A DNA stretch of 62,810 bases, the filler included, from Thermodesulfobacteriota bacterium (GTDB lineage: Bacteria > DASVDK01): NCBI GenBank assembly GCA_036381125.1. It is 4 parts of 4 records of this genome, joined end to end, with 100 filler letters (N's around TTAATTAATTAA, not from the genome) between each part and the next. Parts side by side here need not be neighbours in the genome. Positions count along the whole stretch, not along the records: positions 5,848 to 20,892 come from DASVDK010000118.1; 3 more parts are not named here. One strand, 5' to 3'. Under the pieces are notes generated by a model, which was given only the letters and a program-made list of their open reading frames with translations, was not told the origin of the DNA and did no database searches. Of this stretch, positions 1 through 62,810 are shown one piece after another; positions within the stretch are counted from its first letter, which is position 1, and every line of letters begins with the position of its first letter. The position numbers and the translations under genes were made by a program.

Positions 1-168
1 CTCTCCGGCGGGACCGATCGCGATGTCCCAGGCGGCGATCTCCCGGTCGGAGGGGGGGCGGCCGACCTCCGTCGTTCCGCTCTGCGGGCTCTCGCCGGCG
101 AAGGCGGCTGCCGCGCCGAGGGCGGCGGCGGCGACGATCGACCCGCTCCACGCGATCCGCCTAGACAT
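1..168 (-). CDS. soxD: SoxD-like c-type cytochrome, N-terminal part (runs off window start)
   Basis: ATG at 168 overlaps the soxC stop; translation MSRRIAWSGSIVAAAALAAAAAFAGE...GRPPSDREIAAWDIAIGPAGE is a signal peptide plus the GRxxxxxEIAAWDI N-terminus typical of SoxD-type cytochromes; heme motif not within window. Confidence 0.7.
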   Translation of the reverse strand, partial: MSRRIAWSGSIVAAAALGAAAAFAGESPQSGTTEVGRPPSDREIAAWDIAIGPAGE

Positions 169-1456
169 TGCTCACGCTCCCGTCGCTCGCGATGCGCCAC
201 GGCTGGACGCCGTTGTAGTGGTACACCGAGTGGGTCCCCCGGACGGCGACGAGCATGTCGCGCGGCGGCTGCACGTACCCGGTGGCGTCGATGCAGCGAG
301 AGGCGATCGTCGTCTCCGCCCCGTCCCAGGTCCAGGGGAGGCGGAAGCGGACGAGCGCGAGCGGGAGGATCGGCTCCTGGAGCCGGGAGGGGCGCCAGCT
401 CCGCCCGCCGTCGGTCGTCACCTCGACGGCGGCCACCGGCGCGCGTCCCGACCAGGCGAGCCCGGTGATCTCGTACGAGCCGGGCCCGGGGAGCCGCTGC
501 CGTCCCGACGGGAAGGTGATCACCGACTTCGCCTCCATCTCCATCGAGAACCGGCGCGCCGTCCCGTCCGGCATGAGGTCGGTGTACTTGGAGGTCTCCT
601 CCCGGGTGTAGTACGGCTCCCGCACCACCTTGAGCCGCCTGAGCCACTTGATCTGCGTGTTCCCTTCGAAGCCCGGCAGCACGAGCCGCAGCGGATAGCC
701 CTGCTCGGGGCGGAGCGCCTCGCCGTTCTGGCCGTAGGCGACGAGCGCGTCCCCCATGCACTTCTCGATCGGGATGCTCCGCGTCATGAGGGCGGCGTCG
801 GCTCCCTCGGCCACGACCCAGCGGGCCGCCGGGTCGAGGCCCACGTGCTCGAGGAGGGTGCGCAGCGGCACCCCGGTCCACTCGCTGCAGCTCACCAGCC
901 CGTGCGCCTGCTGGGCATCCGGCATGGTGGGCCTGGGCCACTCGGTGAGCGAGTTCCCCGAGCACTCGACGAAGTAGATCTGCGAGATCGAGGGAAAGCG
1001 ATGCAGGTCCGCCATGGTGAAGACCACCGGCCGCCTGACGAGACCGTGGATCATGAGGCGGTGCGCCCGCGGGTCGATGTCGGGGACGCCGGCGTGATGG
1101 CGCTCGAAGTGGAGCGCCGACGGCGTGATGATCCCGACGAGCGCGTGGAGCGGCGTGAAGGTCCACGACGACGTCGTGGTCGGGGTCGCGAACGGGACGC
1201 GGACGGCCGACTCGAACGTCGACCGCTCGCCGTACGGGCTCACGGGCCGGCCCTGCACCGCCCAGGGCAGCGGCCCGTCGGGCGCGCCCCACGGCCCCGC
1301 CGCGGTCGCGGGCGGCTCCGCGGAGCCCTGCGCGCCGGCCTGCGGCGCGGCGCCGGCCACCAGCGCCGCGCCGACCGCGGTCGACGCGCGCTTGAGGAAG
1401 GTCCGGCGGTCGAGGGGCGGGTGGCAGGGGCCGGCGGGCGCGTGTCGGTCGCGCAT
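161..1456 (-). CDS. soxC: Sulfite dehydrogenase molybdopterin subunit (SoxC/SorA-type), Tat-exported
   Basis: Tat motif DRRTFLK; TPLHALVGIITPSALHFERHHAG, ECSGN (Mo-ligand Cys), EWTGVPL, LRPEQGYPLRL, PGFEGNTQIKWL; true start is ATG 1456 inside the 161..2272 track ORF. Confidence 0.88.
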   Translation of the reverse strand: MRDRHAPAGPCHPPLDRRTFLKRASTAVGAALVAGAAPQAGAQGSAEPPATAAGPWGAPDGPLPWAVQGRPVSPYGERSTFESAVRVPFATPTTTSSWTFTPLHALVGIITPSALHFERHHAGVPDIDPRAHRLMIHGLVRRPVVFTMADLHRFPSISQIYFVECSGNSLTEWPRPTMPDAQQAHGLVSCSEWTGVPLRTLLEHVGLDPAARWVVAEGADAALMTRSIPIEKCMGDALVAYGQNGEALRPEQGYPLRLVLPGFEGNTQIKWLRRLKVVREPYYTREETSKYTDLMPDGTARRFSMEMEAKSVITFPSGRQRLPGPGSYEITGLAWSGRAPVAAVEVTTDGGRSWRPSRLQEPILPLALVRFRLPWTWDGAETTIASRCIDATGYVQPPRDMLVAVRGTHSVYHYNGVQPWRIASDGSVSNV

Positions 1457-1588
1457 GGTCACCTCGCGGCAACGGGTCCGGAACCGGCGGCGAGCAGGGC
1501 CCGTACCGTGCCGGCGTGAACCCTCGGGCGGTACCGGTGCAGCCGAAGCGGTACGGCTCCTGCTCGGGCGGTGCGAGGAGGTGTCCCC

Positions 1589-1924
1589 ATGCAGGCTCGA
1601 ATCGTGGCGCTCGCCGCCGTCGTGGCCCTGAGCGGTTTCGGCGCGGCCGAGGGGCGGAGCGGATCGCCGCAGCCGGACGCGCCGGACCGGGTGGACGACC
1701 CGGGACAGTCGGCCGGCAAGACGCAGACCGGCGGGGCCTTCGTGCTCGAGGGGGAGGTGAGCGACGAGGCGCTCGGCCGGTACGTCCAGGCGCTGCGCGA
1801 GATCCGCGCGATGGCCGAGCGGATCCGGCGGGACCCCTCGGTGCGGGAGCGGTACGCGCGGATCGCCCGCGGGCCGGCCGAGGCCGGACGCCCCGGCGCC
1901 TCCGACGCCGGCCCCGCCAGGTAG
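1589..1924 (+). CDS. Small secreted hypothetical protein
   Basis: GGAGG RBS at 1577-1581, ATG 1589, hydrophobic signal peptide MQARIVALAAVVALSGFGAAEG. Confidence 0.5.
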   Translation: MQARIVALAAVVALSGFGAAEGRSGSPQPDAPDRVDDPGQSAGKTQTGGAFVLEGEVSDEALGRYVQALREIRAMAERIRRDPSVRERYARIARGPAEAGRPGASDAGPAR

Positions 1925-2006
1925 CGCGACCGTACGCTCCCGCGCCGCTCGTCTTCGGGCCGGCTTCGCCCTACAATGCGCCCATCCGCCCTCCGAGGAG
2001 CGTCGC

Positions 2007-3551
2007 ATGTCCGAGTTCGCCCTGGCCGAGCTGGCCATCACCCTGCGTCCCGAGGACGACGTGGCGGTCGCCAAGACGGCGATCCGGGCCGGCACCGTCC
2101 TCGACGACGGCGGCACGCGCATCGAGGTCCGCGCCGACGTCCCGCCCGGGCACAAGATCGCCCGGCGCGCGGTGAAGGCCGGCGCGGCCGTCCGGAAGTA
2201 CGGCCAGGTCATCGGCTTCGCCACGGACGACATCCGGGCGGGCGACCACGTCCACGTCCACAACCTCGGCATCGGCGAGCTGCACCGGACGTACGAGGTC
2301 GGCGTCGACGTGCGGCCGGTCGACTACTACCCGCCCGACCGGATGCGGTACTTCGACGGCTACCGGCGCGACGACGGCCGGGTCGGCACGCGCAACTACG
2401 TGGCGATCGTCTCGGCGGTCAACTGCTCGGCCAGCGTGAGCCAGTTCGTCAAGGAGCGCTTCCGCGACGTCCGGAAGGACTACCCCAACATCGACGGCGT
2501 CCTGGCCATCACCCACAAGTCGGGCTGCGGCACCGAGCGCGGCGGCGAGGACCACATGGCGCTCCAGCGCGTCCTCGCCGGCTACGCCAAGCACCCGAAC
2601 GTCGCCGCGTACATCCTCATCGGGCTCGGCTGCGAGGTGAACCAGGCGGCCGAGATGGTGGAGCGCCAGAAGATGGCCGCACCGGGGCACCCGGAGCGAA
2701 AGCCCTTGATCATCAACATCCAGGAGGCGGGCGGCATCCGGAGGACGGTCGAGCGGGCGACGGCCGAGGTGGCGAAGCTCCTGCCGATGGCCAACGACGT
2801 CCGGCGTACGCGGCAGCCGATCTCCGAGATCGTCCTGGCCACGAACTGCGGCGGCTCGGACGGCAACTCGGGCATCACCGCCAACCCCGCCCTCGGCTGG
2901 GCCGTCGACGAGCTGGTGCGGTACGGCGGCACGGGCGTGCTCGCGGAGACGCCCGAGATCTACGGCGCCGAGCACCTGCTGATCCGCCGGGCCGTCAGCA
3001 ACTCGGTCGCCCAGAAGCTCCTCGACCGATACCGGTGGTGGGAGTGGTACTGCCGGGGCATCGAGAAGATGGACAACAACCCGGCTCCGGGCAACAAGGC
3101 GGGGGGCCTCACGACCGTCTTCGAGAAGTCGCTCGGCGGCGTGGCCAAGGGGGGCACCACCCCCATGCAGGACGTCGTGCTCTACGGCGAGCCGATCACG
3201 AAGAAGGGCTTCGTCTTCATGGACACGCCGGGCCACGACCCGGTCTCCGTCACCGGCCTCGTGGCCGGCGGCTGCAACGTCGTCTGCTTCACCACCGGGC
3301 GAGGCTCCGTCTTCGGCTGCAAGCCGACCCCCTCCATCAAGATCGCCACGAACTCCCTCGTGTACCGGCACCTCGAGGAGGACATGGACATCGACGCCGG
3401 GGTGATCCTCGAGGGGACGCCGCTGCCGGTGGTGGGCCGGCAGATCTTCGAGGAGATCATCGCGGTCGCCTCCGGCAAGCGGACGAAGAGCGAGCTGGCC
3501 GGCGTCGGCGAGGAGGAGTTTGCCCCGTGGATCATCGGCCCGGTGATGTAG
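2007..3551 (+). CDS. UxaA/GarD-family sugar-acid dehydratase (SAF + GD_AH domains)
   Basis: PGHKIA...KYGQVIG...HVHVHN SAF domain; GTRNY, HKSGCG, LGCE, CGGSD, NPAPGNKAGGLTT, FTTGRGS motifs; RBS GAGGAG. Confidence 0.92.
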   Translation: MSEFALAELAITLRPEDDVAVAKTAIRAGTVLDDGGTRIEVRADVPPGHKIARRAVKAGAAVRKYGQVIGFATDDIRAGDHVHVHNLGIGELHRTYEVGVDVRPVDYYPPDRMRYFDGYRRDDGRVGTRNYVAIVSAVNCSASVSQFVKERFRDVRKDYPNIDGVLAITHKSGCGTERGGEDHMALQRVLAGYAKHPNVAAYILIGLGCEVNQAAEMVERQKMAAPGHPERKPLIINIQEAGGIRRTVERATAEVAKLLPMANDVRRTRQPISEIVLATNCGGSDGNSGITANPALGWAVDELVRYGGTGVLAETPEIYGAEHLLIRRAVSNSVAQKLLDRYRWWEWYCRGIEKMDNNPAPGNKAGGLTTVFEKSLGGVAKGGTTPMQDVVLYGEPITKKGFVFMDTPGHDPVSVTGLVAGGCNVVCFTTGRGSVFGCKPTPSIKIATNSLVYRHLEEDMDIDAGVILEGTPLPVVGRQIFEEIIAVASGKRTKSELAGVGEEEFAPWIIGPVM

Positions 3552-4263
3552 GGCCCCCGGCCGGGGGACAGACGACCCTCGCGAGCCGCCGCGGCGCCGA
3601 GTAGACCGCCGCGTGGGCCACGCCCGGCAGCTCCACGAGCCGCCCGCGGGGCAGCAGGCGCGACGCCGTCTCCGCCCATCGTCTCGACACGAGCGGATCG
3701 CGGCTCCCCCGGACGACCACCGTCGGTGCCGTCACGCGGGTGAGCGTATCGGCCATCGGATGCCGAAGCGCGTGCCGGAAGGTCTGCCACAGGCGGGCCG
3801 GGCCGCACCTCAGGTAGTCGCCGACGACGAGCGGGACGAGCCCCGGCGGCTCGCGCAGCGCGTCGAGGAGGAGCCTGGCGATCTGTCCGACAGCCGTCCG
3901 GGCGCACGGGTCGATCGTCGGCCCGTTCAACACCGCCCGCGTCACGCGTGCCGGCTCGCCGGCCGCCAGCTCCGCGATCACCTGGCACCCCATCGAGTTG
4001 CCCACGAACGTGGCCGGTCCGATGCGGGCGGCGTCGAGGAAGCCGGCGAGGGCCGCGGCGAGTTCCGGCACGTCGAGCGGGCGACCGGGCGGCGCCGGGC
4101 TCGCGCCGAAGCCCGGCAGGTCCGGCGCGTAGACGCGCGCGCGGAGGGCCAGGCGGTCGCCGAGCGGGCGCAGGTAGCGGTGCGACACGCCGAGGCCGTG
4201 AACGAGGACGACGGCGGGCGCGCCGCGCGGCGCGAGGTCGAGCCACGCCTCGGCGTGCAGCAT
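3532..4263 (-). CDS. Alpha/beta hydrolase
   Basis: VLVHGLG, PDLPGFG, GNSMG nucleophile elbow, C-terminal His (GVAH); start uncertain. Confidence 0.8.
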   Translation of the reverse strand: MLHAEAWLDLAPRGAPAVVLVHGLGVSHRYLRPLGDRLALRARVYAPDLPGFGASPAPPGRPLDVPELAAALAGFLDAARIGPATFVGNSMGCQVIAELAAGEPARVTRAVLNGPTIDPCARTAVGQIARLLLDALREPPGLVPLVVGDYLRCGPARLWQTFRHALRHPMADTLTRVTAPTVVVRGSRDPLVSRRWAETASRLLPRGRLVELPGVAHAAVYSAPRRLARVVCPPAGGPTSPGR

Positions 4264-4367
4264 GACGCGCGCAGGGTAGCGCGCCGCTTCGGCCCGCTTG
4301 ACCCCCCGGCGTGGCCCCGCTACGCTGGCCTGACGCCGTTGCCTGCACAACCAACGTGCGAGGGGCC

Positions 4368-5462
4368 ATGCCGACAGCGCCGGTCGACCCCGCGACGCTC
4401 CATCGCGACGCGATCGTCGTCGAGCTGCACGCCGACGTGCCGATCGACGTCATCGATCGCCGTCGCCGGCGAGAGACGCAGGTCCTGCTCCGCCGGCACC
4501 TGCCGCGCTGGCGCGCGGGTGGGGTCAAGGCGGCGGTCCTGACCGTGGGCGGCGACCAGCCGTCGCACCAGCAGCTCGACCCCGGAGACCCGTTCCGCGC
4601 GGCGATGCTGCAGATCGCCGAGCTCCGCCAGGACATTCGCGAGAGCGATGGGGCCATCGTCCCGGCGACCTCGCCGGCGGCGATCCGCGCCGCCGCGGCC
4701 GAAGGCCGCTTCGCCGTCTTCTTCAACCTCGAGGGGGTGGCCCCCCTTCGCGGCAGCCTCGGCGCGCTCGACCTCTTCGGCGAACTCGGCGTCCGCGCCG
4801 TGCAGCTCACCTGGAACCTGCGCAACGAGGCGGGCGACGGCGTGGCCGAGGACTCGGGCGCGCGGCTCACCCGCTTCGGCCGCAGCCTGATCGCCCACGC
4901 CAACCGGACCGGCATCCTCCTCGACGGCTCGCACATGGGGGCGGGCGGCTTCTGGGACCTCGCCGAGCACGCCACCCGGCCCTTCGTCTGCTCGCACTCG
5001 AACGCCGCCGCGCTCCGGCCGCACCGCCGCAACCTCGACGACCGGCAGGTCGAGGCGGTGGCCCGCGCGGGCGGCCTGGTCGGCGTGGCCTGCTACCCGG
5101 CCTTCCTGACCGACGGCGAGGCGACGCTCGAGCACGTGCTCGACCACGTGGAGCACCTCCTGCGCGTCGCCGGGCCGGGGCACGTCGGCTTCGGCCCCGA
5201 CTACGTGGACTACGCCGAGGCGATCGTCCACGCGGCGCTCGAGACGGCCGGCGGCCTCTACGGCGCGCCGCGCAGCTATCCGGCCGGCCTCGGGCGGATC
5301 GAGGAGACGCCCAACCTCACCGCCGGCCTCCTCGCGCGTGGGCACGGGCCCGACGTCGTCCGCGGCGTGCTCGGGGAGAGCTACCTGCGCGTCCTCGATG
5401 CCGTGCAGGCGCCCTCGGCGTCGGCCGGGACCGGGCCGGCGGCCGCCGACCGATCCGGCTGA
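4368..5462 (+). CDS. Membrane dipeptidase (peptidase M19 family)
   Basis: ELHAD, NLEG, QLTWN, LLDGSH, CSHSN, RNLDD, GFGPDY motifs. Confidence 0.88.
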   Translation: MPTAPVDPATLHRDAIVVELHADVPIDVIDRRRRRETQVLLRRHLPRWRAGGVKAAVLTVGGDQPSHQQLDPGDPFRAAMLQIAELRQDIRESDGAIVPATSPAAIRAAAAEGRFAVFFNLEGVAPLRGSLGALDLFGELGVRAVQLTWNLRNEAGDGVAEDSGARLTRFGRSLIAHANRTGILLDGSHMGAGGFWDLAEHATRPFVCSHSNAAALRPHRRNLDDRQVEAVARAGGLVGVACYPAFLTDGEATLEHVLDHVEHLLRVAGPGHVGFGPDYVDYAEAIVHAALETAGGLYGAPRSYPAGLGRIEETPNLTAGLLARGHGPDVVRGVLGESYLRVLDAVQAPSASAGTGPAAADRSG

Positions 5463-5477
5463 GGGGCCCGGCCGGCG

Positions 5478-5747
5478 ATGGGCCTGCGACCGACGATCCT
5501 CGCCCGTGACTGGCTCGTGACGACCGAGCACTACCTCTCGGCGCAGGCCGCGGCCGCCGTCCTCGGCGCGGGCGGGACCGCGGCCGACGCGGCGGTCGCC
5601 GCGATCCTCGCCGAAGGGGTCGTGAACCCCCACATGCACACGCTCGGCGGCGAGGTGGTCGCGCTCGTCCACGCCGGCGGGCGCGTCGAGGCGCTGAACG
5701 GCCACACCCGCGCGCCGCTCGGCCTGACGCTCGAGCGCTGCCGCGCC
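5478..5747 (+). CDS. ggt: Gamma-glutamyltransferase family protein, 5' fragment truncated at contig end
   Basis: HYLSAQAAAAVLGAGGTAADAAVAA...VVNPHMHTLGGE...ALNG is a GGT N-terminus. Confidence 0.75.
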
Positions 5748-5847
5748 NNNNNNNNNNNNNNNNNNNNNNNNNNNNNNNNNNNNNNNNNNNNTTAATTAAT
5801 TAANNNNNNNNNNNNNNNNNNNNNNNNNNNNNNNNNNNNNNNNNNNN
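5748..5847. other. Artificial contig-joining spacer
   Basis: 44 N + TTAATTAATTAA (stops in all six frames) + 44 N. Confidence 0.98.
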
Positions 5848-7182
5848 GACGACGACGACGTCGAGCGTGGCCCCCGGCCGCTTGAGCTTGAGCCAGGCGC
5901 GGCCGCGCGTGCCGGGGAGGTAGGGCGACGAGGGGTCCTTGACCATGAGCCCCTCGTTGCCGCGAGCCCGGGCCTCCTCGAACCGCCGATCGAGGCGGGC
6001 CGCCGCGTCGTCGGCGCGCGTCTCGACCGGGTCGGCCGGGGAGAGGAAGAGCGGCGGCGAGAGCGGCAGCGCGGCCAGGCGCGCCCGCCGGGCCTCGAGC
6101 GGGGCGTCGAGCAGCGACCCGCCGGCGTCGATCAGGCAGTCGAAGGCGACGTAGACGACCGGCACCTCGCGCACGAGCGCCTCGGTCACGGCCTTGCGGC
6201 CGAGGCGCCGCTGGAGCTGACCGAAGGGGAGGGCCCGGCCGTCGCGCCACGCGAGCACCTCGCCGTCCAGGATGAGCGGCCCCGGCAGGCGCGCCAGGGC
6301 GGTCGCGACCTCCGGGAAGCGGCCGGTCACGTCCTCGAGGCGCCGCGAGAAGAGCGCCACGCGACCGTCGGCGCCCACGTGGGCCGTCGTGCGGACGCCG
6401 TCGAGCTTGTCCTCGACGAGCGCCGCGCCGTCGATCCGCCGCAGGGCATCGGCCGCATCGGCCGCCGGCGTGGCGAGCATGACCGACGTGGGCCGGAAGA
6501 GGACCGGGGCCGCCTCGTCGAGCCGGCCCGCCTTCGCGAGACGCGCCGCCTCGCCCACGTCGCCGCCGAGGAGCATCGCCGCGCGCTGGATGGCGGCGAG
6601 CGGCGCGCCGAAGGCGACGCCGAGCGCCTCCTCCACGAGGCGCTGCTTGAGGCCGATCCGGAGGTCGCCCCCCGCGATCTTGAGGAGGTACTTCGCCTCG
6701 GCCGGCGAGGCGCGGTGCAGGAGCGCGCCGAAGCGGGCGGCCCTGGCGCCCGGACCGCGGGCGGCCGCGATCCGGTCGAAGGCGGCGCGGGCGTCGAGCA
6801 GCGCGACGCCGGTCGGCGCCGCGTGCGGGGCTTCGGCCCGCTCCCCCCGGCGGCTCGCCTCGGCGGCGGCGCTCGCCGCCTCCCGGCGTCCGGCGAGCAG
6901 CCGTTCCGCGGCCGAGCCGAGGTCGCCCGTCCTGAGCGTCTCGGCGTCGATGGCGGCGGGGTCGAGCGCGGCGGCGCCGGCCAGGGCGGCCCTGAGACCG
7001 GCGTACCCCAGGCCGAGGCTCCTCGGGTCCCAGGGCGGGAACGGGCGCCCGGCGAGGAAGGTGCAGGCGACCGGCAGCGAGGCGTCGTCGAGCGAGGCGA
7101 GGTAGGCCACGAGCGCCGCCCGCTTGGCCAGGCGGGAGCGCGTGGCGCCCACCGCCTCGCACGCGGCGGCGAAGGCACGCAT
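5848..7182 (-). CDS. lig: ATP-dependent DNA ligase, 3' end truncated by contig break
   Basis: Motif I EDKLDGVR, LFSRRLEDVT, ILDGEV, AFDCL, EGLMVKDP, YLPGTRGRAWLKLKR. Confidence 0.93.
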
Positions 7183-7230
7183 GCGAGAGATTGTAGAGGC
7201 CGGTCGGGCCGTCGCGGGGGCCGGAACGTC

Positions 7231-7259
7231 TTGTCCCGACCGGCGCGATCGGCTAGAGT
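7231..7259 (+). promoter_or_regulatory. Candidate sigma70 promoter of the grd-like operon
   Basis: TTGTCC (7231-7236), 17 nt spacer, TAGAGT (7254-7259), 80 nt upstream of ATG 7339. Confidence 0.5.
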
Positions 7260-7282
7260 GGCCCTGCGTCGCGAGAAAAACG

Positions 7283-7303
7283 GCGTTTCTCTACGAGAAA
7301 CGC
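7283..7303. promoter_or_regulatory. Perfect inverted repeat, candidate IclR operator
   Basis: GCGTTTCTC-TAC-GAGAAACGC between the predicted promoter and first gene; operon encodes an IclR protein. Confidence 0.6.
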
Positions 7304-7338
7304 GTCGGGCCCTCTCGAGGGGCAGGTGGAGGCAGGCG

Positions 7339-8607
7339 ATGCGTCTCGACGTCGCGTCCTTCCCGGTACGACGCGCCGAGCTCGGCGCGCGGACCCGCTA
7401 TGCGGACGGGGTCCTCACGATCGGCGTCGAGGCGGTGCGGTCGCTCGTCCTCCAGGACCCACGCGTTCGCGACGTCCGGCTCGAGGTCGTCCACCCGGGC
7501 GACTCGGCGAGGGTCCTGCGCCCCCTCGACGCGATCGAGCCGCTCCGCAAGGTCGAGGGACCCGGCAGCGCGTTCCCGGGGTTCAACGGCCCGCCCCACA
7601 CCTGCGGGCGCGGCCGGACCCACCGGCTCGAGGGGTTCTCGGTGGTCGAGGTCGCGGAGTTCCCGTTCCCGGCGAGCGGCGTGCAGGCCGTCGAGGAAGG
7701 GATCATCGAGATGACCGGACCCGGGGCCGCCTACGCCGGCTGCGCCGATCGCGTGAACCTGCTCCTCGTCTGCACGCCGGGACCGGCGTCGAGCAACGAC
7801 GACTACGACGACGCGGTCCGGCGCGCGGGGCTTCGGGTCGCCGACCACCTGGCCGGGGCGACGATCGGCCTCGAGCCGGTCCGCGTGGAGCGCTTCGAGC
7901 TCGCCGGCGTGCGGCCCGGCCTGCCCCGGGTGGTCTGGGTCCACCAGGTCAGGAACCAGGGGCCGATGGTGCGCACGTTCCTCTACGGTCACGAGATGGC
8001 GAACCTCGTGCCGACGGTGCTCCACCCGAACGAGCTGCTCGACGGCGCGCTGGTGGGCGCCAACTACAAGACCGGCACCAAGACGCCGACTTACATGCAC
8101 ACCCGCCACCCGTCCCTCGAGTCGCTCTACGCGCGGCACGGGCGGGACCTCGAGTTCGTCGGCGTCGTCGTCTCCCGGGGGCACCACGAGAACGAGTTCC
8201 TCAAGGAGCGCTCCGCGCACTTCGTGGCGAAGCTGGCCGGCATGCTCCGCGCGGACGGGGCGCTCTGCACGTACGAGGCGACGGGGAACACCCACGTGGA
8301 CTTCATGCTGACGGTGCAGGCGCTCGAGCGAGCGGGGATCCGGACCGGGGCGGTCGTGCACGAGTACGGCGGGCCGGAGGGGACCGACGCCCCGCTCGTC
8401 GACTTCGCGCCGGAGGCGATCGCCCTCGCCAGCAGCGGCGGCATCGATCGGCGCATCCGCCTGCCGGCGGTCGAGCGGCTCATCGGCGGGACCCACCTGG
8501 CGCACCGCGGCATCCCGGCCGGGGGGGAGATCGAGGTCAGCATCCAGGAACTGTACGCGGTGACGGCCGAGATGAACCGTCGCGGCGTCGTGGCGCAGGA
8601 ATACTAG
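7339..8607 (+). CDS. Glycine/sarcosine/betaine reductase component B proprotein-type subunit (GrdE/GrdG/GrdI family), lacking the pyruvoyl-forming Cys
   Basis: GGAGG RBS; DAIEPLRKV, GRGRTHRLEG, IIEMTGPGA, TFLYG, PTVLHPNELLDGA, YARHGRDLEFVGVV; 422 aa; directly upstream of grdB-like gene. Confidence 0.88.
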   Translation: MRLDVASFPVRRAELGARTRYADGVLTIGVEAVRSLVLQDPRVRDVRLEVVHPGDSARVLRPLDAIEPLRKVEGPGSAFPGFNGPPHTCGRGRTHRLEGFSVVEVAEFPFPASGVQAVEEGIIEMTGPGAAYAGCADRVNLLLVCTPGPASSNDDYDDAVRRAGLRVADHLAGATIGLEPVRVERFELAGVRPGLPRVVWVHQVRNQGPMVRTFLYGHEMANLVPTVLHPNELLDGALVGANYKTGTKTPTYMHTRHPSLESLYARHGRDLEFVGVVVSRGHHENEFLKERSAHFVAKLAGMLRADGALCTYEATGNTHVDFMLTVQALERAGIRTGAVVHEYGGPEGTDAPLVDFAPEAIALASSGGIDRRIRLPAVERLIGGTHLAHRGIPAGGEIEVSIQELYAVTAEMNRRGVVAQEY

Positions 8608-8609
8608 CG

Positions 8610-9932
8610 ATGCGAGTCGTCCACTACCTCAATCAGTTCTTCGGCGGCATCGGCGGCGAGGACCGGGCCGACGCGCCGCCGCAGGCGCGCGAGGGGGCGG
8701 TCGGGCCGGGGCTCGCGCTCGAGCAGGCGCTCGGCGGCGACGGGCGGGTCGTCGGGACGGTCGTCTGCGGGGACGGGACGTTCGCCGACCGACCCGACGA
8801 GGCGGCGGCGGAGGTCGTGGCCCTCGTCGAGCGGTTCGCCCCCGACGTCGTGGTGGCCGGGCCCGCCTTCAACGCGGGCCGCTACGGCCTCGCCTGCGGG
8901 CGGGTCTGCGTGGAGGTGGAGCGGCGGCTCGGCCGGCCGGCGCTGACGGGGATGTACCACGAGAACGCCGCCGTCGAGCTGTACCGGCGGGACGTCGTGA
9001 TCGTCTCGACCAGCGCCACGGCCGGCGGCATGCGGGCGGCGATCGAGACCATGGCGCGGCTCGCGAGGACGCTCGGGCGAGGGGAGGCGCTCGGGCCGGC
9101 CGCGGTGGAGGGCTACCTTCCGCGCGGCCGCCGGATGAACGGCCGGGCCGGCCGGCCGGCCAGCGCGCGCGCCCTCGACCTGCTGATGGCGCGCCTGGCC
9201 GGTGAGCCGTTCGAGACCGAGGTGCCGCTGCCGACGTACGCGCCGGTCGCCCCGCCGGCGCCGGTGGCCGACCCCGCCGGCATGCGCCTCGCGCTCGTGA
9301 CGGAGTCCGGCCTCGTCCCGCCGGGCAACCCGGATCGGCTCGAGTGGGTGCGGGCGAGCAAGTGGCTCAGGTACAGCCTGGCCGGCAAGGACGACCTCGG
9401 GCGCGGCGAGTTCGAGGTGGTCCACAGCGGCTACGACGCCTCGTTCGCCCTCGACGACCCGGACCGGCTCTTGCCGGTGGACGCGGTCCGCGAACTCGTG
9501 CGCCTGGGGGAGATCGGCTCCCTGCTCGACGCCTATTACGTCACGTGCGGCAACCACGGCATCCTCGGGCAGATGGAGCGGTACGGCCGCGAGATCGCGA
9601 CCGAGCTCCGCGAGCAGAACGTCGACGCCGTGCTCCTCGTCGCCACCTGAGGGTCGGGCACGCGTAGCGGCGCTACGCTCGCGAAGGAGCTGGAGCGGGC
9701 CGGGCTGCCGACCGTCACGGTCACCAGCCTCCCGTCGGTCGCCCTCAAGGTCGGCGCCAATCGGGTCCTGCGCGGCCCTCGGTTCAGCCATCCGTGCGGC
9801 AACCCGGCCCTCGGCGAGCGGGACGAGCGGGCGTGGCGGATCGAGTTCCTGCGTCACGCCGTCCGGGCGCTGGGGACGCCGGTCACCGGTCCGACCCTCT
9901 TCGACCCTACCGGGACCGGGGGGCAGGCATGA
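8610..9932 (+). CDS. grdB: Reductase selenoprotein B (GrdB/GrdF/GrdH family), Sec at codon 347
   Basis: MRVVHYLNQFFGGIGGED, AGPAFNAGRYG, MYHENAA, DPDRLLPVD; in-frame TGA 9648-9650 then GSGTRSGATLAKELERAGLP...VGANRVLRG..FSHPCGNP (conserved GrdB C-terminus) to TGA 9930-9932, overlapping the next ATG. Confidence 0.92.
9662..9678 (+). promoter_or_regulatory. Putative bacterial SECIS of grdB-like gene
   Basis: GCGTAGC-GGC-GCTACGC perfect 7-bp stem beginning after an 11-nt spacer from the UGA; loop starts with G; uses CGT and GCT codons that are uncommon here. Confidence 0.75.
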
Positions 9933-11359
9933 CCTTCCCGGTCGTCACCGCCGTCGCGAACGTGCTCGCCCACGCGCCGGGGCTGGTGCGCTACGGCTCG
10001 AGGCCGGTGCGCGACCTCGCCCGTGATCCCTCGCGTGCCGGGACGCTCGCCGGGCACCTCCGGCCGTACGAGGACGCGGTTGCGTACGGGCCGAACCAGG
10101 CGTACGTCGGCAACCTCGCCCCCGAGGCGCTGCGCGACGTCGCCCGTCCCTGGTTCCGGAGCCTCGACCGGTCGGCGCCGGCCGACGGCGAGTTCGGCAG
10201 CCTGATCGGCGAGGCCGAGCTGCTCGGGCTGCTCAAGCTCTGCGACCGGGCCCAGCTCGTCCAGCTCGACGAGCCGACCCTGGCGGCCGGCGGCGCCCGG
10301 CTGATCGCGAGGCGTCTGGCCGACGCGGACGCGGTCGGGCGCCTTCGGGCGTCGCCGGCCGGCGCCATCGAGCAGGCGATCGAGAGCGGCGAGGCGATTC
10401 CGCTCTGGCTCGGAGGACGGATCGTCGGCGCCGTCGCCCGCGGTCACGAGGAGGACGAGGCGCTCACCGCCAACGTCCTGCTCGAGAACCTTGCGGCCAA
10501 GGCCACGGGCGTCCTGGCGCTCCGGCACCTGCTGCGGCAGGTCGAGCGGCGCCTCGGACCGAACGACATCGACTTCGTCATCGCCGGGTCCGAGGAGGCC
10601 ATCGGCGACCGCTACCAGCGCGGGGGCGGCAACGTCGCCAAGGCGATCGCCGAGGAGGTCGGCCTCGCGCGCGCCACCGGCTTCGACGTGAAGGCCTTCT
10701 GCGCCTCCACGCTCTACGCGGTGGTCAACGCGGCGGCGCTCGTCCAGGCCGGCGTCTTCTCCCGCGTGGCGGTCGTGGCCGGCGGCTCGCTCGCGAAGCT
10801 CGGCATGAAGTATCGGGCCCACGTGGCCAGGGGGATGCCGATCCTCGAGGACGTGCTCGCCGGCATCGCGATCCTCGTCGAGCGGGCCGGCGCCGAGGGC
10901 CCGACCGTCCGCCTCGACACGCTCGGCCTCCACGCAACCGGGGCCGAGTCGTCGCAGCAGGCGGTGGTCGAGGCGCTCGTGATGGGGCCGCTCGCGAAGG
11001 CGGGATGCCGGCTGACCGAGGTGGACCGGTACGCGACGGAGATGCACAACCCGGAGGTCACCGAGCCGTCGGGCAGCGGCGACGTCCCGCTCGGCAACTA
11101 CCGGTTGATCGCCGCCCTCGGCGCCATGCGCGGGGACATCCCGAGGGACGGGATCCACGACTTCATCGCCCGGCACGGCCTGCCGGGCTACGCGCCGACG
11201 CAGGGCCACATCGCCTCGGCCGTCTGCTACCTGGGGCACGCGGTACGGGGCATGCGGGCCGGTCGTCTCGAGCGCGTCCTCTTCATGGCGAAGGGGAGTC
11301 TGTTCCTCGGTCGGATGACGCAACAGTCCGACGGCGTGTCGTTCCTGCTGAGTGCCTGA
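9929..11359 (+). CDS. grdC: Reductase complex component C beta subunit (GrdC, FabH-like fold)
   Basis: LLENLAAKATG, SEEAIGDRYQRGGGNVAKAIAE, FDVKAFCA, AKLGM, EMHNPEVTEPSGSGDVP, APTQGHI, KGSLFLGRMT..SDGVSF; ATGA overlap with grdB. Confidence 0.92.
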   Translation: MTFPVVTAVANVLAHAPGLVRYGSRPVRDLARDPSRAGTLAGHLRPYEDAVAYGPNQAYVGNLAPEALRDVARPWFRSLDRSAPADGEFGSLIGEAELLGLLKLCDRAQLVQLDEPTLAAGGARLIARRLADADAVGRLRASPAGAIEQAIESGEAIPLWLGGRIVGAVARGHEEDEALTANVLLENLAAKATGVLALRHLLRQVERRLGPNDIDFVIAGSEEAIGDRYQRGGGNVAKAIAEEVGLARATGFDVKAFCASTLYAVVNAAALVQAGVFSRVAVVAGGSLAKLGMKYRAHVARGMPILEDVLAGIAILVERAGAEGPTVRLDTLGLHATGAESSQQAVVEALVMGPLAKAGCRLTEVDRYATEMHNPEVTEPSGSGDVPLGNYRLIAALGAMRGDIPRDGIHDFIARHGLPGYAPTQGHIASAVCYLGHAVRGMRAGRLERVLFMAKGSLFLGRMTQQSDGVSFLLSA

Positions 11360-11372
11360 GCCGGAGGAACCC

Positions 11373-11834
11373 ATGGACCTGAAGGGCAAGCGCGTGCTCG
11401 TCATCGGTGAGCGCGACGGCGTGAGCGGGGCGGCGATCGAGAGCTGCGTCCGCAGCGCCGGCGCCGAGGTGGTGTACGTCGAGACCCAGTGCTTCGTCTG
11501 AACGGCGGCGGGCGCCATGGACCTTGAGGGTCAAGGTCGGATCAAGCAACTGGTGGACCGCATCGGCACCGACGGCGTCGTCGCCGTCCTCGGGGCGAAC
11601 TCCCCCGAGGCGGTGGAAATGGTCGCCGCCACGCTGAAGAACGGGGACCCGAGCTACGCGGGCCCGCTGGCCGGGGTCGCGCTCGGCATCCCGTCGTTCC
11701 ACGTCCTCGAGCCGGAGATCACCCGACAGATCGCCCCGGAGGTCTACGAGCGCGAGCTCGCGCTGCCGGCCCTGGCCATGGACGGCGAGGCGGTGACCGC
11801 GCCGGTCAGGGCGATCCGCGAGGGCAGGGCCTGA
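11373..11834 (+). CDS. grdA: Reductase selenoprotein A (GrdA), CxxU motif, Sec at codon 43
   Basis: GGAGG RBS; MDLKGKRVLVIGERDGV...TQCFV[TGA 11499-11501]TAAGAMDLEGQ...GDPSYAGPLAGVALG; canonical CFVUTAAGAMDLE signature; track ORF shows only the post-UGA half. Confidence 0.95.
11520..11538 (+). promoter_or_regulatory. Putative bacterial SECIS of grdA
   Basis: GACCTTGA-GGG-TCAAGGTC perfect 8-bp stem 18 nt after UGA; built from CTT/GGT/CAA/GGT codons atypical of this GC3-rich genome. Confidence 0.78.
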
Positions 11835-11840
11835 CCGCAC

Positions 11841-12686
11841 ATGGCCGCGCGCAAGGCTGCCGAGGCGGCCGCGCCGCTCCGTTCGGTGGACCGCGCCCTC
11901 GCCCTGCTCGAGTGCCTGGCCGGCCTCCCGCAGCCGGTGGCGCTGGGGGACCTCGCGCGCCGGCTCGTGGTGAGCAAGGCGGGGGCCTTCCGGCTCCTCG
12001 CGACGCTCAAGCGCCGGGGCTTCGTCCGCCAGCTCGAGGACGGGCGATACGCCCTGGGCCTCAGGTGCTGGGAGATCGGTTGGGCGGTGCTGGGGGAAGG
12101 CGGCATCCGGGAGGCGGCGGCGCCGATGATGGCGGCGCTGGTCGAGCAGACCGGGGAGTCGATCCACCTGGCCGTCTACGATACGGGCGACGTCGTCTAC
12201 ATCGACAAGCGGGAAGGTTCGCAGCCGGTGCGCGCCTACTCGCACGTCGGCGGCCGCGCGCCGGCCTACTGCGTGGCAACGGGAAAGGTGCTCCTCGCCT
12301 TCGCGGGCGAGGCCGAATGGGAGCGGGTGACGCGAGCCGGGCTGCGGCGCTTCACCCCTCGCACCATCGTCGACCCCGGTGACCTGCGGTCGGAGCTGGC
12401 CGCGGTGGTCGCCCAGGGCTACTCGCTGAACCGCGGCGAGTGGCGGGCGGAGGTCGCGGGGATCGCGGCGCCGATACGGGACTTCACGGGGAGCGTCGTC
12501 GCGGCGATCGGGACCTCCGGGCTGGCGACGCACTACACCGCGGCGCGCATCCGGCAGATGGTCCCGCAGGTGCAGGCGGCCGCGGCCGAGGTCTCGAGTC
12601 GACTCGGGTTCATCAGGAGGCGACAGGAGGGAGGCCATGGAACGGAAGCTCACGACGCTGTCGGACGCGGCCGGGCTCGTCGCTGA
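11841..12686 (+). CDS. IclR-family transcriptional regulator
   Basis: SVDRALALLE HTH, RLLATL..RGFV, TGESIHLAV, VVYIDK, PAYCVATGKVLLAF, GIAAPI; C-terminal tail overlaps next gene by 50 nt. Confidence 0.93.
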   Translation: MAARKAAEAAAPLRSVDRALALLECLAGLPQPVALGDLARRLVVSKAGAFRLLATLKRRGFVRQLEDGRYALGLRCWEIGWAVLGEGGIREAAAPMMAALVEQTGESIHLAVYDTGDVVYIDKREGSQPVRAYSHVGGRAPAYCVATGKVLLAFAGEAEWERVTRAGLRRFTPRTIVDPGDLRSELAAVVAQGYSLNRGEWRAEVAGIAAPIRDFTGSVVAAIGTSGLATHYTAARIRQMVPQVQAAAAEVSSRLGFIRRRQEGGHGTEAHDAVGRGRARR

Positions 12687-13476
12687 CGGGTCGACCATCG
12701 CCTTCGGCGGCAGCCTGCTGCACCGGATCCCGGCAAGCTTCGCGCGCGAGGTGGCCAGGCAGGGGCGGCGCGGTCTCCGGTTCGTCAAGCCGTCGGCGGC
12801 CTACGACCTCGACCTCCTCTGCGCGGCCGGATGCGTCTCGACGGTGGACGCCGGCATCGTCGCCATGGAGGGAGGCTTCGGGCTCGCCCCGAGCTACCGG
12901 GCGGCCGTGGAGAGCGGCCGGGTCACCGTCCACGAGCACGCCTGAATCTCGCTGGTCGCCGGGCTGCGGGCCGCAGCCTTCGGGATCCCGTTCATGCCGG
13001 TCGCCGGGATGCGCGGCAGCGACGTGCCGGCCGCCGGCGGCCTTCGCCTCGCAAAGGACCCCTTCACGGGGGAGGAGGTCTACGCGGCGCCCCGCCTCGA
13101 CCTCGACTGGGCGGTCCTGCACGTCCAGGAGGCCGACCCCCTCGGCAACGCGCGCGTCTACGGCACCCCGTTCTGGGACCGCGTGATGTCGCGGGCGGCC
13201 AAAGGGGTCATCGTGACGGCCGAGCGGATCGTGCCGACCGAGGAGCTGGCGCGGCAGCCCGAGCTGACGCTGGTCCCGGGGATCCTCGTGCGGGCGGTCG
13301 TCCACGCGCCGCACGGCGCCTGGCCGGCGAGCTGCACGCCGTACTACGAGATCGACCGGGCGGGCGTGGCCGCGTACCTCGCCGCCTCGGCCGACCCGGA
13401 GGCGCTCGGACGGCACCTCGAGACGACGGACGAGGCGCTGCGGCGGACGGCCGCGCGCGCGGCGGCGGAACGGTGA
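12637..13476 (+). CDS. Family-I CoA-transferase-like alpha subunit with in-frame UGA (putative Sec103)
   Basis: GGAGG RBS; track ORFs 12637..12945 and 12994..13476 are one frame split only by TGA 12943-12945; read-through gives VHEHA-U-ISLVAGLRAAAFGIPFMPV...DPFTGE...LHVQEADPLGN...VTAERIV...GAWP, a complete 279-aa GctA-like subunit ending in a GTGA overlap. Confidence 0.85.
12961..12979 (+). promoter_or_regulatory. Putative bacterial SECIS of CoA-transferase alpha gene
   Basis: G-GGCTGCG-GGC-CGCAGCC-T: 7-bp perfect stem plus G-U pair, 15 nt after UGA, same GGC loop as the grdB hairpin. Confidence 0.68.
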
Positions 13477-14204
13477 GCGCCGTGGCCGCCGGGACGCCGG
13501 AGACGATGATCTGCGCCATCGCGCGGCTCCTGCGCGACGGCGAGCGGGTGTTCCACGGGGTCGCCTCGGTGATCCCGATGCTCGCCGTGAACCTCGCACG
13601 GAGGGTCCACGCCCCGCGCCTGACCTACATCAACATCGCGGGCGGGATCGACCCCGCGCCGCGCTACCTGCCCGAGTCGAGCACCGACCCCGAGCTCGCG
13701 CGGGGGAGCGCGTCGATCTTCAACAACGAGGACTTCTACGACCTCTGCGCCCGAGGGGGGATCGACGTGGCCTTCCTCGGCGCGACGCAGATGGACGCCC
13801 TGGGACGGACCAACAACAGCGTGATCGGGCCGTACGACCGGCCGAAGGTCCGCCTGCCGGGCGGCGGCGGGGCGGCGGTCGTGCTCCCCACCGCGCGTCG
13901 GGTGATCGTCTGGCGCACGGTCCACACGCCGAAGGTCTTCGTCGAGCGGCTCGACTTCGTGACCGGGGTCGGCAACCTCGACCGCGTGGTGACCCCGCTC
14001 TGCGTCTTCCAGCGGCGGGACGGACGGCTCGCGGTCGAGTCGATCCACCCGGGCCACACGCGCGAGGAGGTGGCGGCCCGGACCGGCTTCGCGCTCGAGA
14101 TCCCGCCCGACGTCCCGACGACCCCGCCCCCGACGGAGGCCGAACTCGCGGCGATCGAGGCGATCGACCCGCGCGGCGTCCGCCGGATCGAGTTCGGATC
14201 GTGA
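13473..14204 (+). CDS. Family-I CoA-transferase-like beta subunit (GctB-like), catalytic Glu apparently absent
   Basis: GTG 13473; IARLLRDGE, ARRVHAP, DVAFLGATQMDALGRTNNSVIG, RLPGGGGA, FVERLDFVT, VVTPLCVF, HPG, TGF, IDPRG. Confidence 0.88.
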   Translation: MSAVAAGTPETMICAIARLLRDGERVFHGVASVIPMLAVNLARRVHAPRLTYINIAGGIDPAPRYLPESSTDPELARGSASIFNNEDFYDLCARGGIDVAFLGATQMDALGRTNNSVIGPYDRPKVRLPGGGGAAVVLPTARRVIVWRTVHTPKVFVERLDFVTGVGNLDRVVTPLCVFQRRDGRLAVESIHPGHTREEVAARTGFALEIPPDVPTTPPPTEAELAAIEAIDPRGVRRIEFGS

Positions 14205-15718
14205 CGCCGACGCTCGGGGAAGCGCTGGCGCGGCAGGCGGCCCGGGCGGATCTGCGCGGCCGCCCCTTCATCCTGACCGACGGGGACGCGATCACCTTCG
14301 GCGACCTCGACCGCCTGGCGGCGCGCGTCGCCGGCCGGCTCGCCGAGGCGGGCGTCCGGCCGGGCGACGTGGTCTCGGCGCTCCTGCCGAACTCGCCGGC
14401 CTTCGTCGTCGACATGTTCGGCGCGTACCGGGCCGGGGCCCGCTTCTGCCCGCTCAACCCGCGCCTGACGCCGACGGAGATCCGCTTCCAGCTCGCGGAC
14501 TCGGGGGCGCGCGTGGTGGTGACCGACGCCGAGCACGCGCCGCTCTTCGCGCGGCTCGCCGCGGAGCTCCCCTCCCTCGCGCACGTCCTGGTCCTGGCCG
14601 ACCGGGAGGACCTCGCGGGGCTGCCCGATCCCCCGGGCGCCGCCCCGTCCGCCGTCGAGGATCCCGACGCGGTCGCGCTCGTGATGTACACGTCGGGGAC
14701 GACCGGCTCGCCCAAGGGGGTGATGCTGTCGCACCGGAACGTCCTCCTGAACGCCTCGCAGGTCATGGAGCGGAGCGAGGTGACGGCGGACGACCGGGTG
14801 CTCCACATCATGCCGCTCTTCCACACCAACGGCATCGTCAACACGACCGTGGGCCCGCTCCTCGCCGGCGCCTCCATCGCGCTCCGGCCGCGCTTCGACC
14901 TCGCCGACTTCTGGCCCGCGGTGGCCCGCTTCCGGCCGACCTACTTCACCGGCGTGCCGACCGTCTACAGCCGCTTGCTCGCCGCGCCCGATCCGGGACT
15001 CGACCGGTCGTCGCTCCGATTCGTCCGCTGCGGGTCGGCGCCGATGCCGGTCGAGCTCCAGGAGCGGGTCGAGGCGTGGCTCGGCGTCCCGGTCGTCATC
15101 AGTTACGGCCTCGCCGAGGGGACCTGCACGAGCACGATGAACCCCGTGTCGGGCCGGCGCAAGGTGGGATCGGTGGGGCTGCCGCTCTCGGGGCAGGAGG
15201 TGAGGATCCACGACGACGCCGGGCGCGAGCTGCCGGCCGGCACGGTGGGCGAGGTCTGCATCCGCGGGGGGACCGTCATGCAGGGGTATCTCAATCGGCC
15301 GGAGGAGACCGCCGCCGTCCTTCGCGACGGCTGGCTCCGGAGCGGCGACCTCGGCTACCTCGACGCCGACGGCTATCTCTTCCTGACCGACCGGAAGAAG
15401 GACATCATCATCCGGGGGGGCGAGAACATCTCGGCGCGGGAGGTCGAGGACGTCCTCTACCGACACCCGGCCGTCCTGGAGGCCGCGGTCGTCGGCGCGC
15501 CCGACCCGGATCTCGGCGAGCAGCCGGTGGCGTGCGTGGTGCCGCGGCCGGGCGCGACCATCGACGCGGGCGAGCTGATCGAGTTCTGCCGCGAGCGGCT
15601 CGCCCGCTTCAAGACGCCGCGTCGCGTCGTCGTCCTCGACGACCTGCCGAAGAACGGCGTCGGCAAGATCGTGAAGGCGGCGCTTCGCGAGCGGGTCGGC
15701 GGGGGGAGCGCGCCGTGA
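14201..15718 (+). CDS. Acyl-CoA synthetase (AMP-forming, ANL superfamily)
   Basis: YTSGTTGSPKG, PLFH, SYGLAE, GWLRSGDLG, DRKKDIIIRGGENI, LPKNGVGK. Confidence 0.95.
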   Translation: MTPTLGEALARQAARADLRGRPFILTDGDAITFGDLDRLAARVAGRLAEAGVRPGDVVSALLPNSPAFVVDMFGAYRAGARFCPLNPRLTPTEIRFQLADSGARVVVTDAEHAPLFARLAAELPSLAHVLVLADREDLAGLPDPPGAAPSAVEDPDAVALVMYTSGTTGSPKGVMLSHRNVLLNASQVMERSEVTADDRVLHIMPLFHTNGIVNTTVGPLLAGASIALRPRFDLADFWPAVARFRPTYFTGVPTVYSRLLAAPDPGLDRSSLRFVRCGSAPMPVELQERVEAWLGVPVVISYGLAEGTCTSTMNPVSGRRKVGSVGLPLSGQEVRIHDDAGRELPAGTVGEVCIRGGTVMQGYLNRPEETAAVLRDGWLRSGDLGYLDADGYLFLTDRKKDIIIRGGENISAREVEDVLYRHPAVLEAAVVGAPDPDLGEQPVACVVPRPGATIDAGELIEFCRERLARFKTPRRVVVLDDLPKNGVGKIVKAALRERVGGGSAP

Positions 15719-16146
15719 CGTACCGCGACTGGTACGGCGCGCTGGCCTTCCTCCTCGCCTCGGCTGCCGTCGTGGCCGGGGCGATCCGACTCGGCGTCGG
15801 CACGCTGCGGGATCCCGGTTCGGGATTCGCGCCGCTCGCGTTCGCGGCGGTGCTCGGGCTCCTCTCCGTCATCCGGCTCGTCGGGACCATCCGCGCGGCG
15901 CCGTACCGGGTCGAGGGCCGGTGGCTGCGGGTGGCGGCGGTCTGCATCCTCCTGCTCGCGTGGGGCCTCGCCGTGCAGACGGTCGGCTACCTGGTCGCCA
16001 CGTTCCTGGTGGCCATAGGCTTCGTGCTGGTCGGCGGCCGCTCCGTCTACGCGGCGCTCGCCTTCGGCGTGGGGGCGGCCCTCGCGGTCGAGTTCGTCTT
16101 CGTGCGCTGGCTCGCGACGCCGCTGCCGCGCGGGACCCTCTTCTAG
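15715..16146 (+). CDS. tctB: Tripartite tricarboxylate transporter small subunit TctB
   Basis: GTG 15715; LGVGTLRDPGSGFAP, four hydrophobic segments, C-terminal WLATPLPRG; directly before tctA. Confidence 0.82.
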   Translation: MTYRDWYGALAFLLASAAVVAGAIRLGVGTLRDPGSGFAPLAFAAVLGLLSVIRLVGTIRAAPYRVEGRWLRVAAVCILLLAWGLAVQTVGYLVATFLVAIGFVLVGGRSVYAALAFGVGAALAVEFVFVRWLATPLPRGTLF

Positions 16147-16149
16147 GCC

Positions 16150-17646
16150 ATGGAGACCCTCGACCTCCTCGCCCAGGGCTTCCAGGTCGCCCTCACGCCG
16201 ACCAACCTGCTCTTCGCGCTCGTCGGCGTCACGGTCGGCACGCTCGTCGGCGTCCTCCCGGGGCTCGGACCCTCCGGCGCGCTCGCCATCCTCCTGCCGA
16301 CGACCTACCAGGCGTCGCCCGTCTCCTCGATCATCATGCTCGCCGGCATCTACCACGGCGCCATGTACGGCGGGTCGACGACCTCGGTCCTCGTGAACAT
16401 CCCGGGCGAGGCCTCCTCGGTGGTGACCTGCCTCGACGGCTACCAGATGGCGCGCCGGGGTCGCGCGGGACCGGCGCTCGGGATGGCCGCGTTCGCGTCG
16501 TTCATCGCCGGCACGCTCTCGCTCGTCGGGCTCATCCTCCTGGCCCCCCCGCTCGCCGCCTTCGCCCTGCGCTTCGGGCCGACGGAGTACTTCGCCCTGA
16601 TGGTCGCCGGGCTGGTGATCCTCTCCTACATGACGCACGGGTCGATGGTGAAGGGGCTCATGATGGCGGCGGCCGGCCTCGTCCTCGGCACGGTCGGCCT
16701 CGACACCATCACCGGGCGTCCCAGGTTCACCTTCGGGCTGACCGAGCTGTCGGACGGGATCGGCTTCCTGCCGATGGCCATGGGGCTCTTCGGGATCGCC
16801 GAGGTCCTGGTCGGCCTCGAAGGGGGAGAGAAGCGAGACGTGTACACCGGAAGGCTGCACGGGCTCCTGCCGACTCGGCGCGACTGGTCGGAGTCGGGCC
16901 TTCCGATCGCGCGCGGCTCGGTGATCGGCTTCCTCCTCGGGATCCTCCCCGGCGGGGGGGCGGTGCTGTCCTCCTTCGTGTCGTACGCGGTCGAGCGGCG
17001 CCTCGCCCGGCGGCCCGAGGAGTTCGGGAAGGGGGCGATCGCCGGGCTGGCCGGACCGGAAGCGGCCAACAACGCCGGCTCGACGGGCGCGTTCATCCCG
17101 ATGCTGTCGCTCGGGATCCCGTCGAACTCGGCGACGGCGATTCTCCTCGGCGCCCTGCTGATCTACGGTGTGCAGCCGGGGCCGCTCCTCATGCGGACGC
17201 ACCCCGACCTCTTCTGGGGGGTCGTCGCGAGCATGTACCTCGGCAACCTGATGCTGCTCATGCTCAACCTTCCGCTCATCGGTCTCTGGGTGCGGCTGTT
17301 GAGGGTGCCGTACGACTATCTCTTCCCGGCGATCCTCCTCTTCTGTCTCGTGGGGGTCTACAGCGTCAACAACAGCACGACCGAAGTCCTGCTCATGGTC
17401 GCGTTCGGCCTCCTCGGCTACCTCCTGCGGAAGGCCGGCTTCGACCCGGCGCCGATGGTGCTGGCGCTCATCCTCGGGCCGATGCTCGAGCTGAACTTCC
17501 GGCAGGCGCTGATCCTGAGTCAGGGTGACCTGACGGCGTTCGTCCGGCACCCGATCGCGGCCGTGTTGCTCCTCGTCGCGGCCGTCCTGCTCGTGCTCCC
17601 GATCGTCCAGGACCTTTCCAGGAAGAAAGGAGACCGTCATGCGTAG
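16150..17646 (+). CDS. tctA: Tripartite tricarboxylate transporter large subunit TctA
   Basis: GTLVGVLPGLG, GAMYGGSTTSVLVNIPGE, DGYQMA, PEAANNA, LSLGIP. Confidence 0.95.
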   Translation: METLDLLAQGFQVALTPTNLLFALVGVTVGTLVGVLPGLGPSGALAILLPTTYQASPVSSIIMLAGIYHGAMYGGSTTSVLVNIPGEASSVVTCLDGYQMARRGRAGPALGMAAFASFIAGTLSLVGLILLAPPLAAFALRFGPTEYFALMVAGLVILSYMTHGSMVKGLMMAAAGLVLGTVGLDTITGRPRFTFGLTELSDGIGFLPMAMGLFGIAEVLVGLEGGEKRDVYTGRLHGLLPTRRDWSESGLPIARGSVIGFLLGILPGGGAVLSSFVSYAVERRLARRPEEFGKGAIAGLAGPEAANNAGSTGAFIPMLSLGIPSNSATAILLGALLIYGVQPGPLLMRTHPDLFWGVVASMYLGNLMLLMLNLPLIGLWVRLLRVPYDYLFPAILLFCLVGVYSVNNSTTEVLLMVAFGLLGYLLRKAGFDPAPMVLALILGPMLELNFRQALILSQGDLTAFVRHPIAAVLLLVAAVLLVLPIVQDLSRKKGDRHA

Positions 17647-18592
17647 GCGCATTGCCCTGCTCGCCGCGGTGCTCGTCGGCTCGCTCGCCGCGACTGCTCG
17701 GGCCGACGACTTCCCGAGCCGAGCGATCACCCTGATCATTCCGACATCGCCGGGCGGCTCGGCCTCGGTGTCGGGGCAGATCATCGCCGAGGCGCTCAAG
17801 CGGGAACTCAAGCAGTCCGTCCTGATCGTGTACAAGCCGGGCGCCGCGCAGGCCCTCGGGACCGAGCAGGTCCTCAAGTCCCGCCCGGACGGCTACACGC
17901 TCGGCTGGACCTTCGAGCCGGACCTCGCCTCCAAGATGGTGGCCGACGGCAAGAGCCTCTCGTTCGGGAAGGGCGACCTGGTGCACCTCGGCGCCGCCGG
18001 CTTCGCGCCCTACTTCCTCTGGGTGAAGGCCGACGCGCCGTGGAAGACGCTCGACGAGCTGGTGGCCGCCGGGAAGCAGAAGGGCATCTCCTACAGCTCG
18101 TCCGGCGTCGCGACGATGGGCCACGTCTACGCGGAGATGTTCGTGCGCCGGGCGGGGATCAAGGCGACGCACGTCCCGTACCAGGGGGGAGGGCCGGCGA
18201 CGACCGCGCTGCTCGGCGGGCACGTCGACATGTCCGTCGGCTCGTACGGCCGCATGAAGCAGTACATGGACTCGAACCTCGTCCGGCCGCTCGCGATCCT
18301 CGTGGACGAGCGGCTGCCCGACCTCGCGGAGGTGCCGACGCTCGAGGAGCGGGGCCTCGACCTTCCCATCCAGGGCCAGATCTACCACCACCTCTTCGGG
18401 CCGAAGGGGATGCCGCCCGCGGTCGTCGAGACGATCACCAGCGCCTTCGAGCGGGCGGTTCGCGACCCGGCGACGCAGCAGGCGCTCGTGAAGGCCGGGT
18501 TCGACGGGCGGTGGCTGTCCGCGAAGGCCACGGAGGAGGCCTGGCTCAAGGACTTCGCCATCGTCGAGGAGGCGCTGTCGCAGATCAAGTAG
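17639..18592 (+). CDS. tctC: TctC/Bug family substrate-binding protein
   Basis: Signal peptide; FPSRAITLIIP.SPGG, KPGA, PDGYTL, HVPYQGGGPA..ALLGGHVD, VPTLEE. Confidence 0.92.
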   Translation: MRRRIALLAAVLVGSLAATARADDFPSRAITLIIPTSPGGSASVSGQIIAEALKRELKQSVLIVYKPGAAQALGTEQVLKSRPDGYTLGWTFEPDLASKMVADGKSLSFGKGDLVHLGAAGFAPYFLWVKADAPWKTLDELVAAGKQKGISYSSSGVATMGHVYAEMFVRRAGIKATHVPYQGGGPATTALLGGHVDMSVGSYGRMKQYMDSNLVRPLAILVDERLPDLAEVPTLEERGLDLPIQGQIYHHLFGPKGMPPAVVETITSAFERAVRDPATQQALVKAGFDGRWLSAKATEEAWLKDFAIVEEALSQIK

Positions 18593-18704
18593 GATCGGGG
18601 CTCCGGCGCGCCCCGCGCGCGCCGGAAGCCGCCCCCGGCGCGGGCCGCCTCGGAGGCGCTACCGGGAGGTCGGGTCGATGGTCCGCGGGCCGGGGAAGCG
18701 CCGG

Positions 18705-18836
18705 AAGTCCGCACCCACGCGATCCGGACGGGCGCCGGTCCCGAGAAGGCGGCCTCGAGCCAGGTCCGGCATCGATCGTGATGCGGCGACCGGAGATCGG
18801 AGGCGTGGAGGAGCACGTTGGCGTCGACAGCGTCAT
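18705..18836 (-). pseudogene. VapC (PIN) toxin remnant, frameshifted and truncated
   Basis: ATG 18836 is one base out of frame with VDANVLLHASDLRSPHHDRCRTWLEAAFSGPAPVRIAW (PIN N-terminus); similarity ends after about 45 codons. Confidence 0.7.
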
Positions 18837-19036
18837 CGCCGCAACGGCCCCTCGATCTGGTCGAGCAGCTCCTCGACGTTGTCGTAGCTCGGACCGGGCC
18901 GCAGCCCGCCGAGGTCACGGGTGCGGACCTCGAATCGGGCGGCCGGCGCCTCGCACCGGGAGGCGAGCCCGAGCCGCAACGCCTCGGCCTTCAGCTTCGC
19001 GGCGACGTCCGGGTCCAGGGTGAGCGTCGTTCGCAC
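18833..19036 (-). pseudogene. VapB-like (RHH) antitoxin, internally shortened
   Basis: GTG 19036: MRTTLTLDPDVAAKLKAEALRLGL...SYDNVEELLDQIEG; stop overlaps vapC ATG; central RHH helix appears missing. Confidence 0.6.
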
Positions 19037-19059
19037 ATCGTGCTGCTTTGTCCGATGCA

Positions 19060-19710
19060 TCACGAAGTCAAGTCGGCCGGGGCGCCGCGCGCCGCCGCCC
19101 GGAGCGCGGCGGTCCTCCGCTTCGCCGCGCGCCGCCAGACGCGGTAGCCGAGGAGCGCCGCCAGGGCGGCGGCGAAGAGGGCCGGCTCGCGCGTGTCGGC
19201 CTTGACGAGGAGGAAGTAATGGACCACGCCGAGGACGGCGGCGGGGTAGACGAGGTAGTGGAGCCGCTGCCAGCGCTTGCCGCCGAGGCGGCGCACCCAG
19301 CCGTCGGTCGAGGTGACCGCGAGCGGCACGAGCATGAGGAACGCCGTCATGCCGACGGTGATGTAGGGGCGCTTGACGATGTCGGCCCCGATGGCGCCCC
19401 AGTCGAAGAAGTGGTCGACGGCCACGTAGTTCGTCACGTGGAGCGCGACGTAGCCGAACGCCACGAGCCCGAGCATGCGGCGCAGCCGGATCGCCCGGTT
19501 CCACCGGGTGAGCTGGCGCAGCGGCGTGACGGCGAGGCTCGCCAGGAGGAGCGCGAGTCCCCACCAGCCGAGGAGCCGCGTGGCCGCCTCTATGGGGTTG
19601 GCCCCGAGCCGGTCGGTGAAGAACCAGTAGACGCCGTGGGCAAGCGGCAGGAGCGCCAGCCCGAAGACGATCGGCCTGACGACCCACCTGAACCGAAGCT
19701 CGGCGGACAC
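19060..19710 (-). CDS. msrQ: Methionine sulfoxide reductase heme subunit
   Basis: LGANPIE, LAVTPLR, RRMLGL..FGY..LH, KRPYITVG, PLAVTST, WQRLHYLVY. Confidence 0.95.
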   Translation of the reverse strand: MSAELRFRWVVRPIVFGLALLPLAHGVYWFFTDRLGANPIEAATRLLGWWGLALLLASLAVTPLRQLTRWNRAIRLRRMLGLVAFGYVALHVTNYVAVDHFFDWGAIGADIVKRPYITVGMTAFLMLVPLAVTSTDGWVRRLGGKRWQRLHYLVYPAAVLGVVHYFLLVKADTREPALFAAALAALLGYRVWRRAAKRRTAALRAAARGAPADLTS

Positions 19711-19712
19711 CG

Positions 19713-20675
19713 CTAGTAGTACGTCCTGAGGTCCATGCCGGCGTAGAGGCTCGCGACCTGCTCGGCGTACCCGTTGAAGGGGAGCGTGTCGCGCCGCCGG
19801 AACTCGCCGATGCGCCGCTCCGTCTTCTGGCTCCAGCGGGGGTGGTCCACCTCCGGGTTCACGTTCGAGTAGAAGCCGTACTCCGAGGGCTGGGCGGCGT
19901 TCCACGCCGTGGGCGGCATCCGCTCGACGAGCCGGATCCTCACGATCGACTTGATGCTCTTGAAGCCGTACTTCCACGGGACGACGAGCCGGATCGGCGC
20001 GCCGTTCTGGTTCGGCAGCTCCTTCCCGTAGAGGCCGACGGCGAGGATCGTGAGCGGGTGCATGGCCTCGTCGATCCGAAGCCCCTCGCGGTACGGCCAG
20101 TCGAGGATCCGCCGGCGCTGCCCCGGCATCTGCTCCGGGTCGTGGAGCGTCTCGAACGCGACGAACTTCGCGCGCGAGGTCGGCTCGAACCGCTCGAGCG
20201 CCTTGCCGAGCGGGAAGCCGATCCAGGGGACGACCATCGACCAGGCCTCGACGCAGCGCAGGCGGTAGATCCGCTCCTCGAGGGGGTGCGGCTTGACGAA
20301 GTCCTCGTAGGCGACGACGCCGGGCTTCGCCACCTCGCCCTCCACGGCGATCGACCAGGGCCTGACCCGGAGCGACCCCGCGTACCGCTTCGGATCCTCC
20401 TTGTCGGTGCCGAACTCGTAGAAGTTGTTGTACGAGCTGATCGCGTCGAACGAGGTCAGCGGCTCGTCGGTGGAGAGCGGGCTCCTGGTGAAGGCGAGCG
20501 TCCGGAGGGGGCGCGCCGGCTCGGCCGCGGTGGCGCCGCTCCCGTCGCGCGAGCAGCCGACGGCCGCCGCGGCGAACGCGAAGAGGCCGGTCTTGATGAA
20601 GCGGCGCCGCGCCGCGTAGACGCCCTCGGGCGTGATCTCGGACGAGGGGCTATCCGGCGGTCGCCTGATCAGCAT
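19713..20675 (-). CDS. msrP: Methionine sulfoxide reductase molybdo-catalytic subunit
   Basis: SEITPE..Y..RRRFIK Tat signal, [60 protein letters not shown] before ATG 20675. Confidence 0.96.
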
Positions 20676-20892
20676 GTGGCCTCCACTCACGGTCCCGGGA
20701 CCGATGCTCTGTGTCCCCTCGATACTACCAACCGCGGCCGCGATGCAAGCGCGAGACGGAGCGCGCCGTAACGCGGATCACCGCTCGGCCTGCTCGCCGG
20801 GAAGGCGCGCCTCCCCGCCACCCGCGCCGCCGGCCGGGCGGCGATCGGCAAAGGTCAGATGGCCCAAACCAGGTTCTGAGATAGACGAGCGC

Positions 20893-20992
20893 NNNNNNNN
20901 NNNNNNNNNNNNNNNNNNNNNNNNNNNNNNNNNNNNTTAATTAATTAANNNNNNNNNNNNNNNNNNNNNNNNNNNNNNNNNNNNNNNNNNNN
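20893..20992. other. Artificial contig-joining spacer
   Basis: N44-TTAATTAATTAA-N44. Confidence 0.98.
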
Positions 20993-21372
20993 CGCTCTGC
21001 GCCGCCGATCGGCGGCGCGACGATCGGCCCTCGCGCTTCCGCGGCTTCGAGGCGATCGAGTCCCTGACCTATCGCAGCACGACCAACGTGGACACCGTCT
21101 GCCACTGGTGCCCGTGCAACTGCAAGCGGACCTTCATCGACGTCCGGCTCGCGGAGGGCAAGGGGCGGCCCTGGAGCAAGCTGCCGCTGGCGGAAGGCTG
21201 GGAGCGCGTCATCAGCGGCAACTCCTGCCCCAAGGGGCTCGTCGAGGACGTGAACGAGATGCGGGTGGTGAAGGGCAAGCTCGAGGAGGTCAAGCGTGCC
21301 TATCCGAACCTGGCCGAGGTGGTTCGCAAGGAGGGCTTCCGCCGACCGACCGGCCCCGTCCAGTCGGGCTAG
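20993..21372 (+). CDS. C-terminal part of a CoA-substrate-specific enzyme activase (BadF/BadG/BcrA-type), truncated at contig start
   Basis: FRGFEAIESLTY...CHWCPCNCKRTFIDV...ISGNSCPKG...PNL Cys-rich linker typical of this family. Confidence 0.65.
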
Positions 21373-22525
21373 TCTCCGGGTCGGGATCCCGAAGGTCCTC
21401 AACGTCTGGTCGACCCACCAGTTCTGGGTCGGCTTCCTCACGGCGCTCGGGATCGCCCCGGGCGCCATCGTCTTCTCCTCGGACACCTCCGAGGAGCAGG
21501 GCCGGCAGTTCGGCAAGGGCCGCGGCACCGTCGACTGCTGCTACCCGGTCAAGTGCGTCTCGGGCCACTACGGGGAGCTCCTCTTCGGGCAGCGGAAGAA
21601 GATCGACATCCTGCTGTCGCCCATGATCTACTCCCTTCCCTCGTTCCTCGGCCCGCACGTGGTCCAGACCCTCTCCTGCCCCAGGGTCATGGCCGCGCCC
21701 GAGAACATCAAGGCCGGCTTCACCAAGGAGCGCGACCTCTTCGCCGAGCTAGGCGTCCGGCACGTGGCGCCGCTCGTCTCCCTGGGGGAGCCCGCGCTCG
21801 TCCCGAAGGAGCTCTACGGCGCGTTCCAGGACGTGCTGCCCGGCCTGACGCTCGAGGAGACGACGCGGGCGGTCGAGGCGGGCTACCGGACCCTCGAGGC
21901 GTTCAACGACCGGCTCCGCAGGACGGCGCGAGAGGTCCTCGAGTGGTGCGCGCGCGAGGAGCGTCCGTGCCTCCTGATCCTGGCCCGGCCCTATCACATG
22001 GACCCCGGCATCGGGCACGAGATCGAGGTGGACCTGCAGGCCTTCGGCTACCCGGTCCTCTGGGCGCAGTACCTGCCGATCGACGCCGACCTCGTGCAGT
22101 GGGCCTTCGGCCCGGACGTCGCCGCGGGCGACGTCCGGTCGCCCTTCAGCATCGCCGACGTGTGGCCCTCTTCCTACAGCTCCAACACGAACGAGATCCT
22201 CTGGGGGGCGAAGGTCGCCGCACGCATCCCCTGGATCGCCTGCGTGATCCGGCTCGCGAGCTACGAGTGCGGCATGGACCAGCCGACCTACACGCCGGTC
22301 CAGCAGATCGTCGAGCGCTCCGGCACCCTCTTCTTCTCCTTCCAGGAACTCGACTCGACCAAGCCGGCCGGCTCGGTGAAGATCCGGGTGGAGACGATCG
22401 CCCACTACCTCGAGCGGTACGGGCGCGAGATCATCGAGAAGAAGAAGGCCGTGATGCCGGCCGGGTGTCCGCTGCTCCCGGCCGGGACCGGCGCGGCGGC
22501 GAGCCCCGTCGCCGCCCGGGCGTGA
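21296..22525 (+). CDS. Acyl-CoA dehydratase activase-related protein (DUF2229 / 2-hydroxyacyl-CoA dehydratase-like)
   Basis: RVGIPKVLN, DCCYPVK, SCPRV, LARPYHMDPGIGHEI, SYECGMD, DSTKPAGSVKIRVETI; start uncertain. Confidence 0.75.
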   Translation: MPIRTWPRWFARRASADRPAPSSRASLRVGIPKVLNVWSTHQFWVGFLTALGIAPGAIVFSSDTSEEQGRQFGKGRGTVDCCYPVKCVSGHYGELLFGQRKKIDILLSPMIYSLPSFLGPHVVQTLSCPRVMAAPENIKAGFTKERDLFAELGVRHVAPLVSLGEPALVPKELYGAFQDVLPGLTLEETTRAVEAGYRTLEAFNDRLRRTAREVLEWCAREERPCLLILARPYHMDPGIGHEIEVDLQAFGYPVLWAQYLPIDADLVQWAFGPDVAAGDVRSPFSIADVWPSSYSSNTNEILWGAKVAARIPWIACVIRLASYECGMDQPTYTPVQQIVERSGTLFFSFQELDSTKPAGSVKIRVETIAHYLERYGREIIEKKKAVMPAGCPLLPAGTGAAASPVAARA

Positions 22526-22597
22526 GCCGCGGGGTCGGGCCTCGACGTCGTCCGGGCCGAGACGGCGCAAAGGCCCGACCCCGCATCCGGAGGCGGC

Positions 22598-22753
22598 CTA
22601 CGAGCGGATGGCGTACCGCTGCGGGTCCTCCTCGAACCTCCGCTTGCAGTCCTCGGAGCAGAAGACGTAGGTCCTGCCCTGGTAGGTGCTCTCGATCTGC
22701 GCCGACCCGTCGTCGACCTGCACGCCGCAGACCGGGTCCCTGAACATTGCCAT
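22598..22753 (-). CDS. YHS-domain small protein
   Basis: MFRDPVCGVQVD...YQGRTYVFCSEDCKRRFEEDPQRY; AAAGGAG RBS. Confidence 0.85.
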   Translation of the reverse strand: MAMFRDPVCGVQVDDGSAQIESTYQGRTYVFCSEDCKRRFEEDPQRYAIRS

Positions 22754-22883
22754 GCTCGGTCTCCTTTCGCCTGCACGGGTACGGAGGCCCGCAGGCGCCG
22801 CAAGGGCCGGGCCCGTCCGGCGTCGAGGCTTGCCGCAGGACGGATGTCGGTAAGATGCGAGCATCGGCCGCACGGGAGGGAGC

Positions 22884-24011
22884 ATGCTCACGCTACTGCG
22901 CGTCAAGGAGGTGCACACACCGGATCCGTCGGGGCACCGCGAGGTCTTCGTCGCCAACGGCCGCATCGTCGCCCTGGGGGACGACCTGCCGGTGCCGCCC
23001 GGCCTGCCGGTCGAGGTCGTCGAGCTGGCAGGCGGCATCGCCGTCCCCGGCTTCATCGATCAGCACGTGCACGTCACCGGCGGCGGCGGCGAGGGCGGCT
23101 TCTCGACCCGCTGCCCGGCGCTCACGGCGAAGGAGATCGTCGCGGTCGGCATCACCACCGTCGTCGGCGTGCTCGGCACCGACAGCGTCAGCCGCTCCCC
23201 CGCCGACCTCCTCGCCAGGACGCGCGGCCTCAGGGAAGAGGGGATCAGCGCCTACATGTACACCGGCGCCTACCGGATCCCCCCGCCGACCCTGACGGGC
23301 GACGTGCAGCGGGACCTCGCCTGGATCCCGGAGGTCATCGGGGTCGGGGAGATCGCCATCTCCGACCACCGCTCGGCGCAGCCGACCGACGCCGAGATCG
23401 CGCGCCTCGTGAGCGAGGCCCGCATCGGCGGCATGCTGGCCCGCAAGCGCGGCATCTGCCACTTCCACGTCGGGTCCGGCAGGAGGGGTCTCGCGCCGCT
23501 CCGGACGCTCCTCCGCGAGACGGAGATCCCGCCCGACCAGGTCATCCCGACGCACGTCAACCGCCACCGCCGGCTCCTCGAGGAGGCGGCCGCCTACGCG
23601 CTCGAGTTCGGCGCCTCGGTCGACGTCACGGCGTTCGACTTTCCGGATCGCAACGCCGTCGGCGCCGTCGACGCGGTCCACTACCTCGTCGACGCGGGCG
23701 TTCCGGTTGCCCGGATCACCATGAGCTCGGACTGCAACGGCAGCCTCCCCGAGTTCGACGACGCGGGCAGGCTCGTCGGCATGCGGATGGCGACGAACCG
23801 GGCGCTGCTCGCCGACTGGCAGGGCCTCGTGCGGGCGGGGCGCCTCGGCTTCGCCGACGCGCTCTCGTTGATCACGCGCAACGTGGCGCAGGTCCTGGGT
23901 CTCGCCGAGACGAAGGGCCGGCTCGCCCCCGGGTGGGACGGCGACATCACCGTGCTCGGCCCCGACCTCGCGCCGGCGGCGGTGTTCGTCGGCGGACGGC
24001 GGCTCCTCTAG
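22884..24011 (+). CDS. iadA: Beta-aspartyl (isoaspartyl) dipeptidase
   Basis: PGFIDQHVHVTGGGGEGGF.TR, GITTVVGVLGTD, GEIAISDHRS, PTHVNR, TMSSD.NGSLPEFD. Confidence 0.93.
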   Translation: MLTLLRVKEVHTPDPSGHREVFVANGRIVALGDDLPVPPGLPVEVVELAGGIAVPGFIDQHVHVTGGGGEGGFSTRCPALTAKEIVAVGITTVVGVLGTDSVSRSPADLLARTRGLREEGISAYMYTGAYRIPPPTLTGDVQRDLAWIPEVIGVGEIAISDHRSAQPTDAEIARLVSEARIGGMLARKRGICHFHVGSGRRGLAPLRTLLRETEIPPDQVIPTHVNRHRRLLEEAAAYALEFGASVDVTAFDFPDRNAVGAVDAVHYLVDAGVPVARITMSSDCNGSLPEFDDAGRLVGMRMATNRALLADWQGLVRAGRLGFADALSLITRNVAQVLGLAETKGRLAPGWDGDITVLGPDLAPAAVFVGGRRLL

Positions 24012-24051
24012 AGCGGCTCCCCACGGGGGGCGAGGCGCGCGGGACGGCCGG

Positions 24052-24921
24052 TCAGCGCGCCTTCAGGCGCGGGTCGAGCTCGTCACGCAGCCAGTCGGCG
24101 ATCACGTTGAGGCTGAACACGATCCCCATCAGGACGCCGGCCGGGAAGACGATGAGCCACCACATGCCGGCGTAGACGAAGTCCTTGCCCTGGGCGATCA
24201 TCATGCCGAGGGACGGTTGCGTGATCGGCACGCCGACGCCGAGGAAGCTCAGCGTCGCCTCGAGCGTGACGGCCACGCCGAAGTCGACGGCGGCGATGAC
24301 GAGGAGCGGCGCCACGGCGTTCGGGAGGATGTGCCGCAGGATCAGGCGCGGCGCGCCGGATCCCGCCGCCCGCGCCGCGGTGACGTAGTCCTCCTCCTTG
24401 ACCGCGAGCACCCGGCCCCGCATCGTCCGCGCGTACTGGACCCATCCCGCCACGACGATCGCCAGGATGACCAGCAGGAGGCTGTTGTACCTGAAGATCC
24501 CGAGCAGCAGCATGGCGATGAGCGTGGTCGAGAAGGAGAGGAGCGAATCGGCCAGGCGCATGGTGACGCTGTCGAGCCAGCCGCCGTAGAAGCCGGCGAG
24601 GAGCCCGACGGCGCCGCCGACGACCCCGGCGATCAGGACCACGCTCGTCCCCACGAGGAACGAGACGCGGCTGCCGTAGAGGATCGTGCTCAGGATGTCC
24701 CGCCCCTGGACGTCGGTGCCGAGCAGAAAGGGCGTCTTGCCGCCCTCCATCCAGACGGGAGGGAGCAGCGAGTCGCCGAGGCTGAGCGACATCAGGCGAT
24801 ACGGGTCCTGCGGCGCGACGAGCGGCGCGAAGACGGCGCCGAGCACCATGATCAGCAGGAAGCCCACGGCCGCGACCACGAGCGGCCGGCCGAGGACGCG
24901 CCTGACGATGGGGTCAGCCAT
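24052..24921 (-). CDS. Peptide/nickel ABC permease (DppC-like)
   Basis: LGTDVQGRD, YGSRVSF, EDYVTAARAAG, RHILPN, EATLSFLG. Confidence 0.92.
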   Translation of the reverse strand: MADPIVRRVLGRPLVVAAVGFLLIMVLGAVFAPLVAPQDPYRLMSLSLGDSLLPPVWMEGGKTPFLLGTDVQGRDILSTILYGSRVSFLVGTSVVLIAGVVGGAVGLLAGFYGGWLDSVTMRLADSLLSFSTTLIAMLLLGIFRYNSLLLVILAIVVAGWVQYARTMRGRVLAVKEEDYVTAARAAGSGAPRLILRHILPNAVAPLLVIAAVDFGVAVTLEATLSFLGVGVPITQPSLGMMIAQGKDFVYAGMWWLIVFPAGVLMGIVFSLNVIADWLRDELDPRLKAR

Positions 24922-25885
24922 AGCGGATCCTCGGGTCGAGGAGCGCGTAGGCGACGTCCACGAGCAGGTTGAGCCCCACGATGATCAGGGCGACGGTCAT
25001 GATGTAGGCGGCGACGACCGGGAAGTCGCTCTCGAAGATCGACGCGAGGAGCAGGCTCCCCGCGCCGGGCCACTGGAAGATGCTCTCGGTGACGATCGAG
25101 AACCCGATGAGCTGGCCGAGCTGCAGCCCGATGATCGTGACCACCGGGATGAACACGTTGCGCAGCACGTGCCTGAAGAGGACGACCGGCGGCTTCACGC
25201 CCTTCGCCCGGGCGGTGCGGACGTAGTCGGCCTGGAGCGCCTCGATCACGCCCCCCCGTGTGAGCCTGAAGAGGACGGCGAGCTGGAACATGCCGAGCGT
25301 GAACGCCGGCAGGACGAGATGCGAGAGGCCGCTCGCGGTGAGGAGGCCGGTCCGCCAGGCGCCTCCGAGGATCGGCACGGTCTCCCCGCGGCCGAACGGC
25401 GGCAGCCATCCCAACCAGACGACGAAGACCAGGATCAGGCCGATCCCGACGATGAACGTCGGCAGCGAGATGCCGACCAGCGATCCGGTCTGGGTGATCC
25501 TGCTGAACCACGACCGCGGGTAGGCCGCCGAGAGCGCGCCGAGCACGACCCCGAACGCCACCGCGATCAGCTCGGCCGCGAAGGCCAGCTCGATGCTGGC
25601 CGGCAGGCGCTCGAGGATGAGGCCGAGCACCGGCACGCGGGCGACGTAGGACAGCCCGAGGTTGCCCCGCAGGGCGTTGCCGATGAAGCGCGCGTACTGG
25701 ACGTAGAACGGCCGGTCGAGGCCGAGCACCCGGCGAAGCTCCTCCCGCTCCGCCTGGGTCGCGTACTGGCCGGCCATCGTGGCGACCGGGTCGCCGAGGT
25801 ACTGGAAGATCGCGAAGCTGATGAACGACACGATGCCGAGGACCACGAGGCCCTGCAGCAGCCGCTTCGTCACGTATCCGCTCAT
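24914..25885 (-). CDS. Peptide/nickel ABC permease (DppB-like)
   Basis: LGLDRP..VQY, LERLPASIEL, DYVRTARAKG, ESIFQWPG, LLDPRIR. Confidence 0.93.
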   Translation of the reverse strand: MSGYVTKRLLQGLVVLGIVSFISFAIFQYLGDPVATMAGQYATQAEREELRRVLGLDRPFYVQYARFIGNALRGNLGLSYVARVPVLGLILERLPASIELAFAAELIAVAFGVVLGALSAAYPRSWFSRITQTGSLVGISLPTFIVGIGLILVFVVWLGWLPPFGRGETVPILGGAWRTGLLTASGLSHLVLPAFTLGMFQLAVLFRLTRGGVIEALQADYVRTARAKGVKPPVVLFRHVLRNVFIPVVTIIGLQLGQLIGFSIVTESIFQWPGAGSLLLASIFESDFPVVAAYIMTVALIIVGLNLLVDVAYALLDPRIRYG

Positions 25886-25927
25886 CTCGAAGACCTGTCG
25901 GGCGTCGCGGACTCGAACGGTACGCGG

Positions 25928-25963
25928 GCGGGCCGGACGCGGGGCGCCCCGCGTCCGGCCCGC
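25928..25963. repeat. Perfect 36-bp palindrome between SBP and permease genes (intercistronic stem-loop)
   Basis: GCGGGCCGGACGCGGGGC|GCCCCGCGTCCGGCCCGC. Confidence 0.8.
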
Positions 25964-25976
25964 GCGGAGGGACCGG

Positions 25977-27530
25977 TCAGGACCCGGACCGGGCGATGTC
26001 CTTGAACACGATCCAGGTGTCCGAGCGGGGCGTGAAGCGGATGCCCCGGTCCTTGCGGATCGCGTAGTCGTCCGACTGGTAGTGGAGCGGGATCACCGCC
26101 ACCTGCTCCATCGTCGCCTCGTTGAGGCGCCTGAGCGCCTCGGCCCGCTTCTCCGGGTCGATGGTCTTCTCGGCCGCCGCGAACAGCTCGTCGAGCCCGG
26201 GGTTGCCGTAGCCCGCGCCGTTGGTGGCGCCGTAGCCGGCCTTCTCGTCCACCGTATGCAGGAGCTGCCGGAAGCTCCGCCCGAAGTCGTAGGAGCCGTC
26301 GAACCAGCCGATCAGGAAGAAGTCCAGCTCGTGGCGGCTCACCTGCGGGAAGAAGACGCTCTTGGGCTTCGAGTCGACCTTGACCTTGATCCCGACCCTG
26401 GCGAGCTGGGCGGCGACCGTCGCCTGGATCTGGGCGTCCTGCACGTAGCGGTCGTTCGGCCCGGTCAGGGTGATCTCGAAGCCGTTGGGGTACCCGGCCT
26501 CGGCGAGCAGCCGCTTCGCCTCGTCCGGGTCGTACGGCAGCCGCGTGATCGCCTTGCTGTAGCCGACGGTCGGGGGGTCCGGGATCTGCGCCGCCGGCGT
26601 CGCGCGGCCGAACATGACCTTCTCGATGATCTCCTGCTCGTTGATCGCCATGTACATCGCCTTCCGGACGCGGAGGTCGGCGGTCGGCGTGCCAGGCTTG
26701 TTGCCGAGGCCGAGGAAGATCGCCCGGCGCGCCGGCCGCGAGACCAGCTCGACCTGGGGGTGCTTCGCGAGCGCCGAGCCGAGCGCGACCGGGACGTCCT
26801 GCAGGATGTCGACGGCGCCGCTCGTGATCGCCGCGAGCCGGGTGGACGGCTCCGCGACCGCGCGGAACTCGGCCTGCTTGATCGCGGGCGCGCCGCCCCA
26901 GTACTGCTCGTTGGCCGCGAGCCTGAGGTGCGAGCCCTTGACCCATTCGACGAAGCGATAGGGGCCGGTCCCGATGGGGGTCTGGGCCACCTCACCCTCC
27001 GAGCGCGAGGCCGTCGACTCCTTGTCCATGATGAAGATCATGTGGAGCGTCTGGACGAAGAACGGCACCGAGCCCCGGGTCTTCATGTCGACGACCCACG
27101 GGTCGTTGCCGACCGGCGTCACCGACGCGACGAGCGCCCCGAAGTTCCTGAACTCCGAGTGCGGGCTCTTGAGGCGCTCCATCGTGAACTGGACGTCTTC
27201 CCAGGTGAAGTCGTTGCCGTTGTGGAACTTGACGCCCTTTCGCAGCTCGAAGCGCCAGGTCTCCTCGTCGATCCGCTTCCAGGCGGTGGCGAGGCCCGGC
27301 TGGAGTTCGCCCGCGGTGTCCCGCTGGACGAGCCCGTCGAAGATGTTGGTCATGGCCGACATGTTCGAGTCGACGTCGGCCGCCTGCGGGTCCATGGTGT
27401 GGGGCGCGGCGGCGACGCCGACGGCGAGGCGGCTTGCGCCCTGCGCGTGCGCGCGTGGCGCGGCGACGAGGCTTCCGGCCAGAGCCAGAGCCGAGAGCAG
27501 GCCTATCGCGACGTTCGGGATCTGCGTCAT
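25977..27530 (-). CDS. Peptide ABC substrate-binding protein (family 5)
   Basis: Signal peptide from ATG 27530; PGLATAW, LRKGVKFHNG, PIGTGPY, DLRVRKAM, YDPDEAKRLLAEAGYPNGF. Confidence 0.93.
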   Translation of the reverse strand: MTQIPNVAIGLLSALALAGSLVAAPRAHAQGASRLAVGVAAAPHTMDPQAADVDSNMSAMTNIFDGLVQRDTAGELQPGLATAWKRIDEETWRFELRKGVKFHNGNDFTWEDVQFTMERLKSPHSEFRNFGALVASVTPVGNDPWVVDMKTRGSVPFFVQTLHMIFIMDKESTASRSEGEVAQTPIGTGPYRFVEWVKGSHLRLAANEQYWGGAPAIKQAEFRAVAEPSTRLAAITSGAVDILQDVPVALGSALAKHPQVELVSRPARRAIFLGLGNKPGTPTADLRVRKAMYMAINEQEIIEKVMFGRATPAAQIPDPPTVGYSKAITRLPYDPDEAKRLLAEAGYPNGFEITLTGPNDRYVQDAQIQATVAAQLARVGIKVKVDSKPKSVFFPQVSRHELDFFLIGWFDGSYDFGRSFRQLLHTVDEKAGYGATNGAGYGNPGLDELFAAAEKTIDPEKRAEALRRLNEATMEQVAVIPLHYQSDDYAIRKDRGIRFTPRSDTWIVFKDIARSGS

Positions 27531-27703
27531 GCGTGGCTTCCTCCTCGGCCCCGTATTGTCCCTCGCGCGGCGGGATCGCGCGCCGCCGCCATGCCGCCCC
27601 GGCGCGAGCGATCGGCCGCCGCCGGAGCAACCCGGCCGCCCGATTCGGCACGAGAAGCCCGAATCGCGATGGCGCAGCCGCCCCGCGATGCAGGGCGGCG
27701 CGT

Positions 27704-28705
<1,002 letters not shown>

Positions 28706-28881
28706 CGTCGATGTCCTTTCGGTTGTCGCCTGTCTCCACGAGCCGCGGCAGCGCGCGGCCCGCTCCGAGCGCCCGCGCGGTGCAAGACGCAAGCCGGTCC
28801 GCGCGCGGCCGATCGGCGGCCGCTCGCCGGACGGCACGGCCAGTGCCCGTTTCGTCCTGAAACGCCGGCGGAGCAGCCCGG

Positions 28882-29907
28882 TCACGCGTTCCGGTAGAGC
28901 GCCGAGAGGCGCCTCGCCTCGGCCGCGACCGCGCGGCGGAGGCTCGCCGGCGCGAGGACCTCGGCGTGCGCCCCGTACGACAGCACCCACCGCTTCACCC
29001 CCTCGAGCCCCGACAGCTCGAAGTGGAGGGTCAGGCTGCCGTCCCGGTGCCGCTCCCGCCGCTCCGTGGGGTGCCAGGTGCGCTCCTCGACGTAGCGCGC
29101 CTGCTCGGCGTCGAAGCGGATCGACACCCGCTCGACCGCCTCGCCCCGCATCATCGCGAAGCCGTCGCGCAGGTACGCCCTGAGGTCGAAGTCCTTCCGC
29201 CGCTCGAAGGGCCTCTGCTGCACCTGCGCCTTGCGCACGCGCGAGAGGTTGAAGGTGCGCACCTGGCGCGTCCGGTGATCGTGGCCGATCAGGTACCAGA
29301 CGCCCGCGTGGTTGTGGAGGTGGTAGGGGTCGACGACGCGGCGCGTGACCTCGTTGCGCGACTGCGTGAGGTACTCGATCGCGAGCGGCCGCTCTTGCCG
29401 CACCGCCTCGCTCGCCTTCGCGAAGATCTCCATCTCGAGCCGGCCGGGCGGGCCGATGTGGAAGGAGAGCCCCTCCCGCAGGGCGTCGAAGTCGATCGTC
29501 ACGGCGTCGGACAGGTAGGTCGAGATCTTCTGGAGCGCGCCCGCCAGGAGCGCCGCGTACTGCGTCCCCTCGTACTGCTCGAGGACCCGCTGGGAGACGT
29601 AGAGGGCCAGAAGCTCCCCCTCGGTGACCGTGATGAGCGGGGAGAGCGGCGCGTTCGCCTCCGAGTAGCAGTAGCCGCCCCGCTGGGGGTCGTAGGTGAT
29701 CGGCAGCCGGAGCTGCTCGCGGAAGTACTCGACGTCCCGGTAGGCCGTCCGCTGCGTCACCTCGAAGTGGTCGGCGAACTGCTTCGCCGTGGGGTACTTC
29801 TTCGCCCTGAGCTGCTGGTCGAACCAGACGAGCCGCAGGAGCGGGTGCTTGTTGCGGGGGAGCCTGAGCGGCGGGCCCGAGGCCCGGGTACGCCGGGAGA
29901 CCGCCAT
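28882..29907 (-). CDS. WYL-domain transcriptional regulator (wHTH-WYL-WCX)
   Basis: [26 protein letters not shown]....VWYLIG.D...[37 protein letters not shown]. Confidence 0.93.
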
Positions 29908-29960
29908 GGGAGACACCTCCTCTGCGGCAGGAGACCGGGCTTCAGCCTGCGTCCTGGCCA

Positions 29961-29977
29961 CTGACACCCGGCGTCAG
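29961..29977. promoter_or_regulatory. Palindrome CTGAC-N7-GTCAG, candidate WYL-regulator site
   Basis: Located in the 150-bp divergent intergenic region between WYL gene and addB. Confidence 0.5.
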
Positions 29978-30057
29978 GCCGAGCCGGCTAGACAGATAGC
30001 ATGCCGCGCGGCAAGGCGCTTGACCGCCGGGCCGGTTTCCGGGAGGATGGGCGGCCC

Positions 30058-33000
30058 ATGGCGTCAGGCCCCCGCACCCTCACGCTCGTCCCGACCGCGC
30101 TCCACGCCGAGCAGGAGGTGGAGGCCCGCCTCGACGCGGAGGGGGCGCTGGTCGGCCCGGTCGTCCTCACCGTCGCGGCGTTCGAGGAGCGCCTGGCCTC
30201 CGAGGTCCTCGGTCCCGGCTCGCGCATCTCCGAGCCGGCGGCCCGCCTCCTGGTGCGCCGCGTCCTGCGAGAGGCCTATCCGGACGAGGGGGCCGGCTAC
30301 TTCGCGCCGGTGCGCCACGCGACCCGCTTCGCCGACCGGCTGCGCGACCTCTTCGGGCAGCTCGCCCGGACGCTCGTGCACCCCTACCAGCTCCGCCGCG
30401 TCCGCCTCGACGGCCGCCTCGGCGAGAAGGTGCGCGAGCTGGCCGAGCTGTACGGGGCGTACGAGGCGCACCTCGACCGCCTCGAGCGCGGAGACCCGGC
30501 CGCCCGGCTCCGGCAGCTCGTCGGCGTCCTCTGGCAGCTCGCCGAGCCCCCGCCGCTCCTGGCCCGCGTCGAGCGGGTCGTCGCCGCCGGCCGGGACCGC
30601 TGGCTTCCGTCCGACGCGGCCCTTCTGGCCGCCGTGGCGCGCTTCGTCCCGGTGGAGGTGCGCCTTCCGGCGCCGGTCGCGGGTCGCGAGCGGCTCTTCG
30701 CCCTGGTCGCGCGCTCGGCCGACGCGCTGGCGGTCGCGGCGCAGGGGGCCGGAACGCCGCTCTCGGTGCGCCGGGTGGAACGCTGCGGGGCGGCGGACGC
30801 CGCTCGGCCGCTCGCGGCCCTCTGCGCCAGGCTCTTCGCGCCGCCCGGCGTCCCGCGCGGCGAGGCGATCGACACGGCCGGCACGCTCGCGTTCGTCGAG
30901 GCGCCGGGCCGTCGAGAGGAGGTGGAGGCGGTCGCCCGCGAGGTGCGCCGCGCCCTCGAAGCCGGCACGCCGGCCGATCGCGTGGCCGTCGTGGCCCGGG
31001 ACCTCGACCGCTACGGCCGGCTCCTGGCCGAGGCGTTCGAGCGGGCGCGCATCCCCTTCCGCTTCCGGCGAGGCGCGCCGCTCGCCGAGACGCCCCTCGT
31101 CCGCACCGTCCTGGCGCTGGCCGCGCTCCCCGCCAGGGGCTTCGACCTCGACGGCGTGCTCGGCGTCTTCGCCGGCAGCTACGCGGACCTCGACGGGGAC
31201 GAGCCGGGCCGGCTCGAGCGGACGCTCTACGACCTCGGGCGGCTCGACGGCACGCCGGCCGAGTACGCGCGGGACCTCGACGCCCTGGCCGCGGGTCTCG
31301 AGGCCGACGGGCAGGGAGCGGAGGCCGCACGTACCCGGGCCGTGCGCGCGGCGCTCGTCCCGCTGCTCGAGCGCGTGGCCGGCCTCGATCGCCACGCGAC
31401 GCTCGCCGACCACGTGGAGCGGCTGCGGGCCGTGCTCGGCGCCGTCGGCCTCGCGGCGCGGGCCGGGTCCGGCGACGACCGGCGGCAGCGGCAGGACGCC
31501 GCGGCGCTCGCGGGCCTCGACGAGGCGCTCGACGCGCTCCGGCTCGCCGAGGCCGAGCTGGGCGAGCCGGTGGTGGTCTCGTTCGAGGCGTTCCGCGACA
31601 TGCTCGAGGCGGCGCTGGCCGAACGCTTCGTGCCGCCGCCCGGGGAGCGCCCGGTCGAGGCGGTGCGGGTCCTCGCGGCCACCGACCTCGCCGGGCTCGC
31701 GTTCGACGTCGTCTGCCTCCTCGGCCTCGTCGAGGGGGAGTTCCCGCGGCGCCCACCCGTGGACGCCGTGCTGCGCGAGCCGGAGGTCGAGCGGCTCGCC
31801 CTCGCGCTCGCGCCGTACGCGCCCTTCGAGACGCCGGCCGAGGCGCGGGCGGCGGAGCCCTTCCACTTCCACCGGGTCGCGACCGCCGCACGCCGCCGGC
31901 TCGTCCTCTCGACCCCGGCCGCGGACGAGCGGGGCCGGCCGCTCCTCCACTCGAGCCTCCTCGAGGAGGTTGCCCGCGCCGTCGACCCCGGCGCGCGCGC
32001 GGCCGACCCCGGCGGCGACCCGCTCGCCCCGCTGCGCGCGGCCGGCGTCCACGTGCGGGTCGGCCGCCGGCCGGTGCCGGCGTCGTTCGGCGACTGCCTC
32101 ACCCCGGCCGAGGCCGAGGCGCGGCTCGCCTGGCTCGGCGCGGGGCTGCCCGAGGTCGCCCGCGCCCGCAGGCGGGAGGCGGCGGCCGAGGGGGTCGACC
32201 CGGCGGCGATCGAGGCGGCCCTCGCCGAGGACCCCCTCGTCGGGGCCCGCCTCGCGCGGCTCAGGGTCGCGGCCCGGCTCGAGGCCGCGCGCGACGTCTT
32301 CTTCGACAGCGTGCCGGGCGAGGCGCGACACCGGCTGGCCGGGCCGGGGACGGGCGTCCTCGCGACGGAGACCGCCAGGGAGACCCTTCGGCGCGCGCTG
32401 GCCGGCAACGGTGAGATCCACCTCTCGGCCAGCGCCCTCGAGGCCCACGCGCAGTGCGCCTACCGGTGGTTCCTCGAGGCGGCCGTCGGCCTCGAGGAGA
32501 CCGAACGGCCACGCCGCGACCTCGAGGCGCACGAGCAGGGCACCCTGCTCCACCGCGTCCTCGAGCGCGGCTACCGGGCGTGCCTCGCCGCCGGCCTCGT
32601 CCCCATCGGCGGCCCCGAGGATCCGGACGCGCGGCGGGCCGAGGCGGTGATGCTCGCCGAGGCCGAGGCGGTGCTCCGCGACTGGCACGTCGAGCGGGCC
32701 GGGATGCCGGCGCCGCTGCGCGAGGCGGAGGCCGACGCCGTGCGCGCGGCAGTGCGCGGCTTCGTGCGGGACGAGGCGTCGCGCGCGCACGAGGGGTGGG
32801 TGCCGGTCGCCTTCGAGCACGCCTTCGGGATCGGACGAGAGGGCCGGGGAGAGGACGCGCCGCCGCTCAGGATCGCGCTGGGCGGCGTCACCGTGGTCCT
32901 CCGCGGCGCCGTCGATCGGATCGACGCCGCGCCGGGACGGCTGCGCGTCGTCGACTACAAGCGGTCGTCGCAGGGGAAGGCGTACCAGGAGCGGCTCGCG

Positions 33001-33372
33001 CCCGAGGCGCTCGGGACCCGGAGCTTCCAGGTGCCGATCTACCTCCTGGCCGCCGAGGCGCTCAGGGAGGCGGCGCCCGACCGGTTCCCGCCTGGCGGGA
33101 TCGAGCGCCGGGAGGCCGCGTTCCACCTCCTGAGGAAGGCGCCCGACTTCCGGTCGGCCGCGTTCGACGACGCCGGGTACTTCTCGCTCGACCCGGTGGT
33201 CAGGGCCGAGCGGCGCGCGGCCGGCCTGCCGAGCTTCGCGAACCAGCTCGAGGACCGCGTGCGCGACGCCCTCTCGGGCCGCTACGAGATCACGCCGGAC
33301 CCCGACTGCGGCTACTGCCCCTACGGCGCCGTCTGCCGCGTCGTCGTCCCGCTGCCGAGGGCGTTGTCGTGA
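30058..33372 (+). CDS. addB: AddB/RexB-like helicase-nuclease subunit (inactive helicase + PD-(D/E)XK nuclease with Fe-S staple)
   Basis: EEVEAVAREV, GLVEGEFP, LSASALEAHAQCAYRWF, QGTLLHRVLE, GAVDRID..VVDYK, FQVPIY, CGYCPYGAVC. Confidence 0.85.
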   Translation: MASGPRTLTLVPTALHAEQEVEARLDAEGALVGPVVLTVAAFEERLASEVLGPGSRISEPAARLLVRRVLREAYPDEGAGYFAPVRHATRFADRLRDLFGQLARTLVHPYQLRRVRLDGRLGEKVRELAELYGAYEAHLDRLERGDPAARLRQLVGVLWQLAEPPPLLARVERVVAAGRDRWLPSDAALLAAVARFVPVEVRLPAPVAGRERLFALVARSADALAVAAQGAGTPLSVRRVERCGAADAARPLAALCARLFAPPGVPRGEAIDTAGTLAFVEAPGRREEVEAVAREVRRALEAGTPADRVAVVARDLDRYGRLLAEAFERARIPFRFRRGAPLAETPLVRTVLALAALPARGFDLDGVLGVFAGSYADLDGDEPGRLERTLYDLGRLDGTPAEYARDLDALAAGLEADGQGAEAARTRAVRAALVPLLERVAGLDRHATLADHVERLRAVLGAVGLAARAGSGDDRRQRQDAAALAGLDEALDALRLAEAELGEPVVVSFEAFRDMLEAALAERFVPPPGERPVEAVRVLAATDLAGLAFDVVCLLGLVEGEFPRRPPVDAVLREPEVERLALALAPYAPFETPAEARAAEPFHFHRVATAARRRLVLSTPAADERGRPLLHSSLLEEVARAVDPGARAADPGGDPLAPLRAAGVHVRVGRRPVPASFGDCLTPAEAEARLAWLGAGLPEVARARRREAAAEGVDPAAIEAALAEDPLVGARLARLRVAARLEAARDVFFDSVPGEARHRLAGPGTGVLATETARETLRRALAGNGEIHLSASALEAHAQCAYRWFLEAAVGLEETERPRRDLEAHEQGTLLHRVLERGYRACLAAGLVPIGGPEDPDARRAEAVMLAEAEAVLRDWHVERAGMPAPLREAEADAVRAAVRGFVRDEASRAHEGWVPVAFEHAFGIGREGRGEDAPPLRIALGGVTVVLRGAVDRIDAAPGRLRVVDYKRSSQGKAYQERLAPEALGTRSFQVPIYLLAAEALREAAPDRFPPGGIERREAAFHLLRKAPDFRSAAFDDAGYFSLDPVVRAERRAAGLPSFANQLEDRVRDALSGRYEITPDPDCGYCPYGAVCRVVVPLPRALS

Positions 33373-36300
33373 GGGACGCCGCCGTCTGGTCCGAGGCGAA
33401 ACGGCGGCTCTTCCGCTTCGAGCGGAACCTGGTCGTCGCGGCCGGCGCCGGCACCGGGAAGACGACGGCGCTCGTCGAGCTCTACCTCCGGCTCCTCGCG
33501 GGGCGCCCCCCTTCGGAGGACGGCCCCGGCGGGCTCGGGCCCGACGGCCGGCCGCTCGAGCCGCACGAGATCGCCGTCGTGACGTTCACCGAGAAGGCGG
33601 CGCAGGACCTGAGGCGCAAGGTGCGCGAGCGGCTCCTCCACGAGGCGGCGCCGCTGCGGGAGGCGGTCGAGGCGGCGCCGATCGGAACGATCCACGGCTA
33701 CGCCGCGCGCCTGCTGCGCGAGCACGCGGTGGAGGCGGCGGTCGACCCCGGCTTCGACGTCCTCGACGACCTCGAGGCCCGGACGCTCCGCCGCGAGGCC
33801 GTGTCCGCGGTCGTGCGCGCCGCGCTGGCGTCGCGCGATCCGGCGCTGGCCCGGCTGGTGCGCCACCTGCCGCTTCCGGACGCCGGCGAGCATCGGCCCG
33901 GCCTCGAGTCGCTGCTCGCGTCGTCGCTCGCCCGCCTGCGCGGCGCCGGCGGCAGCGTCGAGGGGCTGCGACGCGCGACCCGCGCCGAGCTCGATGCGAT
34001 CCCCGAGGCGCTTCGCCGCCTGGCCGCCTCCATCGAGGCGGCCGCGGCGGCGCTCGCGGACGTGCCGCAGGCCGCCCCCTTCCTCGAGCGCTGGCGCGCC
34101 CTCCCCGAGGCCGCGCGCCGGCTCGACCCGGGCCTGGACGAGGCCGGCTGGGCGGCGGTGATCGCGCTCGCCCCGCTGGCGAAGAACTGGAAGGGCGCCG
34201 GCTCGAAGAACCCGCACCGCAAGGACCTCTCCGACGCGCTCGACCAGCTTCCGCTCGTCGCGGCGCAGCGCGCGGCGACCCCGCTCGGCGAGGCGTTCCT
34301 CGACCTGCTCGGCCGCGTCGAGCAGGCGTACGCGGCCGCGCGGCGCCGCCGGCACGCGCTCGACTTCGACGACCTCGAGGAGCTGACCGTCGCGCTCCTG
34401 CGCCGGGACGCGGCCAGCGGCGGACGCCTCCTCGCCGGCCGGCCCGCGGTCGTGCTCGTCGACGAGTTCCAGGACAACAACCCCCGCCAGCTCGAGATGA
34501 TCACCCGCCTGGCCGGCGACGGCCGCGGGGCCCTGCGCCCCCGCGCGCTCGTCGTCGTGGGCGACCCGAAGCAGTCGATCTACCGCTTCCGCGGCGCCGA
34601 CGTGAGCGTCTTCGAGCGGATGCGGCGGCTCGTGATGGGCGACGCCGAGCCGCTCCGCTTCACCGACAACTTCCGGTCGACCGGGCGGGTACTCGCCTTC
34701 GTGAACGCGGTCTTCGCGCGCTACATGGGGCCGAGCGCGCCGGGGCGGCCGGTGTACGAGGTCCCCTTCGACGACGCCGACGCGCTGGTCCCCCGGCCGG
34801 AACGCGAGGACGGGCCGCCCGTCGAGCTGCTCTGCCTCCCGTGGGACGAGGACAGGGAGGACCGGGCGCTGCGCGAGGCCGAGGCGGTCGCCCGGCGGAT
34901 CGGGCAACTGTGCGCCGAGGGGGTCCGGCCGGGCGAGATCGCGGTCCTCATGCGGACCCTGCGGAGCGCCGCGTCGATCCGGCGCGGGCTCGAGGCCGCC
35001 GGCATCCCGGTCCACGTCGTCGGAGGGGGCGGCTTCTACGGCGCGGCCGAGGTCCGCGACGTGGTCGGCCTGCTCGCGAGCCTCGAGTGCCCCTTCGACG
35101 ACCTCGCGCTGGCCGCCGTCCTCCGCTCCCCGTTCGTCGGCATCTCGGACGACGCGCTCCTCCTGCTGGCGCGGCCCGTGGCGTCTCGCCGGCCGCGGCG
35201 GCTCAACCGCGCGTTCGCCGGCGGCCGGCTCGCGCCGCCCGTCCCGCCGCTTCCGGCCGCCGACCGGGATCGGCTCGCGGCGTTCGCGGCGTGGTGGTGG
35301 GAGCTGCGCGCCCGCAAGGACCGCACGCCCCCCTCGGACCTCGTCGAGGAGGCGCTCGAGCGAAGCGGGTACCGGTCGGTGTGCCTGACCCGACGGGACG
35401 GCGACCAGCAGGTCGCCAACCTCCGCAAGCTCGTCGAGCTGGCCCGCGCCTTCGAGGCCCGGGGCGGCCGGACGCTCAGGGACCTCGTCGCCGAGCTCGG
35501 CGCGCTGGTCGACGAGGAGCCGCGGGAGACTCCGGCCGAGCTCGTCGGCGAGGGCGAGGACGTCGTCCGCATCATGACGATCCACGCCGCCAAGGGGCTC
35601 GAGTTCCCCGTCGTGGTCGTCCCCGGCTGCTCCGCCACCTGGCGGAGCGACCGCGAGGCGGTCGTCTTCGACGAGGGGCCGGAGGGCGCCGGCCTCGCCG
35701 TTCGGCCGCTCGACCCCGACACCCTCGAGCCGCGTCCCACGTGGCTCGGCCGCCGCATCCAGGCGGCCGTCGACGCCCGGGAGGCGGCCGAGTGGCGCCG
35801 CCTCTTCTACGTCGCCGCCACGCGCGCGAAGGCGCGACTGATCCTCGTCGGCGAGCACCCGGTCAGGAAGGACGGCAGCCTCACGGCCGCCGACACCTGG
35901 CGGCGGGCGGTCGAGGAGACCCTGTCGTCCCGCCCGGACCTCGTCCGCCGTCTCACGTGGGACGACCTGGCGGCGCTACCGAGGCCGGGCGATGCCCCGC
36001 CGGCCGCGCCGGCAACGGTCCCGGCCGCCGCGAACGCGGCCATCGCCCGCCTGCGATGGCGTCCGCCGCTCCCCACTCGCTTCGCCCTCTCGGCCACCGA
36101 GCTGTGCGACCTCGCCGCCTGCCCGCACCGCTACTACCTGACCCGACGCCTCGGGCTGCGGGAACCGCCCGATCCCTGGTTCGACGGCGGGGACGAGCCG
36201 GGGGAGCCCGAGACCGCCCCCTCGCCGGTCGACCGCGGGCGGCTCGTCCACGCCGTGCTGGAGCACGCCCCGCTCGGCCTCGAGTGGGGCGCGCTGAAGG

Positions 36301-36929
36301 GAGCGATCCGGGAGCTGGTCCGTACGCACGCCGCCGGCGTGGCCGGCGGCATCGGCGAGGCCGAGCAGGCGTCGCTCGCCGAGCGCATCGCCGCCTTCCT
36401 CGGCAGCCGGTGGGGGCGCTCCCTTGCGGCCGCCTGGCGACGGGCGCCCGACGCCGTGTTCCGCGAGCACCCGATCGCGCTCCGGCTGTCCGACGGCGCC
36501 GCCTCGCTCTCGGTGCGCGGCCAGGTCGACGTGCTGTGGCGCGACGAGGACGGGACCTGGACGGTGCTGGACTACAAGACGGCGCGGGGCGGCGCGGAAG
36601 CGGTCGAGCGCTACGAGCTTCAGCTCCTCGCATACGCCGAGGCGGCGGCACGAGTCGCCGGGGGCGCCGCGGTCCGCGCCGGCTTCGCCTTCCTCCTCGA
36701 CCGGCCCGACGAGCCGCACTGGCTCGACGCCGGCGCCGCGGCGCTCGCGCGCATGCGATCGCGCGCGCTGGCGATCGTCAGGCAGGCGGCCGGGCACGAG
36801 CGGGAGGGGGGCGACGGCGAGGCGTGGCCGCGCATCGACCGGGCGCGCTGCGAGGCGCTGCGCTGCGGGTTCGTCGCGCGGTGTCACGGGGCGCTGCCGA
36901 CGAACGCCGGCACGCGGTCCACTGGTTAG
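33369..36929 (+). CDS. addA: AddA/RexA-like UvrD-type helicase-nuclease
   Basis: GTG 33369; AGAGTGKT Walker A, TFTEKAA, GTIHG, VDEFQD, VGDPKQSIYRFRGAD, NFRS, MTIHAAKGLEFP, RLFYVAATRA, GQVD..LDYKT..QLLAY. Confidence 0.9.
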   Translation: MRDAAVWSEAKRRLFRFERNLVVAAGAGTGKTTALVELYLRLLAGRPPSEDGPGGLGPDGRPLEPHEIAVVTFTEKAAQDLRRKVRERLLHEAAPLREAVEAAPIGTIHGYAARLLREHAVEAAVDPGFDVLDDLEARTLRREAVSAVVRAALASRDPALARLVRHLPLPDAGEHRPGLESLLASSLARLRGAGGSVEGLRRATRAELDAIPEALRRLAASIEAAAAALADVPQAAPFLERWRALPEAARRLDPGLDEAGWAAVIALAPLAKNWKGAGSKNPHRKDLSDALDQLPLVAAQRAATPLGEAFLDLLGRVEQAYAAARRRRHALDFDDLEELTVALLRRDAASGGRLLAGRPAVVLVDEFQDNNPRQLEMITRLAGDGRGALRPRALVVVGDPKQSIYRFRGADVSVFERMRRLVMGDAEPLRFTDNFRSTGRVLAFVNAVFARYMGPSAPGRPVYEVPFDDADALVPRPEREDGPPVELLCLPWDEDREDRALREAEAVARRIGQLCAEGVRPGEIAVLMRTLRSAASIRRGLEAAGIPVHVVGGGGFYGAAEVRDVVGLLASLECPFDDLALAAVLRSPFVGISDDALLLLARPVASRRPRRLNRAFAGGRLAPPVPPLPAADRDRLAAFAAWWWELRARKDRTPPSDLVEEALERSGYRSVCLTRRDGDQQVANLRKLVELARAFEARGGRTLRDLVAELGALVDEEPRETPAELVGEGEDVVRIMTIHAAKGLEFPVVVVPGCSATWRSDREAVVFDEGPEGAGLAVRPLDPDTLEPRPTWLGRRIQAAVDAREAAEWRRLFYVAATRAKARLILVGEHPVRKDGSLTAADTWRRAVEETLSSRPDLVRRLTWDDLAALPRPGDAPPAAPATVPAAANAAIARLRWRPPLPTRFALSATELCDLAACPHRYYLTRRLGLREPPDPWFDGGDEPGEPETAPSPVDRGRLVHAVLEHAPLGLEWGALKGAIRELVRTHAAGVAGGIGEAEQASLAERIAAFLGSRWGRSLAAAWRRAPDAVFREHPIALRLSDGAASLSVRGQVDVLWRDEDGTWTVLDYKTARGGAEAVERYELQLLAYAEAAARVAGGAAVRAGFAFLLDRPDEPHWLDAGAAALARMRSRALAIVRQAAGHEREGGDGEAWPRIDRARCEALRCGFVARCHGALPTNAGTRSTG

Positions 36930-36951
36930 CGATTCCTGTTCGGGCCCGAGG

Positions 36952-37785
36952 TCACGCGCCCCGGAGCCTCGGATCCAGGTGGTCCCTGAGGCCGTCGCTG
37001 ACGAAGTTGAAGGCGAGGACCGAGAGCATGATGAAGAGCCCCGGGAAGAGCGAGATCCAGGGCGAGATGAGCAGGAACTCCTTCCCCTCGTTGAGGATCG
37101 TGCCCCACGACGGGGTGGGCGGCTGCACGCCGACGCCGAGGTAGGAGAGCGCCGACTCGATCAGGATCGCGTACGAGAGCCCCACGACGACCTGCACGAG
37201 CATCGGCGCGAGCACGTTCGGCAGGAGGTACCGGGCGATGATCCGGCCCGGGCCGGCGCCGGCCGCGGCCGCGGCCTCCACGTAGGCGAGGTTCTTCTCG
37301 GCGAGCACGGCGGCGCGCATCACCCTGAAGAAGAACGGCGTGTAGACGACCGCGATGGCCACGGTCGTCGTCGTCGCGCCGGCGCCGAGGACCGCCGAGA
37401 TCCCGAGGGCGAGCAGCAGCGAGGGGAAGGCGAAGAGGAGGTCCATGAGCCTCCCGAGAAGCTGGTCGAGCCCGCGCCCGAAGTAGCCGGCGACGAGGCC
37501 CATGGCGCCGCCGATCAGCGTGGCGACGCCGATCGAGAGGCCGGCGATGCCGAGCGAGACGCGGATGCCGAAGAGGACGCGGCTGAGGAGGTCGCGGCCG
37601 AACCGATCGGTGCCGAAGAGGTGCGCGGCCGAGGGGGGCTCGAACATGCGCGCCGCATCGACGGCGATCGGCGAGTAGGGGGCGACGAGCGGCGCCAGCA
37701 CGCCGGCCGCCACGAAGGCGCCGGCGATGACGGCGCCGGCCACGAAGAGCCGATTGCCCCCGAGGTCGGCCGTCCGCGCGGTCAC
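36952..37785 (-). CDS. Peptide ABC permease (DppC-like)
   Basis: GTG 37785; HLFGTDRFGRD, YVEAAAAAGA, LLPNV, ESALSYLG, DGLRDHLDPR. Confidence 0.92.
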   Translation of the reverse strand: MTARTADLGGNRLFVAGAVIAGAFVAAGVLAPLVAPYSPIAVDAARMFEPPSAAHLFGTDRFGRDLLSRVLFGIRVSLGIAGLSIGVATLIGGAMGLVAGYFGRGLDQLLGRLMDLLFAFPSLLLALGISAVLGAGATTTTVAIAVVYTPFFFRVMRAAVLAEKNLAYVEAAAAAGAGPGRIIARYLLPNVLAPMLVQVVVGLSYAILIESALSYLGVGVQPPTPSWGTILNEGKEFLLISPWISLFPGLFIMLSVLAFNFVSDGLRDHLDPRLRGA

Positions 37786-38732
37786 CGGTACCGGATGCGC
37801 GGGTCGATGACCCCGTAGAGGAGGTCGACCGCGAGGTTGAGGAGCATGAAGAGGGCGGCGCCGACGAGGATCGTCCCCTGCACGACCGGGTAGTCGCGCT
37901 GGAAGATCGCATCGAGCAGGAGGCGCCCGACTCCCGGGAGGTTGAAGACGTCCTCGACGACGACGATCCCCCCGAGGATGTAGCCCATCTGGACGCCGGC
38001 CACGGTGGCGACCGGGATGAGGGCGTTGCGCAGCCCGTGGCGGCCGGCGACCCGCGGCTCGTCGGCCCCCTTCGCCCGCGCGGTCCGGATGTAGTCCTGG
38101 CGCAGGACCTCGAGCATCGAGGAGCGGGTCATCCGGGTGATGACCGCGGCGGTGGCGGTGCCGAGCGTGAGGATGGGAAGCGCCATGATGGCGAGGTTGC
38201 CCCGGAGGTCCTCGGTGATCGGGATCCAGTCGAGCGGCGGCATCCACGAGAGATAGAGGGAGAAGAGGAGGATCAGGAGCGTCCCCTGCCAGAAGGCGGG
38301 GACCGAGAGGCCGAGGGTGGCCGTGAAGCGGATCGAGCCGTCGTACGGCGTGCCGCGGCCGAGCGCGGCGACGGTGCCCAGGGGGATGCCGAGCAGGAGC
38401 GACCAGGCCACGGCGCCGACGGCCAGCTCGGCCGAGACCGGCAGGCGCGCGAGGATCAGCTCGAGCACCGGCCGGTCGCTCCGCCACGACTCCCCCAGGT
38501 CCCCGCGCACCACGCCGCCCAGCCAGTCCACGAACTGGACGTGCCACGGCCGGTCGAGCCCGAAGAACTGCCGCAGGCTCAGGACCGTCTCCTCGCTGAC
38601 CAGCGCGCTCTGGCCGAGGAGCTGCTCGACCACGGTGCCCGGGATCAGCCGCATCATCACGAAGACGATGACGCTGACCCCGAGCAGGGTCGCGGCCATG
38701 GCGATCAGCCGGCGAAGCGCGTACTGCCACAT
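37782..38732 (-). CDS. Peptide ABC permease (DppB-like)
   Basis: FGLDRP, GDLGES, RSSMLEVLRQDYIRTARAKG, RDYPVVQG, IDPRIR. Confidence 0.93.
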   Translation of the reverse strand: MWQYALRRLIAMAATLLGVSVIVFVMMRLIPGTVVEQLLGQSALVSEETVLSLRQFFGLDRPWHVQFVDWLGGVVRGDLGESWRSDRPVLELILARLPVSAELAVGAVAWSLLLGIPLGTVAALGRGTPYDGSIRFTATLGLSVPAFWQGTLLILLFSLYLSWMPPLDWIPITEDLRGNLAIMALPILTLGTATAAVITRMTRSSMLEVLRQDYIRTARAKGADEPRVAGRHGLRNALIPVATVAGVQMGYILGGIVVVEDVFNLPGVGRLLLDAIFQRDYPVVQGTILVGAALFMLLNLAVDLLYGVIDPRIRYR

Positions 38733-38742
38733 GCCGGACGGC

Positions 38743-40302
38743 TCACGCCGACAGCCAGGCGAAGCGCAGCCCGTAGAGGAAGCCGGTCGGGTAGGGTCGG
38801 AACCCCTTGAGCTTCCGGCTCACGCTGTAGAGGAGGTTCGGCGCGTAGAGCGGGATGCTGATCGGGTCCTCCGCCATGAGCGCCTGCACGCGGTCGTAGA
38901 TCGCCTTGCGCCTGGCGCGATCGAGCGTCGAGCGCCCCTCGTCGAGGAGGCGGTCGGCCTCGGCGCTCCCCCACCGCCGGAAGTCCATCCCCTTCGGCGG
39001 GGTGCGGTAGTGCCGGTAGAAGGCCTGGTCCGGGTCGACGAAGCCGCCCCACTCGTTCATCGTCGGGGGGCTCTGGCGCGCGATCCAGTCCTTGATCCAG
39101 ACGCCGATGTCGACCGTCTCGACGGTCACGTCGAAGCCGACCTCCTTCAGGTTGTCGGCGATCACCTGGACCGAGGCCGCGAGCGCCGGGTAGCCGACGA
39201 GGCTGCGGATGGTGAGCGGGACCGGCGGGGTCAGGCCGGCGGCCTGGAGGAGCTCGCGCGCCTTCGCGACGTCGCGCGTCTGGTTGGCCAGCTTCTCGGC
39301 AGGCATCGCCCAGTACGCCATCGCCGGCGGCAGGAGGCCGAGCCGCGTGCCGAGGCCGTGCCCGGCGATCTGGAGGATCGCCTGCCGGTCGATCGCGACC
39401 GCGATGGCCCGCCGCACGTCCGGCCGGTCGGTCGGCGGCCGGTCGCCGGCGAGGTCGAGGACCACCCAGCGGATCCCGGGTGCCGAGACGTGTTCGTAGG
39501 TCCGGACCGCGCTCGCCAGGCGGAAGTTGATGCCGCTGTCGAACTGGACCATGTCGACCTGCCCCGCCCGGAGCGCCGCCACGAGCGACGACTCGTCCGG
39601 CACCGTCTGGAAGGTGATCGCGTCGAGATAGGGCTTGCCGCGGTCCCAGTAGTCGGCGTGCCTGCGCAGGACGAGGCGGCGGTTCGGCTCGAACGCCTCG
39701 ACCGCGAAGGGCCCGGTCCCGACCGCCGCGTGGTTCAGCTCCCGGCCGGTCTTGACGGCGTCGGCCGGGACGACGGCGTTGTACTTCCCGCCGAGGTTGA
39801 TGAGGAAGGTCGCCGTCGGCTCGTGGAGCGTGAACTTCACGGTCTCCCGGTCGACGACCTCGATCGCCTTGATCATCACGAGGTCGCCCCGGCCGCCCGA
39901 CCCGGTCTTCGGGTCGAGGACCCGCTCGTAGCTGAACTTCACGTCCTCGGCCGTCATCTCCTTGCCGTTGTGGAACCTGACGCCGCGGCGGAGGTGGAAG
40001 ACGTACTCGGTCGGCGACCGCTCCTCCCACCGCTCGGCGAGCTGGGGCCTGGGCGTCAGGTCGAAGTCGACCCAGACGAGGCTCTCGTAGAAGAGCGGCT
40101 TGCGGCGCTGGTAGATGTCGGCCCCCTCGAGGTGCGGCTCGATGCTCGCGGGCAGCGCCGTGCTGCCGAAGGTGATCCGACCGCCGGTCCGGGGGGCGCC
40201 GTCGGCGGCGCCCGCGCGTCCCGGCCGCAGCGTCCCCGGGGCCGCGAGCCCGAAGCCCACGGCGCCGGCGCTGCCGAGGAGTGCCCGTCGCGTGATACGC
40301 AT
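38743..40302 (-). CDS. Tat-exported peptide ABC substrate-binding protein (family 5)
   Basis: TRRALL Tat motif; FHLRRGVRFHNG, TAEDVKFS, VGTGPF, PYLDAI, VRRAIAVAIDR. Confidence 0.92.
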   Translation of the reverse strand: MRITRRALLGSAGAVGFGLAAPGTLRPGRAGAADGAPRTGGRITFGSTALPASIEPHLEGADIYQRRKPLFYESLVWVDFDLTPRPQLAERWEERSPTEYVFHLRRGVRFHNGKEMTAEDVKFSYERVLDPKTGSGGRGDLVMIKAIEVVDRETVKFTLHEPTATFLINLGGKYNAVVPADAVKTGRELNHAAVGTGPFAVEAFEPNRRLVLRRHADYWDRGKPYLDAITFQTVPDESSLVAALRAGQVDMVQFDSGINFRLASAVRTYEHVSAPGIRWVVLDLAGDRPPTDRPDVRRAIAVAIDRQAILQIAGHGLGTRLGLLPPAMAYWAMPAEKLANQTRDVAKARELLQAAGLTPPVPLTIRSLVGYPALAASVQVIADNLKEVGFDVTVETVDIGVWIKDWIARQSPPTMNEWGGFVDPDQAFYRHYRTPPKGMDFRRWGSAEADRLLDEGRSTLDRARRKAIYDRVQALMAEDPISIPLYAPNLLYSVSRKLKGFRPYPTGFLYGLRFAWLSA

Positions 40303-40329
40303 CCCTCTCTCCTCCTCCTCTCGCCCCGC

Positions 40330-40424
40330 GGGGTCGGGCCTCTACCAACGGGTCAGGTCTCTACGCGTTCCGGACTGGAAAATGGAAAGACCTGACCCCC
40401 GGGAAAATGGAAAGACCTGACCCC
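40330..40424. repeat. Intergenic REP-like cluster: 23-bp direct repeat plus inverted partner units
   Basis: GGAAAATGGAAAGACCTGACCCC at 40377-40399 and 40402-40424; core AGACCTGACCC is the reverse complement of GGGTCAGGTCT at 40350-40360; degenerate copy GGGGTCGGGCCTCTAC at 40330-40345. Confidence 0.85.
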
Positions 40425-40434
40425 ATTGGATGGC

Positions 40435-40911
40435 CTAGCGGAGCGCGACGACGAATTCGATCTCGACCGGCGTGTTGCGGGGCAGCGCCGGGGCGCCGAT
40501 CGCCGAGCGGGCGTGCCGGCCGGCCTCGCCGAAGATCTGGATGAGCAGCTCCGAGGCGGCGTCGATCACCCTCGGCTGCTCGTGGAAGGTCGGTGCCGAC
40601 GCGACGAAGCCGGTCACCTTGACGATCCGCGCGATCCGGTCGAGGGAACCCAGGGCCTGCCTGAGAACGGCCAGCCCGTGCAGGACGCAGAGGCGGGCCG
40701 CCTCGCGCCCCTCCTCGACCGACACCGTCTCGCCGAGCTTGCCCGTGACCGCGAGTCCCGCAGCGGTGCGCGGCAGTTGCCCGCTCACGTACGCGACGTC
40801 GTGCCAGACCACGACCGGCACGTAGTTGAAGGCCGGCGTGGCCGGCTCGGGGAGGGCGAGCCCCAGCTCCTCGATCCGTCCTTCCACCACCCCCTGTGCG
40901 ACTCCCCCCAT
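40435..40911 (-). CDS. RidA/YjgF family protein
   Basis: PAFNYVP, YVSGQLP, GKLG, VKVTGFVAS, GRHARSAIG...LPRNTPVEIE. Confidence 0.92.
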   Translation of the reverse strand: MGGVAQGVVEGRIEELGLALPEPATPAFNYVPVVVWHDVAYVSGQLPRTAAGLAVTGKLGETVSVEEGREAARLCVLHGLAVLRQALGSLDRIARIVKVTGFVASAPTFHEQPRVIDAASELLIQIFGEAGRHARSAIGAPALPRNTPVEIEFVVALR

Positions 40912-40925
40912 GGTCCCTCCTCGTC

Positions 40926-41912
40926 CTACTGCGCGCCGGCCGTTGCCCGTGCCCTGAGCCACCCGAGGTAGTCCGCGGCGGCCAGGCGCGCGTCGTACTC
41001 CGGGCGGAAGCCGAGGTCCCGCTCGATCCGCGCCGTCGACATGGCGGGCAGCCCGGGCGCGGACGCCGACGGCTCGCGGCCGGCGGTCGCGCCGCCCGGC
41101 TCCACCTCGACCTGGACCTCGGGATCGGCCGCCTTCAGGGCGCGGGCCAGGTCGGCCAGGCTGCTGCGGTGGCCCACCACGTGGTAGCGGTCGTGCGGGA
41201 GCGCGCGGGCCGACACGCACGCCTCGATCACGCGGCCGGCGTCGGGCGCGTAGAGCAGGTCGGCCGGCTCGGGCGGCGCCGCGACCCTCGCCGGCTGCCG
41301 GCGGGCCGCCGCGACGAAGAGCTGGTGGAGCGCCGTGGCCTGCCCGACGTACCAGCGGCCGGGCCCGTAGACCAGCGGCAGCCGGAGCGCGACGCTCTCG
41401 AGGCCGTGCTCCCGCCGGTAGTGCCGCGCCATGAACTCCGCCATCGCCTTCGTGGCGCCGTAGAGCGTGGTCGGCGCGGCCGGCGCCTCCTCGTCGACCG
41501 GCTCGGCCGCGTACGCCGATGCCGGGCCGAAGACGACGCTCGAGCTGGTCCAGACCAGGCGCCGGAGGCCGAGGTGCCGCATCGCGTCGAGGAGGTTCGT
41601 GAACCCGAGGACGTTCACCTCGACCGCGCGGGCCGGGTGACGGGCGGCCGAGACCAGGAGGCCCGCGTCGCCCGCGCCGAAGGCCGCGCAGCTCACCACC
41701 ACGTCCGGCCGGCTCGCCTCGAGCCCCTCGAGCAGCTCCGACCACGCGAGGAGGTTGCCGGGGACGAGGCGGATCCGGTCGGTCACGTCGTCGAGGAGCC
41801 CCGGGCGGAGCCCCTCCCTGGCCACCCAGACGTCGTGGCCCGCGCGAACGCAGGCTCGCACCGCGTGGGAGCCGACGAAGCCCGTCCCGCCGACCACGAA
41901 GACCCGGGCCAT
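40926..41912 (-). CDS. NAD-dependent epimerase/dehydratase (extended SDR)
   Basis: GGTGFVG, VNVLG, WTSSSVVFG, YGATK (YxxxK), LRLPLVYGPG. Confidence 0.9.
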   Translation of the reverse strand: MARVFVVGGTGFVGSHAVRACVRAGHDVWVAREGLRPGLLDDVTDRIRLVPGNLLAWSELLEGLEASRPDVVVSCAAFGAGDAGLLVSAARHPARAVEVNVLGFTNLLDAMRHLGLRRLVWTSSSVVFGPASAYAAEPVDEEAPAAPTTLYGATKAMAEFMARHYRREHGLESVALRLPLVYGPGRWYVGQATALHQLFVAAARRQPARVAAPPEPADLLYAPDAGRVIEACVSARALPHDRYHVVGHRSSLADLARALKAADPEVQVEVEPGGATAGREPSASAPGLPAMSTARIERDLGFRPEYDARLAAADYLGWLRARATAGAQ

Positions 41913-41917
41913 GCGAA

Positions 41918-43054
41918 TCAGGTCCCGCGGTCCACCCGGAACCGCTCGACCGCCTGCCAGTCCACCTCCACGCCGAGGCCCGGTCCCTTCGGGATCCGGA
42001 TCCGGTCGCCCGCGACCTCGATCGGCGTCGCGAGCAGCTCGTCGCGCAGCGCGTTGCCCCCCCGGTCGTACTCGAAGAGGAGCGGCGCCGCCTCGTGCGC
42101 GACGTGCGGGTGGAGCGGCGTCGCAGCGCAGAGCTGCAGCGCCGCCGCGAGCGCCACCCCTCCGCCCCAGACGTGCGGCGAGAAGCGGATGTTCCAGGTC
42201 TGCGCCATCCGGACGATGGCCTTCGCCTCCGCGAGGCCGCCGCAGGTGGTGACGTCCGGCTGGACGACGTCGACGAGCCGCCGGCTGATCAGGTCGCGGA
42301 AGCCGACGCGCATCGCGTCCGCCTCGCCGCTCGCGAGCGGGACCCGGCTGCCGTCGCGCAGCCGGGCGTAGCCGTCGAGATCCTCGGGCGGTACCGGCTC
42401 CTCGAGCCAGAGGACGCCTCTCGCCTCGAGATGGGGCGCGAGCTGGAGCGCCAGGTCGGCCGTGTAGTTGCCGTTGAGGTCCACCATCACGCCGGCGTCC
42501 TTCCCGACGATCTCGTAGACCAGGTCGATCCGCTCGAGGTCGCTCGGGATGCCGCGGCCGCACTTGATCTTGACGAGCGTGAACCCCTCGGCCGCCGCCG
42601 CCTCGACGAGCCGCCGGTAGCCGTCGGGCCGCTCCGTGAAGTAGCCGGTCGAGGCGTAGGCGCGCACGTCGTCCCGGTTCCAGCCTCCCAGGAGCTTCGC
42701 CGCCGGAAGCCCCACCGCCTTGCCCATGAGGTCCCAGCAGGCCGTCTCGAGGCCCGAGAGGGCCGCGATGTGGAGCCCCGTGCGCCCCCAGTGGTAGCGG
42801 CCGTTCGTGGCGATGCCCCAGAGCCGCTCGTGGTCGAAGGGGTCCTGGCCGAGGAAGATCGGCGCCAGCTCCTGCACGTGGGCCGCCGTCACGCGTGGCG
42901 GCCCGAACGCCTCGCCGACGCCCACGAGGCCGTCGTCCGTCTCCATCCGAACGAGGCAGGTCGTCCGGGCCGTGACGAGGCCGCGCGCGCTGCCGTAGCC
43001 GCCGGTCGGGATCTCGTACCGGAGCGGGATCGCCTCGATCGCGCGGATCCTCAC
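41918..43054 (-). CDS. Mandelate racemase/muconate lactonizing enzyme family (enolase superfamily)
   Basis: GTG 43054; GLVGVGEA, ACWDLMGK, KIK, MVDLN, WLEEP, ASGE, VVQPD, SPHVW, LFEYD. Confidence 0.92.
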   Translation of the reverse strand: MRIRAIEAIPLRYEIPTGGYGSARGLVTARTTCLVRMETDDGLVGVGEAFGPPRVTAAHVQELAPIFLGQDPFDHERLWGIATNGRYHWGRTGLHIAALSGLETACWDLMGKAVGLPAAKLLGGWNRDDVRAYASTGYFTERPDGYRRLVEAAAAEGFTLVKIKCGRGIPSDLERIDLVYEIVGKDAGVMVDLNGNYTADLALQLAPHLEARGVLWLEEPVPPEDLDGYARLRDGSRVPLASGEADAMRVGFRDLISRRLVDVVQPDVTTCGGLAEAKAIVRMAQTWNIRFSPHVWGGGVALAAALQLCAATPLHPHVAHEAAPLLFEYDRGGNALRDELLATPIEVAGDRIRIPKGPGLGVEVDWQAVERFRVDRGT

Positions 43055-43827
43055 GGCAGGGGCTCCGGCGCCGCCCCCGCGAAGTCGCGCAGGAACGTGG
43101 CCCCCCGCTCGATCGCCGCGGCCACGATCGCTTCGCCGGCCTCGGCGGTGGCGAGCCGCGCGTCGCCGAAGGCGCCGTTGCGCGTCATCTCGTGGAAGGC
43201 GAACGCCACCTGCGCCGCGAACGGCACCTGGTTGCCCGCGTGGCGCCAGGGGAGGTCCAGCATCTCGCCCGGCTCGAGCGCCTCGGTGCGGACCAGGTCG
43301 GGCGCCACCGCGAGCCCTACCGACGCCTCGATCTCGCAGGCGTGCCCCCAACGCGCCGTCTTCGCGTGCTTCGCCATCACGTCGGACGCCTGCGTGAAGT
43401 AGAAGAGCGCCGCCGCCGTCACCCCCATCTCGTACCGAAGCCGCGTCACCAGCGTGCCGAGCGCCGCCACGTTGCCGTAGTGGCCGTTCACGAAGACGAT
43501 CTTCGTGATGCCGTGCTGCCTGACGCTCGCCGCCACGTCCATCAGCACCGCGTGGAACGTCTGCTCGCTGACGGTGAGCGTCCCGGGGAAACCCATGTGG
43601 TGGTAGGAGATCCCGAGCGGCAGCGGCGGCAGGACGACCGCCAGCGGGTGGACCGTGGCCGCCAGGCGGCGGGCCATCTCGTGCGCGATCCGGATGTCGG
43701 TCTGGAAGGTCATGTTCGGCCCGTGCTGCTCGGTCGCGCCGACCGGCTGGAGCGCCACGCGGATGTCGCGCTGCGCCGCCTTGAACTCGGGCCAGGTCAT
43801 GGAGGACAGCTCGTACCAGGCGGACAT
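43051..43827 (-). CDS. Creatininase family amidohydrolase
   Basis: PVGATEQHGP....TD, GISYHHMGFPGT, VNGHYGN, GHACEIE, NGAFGD. Confidence 0.92.
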   Translation of the reverse strand: MSAWYELSSMTWPEFKAAQRDIRVALQPVGATEQHGPNMTFQTDIRIAHEMARRLAATVHPLAVVLPPLPLGISYHHMGFPGTLTVSEQTFHAVLMDVAASVRQHGITKIVFVNGHYGNVAALGTLVTRLRYEMGVTAAALFYFTQASDVMAKHAKTARWGHACEIEASVGLAVAPDLVRTEALEPGEMLDLPWRHAGNQVPFAAQVAFAFHEMTRNGAFGDARLATAEAGEAIVAAAIERGATFLRDFAGAAPEPLP

Positions 43828-44066
43828 CTCACTCCTCCCCGACTCCTCGTGCTCGCTCGCTCTACTATCGCCCGGCCGCGGGCGGAAGTCCACGCCCGGA
43901 GGCGCGTGTGCCTCCTTGCCGTCACCCGATGGGACTGGTACAGGACGCGTGCCGAGCAGTACGAGCGCTTGGTCTCCTGGCTCGCCTCTCGGCCATCACG
44001 CACGCACCGGTCCAGCTCGGATACCGCGCTTCGCCGATCTTCGAAGGCCGGTGGGCGGCGCACGGC

Positions 44067-44888
44067 TCAGACGTGCGCGAGGTAGCGCTCCCGCATGCAG
44101 GCGAGGACCTCGTCGGCGGGGGCGTCCCAGACGGCCCGGTTGAAGATCTCGACCTCGACGAAGCCGCGGTAGCCGGCCGCCTCGACCGCCTCGCGGATGC
44201 GGCGGATCTCGATGACGCCGTCGCCCATCATGCCGCGGGACATGAGGACGTCGGTGTTGGGGACGAGCCAGTCGCAGACGTGGAAGCCGAGGATGCGGCC
44301 GGCGGCGCGGGCGATCTGCCGGTAGAGGTCGGGGTCCCACCAGACGTGGTAGACGTCGACGACCACCCCGAGGTTCGGGGCGCCGATCCGCTCGACGAGG
44401 TCGTTCGCCTGCGCGAGCGTGTTGATCACCGACCGGTCGGCGGCGAAGGCGGGGTGGAGCGGCTCGATCCCGAGCCGGACCCCTCGCTCGGCGGCGTACG
44501 GTGCGAGCCGCGCGATCCCCTCCTCCACCATCGCCCTGGCCCCGTCGAGGTCCTTCTCGGGCATCCCGCCGCAGACGAGGACCAGGACGTCGGCGCCGAG
44601 CGCCGCGGCCTCGTCGACGGCGCGCCGGTTGTCCTCGAGGGCCGTCTCGCGCCCCTCGCGCGTCGCCGCGGGGAACATCCCGCCGCGGCAGACGCCCGAC
44701 ACGTGGAGGCCGGCGTCCCGGACGAGCCGGACGGCGGCGGCAAGCCCCGCCTCCGCGATCCGGTGCCGCCAGAGCCCGACGGCGAGAAGGCCGGCGCGGA
44801 CGGCCGCCTCCACCGCCGCGCGGAGGTCGAGCCGCTCGGTGGTGATCTGGTTCAGCGAGAGCCGGGCGAGGTCGGGCGCCGACATCAC
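44067..44888 (-). CDS. Sugar-phosphate isomerase/epimerase (AP endonuclease 2 TIM barrel)
   Basis: LSLNQIT, CRGGMF, IEPLHP, DVYHVWWDP, FHVCDW, RGMMGDG, EVEIF. Confidence 0.9.
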   Translation of the reverse strand: MMSAPDLARLSLNQITTERLDLRAAVEAAVRAGLLAVGLWRHRIAEAGLAAAVRLVRDAGLHVSGVCRGGMFPAATREGRETALEDNRRAVDEAAALGADVLVLVCGGMPEKDLDGARAMVEEGIARLAPYAAERGVRLGIEPLHPAFAADRSVINTLAQANDLVERIGAPNLGVVVDVYHVWWDPDLYRQIARAAGRILGFHVCDWLVPNTDVLMSRGMMGDGVIEIRRIREAVEAAGYRGFVEVEIFNRAVWDAPADEVLACMRERYLAHV

Positions 44889-46063
44889 TCGACGCCGGCC
44901 AGCGCCAGCACGGGGCGCATCCGGGCCGCGGCCCGATCGGGGTCGGCGAGGAGTCCCGCCCGGTCGGCCAGCCGGAAGACCTCGGCGAGGTGCACGATGG
45001 ACCGGGCGCTCTCCTGGCCGCCCACCATGCGGAAGTGCCGCTGGTGCCCGTTGAGGTAGGCCATGAAGACGACGCCGGTCTTGTAGAACCGGGTCGGCGC
45101 CCGGAAGACGTGTCGCGAGAGCGGCACGGTCGGCGCGAGGATCGTCTCGAACCGCGCGAGGTCGCCCGCGTCGAGCGCGCCGAGCGCCGCCGAGGCGGCC
45201 GGCGCGATCGCGTCGAAGATCCCGAGGAGCGCGTCGCTCGCCCGCTCGCCGTCGCCGCGGATCAGCTCCGGGTAGTCGAAGTCGTCGCCCGTGTACATCC
45301 GGACGCCCTCGGGCAGGAGGCGTCGCATCGTGATCTCGCGCGCCTTGTCGAGGAGGGAGATCTTGATCCCGTCGATCCTCGCCGCGTGCTCGCGGACGAT
45401 GGCGAGGCAGCTCGCCATCGCGCGGTCGAGGTCGCGCGCCCCCCAGTAGCCGGCGAGCTGCGGGTCGAACATGTCGCCGAGCCAGTGGATCAGGACCGGC
45501 CGCCTGACCTGCCGGAGGATCGCGCCGTAGACCTCGGCGTAGTCCTCCGGCCCTCTCGCGCAGGCGGCGAGGGCGCGGCTCGCCATCAGGACGACCCGGC
45601 CCCCTTCGCCCTCGACGAAGCCGACCTGCTCCTCGTAGGCCGCCCGGACGTCGGCCAGCGTCACGCCCGGCGACGGCTCGAGGTGATCGGTGCCGGCTCC
45701 GGAGGCGACCGACGCGAAGCCGCCGGCCCGCTCGACGGCCCGCGCCTCGGCGAGCGTGCGTCGGATCAGCTCGCGCGCCTCGGGCCAGCCGAGCCCCATG
45801 CCGCGCTGCGCCGTGTCCATCGCCTCGGCGACGCCGAGGCCGAGCGACCAGAGGTGCCGGCGGTAGGCGAGCGTGGCGTCCCAGTCGAGCCGGCCGGCCG
45901 AGGTCGGGTCGGTGTCGGCGAGCGGGTCGGCGACCACGTGGGCGGCGGCGTAGGCGACCCGGCTCTCGATCCGCCCGCTCCCCGGGCGGACCGGCGGCAC
46001 CCGGCCGAACTCGTACGCCTCGATCGTGCCGTCGGGCCTCGGCAGGCGGATCGTGCGCGTCAC
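44885..46063 (-). CDS. DUF993 / dihydrodipicolinate-synthase-like protein
   Basis: RVAYAAAHVVADP, AEAMDTAQRGMG, LMASRAL, HWLGDMFDP, GIKISLLD, YTGDDF, SDALLGIFD, FYKTG. Confidence 0.85.
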   Translation of the reverse strand: MTRTIRLPRPDGTIEAYEFGRVPPVRPGSGRIESRVAYAAAHVVADPLADTDPTSAGRLDWDATLAYRRHLWSLGLGVAEAMDTAQRGMGLGWPEARELIRRTLAEARAVERAGGFASVASGAGTDHLEPSPGVTLADVRAAYEEQVGFVEGEGGRVVLMASRALAACARGPEDYAEVYGAILRQVRRPVLIHWLGDMFDPQLAGYWGARDLDRAMASCLAIVREHAARIDGIKISLLDKAREITMRRLLPEGVRMYTGDDFDYPELIRGDGERASDALLGIFDAIAPAASAALGALDAGDLARFETILAPTVPLSRHVFRAPTRFYKTGVVFMAYLNGHQRHFRMVGGQESARSIVHLAEVFRLADRAGLLADPDRAAARMRPVLALAGVE

Positions 46064-46067
46064 GGCG

Positions 46068-47231
46068 CTACTCCAGGGAGAGGGGCGGGACGTCGAGCCA
46101 CCGCCGCTCCCGCCACGATTGCAGCGCGCGCTCGGCGAGCTGGACCCCCTTGGCCCCCTCGAGGAGGTCCCAGGGGAACGGCTCGCCGGCAACGACGTGC
46201 CGCAGGAACCGCTCCCACTGCGCCTTGAAGGCGTTGTCGAACTCGCCGTTGTCCGGCACCTCCTGCCACCCGGCCCGGAAGTCGATCGGGTTCGGGATGT
46301 CGGGGTTCCAGACCGGCCTCGGCGTGGCGGCGCGGTGCTGGACGCGGCACTCGCGCAGGCCGGCCACCGCGCTGCCGTGCGTGCCGTCCACCTGGAAGAC
46401 GAGCAGCTCGTCGCGGTAGACCCGCGTGCACCACGAGGAGTTGATCTGGGCGACGACCGGCCCGTCGCGGCCGGCGAGCTCGAGCGTCGCGTAGGCGGCG
46501 TCGTCGGCCGTCGCCGCGTAGCGCTCGCCCCGCTCGTCCCACCGCTCGGGGATGTGGGTCGCGCCGAGGCAGGAGACGGCCCGCACCTGGCCGAAGAGGT
46601 TGTCGAGCACGTAGCGCCAGTGGGCGAGCATGTCGAGGATGATGCCGCCCCCCTCCTCCTTGCGGTAGTTCCAGGAGGGGCGCTGCGCCGGCTGCCAGTC
46701 CCCCTCGAACACCCAGTAGCCGAACTCCCCGCGCACCGAGAGGATCCGGCCGAGGAGGCCGCTGGCGATCACGCGGCGCAGCTTGAGGAGCCCCGGCAGG
46801 AAGAGCTTGTCCTGCACGACGCCGTTCTTGACCCCGGCGCGGCGCGCGAGGCGCGCCAGCTCGAGCGCCGTGTCGAGGTCCCCGGCGACCGGCTTCTCGA
46901 CGTACACGTGCTTGCCGGCGGCGACGGCGGCGCGGACGGCGTCGGCCCGGGCGCCGGTCGTCTGCGCGTCGAAGTAGACCGCGTCCTTCGGGTCGGCGAG
47001 GCAGCGCGCGAGGTCGGTGCTCCATCGCTCGATCCCGTGCGCCTCGGCGAGGGCGCGGACCCTCGCCTCGCTGCGGCCGACGAGGATCGGGTCGGGCACG
47101 ACGGCGTCGCCGCCCGGCAGCGGCACCCCGCCCTGCCGCCTGATGGCGAGAATCGACCGGACGAGGTGCTGGTTCGTCCCCATCCGGCCGGTGACGCCGT
47201 TCATGATGATGCCGACGCGGTGGACGGCCAT
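46068..47231 (-). CDS. Gfo/Idh/MocA family oxidoreductase
   Basis: IIMNGVTGRMGTNQHL, GKHVYVEKP, VQDKLFLPG, GEFGYWVFEG, QRPSWNYR, DMLAHW. Confidence 0.92.
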   Translation of the reverse strand: MAVHRVGIIMNGVTGRMGTNQHLVRSILAIRRQGGVPLPGGDAVVPDPILVGRSEARVRALAEAHGIERWSTDLARCLADPKDAVYFDAQTTGARADAVRAAVAAGKHVYVEKPVAGDLDTALELARLARRAGVKNGVVQDKLFLPGLLKLRRVIASGLLGRILSVRGEFGYWVFEGDWQPAQRPSWNYRKEEGGGIILDMLAHWRYVLDNLFGQVRAVSCLGATHIPERWDERGERYAATADDAAYATLELAGRDGPVVAQINSSWCTRVYRDELLVFQVDGTHGSAVAGLRECRVQHRAATPRPVWNPDIPNPIDFRAGWQEVPDNGEFDNAFKAQWERFLRHVVAGEPFPWDLLEGAKGVQLAERALQSWRERRWLDVPPLSLE

Positions 47232-47242
47232 GGCTTCCTCCT

Positions 47243-48730
47243 CTATCCGCGCCCGAGCGCCCGCCGCACGGCCGGCACGCGCAGGAGCACGGTCGCCGCG
47301 ATGATCGCGACGAGCACCAGGCTGATCGGTCGGGTGAAGAACGGCGTCGGGTCGCCGTCGGTGAGGACGAGCCCGCGGCGGAGGCTCTTGTCCATCATGT
47401 CGCCGAGGATGATCCCGAGGACGAGCGGCGCCATCGGGTAGTCCATCTCGCGCAGGACGAAGCCGAGGAGCCCGAAGGCGAGCATCACCCAGACGTCGAA
47501 GACGCGGCTCGCGATGGCGAACGAGCCGATCGTGCAGAGGACGAAGACGATCGGCATGAGCCGCTCGCGCGGCACCGAGAGCACCTTGATGAGGAACCTG
47601 GTCAGGGTGAGGCCGTAGACGAGGATGCCGAGGCTCGCGAAGAGCATCATCGCCACGACCTCGAACACGAACTTCGGCGACTCGACCATGATGAGCGGCC
47701 CCGGCCGCACGCCGTGGATCAGCATGGCGGCGAGGAGCACCGCCGCCGGCGCGGAGCCCGGGATGCCGAGGGTGAGGACCGGGATCACCGCGCCCGGCAC
47801 GCAGGCGTTGTCGCCCGTCTCGGCCGCCATGAGCCCCTCGACCGACCCCTTGCCGAACTTCTCCTTCTCCTTGCTGGCCCGCTTCGCCGCGGCATACGAG
47901 GCCCAGGCCGCCACGTCCTCGCCGACCCCGGGGATGATCCCCACGCCGGTGCCGATGAGGCCCGAGCGGACGATGGTCCGCCAGTAGCGGGTGACGTCCG
48001 AGAGCTTCGGCACGATCGAGTCGAGGCGGTTGGCCGTCACCCGGAACCCGGGGTTCTTCATCACGGCCAGCACCTCGGCGAAGCCGAACGCGCCGACGAG
48101 GGCCGGGATCAGGTTGATGCCGCCGGCCAGCTCCGTGAACCCGAAGCTGTAGCGCTCGTACGCCTGGATCCCCTCCTGGCCGATCATGGCGACGAGCAGG
48201 CCGATGAACCCCGAGATCCACCCCTTGAGCGGATCCGACCCGGTGAGGTTGCCCGAGATGACGACGCCGAAGACCGCGAGCCAGAAGAACTCGTAGGCGC
48301 CGAACCGCAGGGCGAAGCTCCCGAGGACCGGCGTGAAGGTGGCGAGGAAGAACATCCCGATGAGCGTGCCGAGGATCGAGCCGCTGGTGGCGATCCCCAT
48401 CGCGCGGCCGGCGAGGCCCTGCCGCGCGAGCGCGAAGCCGTCGAGCGTCGAGGCGGCCGACGCCGGCGTCCCCGGGATGTTGAGGAGGATGGCGCTCCGG
48501 CTGCCGCCGTAGATCGCGCCGACGTAGACGCAGATCAGGATGAGGATGGCGTCATCGGGCGAGAGCTTGTACGTGAGGGTCGTCATGAGGGCGACCCCCA
48601 TCGTCGCCGTGAGGCCCGGCAGGGCGCCGACGACGACGCCGAGGAGCGACGCCCAGAGGACGGTGAAGAGCTGCGACGGCGTCGCGAACCCGGCGATCGC
48701 CTGGAGGAAGAGGAGGAGCCCGTCGATCAC
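47243..48730 (-). CDS. tctA: Tripartite tricarboxylate transporter TctA
   Basis: VGALPGL, GAIYGGSRSAILLNIPG, DGFALA, AETGDNA, LTLGIPGS. Confidence 0.93.
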   Translation of the reverse strand: MIDGLLLFLQAIAGFATPSQLFTVLWASLLGVVVGALPGLTATMGVALMTTLTYKLSPDDAILILICVYVGAIYGGSRSAILLNIPGTPASAASTLDGFALARQGLAGRAMGIATSGSILGTLIGMFFLATFTPVLGSFALRFGAYEFFWLAVFGVVISGNLTGSDPLKGWISGFIGLLVAMIGQEGIQAYERYSFGFTELAGGINLIPALVGAFGFAEVLAVMKNPGFRVTANRLDSIVPKLSDVTRYWRTIVRSGLIGTGVGIIPGVGEDVAAWASYAAAKRASKEKEKFGKGSVEGLMAAETGDNACVPGAVIPVLTLGIPGSAPAAVLLAAMLIHGVRPGPLIMVESPKFVFEVVAMMLFASLGILVYGLTLTRFLIKVLSVPRERLMPIVFVLCTIGSFAIASRVFDVWVMLAFGLLGFVLREMDYPMAPLVLGIILGDMMDKSLRRGLVLTDGDPTPFFTRPISLVLVAIIAATVLLRVPAVRRALGRG

Positions 48731-48800
48731 GGCAGCCTCACGAGGAAGAGCCGCTCGAAGACGAGCGTGACGGCGACGCCCACGACGACCCCTTCGACGA
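48727..48800 (-). CDS. TctB 3' fragment (truncated by contig break)
   Basis: ...VAVTLVFERLFLVRLP* overlapping tctA start. Confidence 0.6.
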
Positions 48801-48900
48801 NNNNNNNNNNNNNNNNNNNNNNNNNNNNNNNNNNNNNNNNNNNNTTAATTAATTAANNNNNNNNNNNNNNNNNNNNNNNNNNNNNNNNNNNNNNNNNNNN
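48801..48900. other. Artificial contig-joining spacer
   Basis: N44-TTAATTAATTAA-N44. Confidence 0.98.
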
Positions 48901-49005
48901 CTGATCGAGGACCTGAAGCGCGACGGCCTGCCTCCCCTGCCGGACCATTACCCGTACGACGAGCTGGACGTCGGCCTGGTGCTGAACGCTGCCAGCGCGC
49001 GCTAG
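48901..49005 (+). CDS. 3' end of an unidentified gene (truncated at contig start)
   Basis: LIEDLKRDGLPPLPDHYPYDELDVGLVLNAASAR* with coding-like GC3 pattern. Confidence 0.4.
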   Translation: MIEDLKRDGLPPLPDHYPYDELDVGLVLNAASAR

Positions 49006-49195
49006 CGACACCGCTGCGCCGCGACCCGGATGCCGCCGCGCCCCGTGCCGGCCGGGGCCGCCCGCCTCGCGGGGGCCGCGGTGCGGCTCGCAGCCTGCAG
49101 CCCCGGGGCGGCTCCGTCTCCGGTCGTGACCCCACCCGCCCGCGCCGGCATCGCCCCGCACGCTCCGCCGCCTGCGGAGAGAACGGCACGAAGCG

Positions 49196-49831
49196 ATGCG
49201 TCTGCTCAGCGACGAGTTCGTGCCGGTGCCGCAGACCGAGAAGCAGCGGCGCGTCGAGGCGCGCCTCGAGGACCTCGGCGGCCGGTTGGCGCGGCACCAG
49301 GGGCTCACGCGGCGCCGCTTCCTCGGGACCGCCTCCGGCATGGCGGCCGCCTTCGTCGCCTCGGGCTACCGGTTCGCGGGAGGCGGCCGGGTCGAGGACG
49401 CGTGGGCGCAGTTCGAGCGGACCGGCCGCATCGAGTGGGTGACCGACCTCGGCCAGATCTCCGCGCAGACGACGGTGGCCGACCCGCGCGTCTGCGCGGC
49501 GATGCTGGGGCAGCTCGTCCGCGGGCTCGGGGCGGATCGCATCATCTGGGGCACGGACGCGGTCTGGACCGGGTCGCCCCAGTGGCAGATCGAGGCGCTC
49601 AGGCGGCTCGAGATCCCGGGGGACATGCGGAAGCGGTACGGCTTCGCGCCGCTCGGCGCCGCCGACGGGCCGGTCAAGCGCGCCATCTTCGGGGAGAACG
49701 GCGCGCGCCTCTACAGGTACCGGCGGCGCGCCGACCTCGAGACCGACCGGGTGACGGCGATGAAGAAGGCGTACGAGGAGCAGGGCCCGGCGCGCAGCAA
49801 CCTGCGCTACGGCTACGTGGTGCGCGGCTGA
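49196..49831 (+). pseudogene. Amidohydrolase (amidohydro_2-like) relic lacking its central region
   Basis: N-terminal SDEFVPVPQT...TRRRFLGTASGMAAAF joined directly to C-terminal GLGADRIIWGTDAVWTGSPQWQIEALRRLEIP...IFGENGARLY; no HxH metal motif; only 211 codons. Confidence 0.65.
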
Positions 49832-49853
49832 CCCCCTGGTCCGCGGGCGAGCC

Positions 49854-51623
<1,770 letters not shown>

Positions 51624-51722
51624 CCGTAGACGTATAGCGCGACGGCCGGGTCGCATGCGGCCCGGCCGTCGCGGCAACCCGCGGCTCGGTCGGAGGGCGT
51701 GGAGGCGATCGCCGCGCGGTTG

Positions 51723-52823
51723 CTACGCGGCGCTCACCTCGCGGGCGGTGATCCGGTACCTGAACGTCTCGGGCGCGAGGCTGTCCTTGCGGCCGCCGGC
51801 CGTCTCGGCCTGCGGGTACATGAGGAAGCCGATCGGCTCGCCGCTCGAGTTCGGCAGCGTCAGGTCGTGCGCGTAGTTGTAGCCGAGCCAGTTCATCTCC
51901 CACGCGCCGAAGAGCTTCTCGCGCGCCCGCTTGACGAGCGGGTCGTCGAGCGTGCGCCCCGTGGGCGGCTCCTCGAGGACGACCTTGCGCACGTCGGCCG
52001 GGTCCACCGGCACCCAGCCGTGGCTCTCGACGTAGAACTCGGCGCGGCAGTGCTGCGCCTTGCTGATGTCGCCGCTCTTGCCGAGGCTCTTGAACTCCTT
52101 CGAGTCGGCCGTGCGCACGCCGTAGACGTCCCGGGCCGGGATGCCGGCCGCGCGGGCGAGGCCGACGAAGAGCGCGTTCAGGTCCGCGCACTTGCCGCCG
52201 AGGTTGCCCATCTCGAGCATCGCCTTCACGTTGCCGATCCCGCAGCCGCGCACCTTCGGGTCGCGGAAGGTGTTCTCGACGATCCACTCGTAGATGGCCT
52301 GCGCCTTGGCCACCTCCGTGCGGTGCCCCTTCGTGATCGTCCGCGAGGTCTCGAGGACCAGCCCGTCGGTCGGGATGAGCCTGGTCGGCTCGAGGTAGCG
52401 CGCGAGGGCGGACCGGCTCTCCCGCACGGCGTGCGGCGCCGGCTTCGAGAGGTCGACCGCCCGGTCGCGCGTCGCGAAGCGGCTCACGACCTCGATGACC
52501 GGCGCCGTCTCGCCCGCCGGCCACTCCGCGTAGAGCATGCCGGCGTCGTACTTCTCGTCGCGATAGACGCGCGCGGCGGCCATGTTGCCCGTCCAGGTGT
52601 CGTCGCCGATCCGCCGCTGGTAGTCGGTGTCGCGCATGAGCGGCAACGGCACCCACACCTTCGTCACGCCGTTGGGCGCGGCGACCTCGACCCGCGTCGT
52701 CACCTCGAACGTCCGCCACCCCGGGGCCGCCGTGGCCTCCGCCACGCGGCCGGACCTCGACAGCCCGGCCGCAAGCGCTGCCGCCGAAGCCCCGATCGCC
52801 TTCAGGAAGACTCTTCGATGCAT
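51723..52823 (-). CDS. Tat-exported transglutaminase-like protein
   Basis: MHRRVFLK Tat signal; GGKCADLNALFVGLARAAGIPARDVYG, QHCRAEFY, WVPVDPAD (Cys-His-Asp triad). Confidence 0.9.
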   Translation of the reverse strand: MHRRVFLKAIGASAAALAAGLSRSGRVAEATAAPGWRTFEVTTRVEVAAPNGVTKVWVPLPLMRDTDYQRRIGDDTWTGNMAAARVYRDEKYDAGMLYAEWPAGETAPVIEVVSRFATRDRAVDLSKPAPHAVRESRSALARYLEPTRLIPTDGLVLETSRTITKGHRTEVAKAQAIYEWIVENTFRDPKVRGCGIGNVKAMLEMGNLGGKCADLNALFVGLARAAGIPARDVYGVRTADSKEFKSLGKSGDISKAQHCRAEFYVESHGWVPVDPADVRKVVLEEPPTGRTLDDPLVKRAREKLFGAWEMNWLGYNYAHDLTLPNSSGEPIGFLMYPQAETAGGRKDSLAPETFRYRITAREVSAA

Positions 52824-53004
52824 TGCGTCGACCTCCGGATGGGCGTCGCCATCGAGCCGCATCCGCGTTCATGATATCGGGGTCACATGGCGGAGCAAAT
52901 CGAAACGGCCAATCGACGCACCGGCCGCGCATCAGCGGCGCCGATACACGGTGTCGGGATCGCGGCGTCGGCCGGCGTGCGGCCGCCCGGCCTCGCGGCG
53001 GCCG

Positions 53005-53673
53005 TCAGGCCGGCGCCCGCTTCCGGGCGATCGTGAGGCCGTCGCCGACGGTGAGGAGCACCGCGTCGACGCGCGCGTCGTCGCGGATCTTGAGGTTGAG
53101 GGCGCGGATGGCGGCGGTGTCCGCGTCCTGATCGGCCGGGTCGGCCACGGCCCCGGACCAGAGGACGTTGTCGACGAGCACGAGGCCGCCCGGCCGCAGG
53201 AGCGCGAGGCAGGCCTCGTAGTAGGCGTCGTATCCGGTCTTGTCGGCGTCGATGAAGGCGAAGTCGTACGTGCCGGCCTCGCCGCTGCGCAGCATCGCCT
53301 CGAGCGTGGCCCGGGCCGGGCCGAGGCGCAGGTCGATCCGATCGGCCACGCCCGCCTCGGTCCAGTAGCGCCGGGCGATGCGCGTCCACGTCTCGCTCAC
53401 GTCGCAGCAGACGAGCCGTCCGTCCGGGGGCAGGGCGGAGGCGACGGCGAGCGCGCTCATACCGGTGAACGTGCCGACCTCGAGGGCCCGGCGCGCGCCG
53501 ACGAGGCGGGCGAGGAGGCCGAGCAGGGCGGCCTGGTCCGGCCCGATCTGCATGCCGGCCTCGGGGAGGGCGGAGGTCTCCGCGCGCAGGCGGCGCGCGA
53601 CCTCGGGCTCGCGGGTGATCGTCTCGTTCACGTAGCGGTCGACCGGTTCCGGGAGGAGGGAGCGCGGCGGCAT
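53005..53673 (-). CDS. Class I SAM O-methyltransferase (COMT/CCoAOMT-like)
   Basis: LEVGTFTGMS, YDFAFIDADK, LRPGG.VLVDNVLWSG, GDGL. Confidence 0.93.
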   Translation of the reverse strand: MPPRSLLPEPVDRYVNETITREPEVARRLRAETSALPEAGMQIGPDQAALLGLLARLVGARRALEVGTFTGMSALAVASALPPDGRLVCCDVSETWTRIARRYWTEAGVADRIDLRLGPARATLEAMLRSGEAGTYDFAFIDADKTGYDAYYEACLALLRPGGLVLVDNVLWSGAVADPADQDADTAAIRALNLKIRDDARVDAVLLTVGDGLTIARKRAPA

Positions 53674-53742
53674 GGGTCACAGCGTATCGCCGGCCGCTCG
53701 CGGTTGTCGATCGGCCGCCGGCGCGTTAGCGTGTCCTCCGCC

Positions 53743-54411
53743 GTGGAGTTCATCTTCATGCTCACCCGGGACGACCGGACGATCCCGAACAGCCTGGCGG
53801 TGTACGACGCCGTCCGCGACCTGGGCCTGCCGTGCGTCGGCTTCAAGGACGTCGGCGCCGACCGGGCGCTCGTGTCGGCGCTCGTGCGCCGCATCAAGGC
53901 CGACGGCGCGCTGAGCCACGTGGAGCTGGTCGATCCCGATCCGGAGCGTGCGTTCGCGGCGGCGTGCGAGGCGATCGAGGCGGGCGTGGACCGGCTCATG
54001 GGGGGCGTCGACGCCGAGCGGATCCTCGGCGTGGCGCAGGCGGCCGGCGTCCCGTATCACCCGTTCCCGGGCCGCCCCGTCGGCCACCCCACGCGGCTCG
54101 CCGGCACGGCCGAGGAGATCGCGGCCGACTGCCGGCGCTTCGCCGCCGCCGGCTGCGCCGGCGTGGACCTCCTGGCCTATCGCGCGCTCGATGCCGATCC
54201 GATCGCCCTCGTTCTCGCGGCGCGCGCGGCCACGCCCGGTCGGCTGATCGTCGCCGGCAGCGTCAACACCCCCGAACGGATCTGCGCCGTGCGGGCGGCG
54301 GGCGCCGACGCCTTCACGGTCGGCTCGGCGGCCGTCGGCGACGATCCGGCCGCCGGCATCGCCGCGCTCCGGGCGCGTCTGTCGGCCCTCGTCGCGGCCG
54401 CCGCGGCGTGA
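53743..54411 (+). CDS. Uncharacterised probable TIM-barrel protein
   Basis: EFIFMLTRDDRT, GFKDVG, GVDRLMGG, PFPG, GVDLLAYR, IVAGSV, GADAFTVGSA (phosphate-binding barrel-like C-terminus); start uncertain (53731 or 53743). Confidence 0.65.
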   Translation: MEFIFMLTRDDRTIPNSLAVYDAVRDLGLPCVGFKDVGADRALVSALVRRIKADGALSHVELVDPDPERAFAAACEAIEAGVDRLMGGVDAERILGVAQAAGVPYHPFPGRPVGHPTRLAGTAEEIAADCRRFAAAGCAGVDLLAYRALDADPIALVLAARAATPGRLIVAGSVNTPERICAVRAAGADAFTVGSAAVGDDPAAGIAALRARLSALVAAAAA

Positions 54412-54464
54412 CGCGCGGCGGCCGGACGCGCTCGCCGAGGCGGCCGATGCGGCCCGACCCCACG

Positions 54465-55274
54465 ATGCCCCGCCCGCTCGCGGAGTTCCCCCGAGAGGCG
54501 CGCGCCGGCGTGCGCGCGGTGCTCTGCGACATCGACGACACGCTCACCGAGGACGGCCGGCTCCCCGCGGCCGCCTACGCCGCGCTCGAGCGGCTCGCCG
54601 AGGCCGGCCTGCGCGTCGTGCCGATCACCGGCCGGCCGGCGGGATGGTGCGACATGATCGCCCGCTTCTGGCCGGTGGACGGCGTCGTCGGCGAGAACGG
54701 CGCGCTCTACTTCCGCTACGACACGGCGGCGCGCGCCATGGTGCGCCGCTACTGGAAGAGCGAGGCCGAGCGGGCGGAGGACCGCCGCCGGCTCGCCGCG
54801 ATCGAGGCGCGCGTCCTCGCCGAGGTGCCGGGCGCGCGCGTGGCGGCCGACCAGGCCTACCGGGTGGCGGACCTCGCCATCGACTTCAGGGAGGACGTCG
54901 AGCCGCTGCCGCGCGAGGCGGTCGACCGCATCGTCGCCATCTTCGAGGCGGCCGGCGCCACCGCCAAGGTCAGCTCCATCCACGTGAACGGCTGGTTCGG
55001 CGCCTACGACAAGCTCTCGATGACGCGGCGGTTCTTCTCGGAGGCGTTCGGCTGGGACCTCGACGCGTCGCGCGAGGCGGTGGTCTTCGTCGGCGACTCA
55101 CCGAACGACGAGCCGATGTTCCGCTTCTTCCCCGATGCGGTCGGCGTCGCCAACGTGGCCGACTTCGCCGGGCGCCTGTCGGCCTGGCCGCGCTGGATCA
55201 CCCGCGCCCGCGGCGGCCACGGCTTCGCCGAGCTGGCCGACGCCCTCCTCGAGGCGCGTCGGGTCGGGTCGTGA
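54465..55274 (+). CDS. HAD-superfamily hydrolase, subfamily IIB
   Basis: DIDDTLT, ITGRPAGW, ENG, SSIHVN, DKL, VGDSPND. Confidence 0.9.
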   Translation: MPRPLAEFPREARAGVRAVLCDIDDTLTEDGRLPAAAYAALERLAEAGLRVVPITGRPAGWCDMIARFWPVDGVVGENGALYFRYDTAARAMVRRYWKSEAERAEDRRRLAAIEARVLAEVPGARVAADQAYRVADLAIDFREDVEPLPREAVDRIVAIFEAAGATAKVSSIHVNGWFGAYDKLSMTRRFFSEAFGWDLDASREAVVFVGDSPNDEPMFRFFPDAVGVANVADFAGRLSAWPRWITRARGGHGFAELADALLEARRVGS

Positions 55275-55319
55275 CCGCGTAGGGGCGCGACCCGACCCCG
55301 AGCCGGCGGCCGGCTCGCC

Positions 55320-55363
55320 TTGCGGTCGACTCCAGATTCGTATAGACTGCTCCATATCTGGAG
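55320..55363 (+). promoter_or_regulatory. Promoter and inverted-repeat operator of the Xre-RES TA operon
   Basis: TTGCGG (55320-55325), 17 nt, TAGACT (55343-55348); IR CTCCAGAT (55330-55337)/ATCTGGAG (55356-55363) straddles the -10. Confidence 0.55.
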
Positions 55364-55368
55364 GTCCC

Positions 55369-55821
55369 GTGCCGCGACGACGACCAGCCGCTCGGGCCGC
55401 GATGCCCGATACCGTTACCGTCCCTGCCGACCTCCGGCCGGACCCCGAGGTCCGCCGCCGGAAGTCCGGTCCCGCGCTCCGGACGTTCTTCAACATCGCG
55501 GAGCGCTGGCAGCTCAGCACCCGGGAGGCGCAGGCGCTCCTCGGGTGGCCGGCCGCCTCGACCTTCCACAAGTACAAGAAGGGCGACCACGGGACGCTCG
55601 CCTACGACACGCTGATCCGCATCTCGCTCGTCATCGGCATCTACAAGGCGCTCCACATCCTCTACCCCGAGGCGGCGTTCGCCGACCGGTGGCTCCGCAT
55701 GCCCAACAGCCACCCCCTCTTCGGCGGGCGGCCGGCGCTCGACCTGATGGTGGAGGGGGGGATCGACGGCCTCTACCGGGTGCGGCGGCTGCTCGACGGC
55801 CGCCGGGGGGCGTGGGGGTGA
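55369..55821 (+). CDS. Xre/MbcA/ParS-type antitoxin
   Basis: GGAGG then GTG 55369 (alt. ATG 55402); ALRTFFNIAERWQL..EAQALLG, RISLVIGIYKALHIL, WLRMPN..PLFGGRPALDLM, VRRLLD. Confidence 0.88.
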   Translation: MPRRRPAARAAMPDTVTVPADLRPDPEVRRRKSGPALRTFFNIAERWQLSTREAQALLGWPAASTFHKYKKGDHGTLAYDTLIRISLVIGIYKALHILYPEAAFADRWLRMPNSHPLFGGRPALDLMVEGGIDGLYRVRRLLDGRRGAWG

Positions 55822-56561
55822 TCGCGGCGCCGGTCACGCACGTGCGGGTCGGCGAGACGCACCGCCTGGTGCCGAGCCGCTATCCGTCCGTCGGCATCCT
55901 CGACGAGGTCGCCTCGCCGGAGGACCTGGACGAGATCATCGACCTCGAGGGGTGGACGAACGACCGGCTGACGATGGAACTCGGCGTGATCCGCACCGTC
56001 CCGCCCGCGGAGTGGGTCGTCGGCCGGCCTTTCGCGTCGGTCGTCATGGCCGCGTTCTGCCATCCCCGCGTCGGCGGGAGCCGCTTCACCGGCGAGGGGC
56101 GCGGCGCCTGGTACGCCGCCTTCGCGCTCGAGACGGCGCTGGCCGAGACGATCTACCACCGCACGCAGGAGCTGCGGGAGGTGGGCGCGTTCGACACCTA
56201 CGTGCAGATGCGGCAGTACCTGGCCGCCTTCGACGCGCCGTTCCACGACGTCCGGGGCGACGACCCGGCGTTCGCGCCGCTCCACGACCCGGTGAGCTAC
56301 GCCGTGTCGCAGGAGTTCGGACGGCGCCTCTTCGAGGCCGGCTCGAACGGCGTCCTCTACCGGAGCGTCCGGCACCCGGGCGGCGAGTGCCTTGCCTGCT
56401 TCCGGCCGCCGCTCGTCCTCGACGTGCGCCAGGGGGCGCACTTCGAGTACCGCTGGGAAGGCCGGCCCGAGCCGGCGGTGCGCCGCATCGACGACCCCTC
56501 CGTCCCCTCCGACCGCGCCGCCGCCATCTCGCCCATCTCACCAGTCCGATCCGGGTCTTAG
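55818..56561 (+). CDS. RES-domain toxin (NAD+ phosphorylase/mART type)
   Basis: GTGA overlap with antitoxin; HRLVPSRYP, GSRF, GAWYAA, AETIYH, SQEFG, GVLYRSVR. Confidence 0.9.
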   Translation: MIAAPVTHVRVGETHRLVPSRYPSVGILDEVASPEDLDEIIDLEGWTNDRLTMELGVIRTVPPAEWVVGRPFASVVMAAFCHPRVGGSRFTGEGRGAWYAAFALETALAETIYHRTQELREVGAFDTYVQMRQYLAAFDAPFHDVRGDDPAFAPLHDPVSYAVSQEFGRRLFEAGSNGVLYRSVRHPGGECLACFRPPLVLDVRQGAHFEYRWEGRPEPAVRRIDDPSVPSDRAAAISPISPVRSGS

Positions 56562-56569
56562 GGCCGGAC

Positions 56570-56587
56570 ATGTGACATCTGTCACAT
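56570..56587. promoter_or_regulatory. CRP-family box TGTGA-N6-TCACA
   Basis: ATGTGACA-TC-TGTCACAT, exact CRP consensus, 100 nt upstream of lipoprotein ATG. Confidence 0.7.
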
Positions 56588-56686
56588 TTTCTGTTGCCTG
56601 GCGCTTCCCTGTTGGGTAACCTGACCCGTAGGCGCCTGACCCCTTCGAGCAATCGGATCAGGCGGCATCGTGGATCGGGGGAGAGG

Positions 56687-57334
56687 ATGCGCAAGTATTT
56701 TCACCTGGCGGCCGCTCTGGCTGCTAGCATGGGCTTGTCGGCATGCGCCGGCAGCGACAACGGCGTCTGGAGCGGAGCCTCGGGCGCCAACGACGCGGAA
56801 CCGGCGCCGGCGGTGGTGCAGGGCGTCTGGTCGATCCCCACGGCGAGCGGCGTCGAGGGGGCGACCTGCGATCTCCCTTCGACGATCGTTCCCGCGGAGA
56901 CGCGGCTGCACGCCTTCGCCTCCTGCCTGGGCGGCGAGCCGGTCCTGCTGGGTGACCCCGAGACCGACCTGCCGACGCCCGTTCTCGGGCTCCCTGTCAC
57001 GCAGAGCGGCGACGGGAAGCGCTATGTCGTCGGGCCGGTCTTCTACTTGTGCGGCCCGTCCATGTTCGGCTACGTGTCGGGAGAGGGCGAGGTGAGCGGC
57101 GAGACGATCCGAGGACACCTCGACATCGTCGACACAGACGACCTCAACGATCCCGACAGCAGCACGCGCGAGGAGCGGCACTACATCCAGGGGCGTGTCG
57201 AGAACGGCCAGCTCCTCCTGGAGGAATATCAGATCGAGGTGAAGGAGCCGATCGGCGAGGAGCCGGCCGTGTGCACTCTCACGCCGCCCCTGGCGTTCGA
57301 GCCGATCGACCTCGACGAGGCGCCGGCCCTCTGA
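56687..57334 (+). CDS. Hypothetical lipoprotein
   Basis: GGAGAGG RBS; MRKYFHLAAALAASMGLSA|C lipobox; acidic, four further Cys. Confidence 0.7.
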   Translation: MRKYFHLAAALAASMGLSACAGSDNGVWSGASGANDAEPAPAVVQGVWSIPTASGVEGATCDLPSTIVPAETRLHAFASCLGGEPVLLGDPETDLPTPVLGLPVTQSGDGKRYVVGPVFYLCGPSMFGYVSGEGEVSGETIRGHLDIVDTDDLNDPDSSTREERHYIQGRVENGQLLLEEYQIEVKEPIGEEPAVCTLTPPLAFEPIDLDEAPAL

Positions 57335-57427
57335 CGCGGGCGTCCGGGTAGGCGGCGCGAGCACCGGTTACGAGAGCATCACCCGGCGGTCTCCCACGGC
57401 CGGCCGGAATCTGGGGAGGGGGAAGTC

Positions 57428-58072
57428 GTGCGGCGAGCAGCGGCGGCCGTCATCGGCGCGGCAGTGATCGGTCTCGGGTGGGCCGGGCCGGCCCGGGCCA
57501 TCTCCATCGGCCTCCACGAGGCGAGCGAGGGCCTCTCGGGCCTCGGGTATTCGATCTCCGGCACCACCATCGACCTGTTCGGGAGCGTGGGCAGCCTCGG
57601 GACCGGCTTCATCGAGTTCACCGGCCTCGGCGGGTTGAGGACGTACACCATCAACCTCCACCTCACGAACGACAGCGGCGCCGATTGGGCGGGATTCGGG
57701 TTCAACCTGTTCGATGCGTCGGGGGGGCTGGACGACCTGCTCGAGGGGCAGCCGCCGGCGTGGGTGCCTGCGGGGTATGCTCCGTCGGACCTCGACGATC
57801 TGTTCTTCGTGGGGTCGGGGAACTCCGACGCGTTCGGGGAGGTTTCGGACGGCGGCTGGCTGTCCAGCCATGACTCCCTCGCCTTCTACGACGGCCTCCT
57901 GAGCGACGGCGAGACCGCCACCTTCAGCTTCGGCCTGGCCAACATCTTCGGCTCGTCCTTCCTCCTCGGCACGAAGCCGACCGCCCAGGTCCCCGAGCCG
58001 AGCACGCTCGCCCTGCTCGGCCTCGGCGCGGCGGCGAGCGCCTTCGCCCTGCGGCGCGTCAGGCGGAGCTAG
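57428..58072 (+). CDS. PEP-CTERM exosortase-target surface protein
   Basis: Signal peptide; C-terminal VPEPSTLALLGLGAAASAFALRRVRRS. Confidence 0.92.
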   Translation: MRRAAAAVIGAAVIGLGWAGPARAISIGLHEASEGLSGLGYSISGTTIDLFGSVGSLGTGFIEFTGLGGLRTYTINLHLTNDSGADWAGFGFNLFDASGGLDDLLEGQPPAWVPAGYAPSDLDDLFFVGSGNSDAFGEVSDGGWLSSHDSLAFYDGLLSDGETATFSFGLANIFGSSFLLGTKPTAQVPEPSTLALLGLGAAASAFALRRVRRS

Positions 58073-58176
58073 AGCCTACCCCGATCGCGGGAGCCGGGCC
58101 GGACCTGCCGGCCGGCTCCCGCCGCCCGTTCACGGCCCCCCGCGAATCTGGTACGCTCCCATCGGAGGGGTCTCCG

Positions 58177-59682
58177 ATGCTCGTCCACGACCTCATCCTC
58201 GACCAGGCCCGCCGTGCCGCGAGCCGACCCGCGCTCACGGACGGCGAGACCGGGCTGACGTACGGCGAGCTGGCGCGCGAGGTGCTCTCGGTGGCGGGCG
58301 ACCTCGCGGCAGCCGGCGTGGCGCCCGGCGACCGCGTCGGGCTGCTCCTGCCGAACGTGATCGAGTTCCCGGTCTTCTACTACGGCGCGCTCGCCGCCGG
58401 CGCGGTCGCCGTGCCGCTCAACACGCGCCTCACGCCGCACGAGCTGGAGTACATCGTCCGGGACGCGGGGCTCGCCGCGCTCGTGGCCGACCCCGCCTTC
58501 TGGGGCACGGTCGAGGCGATCCGCCCGGCGCTCTCGGGGCTGAGGCGCCTCCTCGTCCGCGGAACGGACGCGCCGACCGGCGCGACGCCCACGGCCGACG
58601 CGCGGCGGGCGCCCCCCCTCTCGGCGCCTCGCGAGCCGGTGAACGACCTGGCGCAGGTCCTCTACACGTCGGGCACCACCGGGCTGCCGAAGGGGGCGAT
58701 GATGCGCCACGCCAACGTCCTCTTCAACGCCCGCGCGTGCGAGCGGTGCATCGGCTATCGGGCCGACGACGTGACGCTCGTCGCGGTGCCGCTCTTCCAC
58801 GTGACCGGTCTCAACACGCAGCTCGTCGCGGTCCACGCGGTGGGCGGGGTCGTCTCCCTCCTCGCCGAGTACAAGGCCGACCGGTTCCTCGCGCGGCTCG
58901 AGGCCGACAGGGTGACGGCCGCCGTCGCCGTGCCGACGATCTTCACCCTCCTCCTCGTGAACCCCAACCGGCCGCGCACCGACCTGTCCGCCCTCCGCCT
59001 CGTGGCCTACGGCGGCGCACCCATCGCCCCGGAGACGGTGCGGCAGCTCGACGAGGCGCTCGGCGTCGCGCAGTTCAACCTCTACGGCCTCACCGAGACC
59101 TCGAGCCTCACGACGGTGCTCCCCTCGGCCGACGCGCTGCGCAAGCTCGGGTCGGTGGGGTTGCCGGTGCCGGGGGTCCGCGTGCGGGTCGTCGACGACG
59201 CCGGGCGCGACCTGCCGGCCGGCGAGGCGGGCGAGCTGCTCATCGCCGGCCCGAACATCGTGGCCGGCTACCTGAACAAGCCCGAGGCAACGGCCGCCGC
59301 CATCAGGGACGGGTGGCTCCTCACCGGAGACGTCGCTCGCCTCGACGAGGAGGGCTACGTCTTCGTCGTGGACCGGAAGAAGGACATGATCAACCGGGCC
59401 GGCGAGAAGGTCTACTGCATCGAGGTGGAGGCGGTCCTCAACGCCCACCCGGCCGTCCTCGAGAGCGCCGTGGTGCCGCATCCCGACCCGATCTTCGGCG
59501 AGGTGGTCAAGGCGGTCTGCGTCCTGCGACCGGGAGCGAGCGCGACGGCCGAGGACGTGATCGCCTTCTGCCGGCCGCGCCTCGCGCACTTCAAGCTGCC
59601 CGCCGTCGTCCGCTTCGTGCCGGAGCTGCCGCGCAACCCGGGGGGGAAGGTCCTCAAGCCGCGCCTCAAGGAGATGGCCTAG
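58177..59682 (+). CDS. Acyl-CoA synthetase (long-chain fatty acid-CoA ligase-like)
   Basis: YTSGTTGLPKG, PLFH, YGLTE, GWLLTGD, DRKKDMINRAGEK, LPRNPGGK. Confidence 0.95.
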   Translation: MLVHDLILDQARRAASRPALTDGETGLTYGELAREVLSVAGDLAAAGVAPGDRVGLLLPNVIEFPVFYYGALAAGAVAVPLNTRLTPHELEYIVRDAGLAALVADPAFWGTVEAIRPALSGLRRLLVRGTDAPTGATPTADARRAPPLSAPREPVNDLAQVLYTSGTTGLPKGAMMRHANVLFNARACERCIGYRADDVTLVAVPLFHVTGLNTQLVAVHAVGGVVSLLAEYKADRFLARLEADRVTAAVAVPTIFTLLLVNPNRPRTDLSALRLVAYGGAPIAPETVRQLDEALGVAQFNLYGLTETSSLTTVLPSADALRKLGSVGLPVPGVRVRVVDDAGRDLPAGEAGELLIAGPNIVAGYLNKPEATAAAIRDGWLLTGDVARLDEEGYVFVVDRKKDMINRAGEKVYCIEVEAVLNAHPAVLESAVVPHPDPIFGEVVKAVCVLRPGASATAEDVIAFCRPRLAHFKLPAVVRFVPELPRNPGGKVLKPRLKEMA

Positions 59683-59703
59683 CGCCTGCCACGCCGGGCG
59701 GGC

Positions 59704-61335
59704 ATGGCGCGTGCAGCGCCGGCCCGCATGTCTGCGGCACCGGCCCGGCATCCGTGGTGGCAGCGCGGGGTCTTCTACGAGGTCTACCCGCGCTCGTTCC
59801 TCGACTCGAACGGCGACGGCGTGGGCGACCTCCCGGGCCTCGCGTCGAAGCTCGACTACCTCGTGGACCTCGGCGTGGACGCGGTCTGGCTCGCGCCGAT
59901 CTTCCCGTCGCCCATGGCCGACTTCGGCTACGACGTCGCCGATCACTGCGGCGTCGACCCGGTCTTCGGCACGATGGCCGACCTCGACGCCCTGCTCGCC
60001 GCGGCCCATGCGAAGGGGCTGCACGTGATCGTCGACTACGTGCCGAACCACACGTCGGACCGGCACCCCTGGTTCCTCGAGTCGCGCGCCTCCCGGTCGA
60101 GCCCGAAGCGCGACTGGTACGTCTGGCGCGACCCGGCGCCGGGCGGCGGCCCCCCTACGAACTGGCTGAGCCACTTCGGCGGCCCGGCCTGGACGCTCGA
60201 CGCGCGGACGGGGCAGTACTACTACCACGCCTTCCTGTCGGCGCAGCCGGACCTCAACTGGCGCAACCCCGAGGTGCGGCGCGCGATGCTCGACGTGCTC
60301 CGCTTCTGGCTCGACCGCGGCGTCGACGGCTTCCGCGTGGACGTGATCTGGCATCTCGTCAAGGACGACGCGTTCCGCGACAACCCGGCCAACCCGGACT
60401 ACGCGCCGGGCCAGGGCCGGCATCGCGAGCTGCTCCCGGTCTACACGACCGACCGTCCCGAGGTGCACGACGTCATCGCGACGATGCGGCGGGTCGTGGA
60501 CGAGTACGACGACCGGGTCCTCATCGGGGAGATCTACCTGCCGGTCGAGCGGGTGGTCACGTACTACGGCGCGAAGGAGGGGAGCGGCGTCCACCTGCCG
60601 TTCAACTTCCAGCTCCTCGAGACGCCGTGGGACGCGCGCGCCATCGACCGCCGCATCCGCGCGTACGAGCGGCTCCTGCCGGCCTACGGGTGGTCCACCT
60701 GGGTGCTCGGCAACCACGACACCCGCCGCATCGCGAGCCGCGTCGGCCGACCGCAGGCGCGCGTGGCGGCGATGCTGCTGCTCACCCTGCGCGGGACGCC
60801 GACCGTGTATTACGGGGACGAGATCGGCATGCTCGACGTGCCGATCCCGCCGGACCGCGTGCGAGATCCCCTCGAGCGCAACCTCCCCGGCCTCGGGCTC
60901 GGCCGCGACCCCGAGCGGACGCCGATGCAGTGGGGCGCCTCGCCGAACGCCGGCTTCACGGCCGGCACGCCGTGGCTGCCGGTCGCCGAGGACTTCCGCA
61001 CGACCAACGTCGCCGTCCAGCGCGACGACCCGCGATCGCTCCTGACGCTCTACCGGCGGCTGATCGAGCTCAGGCGCGCCGAGCCGGCGCTCGCCGTCGG
61101 GCGGTACGAGCCGATCGACGCGGCGGGCGACCTGCTGGCCTACGTGCGGGAGGGCGAGGGGCGGCGTTTCCTCGTGGTGCTCAACCTCGGCCCCCGCCCG
61201 GCCACGTTCGACCTCGCGGCCCGGCACCTCGCCGGTCGCGTGCGCATGACGACGCAGCTCGACCGGGAGGGCGAACGGCCCGGGGACGGGCTCGACCTCG
61301 GCGCGGACGAGGGCGTGGTCCTCGAGCTGACCTGA
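59704..61335 (+). CDS. GH13 alpha-glucosidase
   Basis: YPRSFLDSNGDGVGDL, DFGYD, PNHTSD, QPDLNW, GFRVDV (nucleophile), IGE, NHD, GRDPERTPMQW; start could be 59728. Confidence 0.93.
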   Translation: MARAAPARMSAAPARHPWWQRGVFYEVYPRSFLDSNGDGVGDLPGLASKLDYLVDLGVDAVWLAPIFPSPMADFGYDVADHCGVDPVFGTMADLDALLAAAHAKGLHVIVDYVPNHTSDRHPWFLESRASRSSPKRDWYVWRDPAPGGGPPTNWLSHFGGPAWTLDARTGQYYYHAFLSAQPDLNWRNPEVRRAMLDVLRFWLDRGVDGFRVDVIWHLVKDDAFRDNPANPDYAPGQGRHRELLPVYTTDRPEVHDVIATMRRVVDEYDDRVLIGEIYLPVERVVTYYGAKEGSGVHLPFNFQLLETPWDARAIDRRIRAYERLLPAYGWSTWVLGNHDTRRIASRVGRPQARVAAMLLLTLRGTPTVYYGDEIGMLDVPIPPDRVRDPLERNLPGLGLGRDPERTPMQWGASPNAGFTAGTPWLPVAEDFRTTNVAVQRDDPRSLLTLYRRLIELRRAEPALAVGRYEPIDAAGDLLAYVREGEGRRFLVVLNLGPRPATFDLAARHLAGRVRMTTQLDREGERPGDGLDLGADEGVVLELT

Positions 61336-61369
61336 GGCCCGGCCCTCCCGGCTCCGATATCATGGGGCC

Positions 61370-62810
61370 ATGCCTCCCTTTGCGCCGAGGGTCGACGCGG
61401 CGCGCCTCGCGCGCCTCTCGGCCCGGGCCGCGGCCGTTCGCGGTCCGAGGAGCGCGGCCATCGTGCACGCGCCGTTCACCGGCGAGCCGATCGGCCGCCT
61501 GCCGCGGATGCAGCACGGCGACGTGCGGGAAGCGGCACGGCGCGCGCACCTCGCCCAGAAGGCGTGGGCCGCCCTGCCGGCGGGCGAGCGCGCCTCGGTC
61601 CTCCTCGCCCTCCACGATCGGCTTCTCGACCGGCTCGACGAGGCGCTCGACCTCGTGCAGCTCGAGACCGGCAAGGCGCGCGGCCACGCGTTCGAGGAGG
61701 TGGTCGCCTCGGCCGTGGCCGCCCGATACTACGGCGTACGCGCGCCGCGCCTGCTCGCGCCGCGACGCCGGCGAGGCGCGCTGCCGCTCGTGACCGGGGC
61801 GGTCGAGTACCGGCGGCCCTACGCGCTCGTGGGGGTCGTCGTCCCGCGGCACGCCCCGCTCGCCTTCGCCGCCGCGCACGCGCTCCCGGCCCTGGCCGCC
61901 GGCTGCGCCGTGCTGCTCGAGCCGGACCTGCAGACCTCGTTCACGGCGCTCTGGCTCGCCGAGCGGCTCGACGAGGCGGGGCTGCCGCGCGAGGTCCTGC
62001 AGGTCGTCACGGGGGAGGGCGGCGACGTCGGCCCTCCCCTCGTCGAGGCCGTGGACCACGTGGTGTTCACGGGGCGCGCGCACACGGGGCGGCTCGTGGC
62101 CGGGCAGGCCGGTGAGCGGCTCGTCGGCTGCTCGCTCGAGCTCGGCGGCAAGAACGCGCTCCTGGTGCTCGCCGACGCCGACCTCGGCCGCGCCGTCGCC
62201 GGCGCGGTGCGCTGCGCCTTTGCCCCGACCGGGCCGACGCGCCGCTCGGCGGAACGTCTCCTCGTGCACGCGTCGGTCTGGGACCGGTTCGTCCCCGCGT
62301 TCGTCGAGGCGACGCGCGCGCTGCGCCTGGGGGCCCGGTTCGACTTCGAGGCCGACGTCGGGTCGCTCGTCTCCGGCCGGCAGCTCGAGCGGGTGGAGGG
62401 GCACGTGCGCGACGCGGTCGCCAGGGGGGCCCGCGTGCTGGCGGGCGGCCGGCCGCGGCCCGACCTGGGGCCGTTCTTCTACGAGCCGACCATCCTCGAG
62501 GGCGTCACCGAGGCGATGCGCTGCTTCGGCGAGGAGACCGACGGGCCGGTCGTGGCGCTCTCCCGCTTCGACTCGCTGGACGACGCGGCGGCCCGGGCGA
62601 ACGACCCGCCCTGCGGTCGCGCCGCCGGCGTGTGGACGCGCAGCGTCAGCACGGCCCGCCGGCTTGCCGCTCGTCTCGAGGCGAGCCTCGTGACCATCAA
62701 CGAGGGCGACGCCCCGGCCTGGGCGGCGGTCGGCACGCCCCCGGGCCGGCGCCACGGCGCCGAAGGGCTCCTCGGGTACACCGAGGCCCGGACCGTGGCG
62801 GTGAGGTGGG
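61370..62810 (+). CDS. Aldehyde dehydrogenase (succinic-semialdehyde GabD2-like) with degenerate catalytic motifs; runs off window end
   Basis: Open frame absent from ORF track: APFTGEPIG, ETGKAR.HAFEE, SLELGGKN, RPDLGPFFYEPTIL, GRRHG.EGL..YTE; catalytic Cys region reads FAPTGPTRRS. Confidence 0.8.
   Translation, partial: MPPFAPRVDAARLARLSARAAAVRGPRSAAIVHAPFTGEPIGRLPRMQHGDVREAARRAHLAQKAWAALPAGERASVLLALHDRLLDRLDEALDLVQLETGKARGHAFEEVVASAVAARYYGVRAPRLLAPRRRRGALPLVTGAVEYRRPYALVGVVVPRHAPLAFAAAHALPALAAGCAVLLEPDLQTSFTALWLAERLDEAGLPREVLQVVTGEGGDVGPPLVEAVDHVVFTGRAHTGRLVAGQAGERLVGCSLELGGKNALLVLADADLGRAVAGAVRCAFAPTGPTRRSAERLLVHASVWDRFVPAFVEATRALRLGARFDFEADVGSLVSGRQLERVEGHVRDAVARGARVLAGGRPRPDLGPFFYEPTILEGVTEAMRCFGEETDGPVVALSRFDSLDDAAARANDPPCGRAAGVWTRSVSTARRLAARLEASLVTINEGDAPAWAAVGTPPGRRHGAEGLLGYTEARTVAVRW

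Follow-up and report, generated by a model that had tools for sequence, protein, structure and literature searches.

The window analysed here, a 62,810-nucleotide stretch of DNA from a Thermodesulfobacteriota bacterium, carries glycine-reductase-like (Grd) genes, genes of acyl-CoA metabolism and a carboxylate importer in close succession, which raises the question of whether they encode one selenium-dependent pathway or more than one function. An earlier note on this DNA favoured a single pathway, in which the CoA enzymes replace the missing GrdD. Based on our comparative analysis, we consider it probable that the locus is a composite operon of two independently evolving modules that are co-transcribed here, and we propose reaction steps for each. 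Module 1 comprises GrdE'-GrdB'(Sec)-GrdC-GrdA(Sec) and TctBAC and would constitute a glycine-reductase-like selenoenzyme with its importer, while module 2, composed of an IclR regulator, an alpha(Sec)/beta pair and an AMP-forming ligase, would form an acyl-CoA unit.

Organization of the gene cluster

GC3 frame analysis, translations and start/stop checks delimited eleven co-directional genes (Table 1), ten of which received family names from Pfam and NCBIfam. The successive intergene gaps are 2, -4, 13, 6, -50, -4, -4, -4, 3 and -8 bases, which agrees with the tight packing described earlier and makes it likely that all eleven genes are co-transcribed. On the + strand of the operon, terminator-like sites are limited to a weak 5-pair stem within tctB (16076-16090); counting both strands, there are three, versus 2.3 expected.

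The nearest comparison genome, G001, is an independent assembly of 630 contigs, 95% complete, with 92-94% DNA identity; it served as the stand-in genome for GrdD, trx and the Sec genes. Additionally, the stretch grdC-grdA-iclR-alpha-beta-ligase is joined in contigs of two further studies (X3 record 13, which spans window positions 11161-14739, and X7 records 26 and 27). G001 retains most of the palindrome upstream of grdE', differing by one base in an arm and one in the loop; this element is a putative operator on which the IclR regulator may act. On one flank, the divergent ligase previously pointed out is indeed present and is of the ATP-dependent DNA type; on the other, two ORFs at 18600-19700 had no Pfam match.

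Table 1. Features of the operon and its flanks, in window coordinates.
Feature	Position	Strand	Characteristics
ATP-dependent DNA ligase	5800-7182	-	Divergent cluster flank; unrelated to operon
Palindrome, candidate operator	7283..7303	.	Perfect 9+9, GCGTTTCTC-TAC-GAGAAACGC; 36 bases upstream of grdE'
grdE-like (grdE')	7339..8607	+	422 aa, non-pyruvoyl type; PF09338 346 bits
grdB-like (grdB'), selenoprotein	8610..9932	+	440 aa, U347, motif U-G-S-G-T-R-S; TGA 9648-9650; PF07355 422 bits
Candidate SECIS hairpin	9661..9679	+	GCGUAGC-GGC-GCUACGC; behind grdB' TGA
grdC	9929..11359	+	476 aa, thiolase-like beta subunit of protein C; NF040746 554 bits (cut-off 450)
grdA, selenoprotein A	11373..11834	+	153 aa, C40-F-V-U43; TGA 11499-11501; NF040748 183 bits (cut-off 130)
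Candidate SECIS hairpin	11520..11538	+	GACCUUGA-GGG-UCAAGGUC; behind grdA TGA
iclR-family regulator	11841..12686	+	281 aa; PF09339, PF01614; 3' end overlaps alpha by 50 bases
Alpha subunit, CoA-transferase fold	12637..13476	+	279 aa, U103; TGA 12943-12945; PF01144
Candidate SECIS hairpin	12962..12978	+	GGCUGCG-GGC-CGCAGCC; 19 bases after alpha TGA, inside GLRAAA codons
Beta subunit, CoA-transferase fold	13473..14204	+	243 aa, without catalytic glutamate; best solved relative AibB 5mzw_D
AMP-forming acyl-CoA ligase	14201..15718	+	505 aa; PF00501, PF13193
tctB, small membrane subunit of TTT importer	15715..16146	+	PF07331 51 bits
tctA, large membrane subunit of TTT importer	16150..17646	+	PF01970 543 bits
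tctC, TTT periplasmic binding protein	17639..18592	+	Solved TTT binding proteins, best E 1e-40
MsrP-like gene	19713-20690	-	Convergent cluster flank

Three selenocysteine codons

The in-frame TGA codons of grdB', grdA and the alpha gene had been read as selenocysteine codons, and this reading holds: all three are identical in G001, whose genome (~94% identical) contains selA (578 bits), selB (341 bits), selD (348 bits) and tRNA-Sec (71.7 bits). Among relatives, the codon aligned to the grdB' Sec is TGA in 55/55, with the motif UG(S/T)GTRS in 52 of them, and the GrdA context CFV*T is present in all 26 relatives covering the site. The hairpins behind the grdA and alpha codons are identical in G001, and that of grdB' differs by one loop base. 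Compared with shuffled sequences, none of the three hairpin regions stands out in fold energy (z = -0.35, -0.89 and +0.63), so the case for SECIS elements rests on comparison rather than energy.

For the alpha gene, the TGA might instead be a true stop, leaving a gene that is broken or split into pieces of 102 and 160 residues, as gene callers indeed split it (fragments P0035, P0080 and P0086, of 160-176 residues) and an ATG at 12994 could begin the second piece. Nevertheless, we regard this as very unlikely. Twenty relatives of several phyla share this TGA, which is therefore not a lineage accident; all other family members have Cys at this position (TGC/TGT in 61 of 81 relatives; Cys in 23/23 full-length homologues in alignment A1), and splitting would remove the conserved GLRAAAFGIPF, encoded by the 16 codons that lie ahead of the next ATG. 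Moreover, the hairpin is conserved in the TGA forms only: its 11-mer TGCGGGCCGCA is found in 14/20 TGA forms versus 0/61 Cys forms, even though the encoded peptide is the same, and the mean fold energy is -14.7 kcal/mol in TGA forms versus -10.7 kcal/mol in Cys forms. Besides the Sec machinery of G001, SelA is present in 19/19 genomes carrying a TGA-form alpha. In a quick tree, all 21 Sec rows fall within one 25-row clade (SH-aLRT 98). Our literature search found no paper describing such a CoA-transferase-like selenoprotein, and the alpha subunit seems to be of an undescribed kind and may belong to a new family of selenoproteins.

The Grd module and its importer

The Grd part falls into an environmental branch that is widespread and unstudied. 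GrdE' has GrdG as its best NCBIfam match, at 244 bits versus a cut-off of 780, and the sequence GANYKTG replaces the GNCVSAC of the canonical representative P0325, so that both pyruvoyl-processing cysteines are absent. GrdB' matches TIGR01918 with 433 bits (cut-off 65) and stays below the equivalog cut-offs for glycine (408 vs 602), sarcosine (456 vs 800) and betaine (379 vs 775). Its UGSGTRS stands in place of UxxCxxC, the canonical GrdB motif according to PMC13188914 and PMC10838667; the CxxC after the Sec is thus missing.

The earlier description of an atypical Grd set devoid of grdD is confirmed, since the GrdD model reaches 20 bits versus a cut-off of 350 in G001; together with five further genomes whose GrdC exceeds the cut-off, GrdD was found in 0/6. 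Equally, a single query found no thioredoxin gene (trx) in the window, as had been stated. GrdD-less Grd' clusters elsewhere have the order grdE'-grdB'-grdA-trx-grdC. A conventional reductase for glycine, sarcosine or betaine, with GrdD and thioredoxin encoded elsewhere, would be in keeping with the GrdA and GrdC scores, both above their NCBIfam equivalog cut-offs, and with a thioredoxin gene that may be anywhere (in the relative L108, trx lies between grdA and grdC). This interpretation is hardly credible given the sub-threshold GrdB' scores and the failure to find GrdD in G001 and the five other GrdC-bearing genomes, and it is already refuted if the residue losses from GrdE' and GrdB' hold.

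The adjoining transporters argue against it as well, being of carboxylate rather than betaine or amino-acid types. Orthologues of TctC (53-61% identity) are located directly upstream of grdE' in five loci: the order tctA (68-73%)-tctC (57-61%)-grdE'-grdB' is found in L100, L105 and L127, and tctC without tctA precedes grdE' in L101 and L104. The proposed tie between a carboxylate importer and Grd therefore recurs, with the orthologous tctC limited to 5 of the 27 loci of the GrdE' clade of at least 68% that have at least 500 bases upstream; five more of these 27 have a TctC-like gene at 26-31% identity. Other carboxylate importers near Grd' relatives are of the DASS, TRAP and TAXI types. TctC itself had no NCBIfam match and was not among the Pfam matches, and its solved relatives include 4x9t, BugD, Bug27 and terephthalate-binding proteins.

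For module 1, we infer that a carboxylate with a leaving group on C2 enters through the TTT system. The Sec of GrdB' would displace this group; because GrdE' lacks its pyruvoyl cysteines, no Schiff base would be needed for this step. The carboxyalkyl group would then move onto the Sec of GrdA and could be converted into a thioester by the thiolase-like GrdC. Since GrdD is missing, the thioester would be released by a route other than acetyl-phosphate formation, transfer to CoA being the simplest.

The acyl-CoA module

Module 2 also occurs as a stand-alone unit, IclR-ligase-alpha(Cys)-beta-ABC importer, in L031, where an IclR of 42% identity heads the Cys-form alpha/beta operon. A ligase of 35-41% identity adjoins the alpha/beta pair in 14/80 loci; the nearest solved relatives of the operon ligase are feruloyl/fatty-acyl-CoA, oxalate-CoA and malonyl-CoA ligases. 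U103 aligns with a residue that was mutated from E (6co6) to A (6coj) between two PDB entries of IpdA, whose Glu at this place we take to be catalytic.

The identification of the pair as a CoA-transferase did not stand. The position of the catalytic beta Glu, fixed by the AibB Cys56B variants described in PMC7756340 and by the Glu-bearing beta of L141, is Ile in the window and Ile (69) or Val (5) in the 74 relatives, with Glu in none. Because this Glu is missing, the alpha/beta pair is not a true CoA-transferase. In module 2, the ligase would form a CoA thioester, on which the alpha/beta enzyme may act through its Sec/Cys nucleophile, at the place of the catalytic residue of IpdA.

One pathway or two modules

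In a single integrated pathway, all eleven genes would serve one imported carboxylate; the ligase, together with the Sec-containing alpha/beta enzyme, would either replace the GrdD step or process the CoA ester of the Grd product. The packing, with a largest gap of 13 bases, fits this view, as do the absence of GrdD, the single regulator and the single importer of the operon (the stand-alone module 2 of L031 has an importer of its own), and the gene order, kept in G001 and in the contigs of two other studies. Furthermore, module 2 separates grdEBCA from tctBAC, groups that are linked in other loci and are neighbours in L100, L105 and L127, so functional integration fits better than chance juxtaposition; in L141, a different, Glu-bearing CoA-transferase pair adjoins a distant Grd cluster.

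Nevertheless, recurrence does not support the single pathway. Grd genes adjoin the alpha/beta pair in only 1/80 genome loci, and that one is G001's own contig, which confines the adjacency to this lineage. A GrdE-like gene (E<=1e-20) is absent from 30 of the 40 genomes with the pair, and among 251 Methylomirabilota genomes GrdE' occurs in 4 and the pair in 19, with an overlap of 0. In the GrdD-less Grd' clusters found elsewhere, the pair does not adjoin. The two modules are independent of each other across genomes; the claim that the CoA enzymes are part of the Grd pathway in place of GrdD was thus not sustained. We consequently see an integrated pathway as a minority possibility, and a composite operon of two modules as the better account of the locus.

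Comparison with known systems

Module 1 shares with the clostridial glycine/sarcosine/betaine reductases the GrdE, GrdB, GrdA and GrdC families, the Sec positions of GrdB and GrdA, and the CxxU of GrdA. It differs in lacking the GrdE processing cysteines, the GrdB CxxC and GrdD, in its equivalog scores below cut-off, in its linkage to a TTT carboxylate importer, and in its occurrence in soil and groundwater lineages, not clostridia. Another parallel is FarE/FarB of Cloacibacillus porcorum MFA1, a fluoroacetate reductase and Grd protein B variant; as described in PMC10838667, the CxxC is likewise missing from its B subunit and the two cysteines from its E subunit, so that the group which Far displaces at C2 of acetate is not an amine, as proposed for module 1. 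With a FarE score of 112 bits versus a cut-off of 675, the operon's GrdE' represents another branch. According to the same source, Far feeds its host's ordinary GrdA and protein C, whereas here grdA and grdC lie inside the operon and GrdD is missing.

For module 2, AibA/AibB, the 3-methylglutaconyl-CoA decarboxylase of Myxococcus xanthus (PDB 5mzw; PMC7756340), is the best solved relative of beta (117 bits) and ranks second for alpha (103 bits). It, too, combines a CoA-transferase fold with the loss of the catalytic beta Glu, and its substrate is a CoA thioester from which CoA is not transferred. The former Glu position is occupied by Cys in AibB, in contrast to Ile/Val here, and AibA has Gly in place of Sec/Cys. 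In the actinobacterial COCHEA-CoA ring-opening hydrolase IpdAB (6co6, 6coj, 6con), the beta Glu is likewise not conserved, according to PMC5380842. IpdAB shares the fold and a key alpha residue aligned to U103, but this is Glu rather than Sec/Cys, the identity is low (93-97 bits) and the operon has no steroid-pathway context. Finally, the class I glutaconate CoA-transferase GctAB (1poi) shares PF01144 and the two-subunit build and is the best alpha match (117 bits), while its catalytic Glu54-beta is replaced by Ile/Val in 74/74 relatives here and its GctA Ser by Sec/Cys.

Organization of the operon

The window has a G+C content of 73%, and its plain ORF lists are full of shadow frames; coding frames were chosen by third-position G+C, with one frame per place. 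Eleven genes on one strand are separated by 2, -4, 13, 6, -50, -4, -4, -4, 3 and -8 bases. Pfam and NCBIfam named ten of them, and the eleventh, tctC, was assigned through solved binding proteins of the tripartite tricarboxylate transporter (TTT) family, which makes the TctA, TctB and TctC set complete. The earlier note had described eleven co-directional, closely packed genes, and the frame analysis, the families and the gaps of -50 to +13 bases all agree with it. Its claim that the cluster is bounded within the contig holds as well, as the flanks are an ATP-dependent DNA ligase gene on the opposite strand and a convergent MsrP-like gene; the "divergent ligase" of that note, being the DNA ligase, is unrelated to acyl activation. 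The first pair of N runs covers the 3′ end of this ligase gene.

Coordinates and family assignments of features in the window and in related sequences
Feature	Sequence	Position	Strand	Assignment or remark
Eleven-gene operon	window	7339-18592	+	
Palindrome	window	7283-7303		
GrdE′ (GrdE-like)	window		+	PF09338
GrdB′ (GrdB-like)	window		+	PF07355, TIGR01918
In-frame TGA, grdB′	window	9648	+	U347
GrdC	window		+	NF040746, 554 bits (cut-off 450)
GrdA	window		+	NF040748, 183 bits (cut-off 130)
In-frame TGA, grdA	window	11499	+	U43, CFVU motif
IclR regulator	window		+	Pfam/NCBIfam
Two CoA_trans subunits (alpha, beta)	window		+	PF01144, 75 and 78 bits (cut-off 23)
In-frame TGA, alpha	window	12943	+	U103
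AMP-forming ligase	window		+	Pfam/NCBIfam
TctB	window		+	PF07331, 51 bits
TctA	window		+	PF01970, 543 bits
TctC	window		+	solved TTT binding proteins
DUF2229 gene	window	21296-22525	+	"CoA enzyme activase" domain
N runs, first pair	window	5748-5791, 5804-5847		44 bases each, 12 bases apart
N runs, second pair	window	20893-20936, 20949-20992		44 bases each, 12 bases apart
N runs, third pair	window	48801-48844, 48857-48900		44 bases each, 12 bases apart
selD	G001, contig C540	4053-4991	-	one in-frame TGA
Second alpha/beta pair	L077 (G001 contig)	5893-7418		Cys form
Molybdopterin oxidoreductase	L119	7716-9995		759 residues
grdA-grdE-grdB and CoA-transferase pair	L141	3718-7681		marine contig, 37% G+C

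A perfect 9+9 palindrome, GCGTTTCTC-TAC-GAGAAACGC, lies 36 bases 5′ of grdE′ in an A+T-richer patch and is largely kept in the nearest relative genome, G001. Scored on the - strand, it also ranks as terminator-like; terminator-like sites occur at chance level. A scan for sigma-70 promoters found none, and neither Rfam at gathering thresholds nor ARAGORN gave a match over the window.

In G001, these genes are spread over three contigs at 92-94% identity, and the stretch grdC-grdA-iclR-alpha-beta-ligase is bridged by contigs of two other studies that are about 94% alike (X3 record 13, 11161-14739; X7 records 25-27). Contigs from four runs were used solely for the bridging of gene junctions. Because independent contigs of two other studies span these junctions, an assembly chimera is excluded for the gene order.

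Selenocysteine codons and machinery

All three in-frame TGA codons are unchanged in G001 and have a hairpin stretch behind each; those of grdA and alpha are identical in the two genomes, and that of grdB′ has one loop base changed. The hairpin energies alone are not distinct from those of shuffles. Genome-wide statements on the lineage of the window rest on G001, which encodes selA (578 bits), selB (341 bits), selD (348 bits) and a tRNA-Sec (71.7 bits, gathering score 47). The selD gene of G001 has an in-frame TGA of its own and probably encodes a Sec-containing selenophosphate synthetase.

The alpha subunit as a candidate selenoprotein

Full-length homologues of the alpha subunit are numerous at 50-62% identity, and all 23 that were aligned have a Cys at the position of U103, within the motif E-H/N-A/S-C. 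Three closer matches are fragments of 160-176 residues that start past the TGA; public annotation splits the TGA-form alpha genes in two. A genome scan with alignment A2, which is closer than A1, returned 80 loci with 81 alpha copies, in which the codon aligned with U103 is TGA in 20 and TGC or TGT in 61. The 16 codons from the TGA to the next possible start encode the conserved GLRAAAFGIPF in the TGA forms, a stretch that a split gene would lose.

The same stretch forms a hairpin of seven pairs, beginning 19 bases past the TGA (CUGCGG-GCC-GCAG, from the bases encoding GLRAA), which is exact in 14 of the 20 TGA forms and in none of the 61 Cys forms, as scored by the 11-mer TGCGGGCCGCA. The peptide encoded is the same in both, and the mean fold energy of the GLRAA stretch is -14.7 kcal/mol in TGA forms vs -10.7 kcal/mol in Cys forms. 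This pattern is the one expected of a SECIS under selection. Since energies alone do not rise above shuffles, the comparison of TGA and Cys forms is the strongest single argument for a candidate SECIS.

All 21 Sec rows, counting that of the window, fall into one 25-row clade (SH-aLRT 98) of a quick maximum-likelihood tree; the other four rows of the clade are of the Cys form, and three label changes are needed. At least 21 members bear the TGA and are labelled Chloroflexota, Methylomirabilota/Rokubacteria, Nitrospinota or Acidobacteriota, among others. Of 40 genomes that carry the alpha/beta family, 39 encode SelA, namely 19/19 with a TGA form (one of which, G009, is unpublished) and 20/21 with the Cys form only; the family seems mostly confined to selenium-using lineages. 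G001 also has a second alpha/beta pair, of the Cys form, whose alpha subunit is 58% identical and sits in the tree among Cys rows only; this pair adjoins a 535-residue gene.

The main text of a 2026 review has no CoA-transferase entry in its table of prokaryotic selenoproteins and mentions CoA only for other families, and deep-Sep (2025) has no CoA term. Full-text literature searches, which covered main texts, found no paper on a CoA-transferase-fold selenoprotein. The CoA-transferase-fold enzyme with its predicted Sec is the new element, and its alpha subunit is a possible member of a new selenoprotein family, as judged from codon and hairpin conservation.

The Grd module and its importer

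According to PMC10838667, two conserved cysteines of GrdE are needed for self-cleavage to an N-terminal pyruvoyl group. GrdE′ reads GANYKTG at the site of GNCVSAC in the canonical-type representative P0325 (631 bits with the GrdG model), and no cysteine column is invariant or nearly so among the 20 clade members of alignment A3; GrdE′ does not have the features of a pyruvoyl proprotein. It also scores far below all substrate-specific NCBIfam models (GrdG, 244 vs 780 bits; FarE, NF053623, 112 vs 675). GrdB′ passes only the broad subfamily model TIGR01918 (433 vs 65) and stays below the equivalog cut-offs for glycine (TIGR01917, 408 vs 602), sarcosine (GrdF, 456 vs 800) and betaine (GrdH, 379 vs 775). 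Its Sec codon, TGA in the window, is the same in G001 and in 55/55 relatives. At this site it reads UGSGTRS, in which both cysteines of UxxCxxC are missing, and 52 of the 55 relatives read UG(S/T)GTRS.

GrdA (motif C40-F-V-U43) and GrdC both exceed their family cut-offs. GrdD is the acetyl-phosphate-forming subunit of protein C. In G001, a profile search for GrdD gave a best match of 20 bits vs a cut-off of 350. It was likewise absent from five of five further genomes, which were reached via the alpha/beta family and are not a random sample (best matches of 20-35 bits, each beside a GrdC at 564-614 bits). All six genomes have GrdC alone in place of a two-subunit protein C.

The GrdE′ branch is common. 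A search of 1.84 billion cluster representatives gave 264 relatives at E<=1e-30, of which 137 full-length ones were aligned, and many proteins with 67-77% identity to GrdE′ are labelled Rokubacteria, Burkholderiales or Desulfobaccales. A metagenome scan for GrdE′ yielded 80 loci, of which 34 have an identity of 68-77%. GrdB′ adjoins GrdE′ downstream wherever the contig continues, followed in several loci by grdA, sometimes trx, and then grdC. Other neighbours are variable and give no substrate hint (chemotaxis genes, GNAT, S8 peptidase, GFO/IDH oxidoreductase, HtrA and YifB). On the 68% clade contig L119, a molybdopterin oxidoreductase gene ends exactly at the grdE′ start; next come a DASS symporter and a further grdE/grdB/grdC/grdA set. 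On the marine contig L141, a grdA-grdE-grdB set (41-43% identical) precedes genes for a CoA-transferase pair that has the beta Glu, for an M20 peptidase and for a luciferase-like monooxygenase; on its sister contig L139 these are replaced by an amidohydrolase, an FAA hydrolase, SDRs and a creatinase-like gene.

An orthologous tctC (53-61% identity, where other TctC paralogues reach about 30%) is the gene immediately 5′ of grdE′ in L100, L101, L104, L105 and L127, that is, in 5 of the 27 clade loci with at least 500 bases upstream, and five more have a TctC-like gene at 26-31%. A tctA (68-73%) is also 5′ of grdE′ in L100, L105 and L127, and carboxylate transporters of the DASS, TRAP or TAXI type stand near other relatives. 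This recurrence of carboxylate transporters beside grdE′ is fair evidence that the Grd′ substrate would be an imported carboxylate. Because GrdC occurs without GrdD in 6/6 genomes and the set is tied to carboxylate importers, this environmental Grd-like branch may end otherwise than the textbook glycine reductase. With E′, B′, C, A and the importer complete in one operon, it offers a compact system for expression work and substrate screens.

One pathway or two modules

We lean towards two separately evolved modules that are co-transcribed: the Grd genes with TctBAC, and the IclR regulator with the alpha/beta pair and the ligase. The earlier note had read all eleven genes as one selenium-dependent pathway, with CoA enzymes in place of GrdD. 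The tight packing of the operon suits that reading, as do its single importer and single regulator, the insertion of the second module between grdEBCA and tctBAC (neighbours of each other elsewhere), and the conservation of the arrangement in related strains. However, Grd genes adjoin the alpha/beta pair in only 1 of 80 loci, which is the contig of G001 itself. Moreover, 30 of the 40 pair-bearing genomes lack a GrdE-like gene at E<=1e-20 and the other ten have only 35-50% relatives, and a survey of 251 Methylomirabilota genomes found GrdE′ (E<=1e-120) in 4 and alpha (E<=1e-60) in 19, with no overlap. The CoA-transferase pair beside the distant marine Grd cluster of L141 might also seem to speak for a single pathway, although that pair is an ordinary one of another branch.

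The second module has instead its own pattern of company. Oxalate- and malonate-CoA ligases rank among the closest solved structures to the ligase of the operon. In 14 of the 80 loci the pair has a ligase with 35-41% identity as its neighbour, and locus L031 holds a stand-alone IclR (42%)-ligase (41%)-alpha(Cys)-beta-ABC importer module. Only this ligase and an SDR (10 loci) recur as neighbours across clades; the others (ScpA, PanE, PfkB, nitrile hydratase and amidohydrolase_2) mostly reflect the synteny of one Nitrospinota-like clade. A single pathway of all eleven genes is, on this record, unlikely. What survives of the earlier interpretation are the three Sec codons, kept in G001 with their hairpins and the Sec machinery there, the absence of grdD, which extends to five other GrdC-bearing genomes, and the link of a carboxylate importer to the Grd set; in the 80 alpha/beta loci, a recurrence of Grd genes beside the pair was not found beyond G001.

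Proposed mechanism

By analogy with established Grd chemistry, the Sec of GrdB′ would attack C2 of the bound carboxylate and expel the leaving group, and the resulting carboxyalkyl selenoether would pass from GrdB′ to GrdA. GrdC would then form a thioester while GrdA is oxidized, GrdA being later reduced by thioredoxin. The steps that follow are without precedent: in the absence of GrdD, the thioester might be released to CoA or water, while the ligase would make an acyl-CoA on which the alpha/beta enzyme could act via an acyl-Se or Se-adduct intermediate. It is also conceivable, but quite improbable, that the carboxyalkyl group from GrdB′ is carried by GrdA and handed via GrdC to alpha Sec103 as a selenoester, to exit as acyl-CoA. 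If true, such a relay would let a Grd-type reduction finish with CoA chemistry rather than acetyl-phosphate, and would be the first case of a selenoenzyme working on CoA thioesters.

Lineage and other features of the window

Among the genomes searched, no species but G001 represents its GTDB phylum, so the lineage of the window is deep-branching and poorly sampled; the public contig titles of G001 read Thermodesulfobacteriota. Just past a masked stretch of the window, the gene with a DUF2229 domain may belong to a 2-hydroxyacyl-CoA-dehydratase-type system.

Comparison with known systems

PMC10838667 describes the same two losses, of the E-subunit cysteines and of the B-subunit xxCxxC, in the fluoroacetate reductase FarE/FarB, although GrdE′ does not reach the FarE equivalog cut-off. 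Because FarE/FarB shares both losses, those of GrdE′ and GrdB′ would fit a substrate for which no Schiff base is required.

GctA, AibA and IpdA are the matches of the alpha subunit, whose U103 aligns with a column that has Glu in 6co6 and Ala in 6coj, which we take to be the catalytic Glu105 of IpdA. Among solved structures, the beta subunit is closest to AibB, whose deposited variants mark Cys56B; these variants and the Glu-bearing beta subunit of L141 fixed the position of the catalytic Glu (Glu54-beta of GctB). Here, the window has Ile, and the relatives have Ile in 69/74, Val in 5/74 and Glu in 0/74. Thus, the pair retains the two-subunit CoA_trans fold of class I CoA-transferases without their beta catalytic Glu, and the CoA-transferase identity first given to it does not stand. 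The L141 pair differs, and because it has the beta Glu and a His at the U103 position, it is predicted to be an ordinary transferase of another branch. According to PMC7756340, Cys56B of AibB replaces the catalytic glutamate of glutaconate CoA-transferase, and according to PMC5380842, IpdAB, which lacks the beta Glu, is not a transferase. The Sec or Cys at the alpha active site suggests that acyl-CoA undergoes covalent or redox chemistry there. Since Ile or Val replaces the beta Glu, as the comparison with AibB and IpdAB shows, the alpha/beta family joins AibAB and IpdAB, by its predicted active site, as a third non-transferase branch of this fold, and one with Sec or Cys at that site.

Follow-up and report, generated by a model that had tools for sequence, protein, structure and literature searches.

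A candidate selenocysteine at an active-site position in an alpha/beta enzyme with the CoA-transferase fold

Analysis of the window, a 62,810-nucleotide stretch of DNA (filler included) from a Thermodesulfobacteriota bacterium, revealed a gene for the alpha subunit of a heterodimer with the CoA-transferase fold. Its one in-frame TGA, at 12943-12945, very probably encodes selenocysteine (Sec) rather than being a lesion. With high confidence, we propose that Sec103 is decoded via a hairpin and belongs to a non-transferring alpha/beta enzyme acting on acyl-CoA. The TGA would be decoded as Sec with the aid of the following hairpin to give an intact 279-residue alpha subunit that would pair with the beta subunit encoded alongside. 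The pair would form a distinct branch of the family-I (glutaconate-type) CoA-transferase fold in which the beta catalytic Glu has been lost and an invariant alpha Cys, present as Sec in several lineages, takes the position of IpdA Glu105. TctABC probably imports a carboxylic acid and the adjacent ligase probably activates it to the acyl-CoA, on which the alpha/beta enzyme would then work with Sec103 as the catalytic residue. The features of the locus are as follows.

8610..9920 (3' end provisional), + strand: GrdB-family selenoprotein gene with a GGC-loop hairpin after its Sec TGA (9648-9650)
11373..11834, + strand: GrdA selenoprotein A gene with CFVU motif, Sec TGA at 11499-11501
11841..12686, + strand: IclR-family regulator directly upstream of alpha, its ORF overlapping the alpha start by 50 nt
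12626..12634, + strand: Shine-Dalgarno-like GGAGGGAGG before the alpha ATG, read directly from the sequence
12637..13476, + strand: alpha subunit gene of the CoA-transferase-fold heterodimer, 279 aa with predicted Sec at residue 103 (PF01144, AlphaFold model, fold matches)
12943..12945, + strand: in-frame TGA, very probably read as selenocysteine (U103; Cys in full-length close homologs, TGA in 16 other loci)
12961..12979, + strand: candidate bacterial SECIS hairpin with an 8-bp stem GGGCUGCG/CGCAGCCU and loop GGC (place and loop like the grdB and grdA hairpins)
13473..14204, + strand: beta subunit gene in GTGA overlap with alpha, Ile at the canonical catalytic-Glu site (PF01144, alignment, best PDB match AibB)
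14201..15718, + strand: acyl-CoA ligase (AMP-binding), its start overlapping the beta stop
15721..18592, + strand: downstream genes for TctB, TctA, and TctC of a tripartite carboxylate transporter

The alpha ORF matched Pfam CoA_trans PF01144 (E 9.5e-21), and its only internal TGA (…VHEHA-U-ISLVAGLRAAA…) was accompanied by no other lesion, in agreement with the first-pass annotation, which had described one TGA splitting an otherwise intact 279-aa subunit. The good ribosome binding site and the translational coupling to beta that it had reported were also recovered, the former as GGAGGGAGG and the latter as a beta GTG start at 13473 that overlaps the alpha stop at 13474-13476. TGA was the common stop codon in the window DNA.

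Homologs carried Cys at the column of the TGA with no exception among full-length matches, both in a first search (117/117 among 120 listed) and in a second search with a clade-2 query (45/45 among 118 new matches listed), which answered the question raised at first pass of whether the column is UGA/Cys or variable. In an alignment of 69 sequences (38-62% identity), C103 and E100 were invariant, and C233 was nearly invariant in the family while also present in GctA and AibA. TGA itself was identified at the column in 17 loci including the window (17/17 TGA): an ortholog of 96% identity to the window protein in the independent assembly G001; Chloroflexota homologs L012 (64%), L081 (70%), L082 (73%), and L084 (59%); a second clade (EGS-U, 36-42% identity) comprising L025 to L030, L062, L063, and L075; and a third group (EHT-U) with L087 and L090. 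Of the nine ORFs in clade 2, eight were intact at 270-272 aa with a TAA or TAG stop, and the remaining one (L075) ran off its contig end. In the tree, the proteins with Cys or Sec (the C/U family) formed their own branch, separate from the E-type proteins, and the well-supported branches forced at least two Cys-to-Sec switches. Close Sec orthologs of the window protein were not found in a metagenome scan, which returned only clade-2 members and Cys forms.

These data bear on the possibility of a nonsense mutation, i.e., a pseudogene in which a single step from TGC or TGT to TGA has disrupted a Cys codon. TGA is the sole stop codon one step away from Cys, so the finding that all the stops are TGA does not by itself exclude such a mutation, and the L012 beta gene appears to be frameshifted, so that this locus could be decaying. 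Against it stand the recurrence of TGA at one column in 17 loci of at least three sequence groups spanning 36-96% identity with no second lesion, the location of these loci in Sec-using genomes, and the conservation of the part downstream of the codon, which compared with L081 had an identity of 0.68 past the TGA and 0.73 before it and contained many synonymous-only differences. A nonsense mutation is thus very improbable. As in a selenoprotein gene, the UGA lies opposite Cys and is kept in 16 other loci with an intact downstream frame.

A sequencing or assembly error at 12943-12945 is less probable still, to the point of being negligible. The window derives from a metagenome-type assembly, and the listed contigs of Logan run X1 that match it exactly break between 12722 and 12954, which would suit such an error; however, the independent assembly G001 has the identical TGA. 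A 3038-nt contig from run X7 of another study also covers 12400-14300 gap-free with 101 differences, and hints at the same codon in that no difference fell on 12943-12945 among the 40 of 316 difference rows listed. RNA runs were absent from the listed sequencing runs with matching sequence.

Decoding of UGA as Sec in the source organism was indicated by the two selenoprotein genes just upstream that had been noted at first pass, grdA and grdB, both of which were retrieved with their Sec TGA codons; judged from the gene itself, the Sec TGA of grdA demonstrates UGA-to-Sec decoding in this organism. The Sec machinery was scored in G001, the nearest genome to the window, as a stand-in for the window's own genome. 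SelA (577 bits), SelB (341 bits), SelD (348 bits), and tRNA-Sec (71.7 bits) were all above cut-off, giving G001 the complete set of SelA, SelB, SelD, and tRNA-Sec. In other TGA-bearing genomes, SelB was above cut-off in 5/5 and SelA in 4/5. Within the window, ARAGORN detected no tRNA, and tblastx of the G001 selA, selB, selD, and tRNA-Sec loci gave scattered short GC-rich matches only.

The candidate hairpin starts 15 nt past the UGA and consists of GGGCUGCG, the GGC loop, and CGCAGCCU, i.e., a stem-loop close behind the UGA whose apical loop contains G, as in bacterial SECIS elements. The hairpins after the grdA, grdB, and alpha TGA codons had stems of 7-8 bp and GGC or GGG loops, 21-31 nt after the UGA, and the loop of the grdB hairpin was indeed GGC, as had been remarked for the SECIS-like hairpin of alpha. 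The hairpin occurred at one fixed place in 11/11 distinct Sec sequences, compared to approximately 4/27 Cys homologs by our own count; the latter form a stem there as a consequence of the conserved GLRAAA peptide, whose coding sequence contains the hairpin. The generic control of any stem of at least 6 bp gave no separation of Sec from Cys (11/11 Sec sequences and 20/27 Cys homologs). The stem codons GGG CTG CGG GCC were invariant in 5/5 clade-1 Sec genes, and the hairpin of L026 contained a compensatory synonymous pair (C-G to U-A). For codons 104-115 and the rest of the gene, respectively, codon identity was 0.61 and 0.41 in clade 2, 0.68 and 0.56 in clade 1, and 0.54 for both in the Cys controls; in clade 1, the gene had a higher peak elsewhere than at the hairpin. 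Fold energy was not used as evidence for the hairpin since in this GC-rich DNA it was no better than that of shuffles (z = +1.12; 176/200 shuffles folded at least as well), and an Rfam scan of the post-TGA region in the window and L027 gave chance-level matches only, with no SECIS family.

The AlphaFold model of alpha (pLDDT 95.7) had TM scores of 0.85-0.90 to GctA, AibA, and IpdA and placed residue 103 at the opening of helix 103-115, directly past strand 97-100. The column of U103 holds E in 6co6_A (VREMDEGMV) and A in 6coj_A (VREMDAGMV), the latter from the PDB entry 6COJ titled 'IpdAB E105A COCHEA-COA complex'. The first-pass alignment of U103 with the catalytic Glu of IpdA was therefore reproduced, and a location of U103 at an active-site position, in the column of IpdA Glu105, is supported by this alignment.

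In the beta subunit, the site of the canonical catalytic Glu was occupied by Ile (LTYINIAGG), as opposed to the ESG, EGG, or EFG of Q- and N-type pairs. Among 18 aligned beta subunits, the Glu was kept (ESG, EGG, or EFG) where the alpha partner was of the Q or N type, and its site was taken by I, V, L, T, A, or Y where the alpha partner was of the C, U, or E type. The pair thus combines PF01144 in both subunits and a Gct-like fold with loss of the E-x-G Glu of a functional family-I CoA-transferase. As beta lacks the catalytic Glu, the enzyme probably acts on the acyl-CoA made by the ligase with no CoA transfer; the beta Ile and the acyl-CoA ligase of the operon itself suggest that the pair is probably a CoA-transferase by fold only and not by function. 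The original label of family-I CoA-transferase consequently stands for the fold, with its two PF01144 domains, and fails for the function.

That original interpretation had made the pair a true CoA-transferase in which the role of acyl/CoA carrier passes from the beta Glu to the alpha Sec or Cys, through a selenoester. The fold, the two PF01144 domains, and the location of the residue at the active site agree with it, but an ATP-dependent ligase is encoded in the operon itself, the three solved relatives with a Glu-less beta comprise a hydrolase (IpdAB) and a decarboxylase (AibAB), and in L026 a canonical Glu-bearing pair lies beside the Sec pair, which would make a second transferase redundant. 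We regard CoA transfer by the window pair as improbable.

Gene neighbourhoods differed among the Sec loci, such that the pathway is not readable from context. The IclR gene also adjoins alpha in the 96% ortholog locus (L001), and a ligase homolog is close to the alpha/beta pair in 10 Cys-type loci. At Cys locus L014, the ligase alone of the window's neighbours was present. L026 has the second CoA-transferase pair and an MFS transporter beside the Sec pair, in place of the ligase and TctBAC of the window. Homologs of the ligase, IclR, and Tct genes were not found within approximately 8 kb at L111 or L112, two Sec loci of Chloroflexota, and the neighbours in L112 included MFS, DAO, and aminotransferase genes. 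HdrA/B/C-like genes were directly upstream in clade-2 loci L026, L027, L062, and L063, and NfnAB-like, DsbA, and AhpC genes neighboured L029.

These last neighbours suit a redox role, in which Sec103 would be joined in a selenenylsulfide to CoA, to a thiol of the substrate, or to a partner Cys and be recycled by Hdr-like or thiol-reductase proteins during reductive acyl-CoA chemistry loosely like that of glycine or proline reductase. The window gene also adjoins the grd cluster, and redox enzymes make up most of the known selenoproteins (PMC13188914). In contrast, the window operon holds only IclR, ligase, and TctBAC genes and no redox partner, a second invariant Cys to pair with C103 is absent (C233 occurring in GctA and AibA too), the Hdr link was not found at L029 and L030, and no homologs of the clade-2 Hdr-like query proteins were found in the Chloroflexota loci. 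A redox residue is accordingly a possible but doubtful assignment.

At neutral pH, selenols are for the most part deprotonated, which suits the part of nucleophile or leaving group better than that of proton donor. This argues against Cys or Sec103 as a general acid/base, in the manner of AibB Cys56 or IpdA Glu105, instead of a covalent nucleophile, as do the two or more Cys-to-Sec switches, which fit nucleophilic or redox use. An acid/base role, which we judge rather unlikely, would be in line with the location in the column of IpdA Glu105, which is mutated to Ala in the E105A complex with substrate, and with an excerpt of PMC7756340 in which the active-site Cys of AibAB (AibB Cys56) is a proposed general acid. 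For the preferred non-transferring enzyme, we infer that the selenolate would be a nucleophile acting on a carbonyl of the enzyme-bound acyl-CoA, similar to C-C or C-S cleavage of the thiolase or IpdAB type. More tentatively, and with the odds somewhat against it, the pair may be the first CoA-transferase-fold selenoenzyme in which the alpha selenolate attacks acyl-CoA to give a covalent selenoester or seleno-hemiketal, the Hdr-linked Firmicutes clade perhaps forming a selenenylsulfide instead. In both cases, this would be a type of reaction on CoA thioesters that has no counterpart among known selenoproteins or CoA-transferase relatives.

The family with Sec in a CoA-transferase fold is widespread and is new relative to the 2026 inventory of prokaryotic selenoproteins, as PF01144 is not among its 119 families. 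Gene callers cut the Sec-type alpha genes in two, and in public protein sets at least 79 N-terminal pieces (among 120 short matches listed in one search) stop exactly at residue 102 (…EHA), while at least 73 C-terminal pieces (among 118 matches listed in another) begin 2-18 residues past the column, both sets of protein clusters abutting the Sec codon. Some of these pieces are labelled 'hypothetical protein' at NCBI, and relatives are annotated publicly as 'glutaconate CoA-transferase subunit A'. Due to this splitting, annotation pipelines and selenoproteome counts miss a family that is widespread among anaerobes and bacteria of soil and sediment. That selenium was adopted repeatedly suggests that residue 103 is chemically demanding, offering a handle for finding the reaction. 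If the proposed explanation is true, a selenoenzyme of CoA-thioester metabolism joins a list dominated by redox enzymes.

Among known systems, the grdA and grdB genes of the window resemble the alpha gene in their in-frame UGA, Cys in homologs, and downstream hairpin. Compared with known selenoprotein genes, the alpha family (PF01144) is neither thioredoxin-like nor of another typical redox fold. GctA of glutaconate CoA-transferase GctAB (PDB 1POI) was the best sequence and fold match of alpha (E 1e-32, TM 0.87), but it has Gln at the column and Gct-type beta subunits keep the Glu in ESG, given as the catalytic residue of Gcts in the excerpt of PMC7756340. The same excerpt presents the 3-methylglutaconyl-CoA decarboxylase AibA/AibB (PDB 5MZW-5N03) as a fold member with no beta Glu and no CoA transfer. 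AibB was the best solved match of the window beta (117 bits), and the two systems differ in that Cys56 takes the beta Glu site and Gly the alpha column in AibAB, where the window has Ile (aligned with Cys56) and the predicted Sec. IpdAB (PDB 6CO6, 6CO9, 6COJ, 6CON), the COCHEA-CoA ring-cleaving hydrolase of steroid catabolism, is likewise a CoA-transferase-fold alpha/beta pair (TM 0.88-0.90) with its catalytic residue on alpha in the column of U103 and a beta subunit devoid of the canonical Glu, as in the window (judged from L045 and L043, two of three aligned E-class beta subunits, the third being L071). An excerpt of PMC6678751 describes IpdAB as acting on a CoA thioester with no CoA transfer. 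It differs from the C/U family in having Glu105 in place of Cys or Sec and in an identity of approximately 30-34%, and no steroid-catabolic genes were seen near the window pair, whose neighbours were the IclR, ligase, TctBAC, and grd genes. Taken with the beta Glu of GctAB, the beta Cys of AibAB, and the alpha Glu of IpdAB, the alpha Cys/Sec of the C/U family would represent a fourth catalytic layout in one fold.

The alpha subunit gene was read as one CoA-transferase-fold ORF crossed by a single in-frame TGA, with the following features in the window:

12637-13476, + strand: alpha ORF, Pfam CoA_trans (PF01144), one internal TGA at 12943-12945
start overlapping the beta stop: acyl-CoA ligase, AMP-binding (domain search)

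Direct reading across the TGA gave …RVTVHEHA-U-ISLVAGLRAAAFGIPF…, bearing out the first-pass annotation, which had described an otherwise intact subunit split at this codon. It had also proposed a good RBS and translational coupling to beta, and both held: GGAGGGAGG lies just 5' of the alpha ATG, and the GTG start of beta, a second PF01144 protein, overlaps the alpha stop. The operon order was IclR regulator, Sec-alpha, beta, acyl-CoA ligase, tctB, tctA, and tctC. The genetic code is not reassigned, since TGA is the ordinary stop of six of the nine named window genes, alpha included. The IclR ORF as listed (11841-12686) runs 50 nt past the alpha start (12637), so its true end or the frame near it may need checking. 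Also present were a molybdopterin oxidoreductase ORF on the opposite strand (19713-20690) and, ~3 kb past the Tct genes, an ORF with a DUF2229 "CoA enzyme activase" domain (21296-22525).

Whether the alignment column of the TGA-encoded residue (U103, very probably selenocysteine) is UGA/Cys or variable, the point raised by the first-pass annotation, was answered by Cys in the full-length homologs and TGA elsewhere. Among the best 120 database matches, all 117 full-length proteins carried Cys (51-62% identity), the other three being truncated ORFs (83-96%) that start just past the column. A second search with a distant-clade query gave Cys in 45/45 full-length proteins among the matches listed, along with at least 73 truncated clusters beginning 2-18 residues past the column, and a short-protein search returned at least 79 proteins (79 of the 120 matches listed) ending exactly at residue 102 with …EHA (65-97% identity). 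The codon was TGA in 17/17 Sec-type loci, window counted. These include the 96% identical ortholog in G001, the nearest genome compared, which also encodes a Cys-bearing paralog (58%); four Chloroflexota genomes (L012, L081, L082, and L084; 59-73%); clade 2, with the motif EGS-U-TA (36-42%), carried by Syntrophomonadaceae, Desulfosporosinus, another Firmicutes MAG, a deltaproteobacterial MAG, and metagenome contigs; and a third group with EHT-U-AS (L087 and L090). Of the nine clade-2 ORFs, eight run intact to a TAA or TAG stop (270-272 residues) and the ninth, L075, exits at a contig end. Alpha was conserved as well after the TGA as before it, with many synonymous-only differences. At the sequence level, the classical Cys-in-homologs pattern for a Sec codon is very clean.

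The third Sec group (genomes G107 and G095) reads TEHT-U-ASIIAGLRASV, and its Cys relative L089 reads EHTCASV. In the Chloroflexota homologs L091-L110 the column held His (7 loci, e.g., EEWSH), Asn (7), Ser (3), or Ala (1), and the site seems to have sampled a wide range of residues within the CoA-transferase fold. The beta gene beside the 64% Sec homolog of L012 (6927-7736, also L083) was out of register with its relatives close to the N-terminal end and across the final ~45 residues; it appears frameshifted, and assembly indels or decay may be the cause.

In G001, SelA, SelB, SelD, and tRNA-Sec all exceeded curated cut-offs, and the other TGA-bearing genomes tested encoded SelB in 5/5 and SelA in 4/5 cases. 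The G001 SelD (L080, G001:C540) has its own in-frame TGA and is a Sec-type SelD. The two canonical selenoprotein genes reported just upstream of alpha were recovered: grdA, with the CFVU motif, and a member of the grdB family, both interrupted by an in-frame TGA. In the typical GrdB motif a Cys follows Sec at a distance of three residues; the product of the window gene (8610-9920, TGA at 9648-9650) reads …LLVATUGSGTRSGATL…, with no Cys at that distance, and may be a divergent GrdB/GrdF/PrdB-like reductase.

A SECIS-like hairpin sharing the GGC loop of grdB had been claimed after the alpha TGA. The hairpin and loop were confirmed (12961-12979, 8-bp stem, first base 15 nt past the UGA), but the hairpin folded no more stably than shuffled sequence (z = +1.12). 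Cys homologs used as a control formed stems of at least 6 bp somewhere in 20/27 and at the hairpin site in about 4/27, which explains the lack of an energy signal because the stem is spelled by codons of the conserved GLRAAA peptide. The hairpin occupied one fixed place in 11/11 distinct Sec sequences, from GC-rich and AT-richer genomes alike, and its codons GGG CTG CGG GCC were unchanged in 5/5 Sec genes of clade 1, that of the window alpha; among Cys homologs, each third codon position differs. The clade-2 locus L026 showed a compensatory pair of synonymous changes in the stem (C-G to U-A). Codon identity at identical residues in codons 104-115, compared with the remaining codons, was 0.61 vs. 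0.41 in clade 2 (top of 41 sliding windows), 0.68 vs. 0.56 in clade 1 (not the top window), and 0.54 vs. 0.54 in Cys controls. The grdB and grdA hairpins of the window are built alike, with stems of 7-8 bp and a GGC or GGG loop that lies 21-31 nt past the T of the TGA, and Rfam returned no SECIS family matching the alpha hairpin region. Taken together, the hairpin evidence for Sec is supportive, not decisive. In the third Sec group, a 7-bp hairpin is placed differently, 25-45 nt past the TGA.

A 2026 review tabulates 119 prokaryotic selenoprotein families (PMC13188914); its whole Table 1 and a text search contained no CoA-transferase and no PF01144. Full-text literature searches gave nothing relevant pairing selenoprotein or selenocysteine with CoA-transferase, and the main texts of BSepDB, deep-Sep, the Olavius symbiont study, the GOS study, and the Haft and Gwadz preprint mention no CoA-transferase selenoprotein. 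NCBIfam release 20 held no specific model for alpha or beta of either clade 1 or clade 2.

A quick maximum-likelihood tree was built from 82 alpha sequences (27 database proteins hand-picked), omitting L011 and L030 as duplicates, 11 of the 14 Gln-type rows that were nearly identical, and any row with coverage short of residues 20-235. Every Cys and Sec form fell in one group (SH-aLRT 81), separate from proteins of the Glu, Asn, and Gln types. The Sec forms split between two distinct clades, both fully supported and also holding Cys forms, which forces at least two Cys/Sec switches; the tree needs four. The database protein P0124 (272 aa, 74% identical to that of L026) is a Cys form nested in the otherwise Sec-only clade 2, which suggests that either it reverted from Sec to Cys or its neighbors switched to Sec recently.

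Gene neighborhoods varied among loci. Ligase homologs lay near the alpha/beta pair in 10 Cys-type loci. L026 was ordered HdrA/C/B-like genes, a Glu-keeping second CoA-transferase pair, an MFS transporter, and the Sec pair, and Hdr-like genes were also upstream of the Sec pair in L027, L062, and L063. This Hdr link suggests a redox cycle of Sec103 via a selenenylsulfide, a role we consider rather unlikely. The clade-2 upstream cluster runs HdrC-HdrB-HdrA(355 aa)-HdrC-HdrB-like (L026 1-5922; L027 1596-5634; upstream in L062 and L063), and the Hdr-like/Sec arrangement looks like a conserved, uncharacterised anaerobic module. L029 is flanked by NfnAB-like, DsbA, and AhpC genes. Context points to no particular substrate, since other Sec loci have unrelated neighbors: MFS, DAO-type oxidoreductase, and aminotransferase genes in L112, and none of these in L111.

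Sequence and fold searches placed alpha closest to GctA (1POI), AibA (5MZW), and IpdA (6CON, 6CO6), from a transferase, a decarboxylase, and a hydrolase, respectively, and its AlphaFold model (pLDDT 95.7) matched them at TM 0.85-0.90. In the model, residue 103 opens helix 103-115 right after strand 97-100, the start of a helix being a favorable place for an activated thiolate or selenolate. Sec103 would be the catalytic residue of the alpha/beta enzyme, and we infer, at somewhat under an even chance, that it most likely attacks a carbonyl of the bound thioester substrate as a nucleophile. Where alpha has U103, GctA has Gln, AibA Gly, and wild-type IpdA Glu, the last agreeing with the first-pass alignment of U103 to the catalytic Glu of IpdA; the residue is Ala in 6COJ, titled as the E105A variant in complex with its substrate COCHEA-CoA. 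A general acid/base role of Sec103 is improbable. The Cys/Sec pair goes together with a transporter for carboxylates and a distinct enzyme for CoA activation, which fits an enzyme that would use acyl-CoA, as IpdAB and AibAB do, rather than make it. In the alignment of 18 beta subunits, Gln or Asn at the alpha column always went with a retained beta Glu; with Cys, Sec, or Glu there, the beta residue was I, V, L, T, A, or Y. The window beta aligned best with AibB. At the site of the catalytic Glu of Gct-type beta subunits (ESG), it has Ile and AibB has Cys56 (PMC7756340).

Follow-up and report, generated by a model that had tools for sequence, protein, structure and literature searches.

We start from a pair of adjacent genes in a stretch of 62,810 nucleotides of Thermodesulfobacteriota DNA (the window, by which we mean the whole stretch analysed), whose relatives carry the database name "glutaconate CoA-transferase subunit A/B". 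The beta subunit lacks the catalytic glutamate, the alpha reading frame contains a TGA codon, and the question is what kind of enzyme, if any, such a pair can make. The alpha gene (12637..13476, plus strand) gives a protein of 279 residues when translated through its one in-frame TGA (PF01144, 9.5e-21), and the beta gene (13473..14204, plus strand) gives one of 243 residues (PF01144, 1.2e-21). The GTG start of beta overlaps the alpha stop as GTGA, an arrangement that marks the two genes as translationally coupled to judge from their layout. On the upstream side, the 3' end of a gene for an IclR-family regulator (11841..12686, plus strand; Pfam IclR_C 3.5e-44, HTH_IclR 2.4e-15) overlaps the start of alpha by 50 nt. 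The nearest relative (locus L005) has the same overlap and, in the gene-neighbour comparison, the gene order of the window.

Both subunits match PF01144 above the Pfam cut-off of 23 bits (alpha 74.6 bits, beta 77.6 bits), and the NCBIfam subunit A/B models fall below their curated cut-offs (TIGR02429, 37.4 vs 128.5 bits; TIGR02428, 45.2 vs 243.55 bits). Among solved structures, alpha is matched best by GctA (E 1e-32), followed by AibA (1.8e-28) and IpdA (1.3e-26), and beta has AibB as its closest solved relative (phmmer, 2.4e-32), followed by GctB (2e-17) and IpdB (1.8e-12). The AlphaFold models have a pLDDT of 93.7 for alpha and 83.9 for beta, and a structure comparison of the kind that an earlier, sequence-only reading had suggested, the alpha model against GctA, IpdA and AibA (1poi_A, 6con_A and 5mzw), gives Foldseek TM scores of 0.84-0.88. 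These matches and models show the class I (GctAB-type) CoA-transferase fold in the pair. The family is large, with 2208 beta and 1032 alpha matches reaching E <= 1e-10 when 8000 candidates were scored per search. Its database names come from GctAB of Acidaminococcus fermentans (PDB accession code: 1poi), which has the same subunit architecture and fold (GctA against alpha, TM 0.87).

The beta subunit at position 55

The catalytic residue of glutaconate CoA-transferase is named Glu54-beta in PMC5380842; this GctB nucleophile, on which the enzyme-CoA thioester forms, belongs to an ESG motif, written (S/V)E(N/S)G for the class I transferases more widely. In our beta subunit, residues 42-60 (from the translation of 13473-14204) read ARRVHAPRLTYINIAGGID, and the residue in the column of GctB Glu54, AibB Cys56 and IpdB Gly57 is Ile55, encoded by ATC at 13635..13637 (plus strand). 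The sequence-only reading had placed this Ile at the Glu54 site by ungapped alignment, and the placement is reproduced by two other alignments. By phmmer, Ile55 pairs with the single AibB residue that differs among the PDB entries 5mzw and 5n00-5n03 (C, A, N, S or V); this residue, Cys56B of AibB, according to PMC7756340, replaces the conserved catalytic Glu of glutaconate CoA-transferases. By hmmalign, the E of "IVESGLMD" in a GctB orthologue (locus L097) falls in the Ile55 column. This orthologue matches 1poi_B at E 3.7e-134 and its E is chain residue 52, which would be the native Glu54 if, as we infer, two N-terminal residues are absent from the chain.

Is the missing glutamate particular to this one gene? 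In the alignment of 121 sequences (the query and the best 120 of 2208 matches), 100 have I at position 55 and the other 21 have V; of the 81 genomic copies (80 loci and the window), 78 have I and 3 have V. Neither Glu nor Asp occurs there in any of the 202 family members (121 database and 81 genomic), and an acidic residue at positions 54-56 is seen only in two loci (L079 and L080, both E54). Because the absence of the beta-Glu is family-wide, it is beyond chance. The classical glutamyl-CoA ping-pong mechanism should be impossible for a subunit with Ile in place of the nucleophile, and the earlier claim that the dimer is not a classical CoA-transferase is supported, as far as sequence can speak, by the loss of the nucleophile from all 202.

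A substitute for the lost carboxylate would have to be conserved in its turn, and none is found in the beta alignment (n=121). E68 of the LPESS segment, which the sequence-only reading had named as a possible occupant of the nucleophile position, is ruled out, being kept in only 22 of the 121 aligned sequences. D60 is kept in 89/121 (N in 22), T71 in 97/121 and D72 in 104/121. E24 is family-specific and invariant; it stands at the start of strand 25-28 of the beta model, an end that on our reading points away from the active site, and Ile55 follows directly after strand 51-54. These counts bear on the reading in which the pair is still a CoA-transferase, relying on another carboxylate (candidates are alpha Glu100 and beta Glu24, Asp60 and Asp72) or on a ternary complex in place of the covalent enzyme-CoA intermediate. 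In its favour, the fold is complete, numerous CoA-transferase motifs are kept and the relatives are annotated accordingly; however, neither D60 nor D72 is invariant, and D60 occurs in GctB and AibB too. We consider it very unlikely, and further points against it, from covariation, from IpdAB and from the adjacent ligase gene, are given below.

The in-frame TGA of the alpha gene

Gene calling with table 11 splits the alpha frame into two ORFs (12637-12945 and 12994-13476), the first of which ends at the TGA of codon 103 (12943..12945, plus strand). The split would fit a gene broken by nonsense mutation or assembly error, in which case the pair would be a decaying pseudogene and the missing Glu meaningless. 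The comparison with relatives speaks otherwise. Codon 103 closes the motif E100-H101-A102-U103, and its column is Cys in all 117 full-length database homologues. In 74 genomic copies it is Cys in 61 and TGA in 13, the TGA being found in 12 genomes besides that of the window; these 12 span several phyla, and their frame has no other stop. Of the 13 Sec rows, 12 cluster together. Among the Cys-type pairs is that of Ktedonosporobacter rubrisoli, at 9041-10690 of locus L011. Moreover, a search with alpha residues 1-102 gave short proteins of which, among the best 120, 115 stop one residue before codon 103, ending in E[HNS][ASTV] in 105 cases and in EFS, EYT or EQA in 10; the short-protein clusters that break off right at that codon thus number at least 115. 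The beta Ile, for its part, is common to all Cys-type relatives. In three loci (L020, L040 and L058) there is space 5' of beta, yet no alpha on that strand.

A SECIS-like hairpin lies downstream of the TGA (12962..12978, plus strand), with the stem GGCUGCG (12962-12968), the loop GGC and the stem CGCAGCC (12972-12978); its first base is 20 nt away from the U of the UGA, and the whole spans +20 to +36. The perfect 7-bp stem is present in 13/13 TGA genes and in 0/61 Cys genes, which have a mean of 4.7 pairs. All 84 stem cells are paired (84/84), with one pair changed in a compensatory way from C-G to A-U in 3 sequences and three pairs varying by wobble. The 71-nt stretch taken alone folds no better than its shuffles (z = 1.12), and it is the comparison of TGA with Cys genes that is decisive.

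The genome encodes SelB (339 bits) and SelA (577 bits), each scoring higher than its cut-off, and the selenoprotein genes GrdA and GrdB, each with an in-frame TGA, are on the same contig as the alpha-beta pair. The Grd genes were considered as general partners of the pair and rejected, as they adjoin it only in the window and in the near relative L005 among the 12 Sec-type loci scanned. In the pseudogene's favour, tRNA-Sec was not detected with Rfam RF01852, with ARAGORN on the whole genome or with Rfam next to selB, in an assembly that is 96% complete and in 382 contigs; the best RF01852 match (46.4 bits, gathering score 47) is a tRNA-Ser by ARAGORN. Set against the shared codon, the coinciding protein ends, the TGA-specific hairpin and the selenium genes, a broken alpha gene is extremely improbable. 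The alpha TGA is thus a genuine Sec/Cys site, conserved and accompanied by a hairpin of its own. Gene calling breaks the Sec forms into two truncated ORFs, so that an entire selenoprotein family has gone unseen; our literature search found no publication on a Glu-less, Sec-bearing family and nothing relevant on a Sec-containing CoA-transferase.

Coupling of the two subunits and comparison with IpdAB

The sequence-only reading had linked the loss of the beta-Glu to the gain of the alpha-Sec, and suggested testing their covariation across homologues. Such covariation is seen across paralogues and natural fusions. The four pairs in the genome itself have, at alpha 103 and beta 55, U/I, C/I, H/E and H/E, and the GctAB orthologue has Q/E. 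In nine natural alpha-beta fusions, alpha N, N and H go with beta E (3/3), and alpha C, E, E, E, T and G go with beta A, G, G, S, F and Y, with Glu in none of these six. In the paralogues and fusions examined, by alignment, a beta-Glu is never seen unless the alpha residue is Gln, Asn or His. This argues against a CoA-transferase, since every pair with alpha Q, N or H has the nucleophile and no other pair does, and the rule offers a simple sequence test to separate true from repurposed transferases. The alpha-Glu types are separate relatives, Glu being found at column 103 in 57 of 141 representatives at 33-50% identity.

The proposed link is supported, with a correction. Loss and residue 103 are connected through the conserved Sec/Cys site, the hairpin and the alignment to IpdA Glu105 described next, but they are not a joint event in this gene: the alpha Cys is family-wide, and the alignments couple the beta-Glu loss to an invariant alpha Cys over well above 1000 proteins, with Sec replacing Cys mainly in one clade. 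The "new chemistry" that had been read from the pairing is an inference. The name "glutaconate CoA-transferase subunit A/B" is, on the present evidence, almost certainly wrong for the family, an error carried over into metabolic reconstructions of Chloroflexota, Thermomicrobiales and Methylomirabilota.

Members of this fold that lack the Glu are already known, namely IpdAB and AibAB, both non-transferases, as the sequence-only reading had noted. IpdAB is the hydrolase that cleaves the ring of COCHEA-CoA in Rhodococcus jostii RHA1 and Mycobacterium tuberculosis (PDB accession codes: 6co6, 6co9, 6coj, 6con), and has, like our pair, two subunits and the class I CoA-transferase fold (IpdA against alpha, Foldseek TM 0.87, identity about 31-33%). 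According to PMC5380842, IpdAB of RHA1 has Gly57-beta at the catalytic Glu site, and this enzyme, also without the beta-Glu, shows no CoA transfer and acts on an acyl-CoA; the precedent is a further argument against a transferase here.

The likeness extends to the alpha subunit. U103 aligns with an E in 6co6_A and with an A in 6coj_A, the latter entitled "IpdAB E105A COCHEA-COA complex", and in this alignment the column of U103 is that of IpdA Glu105. Crowe et al. reportedly described Glu105 in 2018 as the catalytic base of IpdAB. Both systems lack the beta-Glu, both would carry a functional residue on alpha in the same column (Glu105 in IpdA, Sec103 here), and both are associated with an acyl-CoA ligase step. 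In the alpha model U103 is the first residue of helix 103-115, right after strand 97-100. GctA has Gln in this column, and Gln99 of pig SCOT, listed among the residues around the bound CoA, is a possible counterpart of position 103 on which we do not build. From the alignment to IpdA and the literature, we place residue 103 provisionally in the active site, where it would be catalytic as a nucleophile or a base. The two systems differ in the alpha residue (Glu vs Cys/Sec here), in the beta residue (Gly vs Ile here) and in the steroid-catabolic neighbours, which are not seen here in the loci scanned. A thiolate or selenolate at 103 suggests covalent or base chemistry, unlike the activation of water by a carboxylate.

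Gene neighbourhood and candidate chemistry

We now consider what the neighbouring genes say about the substrate. An AMP-forming acyl-CoA ligase (14201..15718, plus strand; Pfam AMP-binding 4.1e-96 plus AMP-binding_C) follows in the window, its GTG start overlapping the beta stop. Such a ligase is the commonest neighbour of the family, within 1.5 kb of 34 of the 81 loci; among the 13 Sec-type loci, that of the window is the only one with an adjacent ligase. The window ligase scores 478.9 bits against NCBIfam PRK06187 (cut-off 476) and is only 36-40% identical to the ligase that is the conserved partner in the Cys clade; an adjacent ligase of the PRK08162 type lies, for example, at 10744-12405 of locus L022. 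With an ATP-dependent ligase in the next gene, no transferase is needed for activation, the last of the points against a CoA-transferase announced above. Further downstream, TctA (16150-17646, plus strand; Pfam TctA 6.2e-163) and TctC (17639-18592, plus strand; Pfam TctC 5.6e-44) make up, by their family matches, a tripartite uptake system of the tricarboxylate type, encoded on the strand of the pair (16150..18592). A small ORF lies just 5' of TctA, in the position of TctB.

No conserved operon emerges for the Sec clade from the Sec-type loci scanned and the all-against-all neighbour comparison, in which the lineage-bound synteny of Thermomicrobiales (ligase, alpha-beta, class II aldolase, AsnC) stands alone. 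The NCBIfam names of the ligases, the aldolase and the aminotransferase give no substrate clue, being generic or sub-threshold. Of the ipdC, ipdF, echA20, fadD3 and KstR2-regulon set, nothing but generic acyl-CoA ligases is found in the window, 11 Sec-type and 20 Cys-type loci.

The transporter and the ligase in one operon would suit a cofactor-free decarboxylase of a dicarboxylyl-CoA similar to AibAB, the 3-methylglutaconyl-CoA decarboxylase of Myxococcus xanthus (PDB accession codes: 5mzw-5n03), with the acid imported by Tct, one carboxyl activated by the ligase, and the Cys/Sec serving as proton donor to the enolate or as a spectator. AibAB, according to PMC7756340, has its catalytic Glu replaced and is a non-transferase acting on an acyl-CoA, and a quantum-chemical study reported there has a Cys in the same pocket able to protonate the enolate. 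AibB is the closest solved relative of beta, and AibA shares E100-H101 of the E-H-A-U motif. However, AibA has Gly where alpha has Sec103, the thiol being on the other subunit (AibB Cys56). Of the two AibB residues implicated in catalysis, Cys56B is absent, its column holding Ile55, and Glu72B, a proposed proton source, appears to be absent as well, pairing with Thr71 in a phmmer alignment with a one-residue gap nearby and Asp72 adjacent to Thr71. A selenol is mostly deprotonated at neutral pH and hence a poor general acid, which makes the change from Cys to Sec hard to explain for such a decarboxylase, and no aib-type neighbours are seen in the loci scanned. We regard a decarboxylase of this kind as unlikely.

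Would the selenium be better explained by redox chemistry? A thiol or selenol redox enzyme could act on a CoA-linked disulfide, persulfide or similar, with a transient Se-S or S-S bond at 103, to be opened again by a thioredoxin system or a further Cys. Redox sites typically show Sec/Cys pairs (see also PMC1794560), residue 103 sits at a helix N-terminus, and beta Cys177, which is family-specific, is kept in 110/121; a second invariant Cys is not found. Two loci (L064 and L067) have a gene for a DsbH-like thioredoxin-domain protein and a thioredoxin-reductase-like gene directly upstream on the same strand, and a third (L079) has a DsbH-like gene nearby, but these three are the only ones of the 81 with redox-type neighbours, against 34 with an acyl-CoA ligase. 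A redox role is, in our judgment, more doubtful still than decarboxylation.

The explanation that we prefer, and hold to be probable, is an enzyme of the CoA-transferase fold that lacks the Glu, acts on an acyl-CoA and has its catalytic Cys or Sec on the alpha subunit. In such an enzyme the catalytic centre would have shifted from beta to alpha, with Sec inserted at UGA 103, aided by the hairpin 20 nt downstream. A carboxylic acid would be taken up, here plausibly via the Tct system, and turned by the adjacent AMP-forming ligase into a CoA thioester, presumably the substrate of the alpha-beta enzyme. The latter would bind this thioester at its conserved CoA site, where residue 103, as selenolate or thiolate, would work on the acyl moiety either as a nucleophile or as a base. 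The outcome may be a carbanion or a covalent Se or S adduct, from which C-C cleavage, isomerisation or acyl transfer would follow, and not CoA transfer between acids.

Several points speak against this explanation. In AibAB, mutations at the old Glu site are tolerated with no loss of activity (PMC7756340), so that a conserved pocket residue here need not be the catalyst. The gene context also differs among the 13 Sec-type loci, tRNA-Sec was not detected, and three loci have no alpha upstream of beta on its strand, as described above. A bolder form of the Glu-less acyl-CoA enzyme is that a large family has moved its catalytic centre from the beta-Glu to an alpha-Cys, in one clade a Sec, and that the selenium, outside any redox couple, attacks the acyl group of a CoA thioester as a nucleophile (through an acyl-selenoester or a Se-C adduct), giving thiolase-like or isomerase-like chemistry on a transferase scaffold. 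We put this forward tentatively, as a possibility somewhat short of even chances. To our knowledge almost all selenoenzymes are oxidoreductases, so that there are few precedents for one that works on acyl-CoA as a nucleophile or base; if selenium does play such an acyl-directed part here, the range of chemistry known for selenoenzymes would be widened. The natural Cys forms, including that of the cultured Ktedonosporobacter rubrisoli (L011), make the reading directly testable.

The beta nucleophile column

The two genes of the pair lie on contig C118 (window 5848-20892). The alpha gene (12637-13476, plus strand) has a single in-frame TGA, at codon 103 (12943-12945, plus strand), and stands upstream of the beta ORF (13473-14204, plus strand; 243 residues), whose GTG start overlaps the alpha stop as GTGA. 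Both subunits match the Pfam CoA_trans model (PF01144; 74.6 bits for alpha and 77.6 bits for beta, cut-off 23). Against the NCBIfam models of 3-oxoacid CoA-transferase subunits A and B, alpha and beta score far under the curated cut-offs, and no NCBIfam model covers the family of this pair.

Residues 42-60 of beta translate as ARRVHAPRLTYINIAGGID, with Ile55 encoded by ATC (13635-13637, plus strand). The closest solved relative of beta is the decarboxylase subunit AibB (5mzw_D, E 2.4e-32), followed by GctB of glutaconate CoA-transferase (1poi_B, 2e-17) and IpdB of the ring-cleaving hydrolase (6co6_B, 1.8e-12). Ile55 pairs, gap-free, with the sole AibB residue that varies across the entries 5mzw, 5n00, 5n01, 5n02 and 5n03 (C, A, N, S and V). 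In the beta AlphaFold model (pLDDT 83.9), Ile55 comes immediately after strand 51-54, the place of the catalytic Glu in the CoA-transferase fold. As an independent check, we consider the GctB orthologue of locus L097, in which "IVESGLMD" corresponds to chain residues 49-56 of 1poi_B (E 3.7e-134); alignment to the family profile puts the Glu of this motif opposite Ile55. PMC7756340 describes Cys56B of AibA/AibB as standing in for the catalytic glutamate that glutaconate CoA-transferases conserve, and reports Ala, Ser, Asn and Val variants of it. According to PMC5380842, Glu54 of the glutaconate CoA-transferase beta subunit forms an anhydride with CoA, and the IpdAB equivalent is Gly57 of beta.

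Position 55 is Ile in 100 and Val in 21 of 121 sequences, namely the query plus the top 120 among 2208 database relatives (60-91% identity). A genome scan gives 199 stretches encoding a relative, of which 80 loci from species-representative genomes are retained; together with the window they give Ile at position 55 in 78 cases and Val in 3. The sequence-only reading, that beta lacks the catalytic Glu and has Ile in its column, is borne out by the AibB alignment, the L097 orthologue and the I or V found throughout the family sampled. The missing Glu is a family-wide trait, not one peculiar to the window's gene. The substitute that had been named as possible, the Glu of LPESS (E68), does not hold up, being kept in just 22/121 sequences; D60, also found in GctB and AibB, is kept in 89/121 and D72 in 104/121.

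An acidic neighbour of position 55 is found only at loci L079 and L080, both with TGA at alpha codon 103, where the beta gene (9989-10693) reads LIEVAGS and Glu54 lies one residue ahead of the canonical nucleophile column. This Glu could reflect a partial reversion, or else an active site of another kind.

Alpha codon 103 as a selenocysteine codon

An alpha gene is found upstream of beta in 73 of the 80 loci, with TGA at exactly codon 103 in 12 and a Cys codon in 61; the alpha frame of the 12 has no other stop. At L040 (8827-10723), L020 and L058 there is room upstream of beta, yet an alpha gene is absent on that strand; the L040 ORF in this place resembles, by eye, a PLP-dependent cysteine-synthase-like protein. 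Residues 1-102 of alpha retrieve 222 short proteins (E <= 1e-8). Since 115 of the best 120 of these terminate one residue ahead of codon 103, the selenocysteine form is common in metagenomes, where gene calling routinely cuts it short.

Every one of the 13 TGA genes, the window's included, has a hairpin at +20 to +36 (window 12962-12978) with a perfect 7-bp stem and a GGC loop, and 84/84 cells of their alignment are paired. Among the 61 Cys genes the mean is 4.7 pairs, and the full seven never occur. One C-G pair becomes A-U in three sequences, with Leu-to-Met and Ala-to-Ser changes in the protein, and three pairs differ by wobble changes. Genes for SelB (339 bits) and SelA (577 bits), both over cut-offs, are present in the genome, and the contig of the pair carries GrdB-like and GrdA-like genes with in-frame TGA. 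A tRNA-Sec is not detected in the genome by ARAGORN or Rfam RF01852, which is not evidence of absence because the assembly is in 382 contigs; it may be unassembled or oddly shaped, and non-canonical tRNA-Sec forms are reported in PMC5389517. In a FastTree tree of alpha and beta (72 rows), 12 of the 13 selenocysteine rows form one group with support 100, and the remaining one, L074, is a long branch within the Cys group.

Residue 103 and covariation between the subunits

The best PDB matches of alpha are GctA (1e-32), AibA (1.8e-28) and IpdA (1.3e-26), and Foldseek of the alpha model (pLDDT 93.7) returns the same three (TM 0.84-0.88). Where alpha has Sec, GctA has Gln, AibA has Gly, and IpdA of RHA1 has E in 6co6_A and A in 6coj_A, the latter entry being titled "IpdAB E105A COCHEA-COA complex"; no Cys occurs at this site among the PDB entries matched. 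Glu105 was reportedly assigned as the catalytic base of IpdAB by Crowe et al. in 2018. In the alpha model, residue 103 opens helix 103-115 straight after strand 97-100, the kind of place where reactive cysteines and selenocysteines are typically found. Cys occupies position 103 in 117/117 full-length homologues (51-62% identity; motif E-H-A-C), these being the best 120 minus three C-terminal fragments.

Because residue 103 is invariantly Cys or Sec, aligns with IpdA Glu105, begins a helix and is accompanied by a recoding hairpin kept by selection, sequence and model point to it as a new catalytic residue, a putative thiolate or selenolate nucleophile or a base acting on acyl-CoA. To our knowledge, selenoenzymes are nearly all oxidoreductases, which counts against the nucleophile or base reading. 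The thioredoxin-like neighbours at a few loci (L064, L067, L079) and the dispensability of the AibAB pocket cysteine (PMC7756340) also count against it.

The genome itself has four PF01144 pairs: the selenocysteine pair (alpha U, beta I), a Cys-type paralogue on contig C59 (6136-7517; loci L107 and L112) with alpha C in EHAC and beta I in NIPGG, and two classical pairs on contigs C358 and C368, with alpha H and beta E in FEGG and alpha H and beta E in YESG. In a GctAB orthologue the two residues are alpha Q and beta E. Searched exhaustively, 1.84 billion representatives give 2514 alpha relatives (E <= 0.001), and column 103 was read in 149 newly listed ones, the 150th (P0266) being left out as already in the set. 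The residue is present in 141 of the 149: E 57, C 32, N 19, G 11, H 6, A 4, V 3, D 2, Q 2, and T, M, I, Y and S one each. Eleven of these proteins have at least 420 residues and nine have both domains; single-chain natural alpha-beta fusions of 540-600 residues, which occur in distant relatives (among proteins P0381-P0506), place the covariation inside one polypeptide. The three fusions with beta E have alpha N, N and H, and those with alpha C, E, E, E, T and G have beta A, G, G, S, F and Y (Glu in 0/6). In this small sample, uncorrected for relatedness, beta Glu is retained only where the alpha residue is an amide or imidazole, with no exception.

Candidate chemistry and gene neighbourhood

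Judged from its sequence, the window's enzyme cannot use the classical CoA-transferase mechanism, which depends on the beta glutamate. The fold already has known members without this Glu; IpdAB and AibAB are the two characterised precedents, both working on the acyl part of the CoA thioester, and PMC5380842 reports that IpdAB does not transfer CoA. Literature searches found no published Sec-containing protein of this fold. If residue 103 is the nucleophile or base, the neighbouring ligase would supply the acyl-CoA on which it acts. Candidate reactions are C-C cleavage via a covalent adduct, isomerisation, decarboxylation with residue 103 protonating, or acyl transfer.

In the window, iclR is followed by alpha, beta, the gene for an AMP-forming acyl-CoA ligase (its start overlapping the beta stop), TctA and TctC. 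In 34/81 loci (33 Cys-type and the window) a ligase gene is found no more than 1.5 kb from the pair; only 52/81 have at least 2.5 kb of flanking sequence on both sides. The Cys-clade ligases are mutually 64-87% identical, whereas the window's is just 36-40% identical to them. At 19 Thermomicrobiales-type loci (L049:7432-12206 and 18 like it), alpha and beta stand between a divergent acyl-CoA ligase and a class II aldolase/adducin-family gene, which starts about 30 nt or less from the beta stop and is followed by an AsnC regulator. At the Cys-type loci L064 (6729-10708) and L067 (5080-9055), DsbH-like thioredoxin-domain and thioredoxin-reductase-like genes lie directly upstream on the same strand, which hints at a thiol-redox link.

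Across the 12 Sec-type loci scanned, no neighbour is conserved besides the pair itself, Grd genes being next to it in the window and L005 alone. The N runs at 5748-5847, 20893-20992 and 48801-48900 join contigs C117, C118, C120 and C121 of one assembly, and genes on opposite sides of a run are not established neighbours. The window's glycine/sarcosine/betaine-reductase-like cluster (7339-11834; host 73% G+C) is made up of a GrdE/GrdG-like proprotein (7339-8607), a selenoprotein of the GrdB family (in-frame TGA 9648-9650, LLVATUGSG), the component C beta subunit GrdC (554 bits) and GrdA (TGA 11499-11501, CFVUTAAG); a GrdD gene (component C alpha) is not seen in the stretch from GrdC to GrdA. 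The catalytic subunit of an MsrP-type molybdopterin protein-methionine-sulfoxide reductase (19716-20690, minus strand; NF003767, 477 bits) is encoded at the end of the same contig.
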